From Macrostomum lignano (lineage: Eukaryota): a stretch of DNA of 64,000 nucleotides. Positions 1 through 64,000 of this stretch are shown here, piece by piece. A program made the translations under genes and the position numbers. Positions within the stretch are counted from its first letter, which is position 1. Each line of letters opens with the position of its first letter. The stretch covers positions 372,001 through 436,000 of the forward strand of contig NIVC01000567.1 in assembly GCA_002269645.1 (NCBI GenBank), read 5' to 3'. The notes below the pieces were generated by a model. That model was not told where the DNA came from, ran no database searches, and saw nothing but the letters and a program-made list of their open reading frames with translations.

Positions 1-724
1 GTTATTGTACTTGATCTGTCGGTTATAGACTAGACACAATGCAGCAAAGAGCTTGAGTAAAATGCTGTGTAAAAGGACAGATTATTAAAGCCTGAAGCTA
101 AAGTCCAGTTATATTCAGCCAATAAGACTCGCGCCTTTACATGTAAGTGCAGTATTGGAATTACAAATGTGTATTTTATTTTTTGTTTGTACAACATACA
201 GGAAAAAAGTCTAGAAAAAATCCCGGAATACAATTTCCTGCTCATTTTCAAATATCTAAGGATTTGCACAAGTAGTTGATAGCGAATATGACTATAAATT
301 CCCAATGATTACAACAAGCCAGCTCTCTGGGTGCTTATAAAAGCCCCGTGTTTGTTTTTACTAAAATTTTGCCTGTTCATTTGACCCCATCAACCAGCAA
401 CTGTATAGATAGCTGGTTGCTAAGGGTAGAAAAACACCTTCAATGCTACAAGACTTAAATGGAGAGTTATGAATGGTTACACTATCTAGAAAAAAGCTTT
501 CTTTGATTGCTGGCCTTTGGACACAAAAAGCGATTCACTCTGCCAAGAAAAGAGAGCTCCTAAAGTGCATGTATTTAAAAAAAACAAGGATTTCTAATAG
601 ACCCCAAGCTTAAGCTACTCAGCCTTTGAAAAGCTGCAAGTTTGCAATTTTTTATCAAACTGTACTTGTCACGTTTTAGTTGTGAAGCTGTACCACAAAC
701 AAACCGGCACTCCAAGCAACCATA

Positions 725-2030
725 AAAACCCGCAACCCTCACAGCACCCACCACCCCAATTCGACCCGGACCCCTCACAGCACCCACCACCCCAACTCGA
801 CCCGGACCCCTCACAACACCCACCACCCCAATTCGACCTGGACCTCTCACAACACCCACCACCCCAATTCGACCCGGACCCCTCACGGCACCCACCACCT
901 CAAATCAACCCGCACCCCTCACAGCACCCACCACCCCAAACACAACCCGCACCCCTCACAGCATTCACCACCCCAAAACAATCCGCACCTATCACAGCAC
1001 CCATCACCTCAAATCAACCCGCACCAATCACGGCATCCACCACCTCAAATCAACCCGCACCAATCACGGCATCCATCACCTCAAATCAACCCGCACCCAT
1101 CACAGCACCCACCACCTCAAATCAACCCGGACCAATCACGGCATCCACCACCTCAAATCAACCCGGACCAATCACGGCATCCACCACCTCAAATCAACCC
1201 GGACCAATCACAGCACCCACCACCTCAAATCAACCCGCACCAATCACAGCACCCACCACCTCAAATCAACCCGCACCAATCACAACACCCACCACCTCAA
1301 ATCAACCCGCACCCATCACAGCACCCACCACCTCAAATCAACCCGCACCAATCACAGCACCCACCACCTCAAATCAACTCGCACCCATCACAACACCCAC
1401 CACCTCAAATCAACCCGCACCCATCACAACACCCACCACCTCAAATCAACCCGCACCCATCACAACACCCACCACCTCAAATCAACCCGCACCCATCACA
1501 ACACCCACCACCTCAAATCAACCCGCACCAATCACAGCATCCACCACCTCAAATCAACCCGCACCCATCACAACACCCACCACCTCAAATCAACCCGCAC
1601 CCATCACAACACCCACCACCTCAAATCAACCCGCACCCATCACAACACCCACCACCTCAAATCAACCCGCACCTATTACAACACCCACCACCTCAAATCA
1701 ACCCGCACCAATCACAGCATCCACCACCTCAAATCAACCCGCACCAATCACAGCATCCACCACCTCAAATCAACCCGCACCAATCACAACACCCACCACC
1801 TCAAATCAACCCGCACCAATCACAGCACCCACCACCTCAAATCATCCCGCACCAATCACAACACCCACCACCTCAAATCAACCCGCACCAATCACAGCAC
1901 CCACCACCTCAAATCATCCCGCACCAATCACAACACCCACCACCTCAAATCAACCCGCACCAATCACAGCACCGACGACCTCAAATCAACCCGCACCGCT
2001 CGCAGGACCCACCACCCCAAATCAACGCGG
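725..2030 (+). repeat. 36-bp C-rich minisatellite (intronic; source of the 463-aa mucin-like ORF)
   Basis: Tandem unit acctcaaatcaacccgcaccaatcacagcacccacc. The frame stops at 2071-2073, just before the acceptor at 2079-2080. Confidence 0.85.
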
Positions 2031-2080
2031 ATATTTTACAGAACTCATTTGCCGTTCCTCACAACCCTATTAAAATCCAG

Positions 2081-5000
2081 CAAAAAACTTCAACTACTCA
2101 AACTGCACGGACAACACGACCGGAACGTCAGCCCAGCAACACCTCCCGCTGACTAGACTGAACCATCTAACCTGCTCACCTGGTCACTACTTAGTCGGCA
2201 GCAACTACAGTCGGATCAGTTCCAATCTAACCTGCAGTTGGAATGGCAGTCTGTCAGTTCAGCCATGGAATGCCGTCTGCCAACGCTACCCAGTGTGCCC
2301 GGCTGCTTCCCTAGACTCAGTGTTGCCTCCCACTGTGGTGGTTCAGGTTCAGCTACCAGCCCAGGTTCAGAGCCCCGCTCGAGCAGGTGTGGAACACCCA
2401 CTCGGAACTAAAGCATCCGCCGGTTGCTTATCTGGCGAATGCATGAGCGAGTTCAACACCACGACCAGACTTGATCTAATGGAGTGCACTGACAGTGGCC
2501 TAATTGATGACAATGACAATGCCGGCAATGACACCACGGATGGAAATGCTACTACAAGCGATGCTACCGCAATGGGAGGCAGCTGGAGATGGATTGGACC
2601 TGGCGATCAGGCGGCCGCTTCGGTGGGTTGTAGTGAATGTAATTCTGAAAGGTTACACCATGTCAGCTTCAAAAACATTTATATTAATTGCGGGTGTAAA
2701 AGACGAGCGTTGATTTAGGGTGCTGGGTGCTGTGAGGGGTGCGGGTTGAATTGGGGCTGTGGGTGCTGGGTGCTGTGAGGGGTGCGGGTTGCGTTGGGGC
2801 TGTGGGTGTGGGTGCTGTGAGGGGTGCGGGTTGAATTGGGGCTGTGGGTGCTGGGTGCTGTGAGGGGTGCGGGTTGCGTTGGGGCTGTGGGTGCTGGGTG
2901 CTGTGAGGGGTGCGGGTTGAGTTGGGGCTGTGGGTGTGGGTGCTGTGAGGGGTGCGGGTTGCGTTGGGGCTGTGGGTGCTGGGTGCTGTGAGGGGTGCGG
3001 GTTGAGTTGGGGCTGTGGGTGTGGGTGCTGTGAGGGGTGCGGGTTGAATTGGGGCTGTGGGTGTGGGTGCTGTGAGGGGTGCGGGTTGAATTGGGGCTGT
3101 GGGTGTGGGTGCTGTGAGGGGTGCGGGTTGAGTTGGGGCTGTGGTTGTGGGTGCTGTGAGGGGTGCGGGTTGAATTGGGGCTGTGGGTGTGGGTGCTGTG
3201 AGGGGTGCGGGTTGAATTGGGGCTGTGGGTGTGGGTGCTGTGAGGGGTGCGGGTTGAATTGGGGCTGTGGGTGTGGGTGCTGTGGGGTTTAATTGCTGCA
3301 ATCTATCACCAGTCTTTTGTCCTTAACTGTTTCAGAGTTTGATGTGCTTCAAGCCTTCCTGTTATGGCAGCGACATTCAATCCTTGATAGACCAGCTTAG
3401 AAACACTCGAAATGCTTCGATAACTCTTGGCTACAACATGCATAATGCTAGTTTTGATGCCCAGTTTCTGTAAGTGAATTAGTTTTAGTGAAGTCACTAC
3501 AGTCAAAGTCACTACAGCATCAAATACAGTTGAAAATGTATATTTTATTGCAGCCAATTGGTTACCCTGCATCCGGAGTTATCCAACGTTTCAAGTAAGA
3601 AAGTCGTGGGACTTTTCAATTTGATAGTGTAATATAAAACCCGTTCATGATACATAAATATCGATTTTTCAGACGTTCGATTTCCAGCCGGTGGCAACGT
3701 GACCTTCAGTTGTAAGCCGCCTTACTTTCGCAACTCCACCGCTGGCAAGGACAGAGCCGTGTGCACCTGCGCGGGCTGGGATATCAACGCCTGGGAGTTC
3801 AGCTGCGATGGTGATTTGCATCGATTTTATAATTACAAGCGTAGATACAAACCGGATAAATCGAAATAGATAGCCTCTTAAAATGCCCGAGGGTGTACAC
3901 TACCTGGGGATGAGATAGTTAGGGCCGCTGTACACCCTGCATGAGTAGTTAGGGCCGCTGTACACCCTGCATGAGTAGTTAGGGCCGCTGTACACCCTGC
4001 ATGAGTAGTTAGGGCTGCTGTACACCCTGCATGAGTAGTTAGGGCCGCTGTACACCCTGCATGAGTAGTTAGGGCCGCTGTACACCCTGCATGAGTAGTT
4101 AGGGCTGTTGTACACCCTGCATAAGCGCGTGCCTGCGTAGCTATCCGTATGCGTGTTGCGTGGTCTTAGAATTAGCTGCATCCGGATGCAGCAGGGAGGC
4201 GTTGCCGCTCATTCCGCTGACCCCTGGCGACCACGGGCAGTTGGTGCTGCGGTGTCCGTAGCGCGGTCCCCCTCCAGAGAGTCCTGGAAGTGGATGGTCG
4301 CTCGACCGTAACCCTTAGGTAGCGGGACGAGCTGGCAGAGATTCTCGGGCCTGAAAACGTCGTAGAGGTCCGAGGTTGAGTCGAAGTAGGTGAGCCTGTC
4401 CTGAGTAAAGGCGGGGCATTCACAGATGAAGTAGTGCTCTGCATTCTCGACACCAGAGAGGCAGAAAGAGTAGTCCTCACTTTAGATTTTTCTCTGGAGA
4501 GGCATGACCGATGCCTGGCCACACAAACAACACCCGAGATGGCCATGGTCACCATGCACCCTGATCTTTTTGAGGTTGAGTCCAAGCAGGGCCCTACGGA
4601 GGGCCTCTTCGCTCGCCTGGGGTCGACTGTCGTCCTGATTTGCGTCTGTGCTCAGAGAGCCCCCTGCGAACTCACTAATAATGACACCTAGTAACAAACA
4701 ACTAATATACCTAATTAGTCTTAATCTCCTTCCAGAACATTGTCCCACCACCCACACCGGTTTGGGCTCAAACAGCTGCCACTCCGGCAAGTACTACTCA
4801 TCTGAGAACAGCACGGAGAAGAAGTACCAGCCCGTGGGCCAGTGCAACATCACCTGCCATCCACATTGGATGCTAAACAGGCAGTTAGCAGCCGAAAATC
4901 TTCACCAGCAGGTCCTAATGGCGGGCAATGAAACGCGCGACATCGTCTTGGACTGCTTGACAAACAGAACCCTGGTTGGCATCCCGTCCGGGTTCAATCC

Positions 5001-5473
5001 GCAAACTGTGTGCGAGAAAAAGCCCTGCACCAACTCCAGCCTGACGGTGCCCGAAGGTGCCGAACTTGTTGGTCGGAACTACTCCGAACTGTATGAAGAC
5101 GGCGATAAACTGCAGTTCAAATGCTCGCCAACGTTTCAATGCAGCGACTCGGTGTACATCATTAAGAAGTGCAACTCGGGTCCCAGCGATTGGAAAATCG
5201 TCAGCATTAGAGAGTCGTGCGCCAATCCAAGCACCTGTCAGCTAAGAGACAATCACAATTACGACAGTAGCATCTCACAGGTGACTCCGCCAGTGTGCAT
5301 TCAGTGCGGCAAGTTCACGTTTGAGAATGCCAGCTTGAATTCGGTGGTACAGCTGGGACAAAGCATTGACTACAAGTGTGTGCACGACAAGTACCAGAAC
5401 CACACCGGTACGATGCGGTGCAAATGCGACGGATTTCACAATGTTACCGACATCAATTTCGTGTGCGAACCGG
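2081..5473 (+). CDS. Multi-exon Cys-rich extracellular protein with sushi/CCP-like modules (partial; both ends not located)
   Basis: Phase-compatible GT-AG exons 2081-2622, 3336-3469, 3554-3594, 3673-3810 and 4736-5473. They translate to CCP-like motifs (VRFPAGGNVTFSCKPPYF...C..W...FSC; YEDGDKLQFKCSP; LGQSIDYKCVHDKY...C) with many N-glycosylation sequons. Confidence 0.75.
2718..3290 (-). repeat. ~42-bp G-rich minisatellite, inverted relative of the 725-2030 array
   Basis: Unit gggtgtgggtgctgtgaggggtgcgggttgaattggggctgt. Its reverse complement shares aacccgcacccctcacagcaccca with the upstream array. Confidence 0.85.
3895..4125. repeat. 30-bp minisatellite derived from SINE internal sequence
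   Basis: About 7 copies of tacaccctgcatgagtagttagggccgctg. The reverse complement matches gtgtacagcggccctaact at about 6865-6883. Confidence 0.8.
4190..4640 (-). mobile_element. Degenerate 3' fragment of a non-LTR retrotransposon ORF2 (C-terminal CCHC knuckle region)
   Basis: The minus strand, across a frameshift and a stop, reads LRRALLGLNLKKIRV/MVTMAISG...SFCLSGVENAEHYFICECPAFTQDRL. This resembles the C-x2-C...H...CECPA knuckle of I/R1/Loa-type LINEs. Confidence 0.6.
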
Positions 5474-5559
5474 GTGAGTCACTTTTGTCACTGGCAATTG
5501 TCAGGTGTTGTTAGTAATTTGTATAATTTATGCGGTTCCTATTACCTCTCGAAACCGGT

Positions 5560-6070
5560 AAAGACTCTTTCCAAACCGGTAAACACTCTTTCCAAACCGG
5601 TAAACACTCTTTCCAAACCGGTAAACACCCTTTCAAAATCAGTAAACACTCTTTCCAAACCGGTAAACACTCTTTCCAAACCGGCAAACACTCTTTCCAA
5701 ACCGGTAAACACTCTTTCCAAATCAGCAACCACTCTTTCCAAACAGGTAACCACTCTTTCCAAATCAGTAAACACTCTTTCCAAACCGGTAAACACTCTT
5801 TCCAAACCGGCAAACACTCTTTCCAAACCGGCAAACACTCTTTCCAAACCGGCAAACACTCTTTCCAAACCGGTAAACACTCTTTCCAAATCAGTAACCA
5901 CTCTTTCCAAACAGGTAACCACTCTTTCCAAACAGGTAACCACTCTTTCCAAATCGGTAAAAACTTTCCAAATCAGTAAACACTATTTCCAAACCTGCAA
6001 ACACTCTTTCCAAACCGGTAAACACTCTTTCCAAACCGGTAAACACTCCAAACCGGTAACACCCTTTCAA
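5560..6070. repeat. 21-bp minisatellite
   Basis: Tandem aaacactctttccaaaccggt, giving a 7-aa period in all overlapping ORFs. Confidence 0.9.
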
Positions 6071-6764
6071 ACCACCGGGGACAACGATGGGACAAAAGTG
6101 TTTAAAAGGAAGTAACAATGTGTAAAAGGTAAGCTAAGGTAAGTTTACGTATAAAACTCTTTCCATACGTTTTCATTTTTATCGTATTAACTAACGAAGC
6201 GGACTTCACATTAATAATTAACTTTTGCGTAACTTGTAAAGAGTTTTATTTATTTTTTATCTACGCTATAAAATTAATGTTATTGCATTGTCAAATAGTC
6301 TTCCGATATTATGTACAGATAAAATAAATCGCTTGTCTAAGAATGCCCATTAAATTAATATTTGGACATAAACGAATATGACTTTATCGGATTCATTTTC
6401 CATGAATCGGTTTGATGCTGGTTCAACACGGAAATAACTACGAGCGTACATGAGCTCTAAAAATAACCTTACTCAAGAAAGAAAAATAAAAAAATGAATG
6501 AATGCACAGCTGCCTTTCGTAATGCACTACTAAAAGTAAAAACACGCGCAAACACTACAATTGCAGGCGCAATGTGTTCTCCGAGCCTATATGCCTTATA
6601 TTTAGCTGGGGAAGTGTACCTAATCTTCTCAATCTTCTCAATGAATTTTACGTTGCTGACGCGTTTCGTCGTCACACAGACGTCAACAGGGGTCAATTCA
6701 TCTAAGTTTTTTTTTATTACAGGCAGGGGGGTTGTGTGCACCCTGGCGCACTTTAAGCGACATA

Positions 6765-7058
6765 GGCACACAACCGGCGAGAGGCATTGCTGCCCATTCC
6801 GCCGACTCCCCTGAGCAGGCATACAAGCGCGCGGATATGTACGCAGGCACACACTCACACAGGAGTGTACAGCGGCCCTAACTTTATATTATCGTTAGGC
6901 ATGTACACTTCACTGCGCCTTGAGGGGTTGGCCCTCAAGGCCGTTAATTGCACGAGCAGAGCCAAGCCGAGATTCCAATTCAGCCCCAAATTAATGTGAC
7001 TGCACTTGGAATCGAGCCTGGGCCGCTGGCACACCAGAGCAGCTGGGCTACGGCCCCC
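6765..7058 (-). mobile_element. tRNA-derived SINE, family A
   Basis: The minus-strand head ggggccgtagcccagctg...ggctcgattcc has A/B-box-like motifs. The body is shared with 21264-21509 and about 39940-40085. Confidence 0.7.
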
Positions 7059-7299
7059 TTATTCATCTAAGTTACATGTAGCCCAACAAGCAATATAGTT
7101 ATCCCGCGTAATTATAAATTTATCAAGAACAGTAAGTGAAATAGTACGAGAGTAAGTCAGGAAAGAGAACAATCGATCAGGGGAATGTAAAGTCACGATC
7201 ATAAAAAGCCCAAAGTCTGGTCTGATTCAGTCTGGTAAAGATTCCTACGTTCAGAAGGAATACGAGGAAGGCAGATCGAGAGGGAGAGAGATAGACGCT

Positions 7300-8191
7300 A
7301 GGTCCAGCTCACAGTACTCTGAGCTCACGTTCCACCCCATTGCCAACATTGTTGTACGAGTACATTCAAGTTCGGTTTGTGCATTCTAATGAGCCTGAAA
7401 CTATATTAAGCACATAGTCAGTCATGAATCGATCTAACACTTTGAACGGCTGAATCCGCTTTACAACACGCTTTACACCAAGGGTCGGCAAACTCCGACC
7501 CGCAAAGCCTCTCTATCCGGCCCTCGGGTCTTTTGAAACTTCTCAGTTCTTCTCAGTGCCTCTTCTCAGCTCTCTTCTCTCCTCTCTCCCTTGTTATCTC
7601 TACTCTCTTCTCTCTCCTCTCCTCTACCCTCCTCTCCTCTCCCTCTCCTCTCCCTCTCCTCTCCTCTCCTCTCCTCTCCTCTCCTCTCCTCTCCTCTCCT
7701 CTCCTCTCCTCTCCTCTCCTCTCCTCTCCTCTCCTCTCCTCTCCTCTCCTCTTTTTTGTAGTTGAGAGTCTATCCTCATTGGTTGTCCGTTTGCTATGGA
7801 CAGCTTATTTAATATATCGACGTTTCGGGAAGCTAATCCACTCACTTACATGCAAAACGACTCCTCCTCTCCTCTCCTCTCCTCTCCTCTCCTCTCCTCT
7901 CCTCTCCTCTCCTCTCCTCTCCTCTCCTCTCCTCTCCTCTCCTCTCCTCTTTTATTACTTCGCCTCTCCTTTCTCCTATTTCTCTGCTCTATTCACTCTC
8001 CTCTCACTCCTTCTCTGGCCCGCAGTCATGCGCTGGGTTCTCTATCTGGCCCTTGGAGGTAAAAATTTTGCCGACCCCTGCTGTACACCCACAAGCAGAT
8101 AGGCATAATTACTACCTTCTATCCCATCCTAGCTCGCAGTTGGCAATGGTGTGGAGCCGAGAGTGAGCTCAGAGTACTGTGAGCTGGACCT
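7300..8191. mobile_element. Outer fold-back/MITE-like element with ~50-bp inverted arms
   Basis: 7300-7347 (aggtccagctcacagtactctgagctcac..ccattgccaac) is the reverse complement of 8139-8191. No TSD identified. Confidence 0.6.
7479..8080. mobile_element. Non-autonomous hAT (Charlie-like) element
   Basis: TIRs caagggtcggcaaa / tttgccgacccctg. The 8-bp TSD is ctttacac (7471-7478) / ctgtacac (8081-8088). The interior holds (CTCTC)n and a copy of 8255-8400. Confidence 0.8.
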
Positions 8192-8385
8192 GCTGTCCTA
8201 TAGCCTGTCCTGCGTTGCTTTGCAGGCAAGCGGCTGCGTTCAAGATTGGATAGTGTAGTTGAGAGAGTCTATCCTCATTCTCCTGCCTCATTATTGGTTG
8301 TCCGTTTGCTATGGACAGATTATTTAAGACTATTTAAGACTATTTAAGATTATTGACGCTTCGGGAAGCTAATCCACTCACTTAC

Positions 8386-9366
8386 ATGCAAAACGACTCC
8401 TCCAAGTACTCGTGCTATCAGCCAAAAGAATTCCACTTTAACACAAATGGCGATTGTAGATCAGTGTCAAACTGTGTTATTCTCGTCTCAAACAAAGCAG
8501 TGTGGCATAAATTGAAAGACATTGACTCTGACAGTTTTTATCCCCTTATCATAACAAATTCCCAGAATATTGCCAATGAATCTAAGAATCAAACGCATAA
8601 AAGGATAATTAAAATCACAGCAACGAGCCAGGACTTCAGCGAGGATCATCCAACAGTTCGAGATGTTCTGCAACACTGGCTGCACCTGCGGTCGTTGGGA
8701 AGGCCCAGTGACCAACGAAAGGAGGACCAGCTTTTCTTAAATTTGAAGGACAGGTTTAATAATGACATTTTTACACAATCCAAAGTAGCTTATCGGTTTA
8801 AATCAAACCCACATTCCCCCAGTGTTTTGTCCACAATTTGTGATGGTAGAAAGCCATTGGCTAAAGAGGATATTGTTAAGTGCTTGCAAGTAGATCGCTA
8901 TGCTTATTACTTTTCAAACAGTAGTACTGGCGATGTAGGTCCACTTGTCATTGTTGATGGGCCCAACCTTTGCGCTAGCAATGCTTTTTCAACTGTTGTG
9001 GATCAAATTCGCACAGAGCTACCGAATTCTCACATTTTAACGGTGTTTAAATATTCCCAAATCAATCCATATGGTAACTTAAAAATTATTGAATCCAAAG
9101 GCTTTTTCCCGATTTTTGGACAGCAAAAATTATCTGAATCTGGAGATGATGATGACGACATGGAAGCCCTCCGCTTGACCAGACAGTTTGATGCTGCCTT
9201 TATTTCCAATGATAAATTTTCTCAGAAGAAATATAAACAGATTAAAGCTGCCGTAAAGAATTACATTTATGAGTACCTGGTTTATGAAGACAAAGCTTTT
9301 CTTGTTCCACCCCGAGTTCCCTCCGAGTTCCTCCCAGGGGGTCACCATAATAAACCTGAAAGATAG
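8386..9366 (+). CDS. Intronless NYN/PIN-domain ribonuclease (Regnase/Zc3h12a/PRORP-type fold)
   Basis: Uninterrupted ORF of about 326 aa from the ATG at 8386. C-terminal motifs VIVDGPNL...GDDDDDMEALRL...AAFISNDKF match the acidic active-site pattern of Regnase/PRORP-type NYN domains. Confidence 0.75.
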   Translation: MQNDSSKYSCYQPKEFHFNTNGDCRSVSNCVILVSNKAVWHKLKDIDSDSFYPLIITNSQNIANESKNQTHKRIIKITATSQDFSEDHPTVRDVLQHWLHLRSLGRPSDQRKEDQLFLNLKDRFNNDIFTQSKVAYRFKSNPHSPSVLSTICDGRKPLAKEDIVKCLQVDRYAYYFSNSSTGDVGPLVIVDGPNLCASNAFSTVVDQIRTELPNSHILTVFKYSQINPYGNLKIIESKGFFPIFGQQKLSESGDDDDDMEALRLTRQFDAAFISNDKFSQKKYKQIKAAVKNYIYEYLVYEDKAFLVPPRVPSEFLPGGHHNKPER

Positions 9367-9564
9367 CAACTCCAAAAGCACTTCCCATCATAAATCCGAA
9401 ATACCACAACTCTGAAAACCAACATAGTGTTGGACATTGCTAGCATTTTCGCAGGTTGTGCTTTTTTGGGTTTGTGATGCCCCCCCCCCCGATCCCCCGA
9501 GGGGTCGCTTCACAACCTCGAAAAGCACTTCCTTTCACAAACCCGAAACTGGCTGGCAGCTGGC

Positions 9565-9657
9565 TTCACAAGCTCGAAATTTCACAACCTCGATAACCAT
9601 TCTAGCAGCCCACTTTCACAAACGGTTTTCGAGGTTGTGAAATTTCGAGCTTGTGAA
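9565..9657. repeat. Perfect 29-bp inverted repeat (hairpin) ~200 nt downstream of the NYN ORF
   Basis: ttcacaagctcgaaatttcacaacctcga (9565-9593) pairs with tcgaggttgtgaaatttcgagcttgtgaa (9629-9657), with a 35-nt loop. Confidence 0.85.
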
Positions 9658-11449
9658 AGCAACCCCCCCCCCCCGAGTTCATTTGTTTATATGCAGGTGT
9701 TAGGTAGCTACATGCAAAATGCTGAGGGCCAATTGATTTTGTAAGTAGATATTTTCGTGGTTAGACCATATGGCTTACAAAAGGCAGAGTTGCAGAAAAG
9801 AATGGTAGCTCGTAGGGTGGCAAAGCTCAAACTGGTCTGTGTGAGCGGCTATATAAATTACGTTTTCTGTTTTTGTTAATTTTTACCAGCAAATTTGCCG
9901 GTTCCAATTGTGCTTTTGCTCGTTTTGTTGAGTTAATGCATATGGGTTCCAATCAATATAATTTTCCTTCGGTGTTGAAAATTTAATTCTTTTTGGCTTG
10001 CTAAAACGGATAGGTTTAGAGGCATATACTAATTAATGAAAAATATGGTTTAGAGTAGCGCTAAGATTTTCAAGTGTACGATGTCAAGATTTTTAGAATG
10101 AGCAATTATTTTTTTCTTGGCAAAATATATGGAGTATGTGCCGTCAAGCAGTGAATGGTGTGAGATACAAACGCCGTTTTTTGAGTCGGAGTATACTTAC
10201 GATCATGGGTTTACGTTTTTGTTTGTGAGTCCCTAGTTTTTATTACTTTGATTACTGACAGTCTGGACCTTTCAGATAAGAGCATAAAATTCGAAATCGA
10301 GTCCTCTTAAAGTATAGCTGGTCTGTGCTGATCGTGTACTCTGTACATTGCTTAGTATAAAAAATGAGCATTTACATACATGGTTTAAATTTTTTTCGAG
10401 TGAGATGACAAGATAGCGGTACCTAGGCCTGTAGTATAGAGTATACTTTACATTGCAGTCAATACGACGTAAACAACACTGCAACTACATGTACTGGTAC
10501 CATCAGGTCGCGATCATTTTTAGCCAATTCTGGACCTACGAGGGCAAATAAATACTTTTCTCTATTACTGCAGCTGTACCGCTATATGGTTTTTACATGT
10601 GTCATACATGTACATGCAGCTCTCGAAACAAATCTCTAAGATCGTGTAGACTACTATGCATGGGTACTGTACATTGTCAAGCTTACTTACATGTACTTAC
10701 ATGTGCTGCTCACTTCAAATGATCATTATCGTAATATGTGGTTGCATCCACATTGCACGCTATATCGTCGATACCATGATAAGTGATTTTTAGCAGCGAC
10801 TCGGCAGCTGGACTCGGCGCACTCAGGGCTGCTCAATGCAGCCTTTCGAGCTGACGAGAGCGTCGGGATCTGACGCGCCCTGCTCTAACTGGTACCTTAC
10901 AAAGTACATGCGGGGCCGCGTATTTTGTTTTTGTTGTTGTTGCAAATAAAAATAAGCTGGATATTTAAATAACAAAAACACCCATGTTTGCTCCAATTTG
11001 ATTTCTACGCGTGGCTGAGATGTTTGCAGCTGGCTGGAGAAATGTGATGTTAATTTTGCTAGAGTTAAAAAATACACGAGTTAAAAAATTCTATGATATT
11101 ATTATAACAATACGTCCTTGCTCGCAAATGAACTAGGTAGTACCGCAAGTAGTGGAACGAAAACCCGCGGAAATTCCACGGATTTGCCTGGGCAAACCAA
11201 TATGGAACTAAATTTTATGGGAATTGTCTCGTAAATATTGAAATAAATTATTACTTGGGAATAAACTCAGAACTTTTCTAGATATAGAATCAGGATGACA
11301 TTTCAGTGCCTTTTCCATGATTTCTAATTAGATTCAACCTCGGCCATTGCCTCTGGGTCGAATAAATTAGCTGTTACTAGTACATGTTTAATTTAAGTCT
11401 CGAGTAAGAAGAGTAGTATTACGTCGGGCTCCGATCTTTACAATGGTAG

Positions 11450-11450
11450 T

Positions 11451-11543
<93 letters not shown>

Positions 11544-11545
11544 GG
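11450..11545. repeat. (GATA)n microsatellite
   Basis: Direct inspection. Confidence 0.95.
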
Positions 11546-12659
11546 ATAGATAAATAGATAGATAGAAAGGGGGATTGAGAGTTTTAGTTTGCTAAGGAGA
11601 AATCGGCAGATCGCAGGCAAGCCAAGGACTACTAAATTAAAGTACATGTAGAAGGACACAACACTCGAATCTATGGAAAATGTTTTGAAGGCCACTTTTC
11701 CAAATGTCACTTTTGAATGGTTGCATGTGGAAATGTATTTTTCGCCGGGACCTTCGAAATTTATTCTCCTTTAAGATAAAATAGCATTCGCGGCTTGGCT
11801 TAACCTAATATTTTTCCAATTTCACTTTTCTTCAGACAATCCAGCATTTCTTCAAAAAGGTATATAATGCCTTATCTAAAATTGGTTACGTGCCTTTGAA
11901 CCCATTTCTAACTCTTGGAAAAGTTCGATTAGCCGTGTTGAATCTGTAAACAATATAAAAAATCGCAAAGTTGGTGCTATACAGCAAAATCTATATAACC
12001 AAAAGTATTTATCTGAGTGGCCTTCATAACTTTTTCACTGAAAGGCGCGAGTGTCGCGTTCTGTATATATTGCTTTAGTTGTCCTTGAGGCAAGCAAAAT
12101 AGTGAGACTATAGGCATGTAGATAAAAATGTAAAGCTAAAGGTAATAGCTGTGAGAGAAATGCGATAGTAGTGGGACAAGGAGGCCGGGATCGGTCGAAC
12201 AAACGTTAGCTTTGGGTATAAGGATATATATGGCAGCATGTAGTCAATAAGGCATAAGCGTACAAAGAGTAAAAGCTGTAAAACACACTATTAAACGTGT
12301 CTCGTCGTCCTTTATTGGCTTCCCCTTACAGCTTGAATTGGTGTCGGCATGCTCCACGTACCAGCTCTGCATATACACGCTGAATACAGGGCGTTTGCTT
12401 TTGACGCGTACTTGATCTAAAAGGCCGTTCATTTTAGACGCGAATTTTCTACGACAAACGCTCGTTTTAAATGCGCGAACAACCGTACGGACGCATCAAG
12501 GTACGCCCATTCATCCATGTGGTGCATGGCGTTTTTTATTAAGTACGATAGATACTTATGTACCTTAGCATTATAGTAATGGAAACATTATTGTAACTGA
12601 TACTTTTTAATGCACAAAATATCATTACACCTTATAGACTATAATATAGTATGAAAATC

Positions 12660-13254
12660 AGGTTGCGGATGGTATGCATGTACGCCGGAACCTTTCCGGC
12701 GTACAAAATGGCAACCCTATGTTCTTGGCGTACAACCGGCGTACACAACCCCTGGCGCACTTTGTTGGCGTACACTATTGGCGTACACAAGTAACACAAC
12801 TACGCATACTTTTTGGCGTACAAATTTTGATGAATAAACTTATGCCGCGCATAAAAATTGTAATGTAAATAAACGTTTTTACCGTAAAGTAAGGAAGATC
12901 TGTATAGTCTAGAAATTACGTCCGTGATAACTTTTTGCTTCTTTAAAACTAGCAATAAAAAAATTAGTAAAATATTTTATTGCTAAGAGCGTAAATTTTG
13001 CATTATTATTTCTGTAGGTATACATTTCGAATAAACTGAGTTTAAAATGAAATTATTTGTAATATTTTAAAAAGACTATCCCGCACTAAAGCCAAGTTTC
13101 TTAGAAAACTCTACTCTTAAAAAACTGAATGACCTTTCTTAGGAGGAATTTTTGGCGTACATTTTAGGGAAATTTTTTTTGGCGTACACTGGCGTACATT
13201 TAGATTGAGCTAGGATTCTTGTTCCGGCGTACACTACTACACGATCCGCAACCT
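12660..13254. mobile_element. MITE-like element with 11-bp TIR and subterminal GGCGTACA repeats
   Basis: aggttgcggat (12660) / atccgcaacct (13244-13254), with many ggcgtaca motifs near both ends. No clear TSD. Confidence 0.55.
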
Positions 13255-13689
13255 TAAAGGTATAAAATATTTTTTAAATTGTTCTGCTGACAGTGCCTGA
13301 CAGCTGACACTAAGGCAAGCCGCAAGGGGGTATAAAAAAGAAAAAATTCACAGGCTTAAGGCACAGTATATATTGCTAAGCCTAAAATTGTAAAAATGCA
13401 ATTTGTTATAGCTATTGATTGGTCCAGATTGCTGATTGATGATATATTCGACAGATTGCTATTGGGCCTATTGTGTATTGTATAGGCCTAGACCCCTACT
13501 AGGCCCCTACATCATCAAGATGCTTTTATATAAATGATAGCATGTCTAATTTCCAATCTTTGTTGAGCTATAATTAGGAAATTCAAGAATATTTTAATTA
13601 TAGAAGATTACAAGGACAGAGGGTTTGAGCTTGTGGCTTCTCAGTGATTATATGAGAACTTTGAGTTTTGTGCCATTCAAATTCAAATC

Positions 13690-14260
13690 AGTACTAGAAG
13701 TGCTGCAAGATCTTAGCAAAACAAGATTTAAGACAAGATCTTGTCATTTTTTCTCATCTCAAAAAATCTCAACTTTTGTAGAAAATTTTGTGACACAATT
13801 CAAGAAATTGAAAAATATAGATTCATAAAACTAAAAAAAATTAAGAAAATATATGAACAGGCAAGTATTTTTTCACCTAAATAAGGTCTACTATTGTTGA
13901 ACCTATGCTTTTTGTTAAAATATTTTAGCAAGAAGATTTTGAAATGGATAAATTCTGTGATAGGTTAGGTTAGTTGAGCAGTTTTATATCATTATAATAA
14001 ATACAAACATGGTTATAAATGCTAATATACAAACTTGTACTAGCCCTGCCTAATACACATTTTTGTTATCATTTCAGTCTCGCAACAAGATGATTCAGTA
14101 GCAGACTCAAAGGATCTACTGATCCTATGGTGTATTTGTTATAATGAGATAGATTACATTTTTCAAATATATTTTTTATTCTTATCTTGTCTCATCTCAA
14201 AATTTCTCGATTTCAGACTTTTCTTGTCTCAAATCTTGTCTTGGTCCAAATCTTGATTTC
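13690..14260. mobile_element. CpG-decayed MITE with (GAGAC/GTCTC)-type subterminal repeats
   Basis: aaaacaagatttaagacaaga (about 13717) is near-complementary to tcttgtctcaaatcttgtctt (about 14223). Confidence 0.45.
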
Positions 14261-15549
14261 CAATAGCTTAAATTAGTACTGTTCTTAGCAATTCAAACAA
14301 ACTTAGTCAAGCCACAGGATGCAAAGTAAAGGAAGCTCTAGCTGCTAAGGTCCTCAGGCTCAGGGGGAGGGTAGCTGTGGTTGTGGTTGAGCAATCTAGT
14401 TATTGCTACTATCTTTCAAAATGTTGAATGCAGAAATATAGCCAATGTCAATATGGAGAGCTTAAGATTTAGTCTTAAATCTTAGACTAAGATTTCTAAG
14501 TGTTATATTAAAAGTAGTAGTTTGCTACTACCATCATAGTAATATGTGGATATAAAAGCACTAAAGCTTAAATTTACTCAAATCTTCTTTAACTTTTAAA
14601 AAATAGACCCTAGAGGGTCAAATGAATGCTTTCAAGGTCACAAAGGCTAAGACTAAGACACAATTTAACACTCAAATTAATTGTCTTATAGATTAGTTAG
14701 CAAAATGCTGAATACTATTATTGTTACTAAATGATTAACTTCAAGCATCGAATGATTATTATTGATAAAGCCACACTCTCGAATCTGTTATATGGTACGT
14801 CGGAAAAAATGACCCCTTACGCCATAAATTTAAGTTTCGCCAGAAAAAAATTTTGTACATGATATGTACGCCGGAACGAAATTGCAATGTTACGCCAAAT
14901 TGAAACTCAAATTTTAGGTCCCTTTTCTTTTTGAGTAAAATTACCTTTTACTTTATTAAACACAAAAATCTGGGAATAAATAAATAGTAACTGTTGTATT
15001 GTGTTTCTTGTTTTGTATTTTGTTTTAACATTTTGTTTGTAAAAACATTTTTAAACGTTTTTTGTATGTCAATTATATATATATAAAAATTATATTATAT
15101 ATTATATATAAAAATACATCATTTTATACGTCTACTACCACGCCAGACATCTACGCCAGATACTGATACGCCGGCGCAGTGGCGCACAATTGGCATAGCT
15201 GTTGTGTTACGCCGGATGTTATATGCCAAGCATATTTTCAGGTCTACTGTACGCTAGAATTTTCTGGCGTATATGTAAGATTTGGGAGTGGGGTGATAAA
15301 GTGAGTTATTTAGTTTGTGGGTTGAGAGAGGAACTGGTTGGATTGGAAATCAAATCAACTAGGCTTACACTTAGGGTACCCTTGTATCTTTTTGCAATCT
15401 AGGACTGGACTTCAAATTAAAGTTTAGATAGAGGTCCAAAATGAGAGTCTAGCCAGGTAAAGGGATGCAGACTCTTAAAAAGGCTCTCATAAAACCACTG
15501 AGAAGGAAAAAGTTTTTTCCAGATGAGAGAAAGGGTTATAAGTAAAGTA

Positions 15550-17800
15550 AAAAAGCAGGTGCACTAGGTGGGTACAAATAATACCAGCTGTCACCCTATT
15601 CAAATACAATGACACAAAAATATTATGAGAAGTGGGAGCCAAAAAAACACCAAGAGGGAAAGAAGGCATTTCTATGCAGGGAAATGACATCAGTGATTTC
15701 ATTTGTTGAGCATTCTGAGTAGGGGAAATAGCTCTACAGTTATTAAGAAACATTTTCACTTAGTGAGAACTATGGTGGGTATAGAGAAAGAAATTATTTG
15801 GTAGTTAGGTGGTTTAGTGAATTTGAATTGCCACTGGCATCAAGTTTGTACAAAATAAGCCAGAAAATCATGCAGTCAAATCTCAAATTATTTTCTCCTT
15901 GGTATTCCATTGGCCAGGTCCTTAGTTCCAAGGGAAGGTAATTATAATTGTAGTCAAGTGGTCATTAATAGGCATGGTTATTCAAATTGGTAAATACCAG
16001 AGTTTTCAGACATTATGAATTGTTGTAAATTGATTTGCTTAGTTGCTTACTAAAAGTAGAGTTGCATAGGCTGCCACTACCATAATTTATCTATTATAGA
16101 ATATTTTTTTCTTAGAGCTTACATAGAGATAAGAACAATTTGGTTGTTTTAAACCCCATGGGAAAATGACTCCAGATAATGCTATCATTGCTATGGGCTT
16201 CTATTGATCAACAAATAAATATTGTCAGCACAGGGTTTTTATTAATTAATTGATTAGCAAGATATTATTTTACTAAATTGATGAAAAAATGGATCTGCCA
16301 ACCCTGAGGTACAAGGCTACATAAAGATCTAGTAAACTAACTTAAAAGCAAGTTACTAGTGGTTTTCTTATTAGAGTGCTATGAAGCAAAAGACAAAATT
16401 AGCAAAGCTAAAAAAAAGCCGACTACAGAAAAAAGTTAAAGGGAAAAGAGAGAGATGTGTGTGAGAGAGCAAGCACATGCTTTACTCTGAGCAAGCAAAA
16501 ATTGCCAGGTTATAAGTAAATAGTCTTTAACAGATGGTCCATACAAAGGGGCAGATGTTGGGCACCAGAGTGGGTGCAAATTATACAGAGATAGGCAATT
16601 ACAAAAATACCAGATAAGTAATAAAAAAATTGACAAAAACCAAAGGAGGGACACAAGGGACCAGTGAATGGAAAATGGAGATCCAATGTAAGGACAAGAA
16701 ATTAGGCCAAGCAAGCATAGGAAAACTGATGTCAAACTGCCAAGCAATGGCCTAGTAAAATTGAAAAAAAATTCATGCCAAATCAAGTCTTCTTAATAGC
16801 AACCCACCTGCCACAAGACTCTTGGGAGGGCTCGCCTACCACAATTATATTTTACTAATTGTTGGATAAAAAAGTTACTAGCAGAATGCTAGTAGTAATC
16901 TTAATTATATTTTTATTGTTTAGAAATTTAAAAACTTTACCTTAACCAAAGCAGCAAAATGACTATACTACTAATATAAGACATAGAAAACTATGGCAAT
17001 TAGTAGAATGTGTATATAGTGTTCTTTTAATATGAATGTTCTTGTATTTAATGGTTATAATATTTGTTGGAGTTAATTGTACCAGTTACCAATGCAATAT
17101 AAATTAGTAGCTAATGCTAGAGCCAATTCATAATACATTTTTGTCTTTAGCAAAATAGTACCCTGACTAAAGCAAATTCAAACTTTATCAAATATAGAAT
17201 TTTTTAAATACTCAATAAAAGAAAAATGTGATTAGCAAATTATTAGCCTACATTATGCAATGATTGAATAAGAAACAAGTTAGAAAGCACAATTTTTGTT
17301 TGCCTTTCTTTTGGCATGCAGCCATGTTCCTGAACAACTAGTTCATAGAATGTTTGCACTATATTTGTTTTTATGCAAGATAGCAAAAAAGGAATAGTGA
17401 CAACATTGGGTGTAGTTAAAAGCTTTAATAGCATATCAATGGTCAATTCTGGCAAGCCATAGGTCAATGCAACAGAGATGATTGACATATACATTATTTC
17501 CTTTGTTTTAGTTAAGTTAAAACTAGAAAAATAGTCATGCACTTTGTTGTAGCCTCTTGGCATTAACTTGAGCTCTAGGTTAGATTCCATTAGCGAAGTC
17601 CAGCATTGAGTTCAACATGTCTACTATTTATCTTTATGCTTTGCTCCTTCTTCTGACCAGGGGACATAGCAGCAGCAAAACAATATCTTCCAAATTTGAT
17701 TTTGAGTCTAAGTCCTTAATAAGGTAAAGGGACTCAAATGCCTTTGCAAAATAGTCTATTAATCAATCCTAGAATGGATAAATTTTTGTTAAAGCTTGAA
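15550..17800. mobile_element. Heavily decayed LINE (RTE-like) remnants in mixed orientations
   Basis: Minus strand about 17740 reads DYFAKAFESL (RT DF.KAFDS-like) and TYGLPE. Minus strand about 16070 reads IMVVAAYA (APE SAYAPT-like). Many stops. Confidence 0.4.
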
Positions 17801-18030
17801 GTTACTACCAGAACATTAAGTTCTATAGGTCTAGAATACTAATTGTTTAGTTGACTATTTTAATAAACTTTTCAGCAGATAACTTATTTGATAAAAAATG
17901 CCTGATAATAAAAAATCATATACTTAGGACAAAAAACCAAATCAAGATTCCTAATTTCTCAACAAACATCTTCTAGCAAAGGATCAAAACAATAATTTCT
18001 ACACCTTTTTGCTGTTTCTTCTCAAATCTA

Positions 18031-19190
18031 CGAGGGGCGTCCGGAAAGTAGTGTTACTTTTGCTTGGTGTGGACGTATGGACAGTCACACTTGCATGTGC
18101 TTGGTGTCATTTGAAAGCGGCAAGTCTCTTCTTTAAAATGACACCAATTGCAAGAGATTTGGATCTGTGCTTCAAGAGATACGGACGATTAAGTAGAGAA
18201 AGGTCAGTCATAGACTTACAGAACCTTAAAAATGTCAACAGAAAACTTTTACGAGTTTATCGATTTTTTCGTAATCATGGGCTGCATACATGCGCAACAG
18301 TCGGCCGAGTCGGCCGATCCGGCCGACCGATTTGGCGGCCAACCAAGGAAGTCGCAAAAATGCCAACCCGAAAAAACACCGAGTAGTAGTACTAAGTAGC
18401 TGACGAGGCATTTTGGCTTTATAAGACAGTTATAGTTACTCCTGCCGTTTACCCAAAGTTGCGTTTATTTTGCTTTCGGGTTTTTTTACATGTAAGTCGC
18501 ATTTTTGGCCAAAAACTACGTCGCATTTTTGTTAAAACTAAGTCGCATGGCCGACCGAAATTTGGAGGTTGCGCATGTATGATGGGCTGTCTATGGCCAA
18601 ATGTGATGCAGTGAACGAGAGGGGCTGTCTCATAAAACTACGAGACTTGTAAAACTGCTTCTGCTGCGCCTGCAAAGTTTATTGACATTCAATTTTCAAT
18701 TGTGAACTGCAAATGGATGTGCAGTCAAAGACTGGGCAGCGACATGCCGTCTTTACACTTTGGAGCTCCGGAAACAAATCGGCTGACATCCACAGGCAAC
18801 TTTGCACAGCTCATGGCGACCATGCTGTCAGCAAGATGACAAGTCTGCCAACCGATGAATGATTTTAATGTTGTTCGCTTGTGTGATAATTTGCTTGTTA
18901 TCTGTTTCACCTGCTTCTGTACTGTACTGCTGTGTTTTTTTGTTTTTTCTGGAGTAATTACGCTCGTGATAAAAGTTTTCTGTTGACATTTTTGAGGTTC
19001 TGTAAGTCTGTGACTGACCTTTCTCTACTTAATCGTCCATATCTCTTGAAGCACAGATTTAAATCTCTTGCAATTGGTGTCATTTTAAAGAAGAGACTTG
19101 CCGCTTTCAAATGACACCAAGCACATGCAAGTGTGACTGTCCATACGTCCACACCAAGCAAAAGTAACACTACTTTCCGGACGCCCCTCG
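18031..19190. mobile_element. Tc1/mariner-type non-autonomous element with ~220-bp TIRs
   Basis: TA|cgaggggcgtccggaaagt ... actttccggacgcccctcg|TA. 18031-18250 is the near-perfect reverse complement of 18971-19190. Confidence 0.9.
18285..18581. mobile_element. hAT-type MITE nested in the mariner element
   Basis: 14-bp TIR catacatgcgcaac / gttgcgcatgtatg and a perfect 8-bp TSD atgggctg (18277-18284, 18582-18589). Confidence 0.9.
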
Positions 19191-19289
19191 TATTACAAGG
19201 TTTTATGTATGACATTTACTATGACATTCTATCATAATGACAGAATGGGGTGGCTAAATCTAGAAAATCCTCACAACTTGAACTTAGAA

Positions 19290-19500
19290 GGACTCACAAC
19301 TGAAAGTTCAGGGGTTTGATTCTTCACTTATTGGAACAATTTGTGTCCTTAAGCAAGACACTTAACTCTGCATTGCTTCAGTTCACCCAGCTGTAAAATA
19401 GGTGCCAGCATTAGCTGGGGTAATTGAGGGTGTGTGGTGACCCCCCCCCCCCAGTCCTTGGATTGAACAGCCGTATACAGCCTTAAGCAACTTAATGATG
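19290..19500 (+). mobile_element. CORE-like SINE, family B
   Basis: A B-box-like ggggtttgattc is followed by ttgtgtccttaagcaagacacttaactctgcattgcttcagttcacccagctgtaaaat. Inverted copies lie at about 31480-31680 and 42755-43003. Confidence 0.75.
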
Positions 19501-19658
19501 CCAATGCCTTCTTTATTACACTACTAGTAGTAATATAAGTAATGTGTATTATTTTTTATAAGTAGCAACCACATCTACCAGATTTTTTTCACTATTATAA
19601 GGCAATAGTAATTGACATTCATATTGCAGAAACAGTAGCCAAACAACAACCCAAAGAA

Positions 19659-20012
19659 ATGTCTCTGAGCGTTCGTACGCTAAAAGTTTTCTCTAATCGT
19701 CTGCTCTACCGTAAGCAGATGATTGTCAGCGTTGCTCACGGTGCCTCTGGCAAAAATGTCAGCAAAAGCGATGTAAAAACGAAATTAGCGGAGAAGTTTC
19801 GCACCACCCCCGATCTGGTGGTCTGCTACGGCTTTCGGACCAGCCTTGGCGGTGGTCAGTCGCGAGGCTATGCGCTAGTGTACGACAGTCCTGATTACAT
19901 GAAGAAGTTCCACCTGGTGAAGCGGGTCCGCGATGCCAGCAGAAAGCAGCGCAAAGAGCGCAAGAATAAAAAGAAGAGGCAGGGAAACAAGAAAGAGAAG
20001 AAGCGGAAGTAG
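19659..20012 (+). CDS. RPS24: 40S ribosomal protein eS24-like, divergent and intronless
   Basis: 117 aa with NRLLYRKQM, GFRTSLGGGQSRGYALVYDS and SRKQRKERKN motifs. Confidence 0.85.
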   Translation: MSLSVRTLKVFSNRLLYRKQMIVSVAHGASGKNVSKSDVKTKLAEKFRTTPDLVVCYGFRTSLGGGQSRGYALVYDSPDYMKKFHLVKRVRDASRKQRKERKNKKKRQGNKKEKKRK

Positions 20013-20159
20013 TAAGACTGATAAATTGACTTGATTGAGGGGGAATTGGAAATCGTTTATACTGTACGGTCCAGGTGGATATCATCAATCTTCATGCCTG
20101 TGGGCCGCTGTTCTCAGTGTGTATAAGGAAATGTGCTAACTAAAATTGTAATGACTAAT

Positions 20160-20950
20160 ATTATGAGATGAAAGGAGAGAGAGATGAAATGAGAAGGAAG
20201 GGGTGAGAGATGAGAAGGGTAAGGGTGAGAGATGAGAAGGGAAAGGGTGAGAGATGAAAAGGGAAGGGTGAGAGATGAGAAAGGAAATGGTGAGAGATGA
20301 GAAGGGAGGAGATAGAGATGAGAAGGGAGGAGATAGAGATGAGAAGGGAGGAGATAGAGATGAGAAGGGAGGAGATAGAGATGAGAAGGGAGGAGATAGA
20401 GATGAGAAGGGAGGAGATAGAGATGAGAAGGGAGGAGATAGAGATGAGAAGGGAGGGGATAGAGATAAGAAGGGGGAGAGATGAGAAAAGAGGGGATAGA
20501 GATGAGAAGGGGGAGAGATGAGAAGGGAAACGGTGAGAGATGAGAAGGGAAAGGGTGAGAGATGAGAAGGGAAACGGTGAGAGATGAGAAGGGAAACGGT
20601 GAGAGATGAGAAGGGAAGGGTGAGAGATGAGAAGGGAGGGGAGATGAGAAGGGAGGGGAGAGAGATGAGAAGGGAGGGGAGAGAGATGAGAAGGGAGGGG
20701 ATAGAGATGAGAAGGGAGGGGATAGAGATGAGAAGGGAGGGGAGATGAGAAGGGAGGGGATAGAGATGAGAAGGGAGGGGATAGAGATGAGAAGGGAGGG
20801 GAGATGAGAAGGGAGGGGATGGAGATGAGAAGGAAGAGGATAGAGATGAGAAGGGAGGGGATGGAGATGAGAAGGTAAGGGGATGGAGATGAGAAGGGAA
20901 GGGGATGGAGATGAGAAGGGAGGGGATAGAGATGAGAAGGGAGGGGAGAT
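20160..20950. repeat. Purine-rich degenerate ~21-bp repeat (gagatgagaagggagg...)
   Basis: Direct inspection. Confidence 0.9.
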
Positions 20951-21263
20951 ATTATCGATTTGTCACCTACTTGGTTAACCTTATTCTGCACTTCTAAAAT
21001 TTTTTTTTCAGAGCGTTCATCCGGAGCTGCATCAGTAAACTCTACTCGGCAACCATAAGCTCTACGAGTAGTATGGATGTATTTCTTGTGAACTGCGGCG
21101 AAAATGACTGTTACTATATTGTTCTTGTTAGTGTTAAATAAAATTGATTGCAAATTATTTGGGGACCGCAATCTTTACAGATTGTCCCGTGGTAAAAGCA
21201 GTTCGTTGAATTAAAAATGAGCTTGGTTTTCATTTTAGTTTTGTTATAAATTTGAGTGACATT

Positions 21264-21509
21264 GGCACACAACCGGCGAGAGGCATTACTGCCCCATTCC
21301 GCCGACTCCCCTGAGCAGGCACACAAGCGCGCGGATACGTACGCAGTCATACGCACAGGCACACACACACACAAGAGTTTATAGCTGCCCTGACTTATTT
21401 AATTTAGCATAAAAATTAATGTCAGAGTCATGAGAGACCCCGTGGAATCGAGCCTGGACCGCTAGCACATTAGAGCGCCGCACTAGACCACTAATTAAGC
21501 TACGGCTCT
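21264..21509 (-). mobile_element. tRNA-derived SINE, family A (internally deleted copy)
   Basis: Shares ggcacacaaccggcgagaggcatt...cccctgagcaggca with 6765. The minus-strand head is gagccgtagcttaattagtgg...ggctcgattcc. Confidence 0.7.
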
Positions 21510-21830
21510 TGTTATTTGCAATAAGCTAGCAATAAAAATCATCACTAATTAATCATTATTTGTTCCCATTGTCATCAGGAATCCAAGCTGTTTGCAGTTG
21601 TCATGGCAATTTAGGGTAGGCTTTCAATAGAGAGAGCAAAATTGAGCGGGTAGAGGTAAGAGGAGAATAGATTTAGGGCAAACAATAGGGTAAGGGTGAG
21701 TACATCCTATATGTGACTGTTTCTCTGTCTGCATTTTCGGCTATATATTACCGACTGTGAAAGACGCGACGCTGAGGATGCTTGTGAGTTTTTTTAAAGC
21801 AAAAAACTTGGCCGATCAATACTCATAAAC

Positions 21831-23085
21831 ATGTTTGGATCAGTTAGCAAATCGGATTTGAGAAATGCCAGTGGTGTGTTTATCTGTTTTGTTGTCTTCA
21901 TCTTGGGTGAGTTTAACTGCGTATTGTATTGCTGAGTGTGTGTGATAGATGGTAGAGAGATAGTGAGGTGTGATAGTAATGGTGGGATAGTAAAAGTGAG
22001 ATAGTACGTATACTAGAGGGTGAGATACATGCATATGTAGTAGATTGTGACAGAGTAGGGGGGGTGAGATATAGCAGAGGGAAGAGAATAGAGGTGAGAT
22101 AGTAGGGGTACGAGTTGTAGGGGTGGGAAAGTATAGGAGAGAGATACAGTATACTATAGGGGATGAGTGTGAAATAGAATTGGTGAGATTATTAGAGGGT
22201 GAGATGCATTACGTATTAGAGATGATAGAAAAATTAGTAGTTCCACATCTTTAAGAAATGCTAAACTTTGTTAATAATTAATGCAGCCCCTTGTCTGGCA
22301 TTTGAGTGCTTCACGAGTACCTCGGTGTCGTTCATATCTCTAAGCCAGAACAAGGTCGCCTGCGACACGAATGTGACCTCCTGCTACAAGTTTGTCTATT
22401 CGGCTCTTGTGAGTAGAGAATTGCAGAAAGCTTTTTATGCATTTTTATTTATTGTAAAATATAGAATTGTGTAAATCTTTAGTGGTTGTAGAGCGGCTGA
22501 GTGGTAATGCGCCTGACTCTCTACCTCTCTCGAAACACGACCCCTGGTTTGATTCCCATTACTCGTGCATTAATTTGGGACTTGGGGCAGATCGAGGGTT
22601 GTCGTGTAATTCACAGCCATGAAGGCCAGCCCCCAAGGCACAGAGAGTGACATGCCTGACGATTAGAAAGTCAGGAGCCTGCTGTACACTCAGCAAGATT
22701 CCGTCTGTGTTCGCCACTTTTGAATGGGCTGGCTGAATGGGTTTCAGACGACACGTGCCCTTACATGTAGCATCCTTGGCGTCACTTTTGTGTGTCAAAG
22801 GATGGCGCTAAGTTGTCAAAGAGCTAAATGTTATCTAGCAATGAATCATCATAATAAAACAATCAATTGTACATGTACATCACATTCCGTCAACTTTGCC
22901 AGGCCACTAAGGGCTGCGGCAGCTCCTGCCCCCTGTCAAACATAACTGGCTCCTGCCACATCTGCTCAGAGACTCTCTGCAACAGCGCCAACGGCTTGTC
23001 TCCCGGCGCTTCTCTGCTCGGAGTCGCTCTAGTTGCTATGGCCATCAAACTGATTGGCCAGTCATTTGAAATCGGCTATAATTAA
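21831..23085 (+). CDS. Ly6/uPAR (three-finger) GPI-anchored protein
   Basis: Exons 21831-21906, 22287-22408 and 22903-23085 splice in phase. They give a hydrophobic leader, an 8-Cys domain from ECF to LCN, and a hydrophobic GPI-signal-like tail. Confidence 0.8.
22483..22557 (+). mobile_element. tRNA-like SINE head (degenerate) in a Ly6 intron
   Basis: gcggctgagtggtaatgcgcctgactc ... ggtttgattccc has A/B-box-like motifs but no full cloverleaf. Confidence 0.45.
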
Positions 23086-24359
23086 GCTACATTTAATCGC
23101 CACAGAAAGGAGCTTTTTTGTTATAATCGGAACGTTAATTTGTTGGAATTTAAAACAATTTCACGATGACTTATCAGCAGCAGCATTATTAAAACCCTGT
23201 CTGATGCAAGCATATAGTGATCTTATGTTATAATATCGTTATCTTATCTCTATCTTATCTTTATCTTATCCTTCTTTATCTTATCTCTATCTACAATTTA
23301 TTTAACAGCGAAGTTTCAATTCAATGAAGCGATTTCGTTGTTTCGAAATCGGTCTCACTGTTTTTGGCTGTTAAATGTATACATCCTTGGTTAATTAAAC
23401 TCTTAATTAGTAGCTCCTTATATCATTCCTTAAATAGCCTCAAAATAAAACGATAAAAAATCGTCCCTACAAAGATGTGTAGAAAGAGTAATAAAAATTA
23501 ACTTGCTGAGTCCAAACGTTTTTTATATACTGTGACGATAATGAGGCGGCCCCGGAAATAATCAACGAAGACAAATACGGCCGAGGAAATTTTTGTAGCG
23601 GTAGCACTTGGCAATAATGGCGACTGATGCGTGCAATGGCCGCAGACTTTGTTTATTGTAACGCATGAGAGGACAGTTAGGCTTGCTATTATTAATTCCG
23701 TCTGGGCGGCCAACAGAGATAGGTTAAAGTACTATATAGTTGGACTCGTAAACGATGCACTAGCGGCTACACAACAATAAGTTGGATGGTAGAAGGCAGA
23801 GTGGGTTCGATGAGTTTGAGGCAATGGTGAAGAAGTGATGGCGGTGAACGTGCGGTGGCGGTGCTCGTAGCGAGAGCTCGAACAGACAGTAGAAGTTGCG
23901 TGACTGAGGCTGGCGAAGGCGTGGTTAAGAACCGTGGCTGAGTGAGGCGGAGAGAAGGCAAGCAAACACGGAGTGTCGGGGCGGCAAGAGTCTAAGGAGC
24001 CTAGGCTGGCTAACGAGGCAGGAAAACAGGAAAAAAACCCGAGCGCCCCAGCCAGACAGGACTGATAAAGAGCGGGCTGGGGGTGGGTGCGCGCGGAGAA
24101 CTTAACATAATTAATGCGCGGCTTTTCTATTGGCCGGCTGGAAAAAACAGAAAACAGAAATTATCGATCGCGCACTGTACGCAGGCTTTACAAATGTACG
24201 CAAGCTGATTAAAATTCTTTGGGCACTACTTTAAGCAGACGTGAGAGTGCGAAACCAACAATATTATTGATTGGTACCGTATGCGAAAACGGCCCTTGGC
24301 GGGGCTACATAAACTGACAACGTCACAATAATTTCTTTGAATGTTGAGAGGTGTACAAT

Positions 24360-24545
24360 CGCGATACAAGACTGGGTGTACAAGACTGGGTGTACAAGAC
24401 TGGATGTACAAGTCTGTGTGTAAAAGACTGGATGTAAAAGACTGGATGAACAAGGCTGGTTGTACAAGACTGTGTGTACAAGACCGTGTGTACAAGACTG
24501 TGTGTACAAGATTGGATGTACAAGACTGGATGTACAAGACTGTGT
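24360..24545. repeat. ~14-16-bp tandem repeat (gtacaagactggat)
   Basis: Direct inspection. Confidence 0.8.
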
Positions 24546-25189
24546 GTGCAAGAAGAAAAGCGCTTAATACACTTACAGGATTTCATGTGAGACGCTGAAA
24601 ATTTGTAGCATTGCCTTCTTACTGTCACTGAAACTCATGTCTGCATTGCAGTGCTGCCTTAATTAGGACGTGGATTTTAAAAAAGATTACCCATGGATTA
24701 ACTATATGTATTATTCAGCCTAAAAGCTCTCTAATGATTGATGGCTTGTGCGGGGATCTTCTTACAACTTTGAGTTAATCTTTTGTTCTCCTCTCTGTGC
24801 CTATCTAATATCTTGATTAAAAGTTGCACTAAGAACGCAGTTCACCATGATTTCAATGAATTCCTAGCTTGGTAAACATTGATGCAGAGGTGCATTTGTT
24901 TAATCAATGAATTCAAAATCATTTGACTAAACAGTTAGGCAGCTCTGAAGAATCAATAAAATTCTTCTTAATTGGAAAAAGGTATCCGTGCTATACATAT
25001 ACCACTGACGCCATCTGGGACAGTAGTATATAGGAGTTTTCTATTTTTAGGACGACGAAAATATAAGGTCCTCGCGAACGTCAGGCACCAGACTGCCGAG
25101 GCAGACAATAGCAGCCTCGATGTCGTCCGGCACGCAGAGCACAACAGTCTTCTGTGTGTAGACCACCGGGCTGACACATTCTACTATAT

Positions 25190-25640
25190 GTTCTGACACA
25201 TTTGACTGCAATCCTGACACATTTAACTGCAATCCTGACACATTAGACTGCAATCCTGACACATTTAACTGCAATCCTGACACATTTGACTGTATCTTGA
25301 CACATTTGACTGTGTCCTGACACATTTGACTGTGTCCTGACACATTTGACTGTGTCCTGACACATTTGACTGTGTCCTGACACATTTGACTGTGTCCTGA
25401 CACATTTGACTGTGTCCTGACACATTTGAGTGTATCCTGACACTTTTGAGTGTATCCTGACACTTTTGAGTGTATCCTGACACTTTTGAGGGTATCCTGA
25501 AACATTTGACTGCAATACTGACACATCTGTCTGTATATTGACACATTTGACCTGTCTCCTGACATATTTGTGTGTCCTAACACATTTTACTGTGTTCTGA
25601 CACATTTGAGTATGTTTGTGGTACATTCGAATGTGTCCTT
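25190..25640. repeat. 20-bp minisatellite (ctgacacatttgactgtgtc)
   Basis: Direct inspection. Confidence 0.9.
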
Positions 25641-26035
25641 AATCTTTAACAGTACAGAGCTAACTTTGATTAACTTCACTGCAATGCGTATTCAGAAACG
25701 CAGTTTCATTCCAGCGTTATGAATTTACGAATTAAATAAAAACAGAAAAGGATAAATTTACATTTTAAAATACAAACGCTTTCAGTTTTTTTACTTTATT
25801 AGAAATTCAATAAAATCAGGTCCAGGTTATAAGAAAAGTCATTACTTCTTAAGACACAATGATTTGTGGCAGGAAATTGTTGCTAATTTTCATTGGCTGC
25901 AAACAGACGTCATGCAAGATGGATTTCATTGGTTGATAAGCTTGCAAAAAAGAGAATATATAATAATTTGTCCAGAAAACGACCGAGTATCTACAAGATA
26001 CAACTTTATCAAATGTTTGAGAAACAATTATTCAA

Positions 26036-29000
26036 ATGTTGAGGCTTGCATCGGCAGTTGTCATCCTTTCTTTGACAACTATCACCTCAGGCCTGGACTT
26101 CAAGCTGGCAGTTGTGGTCAAGCAGAATGCAGTGAGCAGCTCCCTCATCGACCTGGCTGTGAGCAGACGGGTGAACTCAAACTGGAGACTGTTGCCAGGC
26201 CACTCAATGTCGCACGCGATCGTTCAGGTGCCCGCGGATGGAGCTCAGCAGGCTGCAAAGTGGGGTGAGTAACTTAGCACTCTGCAGCATTGGGAAACGA
26301 ATCAATAATTTCAGGATTGAGTCCGTTATAAATTGAGGTCAAGTACGTGTAGGGTAAACACATTATTTGAGAGCTCAGGCGCGTCGATACTTCTGAAGAA
26401 GAAGTACACTAAGTGACACTCGATCAAAGTGCAGAGCAGACCTCTTCTTCTGTTCCAGTGTGCTCTCAGTCCAATCTGTCAGCTCTTCTTGCGGTCGGCA
26501 GCTGCGGTCTCCTCTCGGACCTGAGCTCGCTAGCCAAGTCGCTTCAACTGCCGTTCATCGCCCTGCCAACTGCTCTGTGCAGCCCGGATGAAATTCTCCG
26601 TGAGTCTGTTTGTACATGGGTTGCTTCGGTTTTGACAAGACGAAAGAAACTTTTCAAGTAATATTGTGAATAGAATGATTTTTATATGAAAGCTCCGCGC
26701 TCAAATACTTCATCGGATAACTTTGGTCACCTAAGTGCAGGTATCAGACAGAAAATCGATACTATTTTGACTAGCTAAAGTGTCGATATGGGTATGTGGG
26801 TATAGTCTGTTATCAAGCTTGGTTTTCGGTAAGAGAACGAGCATCGAGTTGCTTTGTTGAAACTGAAATTGGAGCAAATGGATTGGAGCTAAAGTTACAA
26901 CAACACCCATCAATGCTGCCCAGCCTTTGGAGTCACAGGAAGTCACGACACAGATTTCTTTGTGAATGCCGCCTTCGCCGTGATGGAGTCGAAAGCAGCC
27001 AAAGAGGTGGCCATTCTGTATGACAGAGCTTCGGGTGAGCAGATATCTTATTGATTACGTCGTATAAAAAAGTCCTAAACTTGACAAAGCGAATTTTCAC
27101 TTGTAATCACACAGGAGGAGAAATGCTGCAGCTGCTGCAGACGCGACTGTCAAGCATCGGCATCAGCTCCATCATCTTCAACGCCGATCCCACACTCAGC
27201 GGAGATCTTCTCTCTGAGAGGCTCAGACGCCTCATGAAGAAGCGCCTGTTCAACGCCATCGTCATGGCGACGCCTCGCAACGCGCAAAGCATCACGGCAG
27301 CCGCTGCGAACGCCAGCGTCATGCAGCAGAACTACTTCTGGCTCGTGATTGACAGCGGCGGACTCAGCAAGTCCCACCTGATGCGGGTGTGTCCCAACAA
27401 CTGCAACCTGGCTCTGCTCAGAGGAGGCACAAATGGCGTCAATCGGCCATCGGACTGTCCGCCTGCAGTGAGAGACGTCTTTCCGAGCTGCGACACCAAC
27501 AGCATTCGGGTGAGCGCCAGCTGCCCTGCCCTGCCCTGCCCTGCCCTGCCCTGCCCTGCCCTGCCCTGCCCTGCCCTGCCCTGCCCTGCCCTGCCCTGCC
27601 CTGCCCTGCCCTGCCCTGCCCTGCCCTGCCCTGCCCTGCCCTGCCCTGCCCTGCCCTGCCCTGCCCTGCCCTGCCCTGCCCTGCCCTGCCCTGCCCTGCC
27701 CTGCCCTGCCCTGCCCTGCCCTGCCCTGCCCTGCCCTGCCCTGCCATGCATTGCTCAATCACAAACTCACTCAAAGCATCAAAGATTAAGCACTAATTTT
27801 CGGCAAATATGTACCTTACTCACATTAATACTCGATCTCCTATCAACCGAAATCTTGCACAGACACTGGACATCCGTCTCGTGGATGCGATTGAGGCTCT
27901 GGCGAAGGCTCTCACAGACTCGCTGACTCAGCCAGGATTCCTAGAGAGCAACGCGTCATGCTTTCCTCTGCAGCCGTGGTCGTCTGGCGCTCAAGTGCTC
28001 AGCAACGTAATGTCCGTGAGTTCGTGCTCGCAGCATTTGACAGCTCACTTTATTGCTCATTTCACTGCTCCAGTGCTCCCTCATTAACTGATCTCAGGTG
28101 TGAGCAGTTGCAGTCGCCGCTGTGTCTCATTTCAGCTATCGAGCTTCGACTCGGGTCGCGGTGAGATTTCCTTCAACTCGACAACAGGATTCTTCAACGC
28201 TCATGGCGTTGAGATCGTTGCGTCATTCACTGAGCAGGTGGGAGCGGCAGCTCGGTTCGAGCTGAGCGGTCGGTTCAGCAGCGGCTCGCTGACGAAACTG
28301 TTCCACAAGAGCGGCGGTGCATTCGTGTTCCCCAACACCTTCACGGGGTTCAACAATGCCAGCATTGTGGCCTGCGCACCTCCAGTACGTGATCACCTTT
28401 AGCTTTAGGAGTTTCAACCTTAAATGTTTCTAAGCTAGTAGCTAAGAAGTTAAACACTCAATTTGTAGCTACATCCGGTAACCACAGTCAAAGCGGAGCT
28501 AGGAAATCGGTCATTCATGGGCACTGGCTATGTACCGGATATTGTTGAATATCTGTCAAAAAAGTTGAACTTCAGGTGCGATTTTTCAATAAGGTGTTTT
28601 GCTATCAAGTGATCTGTCAGTAGTTAAAAATTTTATATGCGTTACTGGTTACTGTTACTGGAACATTTTTAAGGTACGTCCTGAAGAAACCGGATGATGG
28701 TCAGTGGGGCGGCCCTGTGCCCGGATCGCCCTACTTTTCCGGCTGTGTTGGCGAGGTTCAGCGTGGGGTGAGTCTGGCTACGGGGAGAGTAGATGCACGT
28801 TTATTCTAACTGATGGATGCTGCAATAAGCTGCTATAATTGAGATTGCTCAACTTAATTTACAGTTTGTTTTGACCAGTTTTAAAATTGATTTGAGCAAA
28901 AACGGACTGCTTAAGTAGAATGACGTAGCGCATTGCCATTTTTGACCCGTAGCATGTAGCAGGCTATTTTTATTCTGTATTTTGCCAAGAATTCATTGAA

Positions 29001-32000
29001 ACCCGTGGAAGCAAGAAATAATCTTCCACAAGCGATCTGTCACGTACCTGTTGCTTAAGATCTACAATGACGTAAGTACGAAAGTATAATAAAACTTTTT
29101 AGACTTCAATGTCTCGGAGCTACTTTAAATAAAGATTCATGACGCACAATATTGAAAAACCTCAGATCGTTCAGCTTGGCGCTGGGACTTTCACTAAAAC
29201 AACACTACGTGACTCCGTGATCGACTTCTCAGCGGATTTGTTTGCTGAGTACAACGGTATCCTGGTGCCGAAGCCGAAGCCCTCAACCAAGATGTGGAAC
29301 GTGTTCTACCCGCTCAGCTGGCAGCTGTGGCTGTGTCTGGCTGCCTCTCTGTTTGTGGCCGCATTCTGCGTCTGGATCATGGCCTACTACTCCCCGTTCT
29401 CAGCCGTCAATCTGCAGTTGGAGTGCGCCATAACTGACGAGGTCAACTATTTGGAATATTTGTGGACCGTGACCGGCTGTCTGATGCAGCAAGGCCAGGA
29501 CTTTTATCCGTTTGCTAGTTCTCCCAGGATTTCGCTGTGCTTTTGGTTCTTCTTTGTAGTGATCATTGGAGCTTCTTACACAGGTGATTCCGCAAGGGCG
29601 TTTTACAAACTCGAAATTTAACATGGTCGAAAAGACTTGCTAGTCGCGGAATCAGTAGGAGTCCAGCAACTAACTTGAGACTTCTAACATAATTTATAAG
29701 AGCAAATCAATGTACAGACATTACCTCCTACACTTGACAGCCTTCCTCACGTCTATGCTGACCGTTGCCGTGACCCAGACAACAATCAAATCGCTGGAAG
29801 ACCTGGTGTCCCAGACTGTAATTAAGCCTGGCGCCATACCCGGCACAAATATTTACCATCTGATGAAGTCACCCTTAAACAGTGTAGGTATCTACGACCA
29901 GATTGGAAAGCTGCTTGTTGAGGCTCCGAATTGTCCGTTTGAGGTGAGCCAATTGTGGTTTTTTGAGCAAGGTTTTTACATTTACACGAGTGTAGCTATA
30001 AGCGTACATCCTTGCATGGAGTGTGCCTAAGTTGTCACCGCTAGAACTACCAGATTTTTTAGATTTCGTTCAATGATACACGAAAACCTTGAGATTCCAG
30101 AAAGAAATCTATTAATACGACCCAGGCTCACGATCTTATCAAGCACTTTTGATGCACCAGAAAGAGTTAATCAGATGCTTATTTGAATTAAGACTATAAA
30201 ATCTCAAAATGCAGTCGCAAGGTGAAAAAATGGCCAGCCGACGGCAAAAAACTTAAACGCTGCCATTGTGCATCAACACATCAAGAGCTGTGTACAGCAT
30301 GCAAGTAACAATCTCAATTTGTGCAAAAATCCGTCGAATCGTCGTTTAATGCAAGTTTAGACAATTTGTACGTGCGTACGTTTTTCTAACCTATTTTAAT
30401 GTTTGCATTTGACTAAGGCTTCTTTGTAGTTTAGTCTTACTTAGTAAGCTTTGGCTTACTTCATTCTCAACTATTTCACATGTAAAAGATATATTATAGA
30501 GGATCTAGACAAAAATCCCGATCGCCAGGCTAAGGTATGCGTAGTCTATAGTAGTCCTTGACAACTTTAACCAGTCGCTATACTGTTACCCCTGTAGCTC
30601 TACCACTGCTCGGTGCTGCTAAAAGCTCTATACAGCATTAACTAGTGGTCCTTGGCTGCTGCTCTATCACAGTAAGGTGAACTCATGGAAGTGATAGATC
30701 ACTGTGACAGTCTTGATCTCTTAACGACGCAGTCAGCCTATAAATCTATAAGTAAAAACTTCAGCCTAATCGTGCCTAACGTCGCTTCTATCGGACTTAA
30801 AAGGAATAATTGCTGTCCCTAAGGGCAAGGGGTTAACAAGCTTTTTGACTCAAGGTCCAGAGAAAGAATCCAGTGCATGACTGCGGGATAGAAGAGGGAG
30901 AGAGGGTCAAGGAAAATAGTGAAAAGAAAATAGAGACAGAGGAGAGGAGAGGAGAGGAGAGGAGAGGAGAGAGGCAACATCGAAGTTCACCAAAATTCAC
31001 CCAGGCTTTGGAGAACAGCGAAACCGCATGCTTAGGAGACGTCTCTCGGCTGCAGTACTTTGCCAAGCTCAACTGCACTAAAGTCTACCTGGCAGAAGTG
31101 CAATTCAACGCTGCCACCGTAGCATTTATCTATCCCGAGGATGCAATCTACGGAGAAGCCACTAATTTCTAGTGAGTCCATCGGCTAATGGAGACATGCT
31201 TAAGTGTGTAATACTACTAGTCAGTTTAATTCAGCCTAGTCCTGAATTACTCGATTTGGAAATCGATGACAGCTGCTTCGCGTTCTTCTTAGTTGACTTT
31301 AACACGTAATAATTCATGTATTATCATTGCTGAGCTATTTTAGATGCTTTTCCCTACAAGGCAAAGATTCTTCGGGCCAATTGGGACAGAAAAAAACGTC
31401 ATTAGAAACCGGCTCGTACACTTCTTTCTGTTAAAACGCCAGTAATGATGTTAATAATAATTGAATACACCTGCCCTAATGGGCAGATGTGCAACCGACA
31501 GCTCAGCCGCAGCTATTGCGCGGCGCATCTGAAGGCTGCGTACGGCTGTTCAGTCCAAAGACTGGGGGGGAGGTCGCTGGGTGAACTGAAGCAATGCAGA
31601 GTCAAAGTGTCTTGCTCAAGGACACAAATTGTTCCGAGAGGGTGGAGAATCGAACCCCCGACCTTTCAGCCGTGAGTAGCTAAGGTTATTGAATGGATCT
31701 AACCAGAAACAGCTGGTCACCGAGCAGAAACCGACTGGAATGGATAATGGTTGGACTGCTCGTAAATTCGACCAACCAGCTAGATATCAGTTCCTGTTGG
31801 CTATGGTCCTCGATCTTGCTTAACGATTCCATCATGCAGGCTTTATAAACTGACATCCTCGTTGAGCTTCATAAGAATTTCATTCAGAATTTCGCAGGTT
31901 CTGAAATTTTGTCTTAATGGCCGAAACCTGACCTTTCATTAGCAAAATCCGGCAGTTATTTCGGGTCAATGTGTCAAAACGAGACCATTATAAAAAACGA

Positions 32001-32370
32001 ATTATTAATTATGGTTTTGCAGCAAAATAATGACTATAATGTACTGTTAGTAAGACTAGATTTAGTTACTAACTCGTTGCGGCAGACTTAAATAAGAGTT
32101 GCTCTAGACACAGGTTGTAATTTCCGGTCTAATTATTACAGCTTAAAACGACTACGAGAAAGCGGACAGATCCAGGTGCTGATTGACAAGTACTATGCTG
32201 CGCCAGACGATGGTTCTCAGTGCAGTGGCGTGAGCAGCAGCTACTCTGGCGCCAAGCCAATCAGCCTGGATACCGTGACTGGCTGCTTCATTGTCACCGG
32301 CTGTTTCTACTTTTTGGGTTTGCTATTTCTTGTTGTGGAGTTTGCTGTTGCTAAAGTCAAATATGGTTGA
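26036..32370 (+). CDS. Ionotropic glutamate receptor / IR-like channel subunit (12 exons)
   Basis: Exons start at 26036, 26459, about 26924, 27115, 27863, about 28135, about 28471, about 28674, 29167, about 29732, about 31004 and 32142. They encode a signal peptide, ATD, S1 (DDGQWG; TFTKTTLR), M1, pore LMQQG, M3 SYT..LTAFLT, S2 (LRESG) and M4. Confidence 0.88.
27521..27745. repeat. (CCCTG)n microsatellite in an iGluR intron
   Basis: Begins about 11 nt after the donor at 27510. Confidence 0.95.
31478..31680 (-). mobile_element. CORE-like SINE, family B
   Basis: Near-identical to 42755-43003 and the reverse complement of 19290-19440. Confidence 0.75.
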
Positions 32371-33167
32371 ATCCATTTTTTGGGCACAACTTTATGGCAG
32401 ATTAATGAGAAATATATCATATGAACAACTAACGGTGATGGAAAGTGTTGAAAGAGCTTTTTTCAAAATTTTACAAATTGACGTTTTACGAGGTATCCTT
32501 AATACTGCGCCTGTATTACTTTTAGTAGCACTTAGTAAATATCAATCTTTATTGATTTTATAAAGCGATTACGAAACTTTTGTAAATAATATATTTGAGC
32601 TAGAAGTGCAGCTAAGCTGGGTTGGAAGACGCTAAGCATGTTGTATATAATTATGAAAACAGCTTGGCAAACTGCTATTACTGCTAGACTGCAACCAGAC
32701 CAATAAGTTGTTAAATTTTCTTTGCTAAGAACGGTGCAGACAGACCAATAGCAAGGCTTCTTTCCATAGGGGTAGGAGTTGTGTTTTGCTTTTTTACTTG
32801 ATGTAGGCAAAAGAGAGGCAAGAAAGTCTGAGGCCTCGAATGATGGCGTGCTCAAGTGCAGTTATAACTGGTATTTGCCATTGCTGGTACATTCGACAGC
32901 TACCCCCTCTCGCCCGTTCTTCTCAGGGCAAGCCAGAGAAACAGACAGAGAAAGAAGAATAATCTCAAACGGGCTGTTTTAGGTTATAAAGAGCAGAGTT
33001 ATTCTCTATTATGCTGTGTAGTTGAACGACACAGCGTTTCTTAGCTTATTTCTGTCTTAGACTGTCTTTATTGTGCTCTATTGATTCAGATAGATTTTTA
33101 GTTTTCTTCCAAAGAAATTTAAAAAAGTGGAATAATAGAGACAGCTCCTCATAGCGCCGGCGGCACC

Positions 33168-36100
33168 ATGTCGACTGCTGGTGGTAAGTCATCCGGATGA
33201 TGCACTCCGTCGACTCTATCTCTGTGCCCTTCTATCTCTCTACTGCCTCTATCGTGCTTAAAATGCTCCATCTAGATAGCTACTGAGCCATATACCTTCC
33301 TACGCGGCTAGCGGCGAAAATTAATTATTAATCATAGTGCAATCCACTGCTCAGCGCATGATTTTTTACGCGTCTCTAGGATTGCTTCTGGCCTATGGAG
33401 AGGGACGGAGAGAGAGGGCTGAGGGAGTGAAAAAAGTTAGACTTGTGCCGCCAACTATCTCTTTGAATTGGAATTTACGATTCATCATTCATCGATCTAA
33501 GTTATATAGGCTTTGTAAAGACAAGCAGGCCTGTAGTATTAGCTCTCACTCGTTGCCAAGCGAACCATTTAACATCTCTCTAACACCCCTCTCTCCACTC
33601 GGGGGGTAACTCTGTCTCTGACCATTATTTTACTGAATTTCATCCCCCAGCGATAAGTCAGCAAAGGCAGCTGCGAGCCTTTCTGACTCAAAGCGCTCAT
33701 TCGACTGGTGCATCGACGACTAAACGTCCAACAACAGCGACGGCAACTCTGGGTGGATTTGAGTCGCTGTTTGATAACACAGAGTCAGCAGAACCAGATT
33801 TAGCCATTCTAAGGACCACTAGCGCACCCGATTCCGCTATGATACGTCTGGCGGCTACTTTGGACGATGCCAGACTGAAAATGTCGTTGCTGAAGCGACA
33901 ACAGCTGGCGGAAGCTGAGCAGTTGTCTCGATTGTCCAGAAGAAGCGACGAGTTGAGGAATTACAGTAGAGAACGATTTCTGGATAGGATAGAGGTTGAC
34001 GATGCTGTAAGTCATAGTACATAAATTTTACCCAAATGTTTTTTGTACATTTCAATCGAAAGGGAAAATACTTTTTGATGGGAAACTCTTGGAAAAGGTG
34101 CTTCATGTGATAAACTTGTAGGCTCGTAGCTAAATGGAAAAGGTGCTTCATGTGATAAACTTGTAGGCTCGTAGCTAAATGGAAAAGGTGCTTCATGTGA
34201 TACACTTGTAGGCTCGTAGCTAAATGGAAAAGGTGCTTCATGTGATACACTTGTAGGCTCGTAGCTAAATGGAAAAGGTGCTTCATGTGATACACTTGTA
34301 GGCTTGTAGCTAAATGGAAAAGGTGCTTCATGTGATACACTTGTAGGCTCGTAGCTAAATGGAAAAGGTGCTTCATGTGATACACTTGTAGGCTTGTAGC
34401 TAAATGGAAAAGGTGCTTCATGTGATACACTTGTAGGCTCGTAGCTAAATGGAAAAGGTGCTTCATGTGATACACTTGTAGGCTCGTAGCTAAATGGAAA
34501 AGGTGCTTCATGTGATACACTTGTAGGCTTGTAGCTAAATGGAAAAGGTGCTTCATGTGATACACTTGTAGGCTTGTAGCTAAATGGAAAAGGTGCTTCA
34601 TGTGATACACTTGTAGGCTCGTAGCTAAATGGAAAAGGTGCTTCATGTGACAAACTTGTAGACTCGTAACTAAATGGAAAAGGTGCTTCATGTAAAGTTG
34701 TCCATGTTCAGTATCTTATTCATTAAAAAAAATAGCGTCCACTATACTAAGTTACTTACTCGTATTAAAGTTATCATTTCAAATATTGCTCTCATCACTT
34801 CATGAAATGATTAATCAACCACCCGTCACATTCAGAGTCGTCAACCGCAACCGGTACAACGTTCTCGGCCGACACTCAGTCGACCAGCGAGTAGCAAGTG
34901 CGCCTTCTCGCCCTACGTCACCTTGCCAAAACCCGTTGACGTTGGGGAAGCCTACTGCTGCGAGGCCGCGTCAACATCGGAGGAGCTTCTCAATGGCAGG
35001 TCGCGAGCTCGAGCCCAGCTGATGTCGCAGCTTCGCTTGCGCCAGCCGGTGCAGCCAGTTAAATTCCGACACGATCGAACAGCGCAGGAGCTGGCTCAGG
35101 AGGGCTGCTTGCCAAGTCGCTATCTGTGCGAGCCGTATCCATGGCAACCAGGCTACAAGTACACGCCATATCCGACGCCAAAGCTGCTAGCCTGGACTAA
35201 CGATGAATCCGAACGGAGGCTAGAACGACAGAGGCTAGCTGAAGACTTCGATCAGCCCGAGACGCCTCCGGTGGCAGCAACTCCGCCGACTCCACCGACT
35301 TCACCGCCAAATCAGCCGATGCCGCCAGAGCCAGCAGCTCCCGTTGCCGAGCCTGCGTCGCTACTCGCTCCTCCTGCCACTCAGGAGCAACAGCAGCGTC
35401 CGAAATCTGGCAGATCAGCGAAGCCAAGTCGACGTGGACACCAGAAGAATCACAAGGAGCAGCAGCTCACACCGGAGCAGCAGGCGCTGCTGTTGGAGCA
35501 GCAGCTCGCTGAGAAGGCGGCCGCGCGGCGACGAAACTTCTCGGTGTCGACCATCGGCGAAGAGGAGCTGGCGCCAGTGCGACAGGAGCAGCAGCGACTA
35601 TTAGACGTGTGCCAGCGTCTTCGCGATCGTCAACTGGCGAGAGAAGCCGCGGCTGCGGCTGCGGCGGCTGAAGCGGCGGCGGTCGAGGCCGCGTTGAAAG
35701 CTGCTGCCGAGGCAGCCAATGCGCCGCCTGAGCCGCCGCCGCCACCACCGCCTCCACCAACTGACAAGGTGTCGAAAGGAAAGAAAAGTAGGAGCAGCTC
35801 AGCGGGCAGCGACAAGAAGACGAAAAAGAAGCCAGCAGCCGGTCCGGGAAAGCAGAAGAAAACAGCGCAAACGAAATCGCCGCGTTCAGCGTCTAGCGGG
35901 GGCAGCGACAAAACCGCCGCCTCGGGGGCAAAGAAGCAGCAGAAGAGCAGCAGCAGCGGCGGCACGCCCAGTCGCAGCGGCAGCGTCAGCGGTAACTCGG
36001 CTAAGAACGCCGACGACAGTAAAAAGAAAAAGCCCCAATCGTCGAAGCCGGCGAAAAAGGCGTCGCCAAGGGCGAAGTCACCCAAGGGTGGCAAGAAGCA

Positions 36101-36377
36101 ACCGGCTGGTAAAAAAGGCAAGGCAACTGCAGAGCAGAAACAGGCGGCGGCACCGCCGCAGCCGGAGGCTACACCGGAGGAGCCGCCAGGTCCGGACCCA
36201 ATCGACCTTCTAGCTGACGAAATCGAGGCTGCTGAGGTGTTCCATCGAACCAAGTCGCCGGACGAGTTGCCCGACTTTCCTTGTCCGAGCTCAGAGGGCA
36301 AGTCGCGTCAGCAGCTAACAAAGATTTGGTGGCAGCGGCTGGGGATGTCCACTGGCGGCGTGTCGGTGATCACGTGA
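33168..36377 (+). CDS. Uncharacterised Lys/Ala/Pro/Ser-rich protein (~640 aa, 3 exons)
   Basis: ATG in a caccATG context. Exons 33168-33183, 33651-34006 and 34836-36377 splice in phase with gtaagt donors. No domain recognised. Confidence 0.7.
34093..34695. repeat. 45-bp minisatellite (intronic)
   Basis: About 13 copies of aggtgcttcatgtgatacacttgtaggctcgtagctaaatggaaa. Confidence 0.9.
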
Positions 36378-37355
36378 CGTGATATTTTCAAATTTGTCGT
36401 ATAATATAAGTTTTTGTTATTAAAATAATTTGTGTTTTGAATTAATTTAAACAAATGATTACACTGTGTTTGAACTACGTTTAATATACTTCTTAATTTT
36501 CAATAAAACTTACCTTTTCTAAAGAATATGTTGACACTTTATTCAGCCTTTAGCTAAGCAAAGTACATCCGCTAATTTGTGATGAAAACCAGAGATGCTA
36601 AATTGGGTAACTTCGAACCAAAAAAATGTTGATAGAAATAATGAGCTTTCTGACTTTTTATATCGTATATAAATTACTTGAACTACTTCAGAGATGACTT
36701 AATTTAACCCTAATTAATCCAAAAGTTGTCAGCATGGTGAGCTAAGATTGTTTGCCTTTTTTAAATATTTTTATTGTGTACACTCTGTGTAGATCTTTAA
36801 TCAATGTTTCAAGCCTGCAGGTTGGAAAGAACAAACAAACACACAGATTTTTATAAATTTTGAAAAAAGAGGTTTGTTTTACTTCAAGCGCATTTTAATG
36901 AAACAAATAGTAAAGGATAATTAAAGTAAAAATTCTGGAGAAATTCTGCTTTAAAGAAATTAAAAGGAAAAGTTCCAATTGCTCATATTGGATAGATACA
37001 AAACGTGTTCACGCTAATTAAGTAATATTGACACTGAAAAATATTGCTGATAAAGGCACTAATTAATAGAAGCACTGGCACAGAAGAGTCATATAAAATA
37101 AGTACAGCAAAGCGCAAGAGTAAAAAAATCAGATTTTCTGACTATTTATAGTTATTGATGTGATTATACATCTCTAGATAGGATTAACCAAATAATTTGT
37201 ATAATTTTTTTTCTAATATATTGTTCGTTTTCTTTCGAAAAACCTGAAACTTATTTATTACTCATTGTTTTTTGAAAAAAAGATACATTTACTATTGCCT
37301 GAGCCGCCAGCAGCAACCTTGCATCTAGACTTCATCTTCCACATTCAATTTAGTG

Positions 37356-39745
37356 TCACTTCACCCGCCAACTGCATGCGGGATTCACTCGTCGCACAAC
37401 CGACACCACAGCGTTTGGTTTCAACCGGCGTTCGCAGAGGTTACCACCGACCTCGTACAGGCAGCTGCCATTGCTGTCGCATCCGACTCGTCGAACAACT
37501 TCTTCGGCTGTTGTATTCGAAGCTATTAAAACTGATTTCACGATTTCCGACTCGTGTGCCGTTAAAATGACTCGCACCTGGATGATTGAACTGTTGCTTT
37601 GCTGAGCCGTTGGAGACAGGGGCGAGAGAGACGAGGATGTGGCTGAGAACGGAGAGGACGTTGGCGAAGGTTGCTGTTGCTGCTGGCAATGAAGATGACC
37701 TTTATGCTGATGCTGACGGCCACCGGCGATGCGTCGTAGCAGCCTCACCGCGGCGTGCGGCTGACGCTGCTGGGCCGCCTCGGCCGGAATTGGCAACGAG
37801 GGCGGAGCTTGTCGACGAATCTGCTGCAGAGTGAAGTCTGGAACAATCCAGACGATGCTGCGATACTTGATGAGCATCTCGACGGCTGTGATGAGGTCCT
37901 GACTGTCGGTGAGCAGCTGTTCCGGCGACTGAGTTGGAACCAGACTGGGAGCAATCACCGTTGCCAGAGCTTGCAGAGTCATCTGATTCTGATCACGGTG
38001 AGAAACAACCTGTGTCGAGGATAATTTAAGGTATAACAAATAAATAAATCAAAATAAAAAAATCAATCAAAAGTACACTCAATGCTTGCTTACTTTAGCT
38101 AAAAGCTCCACCAACTCCCGTAGTACACTACTGAACTCGCTTGGCAGTAGTAATACAAACAAATTCAGACCAAATAGTCGATCGGTTTCATCACATATCC
38201 GAGGTAGGCAGGTGAACCGTCCTGCGTCGCGAGATGAGACAGCTAGCGGACGCGGCAGTTCCCGCAGGCAGGCCTTCAACAAGGTGGATGCGTCGTGCGG
38301 ATCGATGGCCGAAGCCGCGGCGGCAGCTTCAACAACTTCCGGTCAAGCTCGACGAAAAGCGCGGACTCGAGCGGCCGATCCGCAGACGCGAAACAGGCCG
38401 CGAGTTTTCAGCGCGTCCTCGCGGCTCAAGCGCTCCGTCAGCACTCGAACAAGTCGCAGAAGTCGGACGGTTTTAGCCTCGACTGTCCGACTAGATGGTT
38501 CCGACGAGTCCAGTTTGTCTTCGTCGGGCATTGAAAGCGTTTGGCTGCGCTGCTGCAAACGAAGGAACCGGCGCTGGTGCTTGGTAGTGACGGCGCTTCC
38601 GTTGGAGGTCGCTACAGATGCCTGGCAACAGCGGTGCTTGTTGAATAAAGCCGTCAATTCCAGGCGGGCCAGACCGCGGACTCTTCGTCTGTCCAACTCG
38701 GCCAGGTCTTCGATGTCCGTGTCGCCCAGGGGATTGTTGTCGGGCAGCACGAAGGTCGGATAGGCTCCCATTCCGTCATCGTTATTGTCCGGACTTTTGA
38801 CGTCGTTGCACTGTCCTCCTACCATCCAATCTGCGGACTTTGGCGCAGATGCGTTGATGCCGTTGCCATTTGTGTGGCCATTGTTGTTGCTGTCTTCGAA
38901 GACGCAGCTGCTGCAGCAGCGGGACGATGAAGCTGAATTGTGCTGTGGGTTTCGTGTGGAATATTTTAATTAATTTAAAAAACTATCATACGAACTGAAG
39001 TTGTAACTTTTGCTATAGAATAAAACTCGAATCAAAAGTTAAATCTGCAAAACGGAGACTTTCCACGAACGACGAAAACTATCGAAGATCCAAGATTTTT
39101 CTCTTCTTTTTGAGTGAAATTTGAGTTAGGTAAAAACAAGATTTGTGAACGCTTCACCGCTGAAGAAGTCTAATTGCATGAGTGTCCAGCGGAACTTACC
39201 ATTGAGTCGACGGTTCCATCCGATCCATTGTTACTGTCGACACCATTGCTGTTCTCGTCACAGTCATTCAACAAGAGCCTCGTTTCCGGCTGCTCCGGCT
39301 GCTGGAAGCTGAACATTCGTCTAACGTCCTGCCTAGGACAGTCGCGCGACGCGATAGCAGTTGCAACCCGTCGAGTCACCGGGTTTAGCTGTCGGCCACG
39401 AGTTGCCCGCCTCCGCCAGGGCGGCTCCGCCTCCGATTGGCCGGCCAACTCGCAGGCGTCGCACCGTTGATTCGGTGCATCGTCGACGCCGTTGACCCAT
39501 TGACTAGCATCAACGGAGCGTCGCCACTGGCTGGTGTCCAACGTGGCCAACTCCCATTGGCTGACGTCGGCAGATCGACGCCAATTGCAGCGAGGAGTGC
39601 CGACACCGCCGATGCCGTTGAGGCCGCCGTTCATTGCAGCAACCGGGCGCTGCCGAAGATGCGACATCTCGGAATCACTTTGAGGTCGTCGAAACGACAG
39701 ACCCTGCTGTTGCTGCTGCTGCTGCTGTTGAATGTTGGCCACTTT
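37356..39745 (-). CDS. ARHGAP18/28/40 (Conundrum)-like RhoGAP; reading frame disrupted as given (possible pseudogene or sequence error); 5' boundary approximate
   Basis: Family motifs DVRRMF, YPTFVLP...IEDLAELD...LARLELTALF, the arginine finger GLFRVCGS, LLKACLRELP, NQMTLQALATVIAPSL and C-terminal LYEVGGNLCERRL...NPACSWRVK. In-frame TGA at 38343-38345. Confidence 0.75.
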
Positions 39746-39939
39746 GCAACTTTTCGATCTGAATTTAGTCGTTTGGGGGTAAAATTGGTCAATTAGCAGA
39801 ATTGGTTGCTTTAAACCTCGACTCAAGATATACCTGTGTGCATGTCTGATAAAAAATATTCGCCAGAAATTTGTGGACATCCTAAGCAACGTCCTCAGCG
39901 ACATACTCCCACAACCAGCGCTGACAGCAACTCTGCTTA

Positions 39940-40085
39940 TAATTGACTCCTGAGCACAAGCGCGCAAATACTGAACTCAGGCACGCACTCATGCACACGC
40001 TCCCACAGGATGTACAGCGGCCCTGACTCTATATTCGTCCGGCATGTACACTCTCTGTGCCTTGGGGTTCAGCCTTCGCGTGGCG
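39940..40085 (-). mobile_element. SINE family A fragment
   Basis: cctgagcacaagcgcgc...caggatgtacagcggccctgactctatatt...ggcatgtacact matches 6810-6930. Confidence 0.65.
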
Positions 40086-42153
40086 TTTACTACTGAAGCT
40101 GCTCTGCTTCCGTGCATAAATTTACCTGTTCAATCCATTGAATTGAAGTTGGTGACGCAAGCACGATCCAGCAACACTGGTACGAAACAACATTTTGATA
40201 TATTTATTTTTATGGATCCAAGCTACTGAATTGCTTGCATGATGTACATGTAAACTGGCAAAATAACAAAATGTGTACATCGATACTTACTGGGTAAGCC
40301 TGTTCTGAATCAGTGAGAGTTTAAAATCGCGCGTTGAGTCGTTCAATCTTTGCTTTTCAGTTGCAAACAAAAACACCTGTTGTCTATCTATACCAAACTA
40401 ATATATTAAACTAAAGTAATTTCGGTATCAAAAAGTATTTAGAGGTTTAACTGCGTATGGTGAATGGTTCAGAGAGCAATTTAAATTTCGAACGGAGCTG
40501 GCGCTTGCACCAAAAGAATTAATGCGCAGATTTTGCTATTGGAATTCGCTGTTATTTTTGCTGTAGCTGGGACACTTCAGATACAAGTTGCGTCAACGCG
40601 GTTTGAAACTCGGGGGGTAAGGCGACTCAGGTTGAAGTTTTTATTACATATGGGGCTGAAAGGCGAGGCTCTCAACGGTTGGGAAAGAGAATGGGGGAGG
40701 CAGGGGGGAGAGAAGTCAAGTCTCAGGAGTTGTGCGCCTCTTGCTGGTGGAAATGCAAGTGCATATAGCCAGGGTTTGACTGTCTCTCCCGACCCTCCAG
40801 CTTTGAGAATTTGATGTCCCATTTCTGAGACCACGTGTGTGTGTGCATTGCTTTTCAATCATGCTACTAGTATAACGTTTAATCCTACTGTATAATATCG
40901 CACACACGCGCCTCCTCTCTCTCTCTCTCTCTCTCTCCGTCTCTCAAAGCTCTGGATCAACGCGCCGCTCACTATAGACTATGGCTACTTTGCAAGGTCG
41001 GGACTGCCACCACTCGTATCTAAAAGTTTTTTTTCTATTTACTCGTAGCAGCTCTCTCTGCATGTAGCAATGCCCCACCGTCGATAGGTCCGACGTCACT
41101 TATAACTCTCCAGCGGCAAAAAAAAATTAGAATGCGACGAAAGGGAGGGGGATAGGGCACGACTCTTCAGATATATTTCATATATCGATTATATTTTTAG
41201 CCCCGTGTTACAAACTTTGCATACAGTCTTATAGCTGCTGTTGAATCTAAGACAAAGTTGCCACCGGATCGTTAAGCTAGGAGTATAGGAGTCAAGGCTT
41301 GCTGTGACGTCAAGGAAATAGCAACCCCGCGCGGTCAGTTGTCACTTGCCAGGTTCAAGTTGAAGTCTACATGAGACGGTTCAGAATTAATTAGATTTGA
41401 TCCTTATAAGCCGCTTGTACTCTAGACAAAATTCAGGTCAATGCTTTCTATAGTGCTTACTGAATTATAAACAAGTTTTGTCTTATCTGCAGTTCAAGCA
41501 ATTAAAACAACCAATTATAATAAATAATTAGATAAGTGCTTTATGGTGTTTAGCAGTTTAAATTTCAAATTTTAGTTTGCTGTTTTGAATGTAATTATTT
41601 TTCAAGCTCTGTGCACACCGCAGGTATAGGAATTTAACAAAAATGAAAATTAGCTATCCGAATAAAAATAAATGATTTAAAAAGAACCGGAATGAATATG
41701 GAGTTAGAAACAAACGAAAATAACCTTTTAAAACTACACTTTAATACTTGATATGTACCACTATTAGTTCAGTAGTAAGGCTGTAAAAAACTGTATAGAA
41801 AAAAGCGAACGAATATTAATAAAACAAATACAGAAATAAGAAACGTTTGAAATTAGTCTTTTTGAAAAAAATTGCCACAATTTTTTTATCGGAAGCATTT
41901 GAATTGAAAAAAAACTTTTAAAATTAAAAGCAGTAGCATTAGTTACTGCAGAACAAATAAAAGCAAGTATTTTGGAAAAAGGCCAGGATTAAAAAAGTGC
42001 ATAAAAAGCAAATGAGGTTTGATATGGTATCGATGTTAGCAAACTAATTAAAAAGTCTGCATAAACAACTTACTTTCTTGTATGCTGGGATGAATAGTTT
42101 GGGAAGCAAAATCTTTGTTAAACGAGCTACGTACTTCACAAACACTGGCTGGC

Positions 42154-43488
42154 TCAATTCTCTCCAGATTGTTTTTCCGTAGCCAGTCGCTCAGCCTGCA
42201 GCATCATCTGCAGCACCGTGTCCAGCTGACGCGTCAACAACGCCGAGAATTCGCCACCGCCGCCACCTGCCGCACCCAGCGGTTTAGATGGCACAATGTT
42301 TCTAACGTTATCGAACGGATTTCGTCTGGTCAGTTCAACAGGTATACTATCACTGTTACTACTACTACTTTTAGTAGCATTTTTATCCGCGTGTTCAATT
42401 GATAATTCTTCAGAGTCTGGCGCGTTTCCAAGAATCTCTCCGGTCAGCTGACTCAGCTGAGAGCTCAGAAACTCCGTTCTGCTTGATACGCACTCTGGCG
42501 ATGCCGCTATGATTGCCCGGATCCACAGGGCGGCCTCCTCGGCAGAGGATGAGGTGAACACATGCCGCCTATTGGCCAGCCGGCAGCATGCGGGAATGTC
42601 CGAATCAACTGTCCAGCTGTCTGACCAGGTTATGGCAAAGCTGGGCGACTCTTCTTCGGTTTGATTGTCACCTGATAAAGCTTGGGCACCCGGTTCTGTT
42701 GAAAATTGTTGTGTAATGGAAAATGTTGATCAATAATAATAATAATTAATTAAACCTGCCCTAATGGCCAGATGTGCAACCGACAGCTCAGCCGCAGCCA
42801 TTGCGTGGCGCATCTGAAGGCTGCGTACGGCTGTTCAGTCCAAGGACTGGGCCGTCGCCACACACACCCTCAATTACCCCAGCTAATGCTGGCACCCATT
42901 TTACAGCTGGGTGAACTGAAGCAATGCAGAGTTAAGTGTCTTGCTCAAGGACACAAATTGTTCCGAGAGGGTCGAGAATCGAACCCCCGACCTTTCAGTC
43001 TCATGGGATATTGGAGGTTGACAGGCAATTCTCAGATGGGAGATTGGAGGTTGACAGGCAATTCTCAGATGGGATATTGGAGGTTGACAGGCAATTCTCA
43101 GATGGGAGATTGGAGGTTGACAGGCAATTCTCAGATGGGAGATTGGAGGTTGACAGGCGATTCTCATACGGGAGATTATGGAATTGATTTTATTACCAGT
43201 GTCGCAGCGTTGGTCACTCTCGCTAAACGGCTCAACCACGTGACCAACAAGCAGCAGAACGCCCCGAGCCTTTCGACTGTTAGAAGCCGGCACTCCGGCA
43301 TCTGTTGGATCGAAACGGTACAGCATGTTTCCACACAGACGAAAGAACTGCCTCTTGGCATTAGCAGTTGTGTTTGTGCGGCATTTTGAGCACTGCTCCT
43401 GAGGCTGGTAGTATTGTAGAAAGCCCTCGCGACTGCTATGGCGAGTCTGGCATAGTTTGGCTACAGTTTTTTCGTTAATAAGGCGCAT
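42154..43488 (-). CDS. PH-domain protein, sesquipedalian/PHETA-like (2 exons)
   Basis: Exons 43488-43197 and about 42674-42154 in phase 1. MRLINEK..EGFL..RQFFRLCGNMLYRF..GVLLL and EEAALWIRAI match the Ses/PHETA PH pattern. Confidence 0.7.
42755..43003 (-). mobile_element. CORE-like SINE, family B, in the PH-gene intron
   Basis: Matches 31478-31680 and 19290-19440. Confidence 0.75.
43005..43165. repeat. 33-bp minisatellite
   Basis: About 5 copies of gggagattggaggttgacaggcaattctcagat. Confidence 0.9.
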
Positions 43489-45669
43489 TTTATTTATATA
43501 TTATTTCCAAGGAGCTGCAGAAAATATTGTTTGATAGAAACAACAATGTTTCATTTTTTCTTTAAATAAAAGCAATTGTAAGAAATGTTTTGAATGTAAT
43601 GAAAATATATCAAGAAAAAATGGTATGGCTAAATAAAAAACTCAATAAAGGCCTTTAACTTCAACGCCTCAAAAGTGTCATGTTAATATAGTATTATGTT
43701 AATATATTTCTCAATAGGGGTATTTTAGCTATATTGAATTTCATTTTAGACATCCAAATCATTGGCCTACTTAGATTAGCTGTATAATTCGACCAACTTG
43801 AATTTTATGCCTCCTAAGTAGAAAATGAAAATAAAATCTCAGCATAATGATATAAATAGACGCAAAATTTCCAAAATAATTCTACAACTATTCATAGTAA
43901 CATAGCAGAGAAATGACAACAAAATAATTTTAAGCAGTATCTTCTCTTATTGGGAAAGATCAGTTTATGTTTTAGGGTATGCATATGAATTAAAAATAAT
44001 ATTCATAATTAACAATGAGAATAGGAAACATCCAAGCATTAGCATACAATTATAAGCTACATATCAAGTTTCCAATTCCTTGCTTAAGAATGGCAAATAC
44101 AAAAAGTTCAAGCCAAATTAATGCTAGGATGAATACAAATGGAATTTTAGGTCAAAACAAAGTTTATCGATTGTGAATCAGATTTTTTCACAGGATGCAT
44201 AGTGCTATAAGAGATTAAAATTTATCGGAAGTAGAATTTTAGCCTGAACTCTGTAGCCTGAACTTTGCTCTATCTTTATATAGATAGATAGTAGTAGTAG
44301 TAGTAGTAGTAGTAAATTTGGCTCAGGCTTAAGGAGCCTGTTTTGCCAGTATGATCCGATGTATTTAGTATTAGTTCAAAAGGTTAAATTTTTACACGAG
44401 TTACGATGCGAGTTACGATATTTATAAAAGTATTGTCATGTATATTGAAAGACCGTCTAGAGTTTTTAGAAACGGTTTTCCAGCAGATTAACGACTAACG
44501 CCAGAATAACAAGATTCTGAGCAGGGAAAAATAAAAAATCAATGTCGTACATGTATATATATGACCTTAAAGCAAAACGATTCTTCTAGAATTCGATTCA
44601 GAAAAGGTAGTTAGATATTAACAAATATAACAAATATCGAGTATAATTAAGGGTAGCTCTACAATAATAGGCGATAGGCGAATAGGCGATAGATTCTTGG
44701 AAGTAACTGCATTTAAACTAATTTACATCGAGAACTTCATTCTGTAATGCAACAATAAAAGTCATTTAAAATAACATAAATATTGATAAATAAGTTTAGA
44801 TTCATATTTTTCTTAACTAGTTACTCATCAATAGCAACTGATGTCTCACGTTTTGTTTAAAGTCGTTTAGTTTACGCAAAGAGTTGGCGGCATTTCAGCT
44901 TAAACCAAAATAAGTGTTTTTAGTTAAATTGGATCAACAGTATTGTCATAATATTATTTAATATTGAATGTAACTTGCAGTTTAAACAGACCTATCAAAA
45001 TATTTACTTCTGCATTATAACACGCAGAACAGTAGTATAAGTATACACCATAGTTTATCATGCCTGTGAAATGCAATCCTGATCCTATCCTATCCATTCG
45101 AAAAAATGTGGGTCCTGACTCCTGTCCAGTCCTGTCCAACCCTTAAATTCTAAATTCTAATTTATAATAAACATATCTTATCATTATCCCTATATTTGCA
45201 TTTAGCATTTTCCTTTTTTAAGTTTATAATTGGCTAGCCAGGCCAGATCTATTTTATTTGCTCTATTTATATTTTAACTTAATTTATTTCTTTTCTAGTA
45301 GTCAGTGTCAAGTAAAAAAGCATAAAGTAATTTAGTAAAAGTAGTCATTCTTTCAGGCATATTCATTAATAAAATAGAATGCATGGTTGACTTTAGAGCA
45401 CAAAGTTACAATCATATGATTAGTTTAAATATTTCTATATATATGAATAAATATTTTATATCTTGTTTTATATAAATAAATTGACTTGGGCTAACTATTG
45501 CCATAAGAAAGTAGACATTTATATTGATTGAATTTTGGAAAATTCTTTAGACTCTATACACCTAAAACTAAAAGTTTGCAAAAAATCTTATTATAATTTT
45601 CTATCTAATTTAGAAATTGATAATAAATATAGTGAATAAAGTATTATTAGAACTTGATATTACAATATA

Positions 45670-46500
45670 TCCCTTCTTTTTTCCTCTCTTATCTCTTCTC
45701 CCCTCTCCTTCCTTACTCTTCTTTATCCTCTCCTTTTTTCTCTCTTCTCCCCTCTTCCCTCTTCTTTTCTCTCTCCCTTCTGGTCTCTTATCTCTTCTCT
45801 TCCTTCTTTTCTCTCCCTTCTCTTCCCCCTTCCCTCTCCTCTCCCCTCTCCTTCTCCCCTCTCCTTCCTTACTCTTCTTTATCCTCTCCTTTTTTCTCTC
45901 TTCTCCCCTCTTCCCTCTTCTTTTCTCTCTCCCTTCTGGTCTCTTATCTCTTCTCTTCCTTCTTTTCTCTCCCTTCTCTTCCCCCTTCCCTCTCCTCTCC
46001 CCTCTCCTCTCCCCTCTTCCCTCTCCCCTCTTCTCTCCCTCTCCTTTCTTCCCGCTCCCCTCTTTTCTCCCTTTTCCTCTCTTCCCTCTCCCCTCTTCTT
46101 TCCTTTTTCCCCTCTTCCCTCTCCAATCTCAGATCTTCCCCTCTCCTCTCATCTCTCCCCTCTTCTCTCCCCTCTCCCCTCTCCCATCTCCCCTCTTCCA
46201 TCTCCCTTCTCTCTCCTCTCTCTTCTTTCCCCTCTCCTCCCCCCTTTCCCATCTCTCCTCCTATCTCCTCTCTCCCCTCTGGCCTCTCATATATCTTCTC
46301 CCCTCTCCCCTCTCTTTTCTTCTATCTCTTTTCTCTCTCCTCTCATTTCTTCCATCTTCCCCCCTCCTCTGCTATCTCCTCTCTCTCTCTCCCTTTTTTC
46401 CCCTCTCCCCTCCCCTCTCCCTCTCTCTTCTCTCCTATCTCCCCTCTCCTCTCCCCTCCCCTCCCCTCTCCCCTCTCCTCTCGTCTCTTCTCTCCCCTCG
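45670..46500. repeat. Polypyrimidine low-complexity tract with an internal ~150-bp duplication
   Basis: CT-rich. The segment from about 45700 recurs from about 45855. Confidence 0.85.
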
Positions 46501-46928
46501 GTACTTATCAAGATCTTGTGTGAGAGTGATGGCCTGCTCATCAGTTGGTTCCTAAGAAGATTGAGCAGCAAAAGCCTCGTGAATTATTTGTACAGTCTAG
46601 ACTTATTTAAGATTTCCTTTTAAATAGTCTAGAGTAAAAAAGGAATTGTTGTTCAATTCAAATTTATTGATAGATGTGTCTTACTTACATCTAACACAAG
46701 AAATTGCCATATGTCCAATATTTCTTTTAAAAGTATTATAGTTTGATTTCTGACAAGGTAATTTATGCATTTTCTTTAGATATTTTAGCAATATTACCTG
46801 AGTATATTATTGTTTTATATTTAGTTTTTCTCTAATTGCATTTTTCTGGGCTTATTTAATAGATAGCTTGTTTTGAAAAACCTTGACATCCAAAATAGAC
46901 TACTTAGGCACAATCGAAGAACAGTAGT

Positions 46929-49318
46929 ATGCTAGCAACGGACGAATCAATCCCAGTCGCTTCGGGCCCATTCAGCGCCCTGACACCTTCGATGCGACCG
47001 CAGGAATTCGCCAATCTCAGCGTCGATTCCGTACGTTTGCACTACTGCTCATTTTAATGTCATAAGTAGTATCTCATTGAAACGAATAGTATTAATTATA
47101 TTGTTATAACCTGAAATATTTTTAGAGCGAACAATCTGATGGGGAGCTGGATTATAATTATGATGAATTTGGGTTTCGCATTGAAGAGGATGGTGAGTTC
47201 CCCATATCCCCATCTGTATCTTTCCCATCCATCCATGTCTTCTCTATATCCCCATCTATATCTTCCCCATATTACCATCTATTTCTTCTCCATATCCCCA
47301 TCTATATCTTCCCCATATCCCCATCTATATCTTCCCCATATCCCCATATAAATCTTCCCCATATCCCCATCTATATCTTCCCCATATCCCTATCTATTTC
47401 TTCTCCATATCCCCATCTATATCTTCCCCATATCTCCATCTATATCTTCCCCAAATCCCCATCTATATCTTCCCCAAATCCCCATCTATATCTTCCCCAA
47501 ATCCCCATCTATATCTTTCCCATATCTCCGATTTTTAGCATCGCCCATTTTTAGTTTCCCCATATCCTTAACTTTCTTCCCCATATCTTCAGCTATTTCT
47601 TCCTCGAATTTTCATCGTTCTTCCCCATTTATTACATTTTCTTTGATTTCTCACGAAGTTTTTCCCCTCCTCAACCGTAAATTTCCCAGCAATTTGCTAA
47701 ATTTTCAACTGCTGCGCAATCTTAGCAGTTAAAGCAGATAACCGTAAAATAATTAATTGTTTTCTTTTCGCGCTGGCAGACACTCTGGAGTCCAGCGCAG
47801 CCGCCCAGTCCAACGACAGTCAGCAACAGCAGCCAACTCCATTTGTTGAAGACCCAGCCGAACGATTGAAATGGACCAACTTTCTCGAATTGACCTACGC
47901 TTCATTTACAAAGGATACCGCCTCCTCCTCAGCATCCAGCCTTGGTGGCGCAGCCGGTGCTGAGTCGATTTCATCTGCCTCATCGTTTCTATCGACATCC
48001 GCCACTGTGTCGGCTGGTTCCCCGGCCACCGAGCTGCCATTGAAACTGCCGGTGACAGACAAGCTGAAGAGCATGGTGAGGTCCGGTGTGCCGCATTCGT
48101 TGCGCGGCCCGGTCTGGCTTCGACTCAGTGGAGCTTTGGAGAAGAGAAGAAAATCTCCAGTTAGTTATAACGAAATTGTTAAAGAGAGCTCGCAGGATAC
48201 TTTGGCTACGTCGAAGCATATTGAAAAGGTGAGAAAACTTGTTGCTATGGTAACATGAATCCAAACTTGTTGCTATGGTAACATTAATCCAAACTTGTTG
48301 CTATGGTAACATGAATCCAAACTTGTTGCTATGGTAACATTAATCCAAACTTGTTGTTATGGTAACATTAATCCAAACTTGTTGCTAATGGTAACATTAA
48401 TCCAAACTTGTTGCTAATGGTAACATTAATCCAAACTTGTTGCTAATGGTAACATGAATCCAAACTTGTTGCTATGGTAACATGAATCCAAACTTGTTGC
48501 TAATGGTAGCATGAATCCAAACTTGTTGCTATGTTAACATGTATTCAAACTGGTTGCTATGGTAACGCGATTCCCAAACAGTTGCTATGGTAACGAAAAT
48601 TCCAAATCGTTGCTATGGTCATGTAAATCCCAACTGGTTGCTATGTTCACGTGAATCCCAACTGGTTGCTATGGTAATGTAAATCCCAACTGGTTGCTAT
48701 GGTAATGTAAATCCCAACTGGTTGCTATGGTCACGTGAATCCCATCTGTTTGCTTTGGTAACGTGAATTCAAACATATTTCTATGGCAACGCAGACGCAG
48801 TTGATTGCAAATGGTTTCTATGTGTCGCTTTGATACTATATTGGTTGCTATGTGGATCAGTCAGTCCAGTTGCTATGCAACTAAGTTTCGAGCATTTCAT
48901 GCAATGTGACCTTGATACCTGATTCTATATTGTTAATCTTAAAAATAGCCACCCCCACTCTCGCATAATTAGGACCTGCTTCGCACTCTGCCATCGAACG
49001 TGTGCTTCAGTCACGCTTACAGCACCGGCGTGCCCAGGCTGCGTCGAATACTTCGGGCTCTGGCCTGGCTCTACCCGGAAATTGGCTACTGCCAGGGCAC
49101 CGGGGTGGTGGCAGCCACTCTGCTGCTGCTTATGGAAGAAGAGGACGCGTTCTGGCAGATGACCACCATCATTGAAGACTACTTGCCTGCGTGCTACTAT
49201 ACCAGCACCCTGCTTGGGGTGCAGGCGGATCAGAGAGTGCTGCGGGAGCTGCTGCCCGAATGTGCACCTGATATTGATGCTCTGCTGCGAGAGCACGATA
49301 TTGGTGAGTAGCAGCAGC

Positions 49319-49407
<89 letters not shown>

Positions 49408-49410
49408 CAA

Positions 49411-49467
<57 letters not shown>

Positions 49468-49470
49468 CAA

Positions 49471-49545
<75 letters not shown>

Positions 49546-49592
49546 CAATAGTAGTAGTAGTAGTAGTAGTAGTAGCAATAGTAGTAGTAGTA

Positions 49593-49638
<46 letters not shown>

Positions 49639-49641
49639 CAA

Positions 49642-49689
<48 letters not shown>

Positions 49690-49740
49690 CAATAGTAGTA
49701 GTTGTAGTAGTGGTAGTAGTAGTAGTAGTAGTAGTAGCAA

Positions 49741-49794
<54 letters not shown>

Positions 49795-49866
49795 CAATAG
49801 TAGTAGTAGTAGTAGTTGTTGTTGTGGTAGTAGTAGTTGTAGTAGTAGTAGTAGTAGTAGTAGCAA

Positions 49867-49914
<48 letters not shown>

Positions 49915-49964
49915 CAATAGTAGTAGTTGTAGTAGTGGTAGTAGTAGTAGTAGTAGTAGCAATA

Positions 49965-50009
<45 letters not shown>

Positions 50010-50012
50010 CAA

Positions 50013-50060
<48 letters not shown>

Positions 50061-50111
50061 CAATAGTAGTAGTTGTAGTAGTGGTAGTAGTAGTAGTAGT
50101 AGTAGTAGCAA

Positions 50112-50171
<60 letters not shown>

Positions 50172-50174
50172 CAA

Positions 50175-50216
<42 letters not shown>

Positions 50217-50288
50217 CAATAGTAGTAGTAGTAGTAGTTGTTGTTGTGGTAGTAGTAGTTGTAGTAGTAGTAGTAGTAGTAGTAGCAA

Positions 50289-50336
<48 letters not shown>

Positions 50337-50386
50337 CAATAGTAGTAGTTGTAGTAGTGGTAGTAGTAGTAGTAGTAGTAGCAATA

Positions 50387-50431
<45 letters not shown>

Positions 50432-50434
50432 CAA

Positions 50435-50482
<48 letters not shown>

Positions 50483-50533
50483 CAATAGTAGTAGTTGTAG
50501 TAGTGGTAGTAGTAGTAGTAGTAGTAGTAGCAA

Positions 50534-50596
<63 letters not shown>

Positions 50597-50671
50597 CAAT
50601 AGTAGTAGTAGTAGTAGTTGTTGTTGTGGTAGTAGTAGTTGTAGTAGTAGTAGTAGTAGTAGTAGTAGCAA

Positions 50672-50707
<36 letters not shown>

Positions 50708-50757
50708 CAATAGTAGTAGTTGTAGTAGTGGTAGTAGTAGTAGTAGTAGTAGCAATA

Positions 50758-50820
<63 letters not shown>

Positions 50821-50885
50821 CAATAGTAGTAGTAGTTGTTGTTGTGGTAGTAGTAGTAGTAGTAGTAGCAATAGTAGTAGTAGTG

Positions 50886-50917
<32 letters not shown>

Positions 50918-50967
50918 TGTTGTTGTGGTAGTAGTAGTTGTAGTAGTAGTAGTAGTAGTAGTAGCAA

Positions 50968-51015
<48 letters not shown>

Positions 51016-51062
51016 CAATAGTAGTAGTTGTAGTAGTGGTAGTAGTAGTAGTAGTAGCAATA

Positions 51063-51107
<45 letters not shown>

Positions 51108-51110
51108 CAA

Positions 51111-51167
<57 letters not shown>

Positions 51168-51209
51168 CAATAGTAGTAGTTGTAGTAGTGGTAGTAGTAG
51201 TAGTAGCAA

Positions 51210-51272
<63 letters not shown>

Positions 51273-51275
51273 CAA

Positions 51276-51314
<39 letters not shown>

Positions 51315-51386
51315 CAATAGTAGTAGTAGTAGTAGTTGTTGTTGTGGTAGTAGTAGTTGTAGTAGTAGTAGTAGTAGTAGTAGCAA

Positions 51387-51422
<36 letters not shown>

Positions 51423-51472
51423 CAATAGTAGTAGTTGTAGTAGTGGTAGTAGTAGTAGTAGTAGTAGCAATA

Positions 51473-51517
<45 letters not shown>

Positions 51518-54500
51518 CAATAGTAGTAGTAGTGGTAGTAGTAGTTGTAGTAGTAGTACATACAATAGTAGTAGTATTGAAGTGTAGTAGTATTGTAGCA
51601 GTATTTTCAATTGATTTCGATTCTTGGAAATCTACTTCAGTTAGAATCCTTCGTTTTCTAAAAGTTTGCTTTACTCGTAAATGTAAGAGTGATTAAAAAA
51701 TTGCTTGCTATAAAATATTGAACTTCCTTTTCTGGAGCAAAAGTTTTTATTTTCGTACTTTTTGGCTGGCACTTTAATGGTTAGGTCGTAGTGTGAGCGA
51801 TTATAACTCATTCATGTATTAAATTTCCTGTGGCATTAATACGCTTTAAAATAGTGCTATTAGGTTACTGTCAGTCAGAGAAGGAGTTTAGTTAGCTGCA
51901 AGTATTTATTCAGTTGTGTGACCTGAAAAAATCCAACTATTTTACTAAAGTCTACTCTGGAAAATCCCAGTTGAGTTAAGCTGTTCTTAGTTGAATCGGT
52001 AACTGGATTGTGTGTGGGCGTTGTACGTTAGAGCTAACTGGCAAGATGACATTGTTAGCTGGCAAAATGGCATTGCTAGCTGATAAAATGGCTAGCTGAT
52101 AGCTGATAAAATGGCATTGCTAGCTGATAAAATGGCAGATCTGACCATATTCGCAACTCAAAATTAACCCAAGTGTGCTCAACCCAACCCTCAGAGCTGT
52201 CACTCATCACTCTGCACTGGTTTCTCACTCTCTTCGCCGGTGTACTGCCGGTACGGATCCTGCTGCGAGTGTGGGATCAGTTCTTCTGCGAAGGCTCCAT
52301 AGTGCTGTTCCAGACTACGGTGGCCATTTTGAAACTGCATGTAAGCTTTTTTACTCCTTTTTCTCACGTTTTATGTGGGGCATGAGATTTGAAGCTGAAA
52401 TAGTGAGATTTGAAGCCTCAAGAATGAGATTTGAAGCCTCAAGGATGAGATTTGAAGCTGAAAGGATGAGATTTGAAGCTGAAAGGATGAGATTTGAAGC
52501 TGAAAGGATGAGATTTGAAGCCTCAAGAATGAGATTTGAAACTAAAAGGATGAGATTTGAAGCCTCAAGGATGAGATTTGAAGCTAAAAGGACGAGATTT
52601 AAAGCTAACAGGATGAGATTTGAAGCTTAAAGGATGAGATTTGAAGCTGAAAGGGTCAGAGTTGAAGCTTAAAGGATGAGATTTGAAGCTGAACGGTCAG
52701 AGTTGAAGCTTAAAGGATGAGATTTGAAGCTGAAAGGGTCAGAGTTGAAGCTTAAAGGATGAGATTTGAAGCTGAACGGTCAGAGTTGAAGCTTAAAGGA
52801 TGAGATTTGAAGCTGAACGGTCAGAGTTGAAGCTTAAAGGATGAGATTTGAAGCTGAAAGGGTCAGAGTTGAAGCCTCAAGGGTGAGATTTGAAGCTGAA
52901 AAGGTCAGAGTTGAAGCCTCAAGGATGAGATTTGAAGCTGAAAAGGTCAGAGTTGAAGCCTCAAGGATGAGATTTGAAGCTGAAAAGGTCAGAGTTGAAG
53001 CCTCAAGGATGAGATTTGATGCTGAAAAGGTCAGAGTTGAAGCCTCGAGAATGAGATTTGAAGCTACAGAGATGCAACTGGTAGGCTAAGTGTAGAATAG
53101 TAGCAAAGGAATCAGAACAGCTAATATTGTTGCAAATGTTCAATAGGCTCAAAACTTCAGAAAAAAATCTGAACTCAAGTTCAGTTAGTTCACAAGATCC
53201 TTGAAGGCGGCAACACAGGTTGTTAATCCGATTTTCAACTTTTTATTGCCCAAAGGTCATAATATTGTTTTATAACCCCTACCGCGGTTTGTTCCTTGAG
53301 ATTTTTATGGCCAGAAAACCAAAAACATACATTTGTAATATGACTTCGTCGTTTAGGCATGAAAATTAGATTTTTCCGAGCTACTGAAAGTAGTGTAGTT
53401 TTAGTAATTTTTCTTTCTCTAAGGCTCTACCGCTAAACAATAAAGCGGGTATATTGTGTGGGTGAAATTTATTTAGCTTAGTTTTCTTTCTCTTGGAGTA
53501 AAGTCAGCTATACTGGCAGATAAAACAGAGACAGATACTCGTACTAAGAGCGGAAAGAGAATGGGGATTAAGGAGTTGAGGGAATTTTGTCGTCACCGTG
53601 TGTTTGTACTTTCGCGCATGTGTAGGGAGTGGGCGGTGAAGTGTGAGACGAGCTGCCAGTACAGAGCAGACCAGCTCAATTCCGGAGAATAAAATCTATA
53701 TAAGAAGAGATCTGCTAGAAGAAGAAAACCTTTCTATTCTGTTCATTCATTGATTACCAGGAAGCCGAGTTGAAAAGTTTAGAAAACACGGCAGAGATTT
53801 TCAACTGCTTGTCCTCGGCCCCGACAAGAATAGGCGATATCGACTGCCTGCTGGAGGCCCTGAACAGCAGAATCTGTCTGCCTATCAATCAGTCGACTGT
53901 GACAGCCTTGCGTGGTCGGTTCACCGCCGCCCTAATGGCTGATGAAGGCGGCATTATCAGCATCCATTCGGTGCCTAATTTGCCTAAACAGGTGAGGCTT
54001 ATCTATCTTCCATTTGGGTTTGTCGTAAAATGTAATTCTAATTCATTAAGTGACGCAAGATGCGCTTTAATCTTATCCAACCGGCACCACAGAAGCTGAA
54101 CAAGCGGCAGATTGCTCGGTCCCGCTTCGTCATCTCCTCGTTGCTATGGGGCAGCGAGAGCAACGGAGTTGGCGGCCCCGGGTCGCCAGAGGATCAGGAG
54201 AAGGCGAAGAATGTTCGCCAAACAGAACTGCTGGTGACTCTGCGCGATGCCATTCATCAGATTGGTCGGCACTTCAAGCAGCACGATGCAAAGCACTCCA
54301 ATATAGTGCTGCAGGCTGACTATGGACTGGAGAGCCACGCCCAGGACCTGGAGCACTATGTTCAGGTTTGAAAATGGGCTGATTTTGTTTTAACTAATCA
54401 TAACGAGTCAGATTTCTAAGAATCCCTTGTTTTTTCGTGTTCTTTAAAATGATCTTTCGGTTTGTAAGAAGCTTTTTCTTGTTAAAAAATGTTTGTTTCT

Positions 54501-57500
54501 AAGAATTCTAAGATTTTTGTTAATATTTTCATTGTGTAAAATATTCATTGTGTATATTTTTAAGAATAAGTTTTTTTTCAAAAAATCTTTTTATGATTTT
54601 TAAAAATCTTGTTTGGTTTCTAAGAATCTTTTTTGATTTCTAAGAATCTTTTTTGATTTCTAAGAATCTTTTTTGATTTCTAAGAATCTTTTTTTGATTT
54701 CTAAGAATCTTTTTTGATTTCTAAGAATCTTTCTTGATTTCTAGGAATATTTTTTGATTTCTAAGAATCTTTCTTGATTTCTAGGAATATTTTTTGATTT
54801 CTAAGAATCTTTCTTGATTTCTAAGAATCTTTTTTGATATCTAAAAATCTTTCTTGATTTCTAGGAATATTTTTTTGATTTCTAAGACTCTTTCTTGATT
54901 TCTAGGAATATTTTTTTGATTTCTAAGAATCTTTCTTGATTTCTAAGAATCTTTTCGATTTCTAAGAATATTTCTTGATTTCTAAAAATCTCTCTTGATT
55001 TCTAAGAATCTTTTCGATTTCTAAGAATCTTTCTTGATTTTTAGGAATCTTCTTGATTTTTAAGAATCTTTCTTGATTTCTAAAATTTTTTTTTTGATTT
55101 CTAAGAATCTTTTGATTTCTAACAATATTTCTTGATTTCTTAGAACCTTTTTTGATTTCTAAGAATCTTTTTGATTTCTAAGAATCTTTTTGATTTTTAA
55201 GAATCCTTTTTGATTTCTAAGAATCTTTTGGTTTATAAAAATTTTTAGTAGATTTCTAAAAATCTTTTTTGGTCTCGAAGATTTTTTTGCTTTCTAAGAA
55301 TCTTTTGGTATCCATGAATCTTACAGATTTCGAAGAATCGTTTTGATTTCTAAGAATTCTAGAATTTCTTTGAATCGGGGTATTTTTAAACATCTTTGAT
55401 TGTTTAAAAAATTCAATTGCTACGAAGCTCTTAAGAATTAAGATTTTCAAACGATTGCTTATTGCTAAGTTTCTAGGATTTAAAAATGTTTCTATAAGAA
55501 TTTGTTTAGATTTCTAGGAAAACTTAGTAGAGTTTTAGAATGATATATACTCGTATATTTTTTCTAAGAAAATACTTGAGAGTTTCAAAGAATCTAATGA
55601 ATCCACTCCAGGTGGCCAGAGGTCGCCGCAGGCGAGTGAAAGCTCTGCTCGACTTTGAGCGTCACGACGATGACGAGCTGGGGTTCCGCAAGAACGACAT
55701 CATCACCGTGATCTCAATGCGGGACGAGCACTGCTGGGTTGGCGAACTCAATGGCCTTCGAGGCTGGTTCCCCGCTAAGTTTGTTGAGCTACTCGACGAA
55801 CGTTCGAAAGACTATTCATCAGCTGGGGACGATTCGGTGAATGAGGGCATCACGGATCTGGTGAGGGGGGTGTTCTGTCCGGCATTCAAGGAGGTGTTTG
55901 AGCACGGATTGAAGCGCAGTCACCTGCTGGGCGGCACAGCGCACCCCTGGCTGTTTGTCGAGGAGGCCTCGGCCAAGGAGGTTGAGAAGGACTTCAACTC
56001 CGTGTATTCGAGGCTGGTGTTGTGTAAAACCTTCCGTCTGGATGAGGACGGGAAGGTGCTCACTCCTGAGGAGATTCTGTATCGTGTGAGTGCGGTTTGG
56101 GTGTTTATTAATTACCTGAAAGAATGAGGATTTCAGTTGGGATAATTACCTGACAGAATGGGGATTTCAGTTGGGATAATTACCTGACAGAATGGGGATT
56201 TCAGTTGGGATAATTACCTGGGAGAATGGGGATTTCAGTTGGTATAATTACCTGACAGAATGGGGATTTCAGTTGGGATAATTACCTGACAGAATGGGGA
56301 TTTCAGTTGGGATAATTACCTGAGAGAATGGGGATTTCAGTTGGAATTATTACCTGACAGAATGAGGATTTCAGTTGGGATAATTACCTGGGAGAATGGG
56401 GATTTCAGTTGGGATAATTACCTGGGAGAATGGGGATTTCAGTTGGGATAATTACCTGACTTATTAGTAATCTTCAATTATCCCACGCAGGCGGTGCAGA
56501 CGGTAAATCTGACTCATGACGCCGCTCACGCTCAGATGGACGTCAAATTTCGTTCCCTAATGTGCTACGGCCTCAATGAACAGGTGCTTCATCTGTGGCT
56601 TGAGGCGCTCTGCAGCTGCGAAGATGTGGTTAAGAAATGGTACCACTCTTGGTCGTTTCTGCGCAGCCCGGGCTGGGTGCAGATCAAGTGTGAGCTTAGG
56701 TGAGTTCGCTGTTTGTTTCAGTGACCAATAATGACAGTGAGTGAATCAGTGACCAATAATGACAGTGAATCAGTGACCAATATTGACAGTGAATCAGTGA
56801 CCAATAATGACAGGAAATCAGTGACATGACAGTGAATCAGTGACCAATAACTGAATTGAATAAGTGACCAATAGTAAGCAGTGAATCAGTAACCAATAGT
56901 GACAGTGAATCAGTGACCAATAGTAAGCAGTGAATCAGTAACCAATAGTAAGCAGTGAATCAGTGACCAATAAAGACAGTGAGTCAGTGACCAATAATGA
57001 CAGGAAATCAGTGACATGACAGTGAATCAGTGACCAATAACTGAATTGAATAAGTGACCAATAGTGACAGTGAATCAGTGACCAAAAGTGACAGTGAATC
57101 AGTGACTAATAGTAAGCAGTGAATCAGTGACCAATAGTAAGCAGTGAATCAGTGACCAATAAAGACAGTGAGTCAGTGACCAATAATGACAGGAAATCAG
57201 TGACATGACAGTGAATCAGTGACCAATAACTGAATTGAATAAGTGACCAATAGTGACAGTGAATCAGTAACCAATAGTAAGCAGTGAATCAGTGACCAAT
57301 AAAGACAGTGAGTCAGTGACCAATAATGACAGGAAATCAGTGACATGACAGTGAATCAGTGACCAATAACTGAATTGAATAAGTGACCAATAGTGACAGT
57401 GAATCAGTGACCAAAAGTGACAGTGAATCAGTGACTAATAGTAAGCAGTGAATCAGTGACCAATAGTAAGCAGTGAATCAGTGACCAATAGTAAGCAGTG

Positions 57501-58327
57501 AATCAGTGACCAATAGTAAGCAGTGAATCAGTGACCAATAGTAAGCAGTGAATCAGTAACCAATAGTAAGCAGTGAATCAGTAACCAATAGTAAGCAGTG
57601 AATCAGTGACCAATAGTAAGCAGTGAATCAGTGACCAATAGTAAGCAGTGAATCAGTGACCAATAGTGACAGTGAATCAGTGACCAATAGTGACAGTGAA
57701 TCAGTGACCAATAATGACAGTGAATCAGTGACCAATAGTGACAGTGAATCAGTGACCAATAATGACTGTGAATCAGTGACCAATAGTGACAGTGAATCAG
57801 TGACCAATAGTGACAGTGAATCAGTGACCAATAATGACTGTGAATCAGTGACCAATAGTGACAGTGAATCAGTGACTAATAATGACAGTGAATCAGTGAC
57901 CAATAATGACGGTGAATCAGTGACCAATAGTGACAGTGAATCAGTGACCAATAATGACGGTGAATCAGGGACCAATAGTGACAGTGAATCAGTGACTAAT
58001 AATGACAGGGAATCAGTGACCAATAATGACAGTGAATCAGTGACCAATAATGACAGTGAATCAGTGACCAAAAACTGACTTAGTGACCAATAACTGATTT
58101 GAATAAGTGACCAATAGTAAGCAGTGAATCAGTGACCAATATTGAGGACAACTCAATGCCCGAATTCCCCCCCCACTCGCAGACTGCTGGCCCAGTTCGC
58201 ATTCCGATTAAACATTCTTTACGAGCTGCCCAAAGGCAAGGTGACCAAGGACACCAAGGTGGGCATTCGTGAGGACGTGCGCGACATGCTGATCAAGCAC
58301 CACCTGTTCAGCTGGGAGCTGGACTAG
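46929..58327 (+). CDS. SGSM3: Small G protein signalling modulator 3 (TBC Rab-GAP + SH3 + RUN), 10 exons
   Basis: Exons 46929-47030, 47126-47192, 47780-48228, 48973-49303, 52195-52340, 53761-53991, 54093-54365, 55612-56085, 56491-56699 and 58183-58327. Motifs [49 protein letters not shown] and [10 protein letters not shown]. Confidence 0.95.
47200..47600. repeat. ~20-bp minisatellite, SGSM3 intron 2
   Basis: tatcttccccatatccccatc units. Confidence 0.85.
48237..48795. repeat. 28-29-bp minisatellite with an RFX X-box core, SGSM3 intron 3
   Basis: About 20 units of gttgctatggtaacattaatccaaactt. Confidence 0.9.
49310..51600. repeat. 2.3-kb interrupted (AGT)n microsatellite, SGSM3 intron 4
   Basis: Starts 6 nt after the donor at 49304. 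Confidence 0.97.
52380..53070. repeat. 21-bp minisatellite, SGSM3 intron 5
   Basis: gagatttgaagctgaaaggat units. Confidence 0.9.
54610..55500. repeat. ~20-bp minisatellite, SGSM3 intron 7
   Basis: gatttctaagaatctttttt units. Confidence 0.9.
56108..56460. repeat. 34-bp minisatellite, SGSM3 intron 8
   Basis: gaatggggatttcagttgggataattacctgaca units. Confidence 0.9.
56718..58142. repeat. ~24-bp minisatellite, SGSM3 intron 9
   Basis: cagtgaatcagtgaccaatagtga units with higher-order blocks. Confidence 0.9.
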
Positions 58328-59684
58328 CTTCTCTGCGCGTTTTCAGAGTACTTTTTAACATCGAGATCTATGTGTAGTGTTTGTATTTGTCGTGAACTAT
58401 GCATATGCACAGTAAATATTGATTTTCGGATTCGGAACCCATTGACTACCGATATGTTGCGATAATAGCTTTAATGTGGGTGAGATCTAAGAAAAAATTC
58501 TCTATTTAAGGTTGTTGCAATAACCTACTACCGATATGTAGCGATAATAGCTTGATGTGGGTGAACTTAAAGAAAAATATCCCTGTAAGACTTTTTTTCC
58601 AAAAATTGACTACCGATATGTATAATTGATAACTTTAGAGCGAATGTTCCTAATAAAAAAATTCAAGCAATCTACCGTTGAGATGTTTCGATAGCAACTT
58701 TAAAAAACAAATTTCTTTAGAAAAATTGTTTTTTTAAGTTGCTGTTAAGTTGCTTAGTTTCAAATAGCACCTACCGATATGTTGAGAAAATATCTTTTCA
58801 AAGGCGAATTTTTCTTCATGGCATGGAGTTGGAGGTTTCTGATGCATAATCTGTTTGGACACGAGTTCTGCACCTTTGACTACTTATTAAGCTCTACTGT
58901 TCAATGCTCTGAATCATGACTTACTTATTAATTCGATGTTAACCCAATGGTCAGATCTAGTCCCAATTTTATAGCTATCGGCTTGTATGATGTCCACCCA
59001 CTTTGGACAAAAAATCTCATTCCTAATATTTTGTGTTTACTGCCATATTTTCAATTAGTATAAATGTTATAATTCCGCCAGCAAGCCATGACAAGCTACT
59101 GACACATGCCATTCATTTCTTTGACTTCCAAAAAACAACGCAGATAATTTAATCTAAGTAGTATGCACGAGACCTATCCATTATTTTTCTCTCTTTGCAA
59201 ACATTTCCATTAGTTTTGTTTTCATTTATTCTAATGGATTCATTTCATGCTTTCGCATAACAAATTCTGATTCATTTTCCTGTTTCCCTTGTTATACTAC
59301 TCGCGGTTAACGAAAAATGCGTTTGTTAGTAGCATAAGATGCGCACAAATTGTGTGTTGTTATTTATTTAATTATATTATTTATGTTGTTATTTTTGGCA
59401 TTTGTTGTTACGGTAACCTGGCATACTCTTCTGAAGCTATTTGTCCTGTTTTTTCTCTCTTCGACTCTGTTCCTGCCTAGAATTTACATGTCTCCTGCGT
59501 CCGTTGTCATGGATACGGACTGCCTATCGAGTTTCGGTGTCACAATCAGAACAATAAAATACATTATTTGTTTGTCTGTTTAATGGTACTTGTTTTGCTC
59601 AGACAAACTTTTGCGCCCATGTTAATTATATTTTAATGTCTGATAGTTGTCATGTGTTGTAACTCTTTTCATGACCCTGTGCAT

Positions 59685-60520
59685 TCTCTCAGATCCTCAG
59701 TTGCTGGGCCAGCTTCCCAGATCCTCAGTTGCTGGGCCAGCTTCCCAGATCCTCAGTTGCTGGGCCAGCTTCCCAGATCCTCAGTTGCTGGGCCACCAGC
59801 CTTCCAGATCCTCAGTTGCTGGTCCAGCCTCCCAGGTCCTCAGTTGCTGGGCCAGCTTCCCAGATCCTCAGTTGCTGGGCCAGCTTCCCAGATCCTCAGT
59901 TGCTGGGCCAGCCTCCCAGATCCTCAGTTGCTGGGCTGGCAGCCTCCCAGGTCCTCAGTTGCTGGGCCAGCCTCCCAGATCCTCAGTTGCTGGGCCAGCC
60001 TCCCAGATCCTCAGTTGCTGGGCCAGCTTCCCAGATCCTCAGTTGCTGGGCCAGCCTCCCAGATCCTCAGTTGCTGGTCCAGCCTCCCAGATCCTCAGTT
60101 GCTGGGCCAGCCTCCCAGATCCTCAGTTGCTGGTCCAGCCTCCAAGATCCTCAGTTGCTGGTCCAGCCTCCAAGATCCTCAGTTGCTGGGCCAGCCTCCC
60201 AGATCCTCAGTTGCTGGGCCAGCCTCCCAGATCCTCAGTTGCTGGGCCAGCCTCCCAGATCCTCAGTTGCTGGGCCAGCCTCCCAGATCCTCAGTTGCTG
60301 GTCCAGCCTCCCAGATCCTCAGTTGCTGGTCCAGCCTCCCAGATCCTCAGTTGCTGGGCCAGCCTCCAAGATCCTCAGTTGCTGGTCCAGCCTCCAAGAT
60401 CCTCAGTTGCTGGTCCAGCCTCCCAGATCCTCAGTTGCTGGGCCAGCCTCCAAGATCCTCAGTTGCTGGTCCAGCCTCCAAGATCCTCAGTTGCTGGTCC
60501 AGCCTCCAAGATCCCCAGCC
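59685..60520. repeat. 28-bp minisatellite between the convergent SGSM3 and GMPPA genes
   Basis: About 30 copies of ttgctgggccagcctcccagatcctcag. Confidence 0.92.
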
Positions 60521-61645
60521 TCCCAAATTGAGCTGTACGCGTATTTCTCTGTCTGTCCTTTGTTTTATGGTTTATCAAATATTCTTATACAGTTCTGCAT
60601 TGTATATTTGAGCTATATATATATATATATATTCTGTACTACTATTCTTATTTACTAAATGCACATTTATATCTATATATATGAGATATTATACTCATTA
60701 TGTAAAATCGAAGCAAACAGTTAAACCCAATATTTTCTCAACTTATGCTTCTCATTAATTTCTGTGAAATCAAATTTTCATTTCAGAGAAGAAAATGTGT
60801 GATCTACAATAAATTGAATTAAAATATCATAATATATTTTATTTACGGTGGCAGCTGGTTGCGAAATTCAGATTATAATATTTAGTATATGGATTATTAA
60901 TAAACAGCAAAATTTTGAATTACTAACAGCGAACTAAAAACATTTATGATAAATTTATTTTGTACGTGACTTTACTATCACTGTTTTTTTTAAATATTAT
61001 TGTTGTAAAAAAATAATCAACACAGAAGACAGAATGAAAATTTTCAATTTGATTGGATAGGAAACCTTGCCTTGTATTGATATATAGTGACCAATCCTTG
61101 TATAATGGTATAAAAAGTTCTTCTATGGTCTATGGCCAGACCCGCAAGTATTGAATAAACAAAAGTACATTTTGTGAAGTATAGAAACCTTGTAGTTTGA
61201 TTTGATAGGCACATTTAATCCGTACATAATGATGAATTTGTATAACTCAAAACCAATAATTGATCGCGTCACTTTAATGCCAAAGTGAAGCAGGCTATTA
61301 AGTAAAACAAAAAATAGGAGGATTAAGAAATGAGAATGTGATAGAAGAAAGGTGAAAAAAATATATAAAAACACAAAGGCACTTGGCAACAACAACAGCA
61401 GCAGCAGAAGAATAAGAAGCAACTCACCTGGAGAAGCTCAGTAGGAATATTGTTTACATGTTTATCAATAAATAAAAATTCAAAATGACCATCTATTGGA
61501 TAGAGGAAAAACTGTAAACTTGATAAAAAGATTTGCGTGCTAAGGCCAAAAATATTATTCTAAACACACTACTGAACCAACCAAATTGCCAACAGTAGTA
61601 TCTGGAGAGGATTAAGTTATTAATAAATCTTGTCAACCTCCAATT

Positions 61646-64000
<2,355 letters not shown>

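Follow-up and report, generated by a model that had tools for sequence, protein, structure and literature searches.

The nearest described system with which the locus analysed here can be compared is the RNase_Zc3h12a family (PF11977), which comprises Regnase-1/MCPIP1 (ZC3H12A-D), N4BP1, KHNYN, and NYNRIN. The Caenorhabditis elegans proteins RDE-8 and REGE-1 belong to the same family. In ZC3H12A, the active-site aspartates are D141, D225, D226, D244, and D248, and a second, small and lineage-restricted family, RNase_Zc3h12a_2 (PF14626; C. elegans ERI-9-like), has a variable number of active-site residues (PMC5499597). With the latter, invertebrates already offer an example of a Zc3h12a-like domain that is degenerate and confined to one lineage. 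Flatworm-specific genes, for their part, have been studied in Macrostomum lignano (PMC5816591). The locus that we place against these systems lies in a stretch of 64 kb of the M. lignano genome (the window, meaning the whole stretch that was analysed), where an initial annotation, made from the sequence alone, had read it as a stand-alone, intronless NYN/PIN ribonuclease within a transposon-dense block.

The gene is an intact open reading frame (ORF) of the size that the annotation had given, running on the + strand from an ATG at 8386 to a TAG stop at 9364-9366, so that the 326-codon open frame (8386-9366) encodes 326 aa. This length is far beyond chance: when the 64-kb window was shuffled 200 times by mononucleotide, the longest ATG-initiated ORF had 240 codons, with a median of 129, vs 326 for the ORF itself. 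The frame is single and uninterrupted, and its paralogue is annotated as a single-exon CDS, which bears out the intronless structure. A possible poly(A) signal, AATAAA (9349-9354, + strand), overlaps the last ORF codons, its function being presumed from the motif. The three motif strings on which the nuclease reading was built are all present in the translation, with DGPN at residues 191-194 (8956-8967), a run of five aspartates, DDDDD, at residues 254-258 (9145-9159), and SNDKF at residues 274-278 (9205-9219). They fall within the C-terminal ~150 aa (8911-9363), the putative Zc3h12a/NYN-like region, while the N-terminal ~175 aa (8386-8910) are similar to nothing detectable, yielding a sub-threshold match to DUF4404 alone in Pfam (E 0.06-0.13) and 0.0 bits on a Regnase-family HMM. 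Pfam detects no domain, in agreement with the unrecognised N-terminus and the absence of CCCH, KH, and PPR regions reported earlier. The codons are indeed AT-rich, with a GC of 0.40 and a GC3 of 0.40 for the ORF against a local background of 0.43, and with a GC3 of 0.57-0.74 in six neighbouring exons that have solid Pfam matches (RPS24, iGluR, RhoGAP, RabGAP-TBC, SH3, and GMPPB). In composition, the ORF is like intergenic background.

Searching 5.8 billion clustered proteins, we found a sole homologue at E<=10, an M. lignano paralogue deposited as hypothetical protein BOX15_Mlig013088g1, which has 346 aa and is 96% identical over the full length. An exhaustive phmmer search over 1.84 billion representatives returned this paralogue alone, and contig scans found no relatives in viral and metagenome contigs. 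The gene is a lineage-restricted orphan of M. lignano, and the lineage specificity proposed in the initial annotation has held up, the 96%-identical paralogue being the only homologue. GenBank BOX15 models derive from the RNA-seq-guided "coregenes" transcriptome, which had been cleared of non-coding transcripts and of those overlapping repeats (PMC5730564). Because the model of the paralogue comes from this RNA-seq-guided, repeat-filtered gene set, its presence there implies that the paralogous gene gives rise to a transcript and does not belong to the annotated repeats. The gene identifier did not occur in the literature full text and supplements searched, and no expression data for either copy were found in them.

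The paralogous gene lies on contig NIVC01001407.1, which is collinear with positions 1-12312 of the window at 88-96% identity, reaching ~8.4 kb to the 5' side of the ORF and 3 kb to its 3' side, the one exception being a 344-bp piece whose orientation and place differ between the two copies of the block. Within these collinear duplicated blocks, the two gene copies are roughly 96-98% identical. No further copy or fragment of the ORF is present in the window or in the paralogous locus (85 kb). Because the paralogous locus is collinear with window positions 1-12312, the two copies are products of a block duplication or homeologues. Either origin agrees with what is known of the genome: the Mlig_3_7 assembly is redundant, with 180 Mb in blocks of >=95% identity (PMC5730564), and M. 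lignano is a neopolyploid (PMC10733133). The copy number and flanks, which the initial annotation had proposed to check, thus come out as one copy each in the window and in the paralogous locus, with collinear flanks and no dispersed copies in either.

The two copies differ at their 5' ends. Alignment of the window with the paralogous locus shows an in-frame upstream ATG (8311-8337, + strand) that is the start of the 346-aa model in the paralogue, whose N-terminus reads MDSLFNILTLREANPLTYMQNDSS, and that is closed in the window copy by a TAA. Behind the ATG at 8311, ctatttaaga units were expanded in tandem by 21 bp (about 8326-8352), and this made the TAA. The internal ATG at 8386 still yields a full-length product despite the broken upstream ATG. 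In addition, a 108-bp duplicate of the 5' end of the gene, containing the upstream region, the ATG, and the first 6 codons, occurs at 7760-7867 (+ strand) inside (TCTCC)n arrays and is absent at the paralogous locus; it sits 0.5 kb upstream of the gene. The 3' flank (9367-9658, + strand), bounded by C12/C13 runs, differs between the copies in nothing but a single C within a poly-C run. Inside it lies a perfect inverted pair of 29 nt, at 9565-9593 and 9629-9657.

The claim that the C-terminal region is an NYN domain found no support in family libraries. Pfam returned nothing for the full protein at E<=1, with PF11977, PF01936, PRORP, and any PIN family all absent, and no PIN-like family for the isolated C-terminal 148 aa or for the paralogue at E<=10. 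The matches below threshold on the protein, its halves, and the paralogue were noise, namely, DUF4404, Sclerostin, and Ldt_C. NCBIfam, PADLOC, and PHROGs gave nothing relevant and no PIN-like family, NYN_YacP included. A phmmer search of all PDB sequences with the full-length protein and the C-terminal part returned no Regnase, N4BP1, or PRORP; the PDB sequence matches that did appear were rejected as compositional or short chance matches, such as PIT54 with its "VDGPN" and the acidic stretch of NAP1L1. Structure prediction was uninformative in either direction. The AF2 single-sequence models are poor, residues 170-326 having a pLDDT of 49 (pTM 0.45) and the full-length protein one of 34, and a Foldseek search of the PDB with these low-confidence models reached a best E of 0.43 and a TM of <=0.3, with no PIN/NYN entry. 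In the low-confidence model of the isolated C-terminal region, a long beta-hairpin occupies the place where the Zc3h12a family has alpha2-beta3. Of the comparisons that the initial annotation had proposed, the one by HMM fell short of the Pfam gathering score, and the one by structure yielded models too poor to speak for or against a PIN-like fold.

A dedicated profile was built for the Regnase family. Proteins of PF11977 were collected with a Regnase-1 NYN query that served as bait only, and 26 diverse members were aligned. In an unfiltered hmmsearch (--max) with this family HMM, the candidate scored 9.7 bits (P 4e-5), a score reached by 0/2000 shuffles; the protein read in reverse scored ~0, as did its N-terminal half. 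With hhalign, a 51-column local match was obtained, in which DDMEALRLTRQFDAAFISNDKF...EDKAFLVP is set against DDRFIVKLA.E.DGvIVSNDnYRDL...vnDkFMPP (P 0.007-0.01; HH probability 4-6%); 0/300 shuffles reached the candidate, with the best of them close (20.5 vs 22.1). At a permissive MAC threshold, the match extends collinearly, pairing VIVDGPN with VIDGSN and ILTVF with ITVF(VP). Taken at face value, this insecure alignment matches D191, D257, D258, and D276 to four of the five active-site aspartates of ZC3H12A, with D248 replaced by Q280 and the DD pair lying inside the DDDDD run. The pair D257/D258 aligns with D225/D226 of Regnase-1, and S274, N275, and D276 align with S242-N243-D244. D191 and N194 of the DGPN string would equal D141/N144 of Regnase-1, and they are aligned solely at the permissive MAC threshold, where N144, S242, and N243 are matched in addition to the aspartates. 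When members of the family were used as queries in tblastn, most matched the candidate at the same place and in the right register.

Several comparisons put this match in proportion. The HMM of the N-half of the Zc3h12a domain, the most conserved part of the family, gave the candidate 1.0 bit, a score equalled by 109/2000 shuffles (P about 0.05). Among the positions invariant in the N-half of the 26-sequence alignment, the MAC alignment recovers just the FS pair and F41; H12/G13 (SHGN), G22, F30, RGH, V42/P43 (FVP), and TPSR are missing. Scaled to ~25,000 Pfam families, a P of 4e-5 amounts to an E of about 1, and meaningless Pfam matches on the same protein score higher, at 12-14 bits. Across 916 six-frame segments from the window and the paralogous locus, the whole segment containing the candidate scored 8.2 bits and was tied by an unrelated segment at 8.2. 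A non-coding segment of 48 aa at 10640-10783 aligns "YIVKLTYMY.LHVLLTSNDHYRNMW" to the part of the profile that the candidate also matches; its domain score is 6.9 bits, vs 6.7 for the candidate. The tblastn scores of the candidate (21-24 bits, E 0.1-1) fall beside those of spurious matches in the window (22-25 bits). The targeted match is genuine over shuffles but weak, and it is no stronger than that of surrounding non-coding DNA. We also considered the segment at 10640-10783, with its 24-aa NYN-like match, as the relic of a canonical NYN gene, and we rejected this idea: the segment is flanked by stops, no other family motif occurs in any frame, and its tblastn matches are noise.

Set beside RNase_Zc3h12a, the candidate shows both likenesses and differences. 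In its best, non-significant alignment, it shares the order and approximate spacing of a hydrophobic strand with DGxN, a helix-starting DD, a strand with SND, and a C-terminal [DE]K.F..PP, and the same alignment places acidic residues at four of the five active-site aspartate positions. In contrast to members of the family, it fails the Pfam model entirely, has Gln at the D248 equivalent, and does not have most invariant N-half residues (SHGN, FSCRGI beyond F-S, RGH, FVPxW, and TPSR). Its connection between beta2 and beta3 is ~10 residues shorter in the MAC alignment, and CCCH, KH, UBA-like, or other partner domains are absent. Its likeness to the family is as strong as that of chance matches in the flanking DNA. 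Nor does it join the degenerate family RNase_Zc3h12a_2, since a Pfam scan gives no match to PF14626. Because no standard criterion assigns the protein to the NYN/PIN nucleases, the resemblance in DGPN, DDDDD, and SNDKF is most likely coincidental and at best a vestige. With flatworm orphan genes it shares the lack of outside homologues, a short and simple structure, background-like composition, and weak constraint, although at 326 aa the candidate is long by the standard of de novo genes. What characterises an orphan gene is seen here plainly, in that no homologue is detected outside the lineage and a genuine CDS is open in both copies.

Divergence between the two copies offers a view of selection on the protein. 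Within the ORF, they differ by 15 substitutions, of which 12 are nonsynonymous and 3 synonymous, giving a dN/dS of 1.05; with so few substitutions the estimate is imprecise, omega of 0.4-1 being compatible with the data and omega<=0.2 rejected (P=0.004). The substitution rate of the ORF is 1.5%, compared with 1.2-2.3% in the downstream flanks and 3.4-4.4% in the upstream flank. The putative catalytic residues are spared by all 12 amino-acid changes, which is uninformative given so few changes. Indels tell a different story. Only one, an in-frame event of 6 nt, separates the copies within the ORF, where the rate seen in the flanks would predict about 9 (P about 0.001), a prediction that is inflated because the flanks are rich in simple repeats and microsatellites. 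Measured over 15 substitutions, dN/dS gives no sign of purifying selection on the protein, and the indel deficit points the opposite way. The initial annotation had counted neutral evolution of the ORF among the outcomes that would speak against its reading; the dN/dS comes close to that outcome, and the depletion of indels in the ORF departs from it.

The wider window differs from its earlier description as a transposon-dense block. No match to transposase, RT, or integrase families was found among long or high-complexity ORFs across the window, and what is dense there instead are tandem repeats, with 31 minisatellite/microsatellite rows in TRF. The region is minisatellite-dense. Rfam gave no matches over the whole window.

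We consider that the ORF is a genuine, lineage-restricted, single-exon orphan gene, present in two duplicated copies under weak constraint and without an assignable fold, and we give this reading about an even chance of being correct. Such a gene may be young or fast-evolving, and redundancy after genome duplication would lead to weak or relaxed constraint. Its protein would be a lineage-specific product with no demonstrable conserved catalytic fold. The main competing view of the protein is that its C-terminal ~150 aa form a highly divergent Zc3h12a/Regnase-type (PRORP-group, "NYN") PIN-like endoribonuclease domain. In this case, D191, D257, D258, and D276 would coordinate one Mg2+ via a network of water molecules and cut RNA; target recognition, in known members a matter of CCCH/KH modules, would fall to the novel N-terminal ~175 aa; and the protein could serve in mRNA decay or in defence against transposons or viruses. 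The collinear series VIVDGPN / ILTVF / DD / ISNDKF / EDKAFLVPP, set against VIDGSN / ITVFVP / YDDRF / VSNDxY / NDKFMPP of the family, speaks for it, as do the HMMER and hhalign scores over shuffles, the scores of about 0 for the N-terminal half and the reversed sequence, the four matched aspartates, the register of the tblastn matches, and the existence of degenerate members such as those of RNase_Zc3h12a_2. It is countered by the want of any PF11977, PF01936, PRORP, or PIN match even at E<=10 and of any Regnase among the PDB sequence matches, by an E of about 1 once all Pfam families are counted and the higher scores of meaningless matches, by equal scores of unrelated six-frame segments, and by a domain N-half that is non-significant and stripped of most invariant residues. 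Q280 in place of D248, a "DD" drawn from a low-complexity run, the beta-hairpin at alpha2-beta3 in the low-confidence model together with a Foldseek search that found no PIN/NYN structure, and a dN/dS of about 1, which argues against a conserved enzyme, weigh in the same direction. Because a low prior for any given family has to be weighed against a modest likelihood ratio, we hold the nuclease reading to be improbable. In its fuller form, the enzyme would be a stand-alone Zc3h12a-like PIN/NYN endoribonuclease of extreme divergence, joined to an N-terminal domain of a completely new kind; it would be found only in Macrostomum, evolve fast, perhaps in an arms race against transposons or RNA viruses, and escape current family profiles. 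This form we regard as doubtful.

The ORF could also be non-functional, either a decaying relic or a transcribed ORF without function, still open since too few mutations have accumulated. The dN/dS near 1 with a substitution rate the same as that of the flanks, and a GC3 at the intergenic background, unlike that of all the conserved neighbouring genes, are as expected for such a relic. So is the state of the window copy, in which the upstream start codon is destroyed, the 5' region is rearranged or duplicated, and the exact product is not recorded as a called gene; moreover, survival of the frame by chance through 15 substitutions and one indel has a roughly estimated probability of 15-20%. 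However, 326 codons are so far beyond chance that the ORF must have been kept by selection at least until recently. The indel deficit, even with its expectation inflated by the microsatellite-rich flanks, also runs counter to a relic, as do the membership of the paralogue in an RNA-seq-derived gene set and the full-length product still possible from the ATG at 8386. Overall, we find loss of function unlikely. An origin as cargo of a mobile element or from a virus would explain the intronless structure and the foreign-looking codons, and it extends the earlier suggestion of a mobile or retroposed gene. The lack of introns and the AT-rich codons unlike those of conserved host genes are compatible with it, and nearby there are inverted repeats (7300-7339 / 8152-8191), a palindromic element bounded by poly-C (9437-9680), and the 344-bp piece that was inverted and relocated between copies. 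Yet both flanks are collinear in the two known copies, which indicates block duplication and not transposition, and the 85 kb of the window and the paralogous locus hold no further copies or fragments. The neighbourhood is without transposase, RT, or integrase, no poly(A) tract or target-site duplication follows the ORF, there is no parent gene, viral relatives were not found in viral contigs or PHROGs, and the paralogue passed through the repeat filter. We therefore consider mobility or viral origin highly improbable, and the suggestion of a mobile or retroposed gene does not survive these comparisons.

Returning to the orphan-gene reading, we conclude that the locus evolves near neutrality and is best filed with the other uncharacterised orphan genes, of which this neopolyploid genome has many. 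Its main value is cautionary, as convincing-looking DGxN, DD, and SND motifs in a real ORF could not be told apart statistically from matches in adjacent non-coding DNA. An Mg2+-dependent endoribonuclease would nevertheless be the only concrete biochemical lead that the sequence offers. Were the nuclease reading correct, the Regnase/N4BP1/RDE-8 nucleases would gain a member whose sequence is invisible to profiles, and a candidate RNA-surveillance factor specific to flatworms would be at hand in an animal amenable to transgenesis and RNAi.

The 5' end of the gene is rearranged relative to L001, the paralogous locus on contig NIVC01001407.1. An insertion of ~430 bp, present in the window copy and absent from L001, carries a duplicated 108-bp stretch from the 5' end of the gene (window 7760-7867, within 7533-8102). 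The duplicate takes in upstream sequence, the start codon and the coding sequence as far as codon six (MQNDSS), and it is flanked on each side by a (TCTCC)n array. Closer to the gene, a 21-bp tandem expansion of ctatttaaga units relative to L001 (window 8326-8352) places an in-frame TAA downstream of an upstream ATG (8311), and the predicted product is thereby truncated to 326 aa instead of 346 aa. The segment just upstream of the gene is also flanked in both copies by a 40-nt inverted repeat with 88% complementarity (window 7300-7339 and 8152-8191; L001 at about 9430 and 9860), which may represent a MITE-like element or a hairpin.

On the 3' side, the ~290 nt immediately following the stop codon (window 9367-9658; L001 11042-11332) are identical between the copies except for one C in a poly-C run; the ORF has diverged by 1.5% and the upstream flank by 4.4%. 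This stretch is edged by C12/C13 runs and contains a perfect 29-nt inverted pair (window 9565-9593 and 9629-9657); beyond it, L001 has additional tandem 'tttcgagcttgtgaaa' units. Candidate explanations for the stretch are a conserved hairpin in the 3'UTR, a tract of gene conversion and a MITE-like element. Collinearity of the copies ends past ~12.5 kb in the window and ~14.9 kb in L001. Within the otherwise collinear blocks, one segment of 344 bp differs in both position and orientation between the copies (L001 5708-6051 versus window 7051-6708).

The noise level of the Regnase-family profile, an RNase_Zc3h12a (PF11977)-type NYN profile, can be gauged from a non-coding six-frame segment at window 10640-10783 (+), 'YIVKLTYMYLHVLLTSNDHYRNMW', which at 6.9 bits matches the profile no less well than the candidate ORF. 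The segment has stops on both flanks and contains no further NYN motifs, and it is a chance match to the profile.

Elsewhere in the window, a ribosomal protein S24e is encoded by a single uninterrupted ORF (19566-20009, +; E 1.6e-23; 79/95 profile positions covered; GC3 0.64), possibly a gene with few introns or else a processed copy. Conserved multi-exon genes encode an ionotropic glutamate receptor (Lig_chan; 29133-30027, +), an ARHGAP40-like RhoGAP (37359-38048, -), an SGSM3-like RabGAP-TBC protein that also carries an SH3 and a RUN domain (48973-49308 and 55531-56124, +) and GMPPB (61649-62173, -). Minisatellite and microsatellite density is very high (31 TRF rows), as at 727-2026, 2718-3284, 5552-6073, 20165-20950, 34090-34693, 49307-51603, 56718-58145, 59686-60518 and 62816-63643, with units in the window including a 36-mer x36, (AGT)n x768, a 24-mer x60 and (GACA)n x211. 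These repeats account for most of the long multi-frame ORFs and blocks of extreme GC skew in the window.
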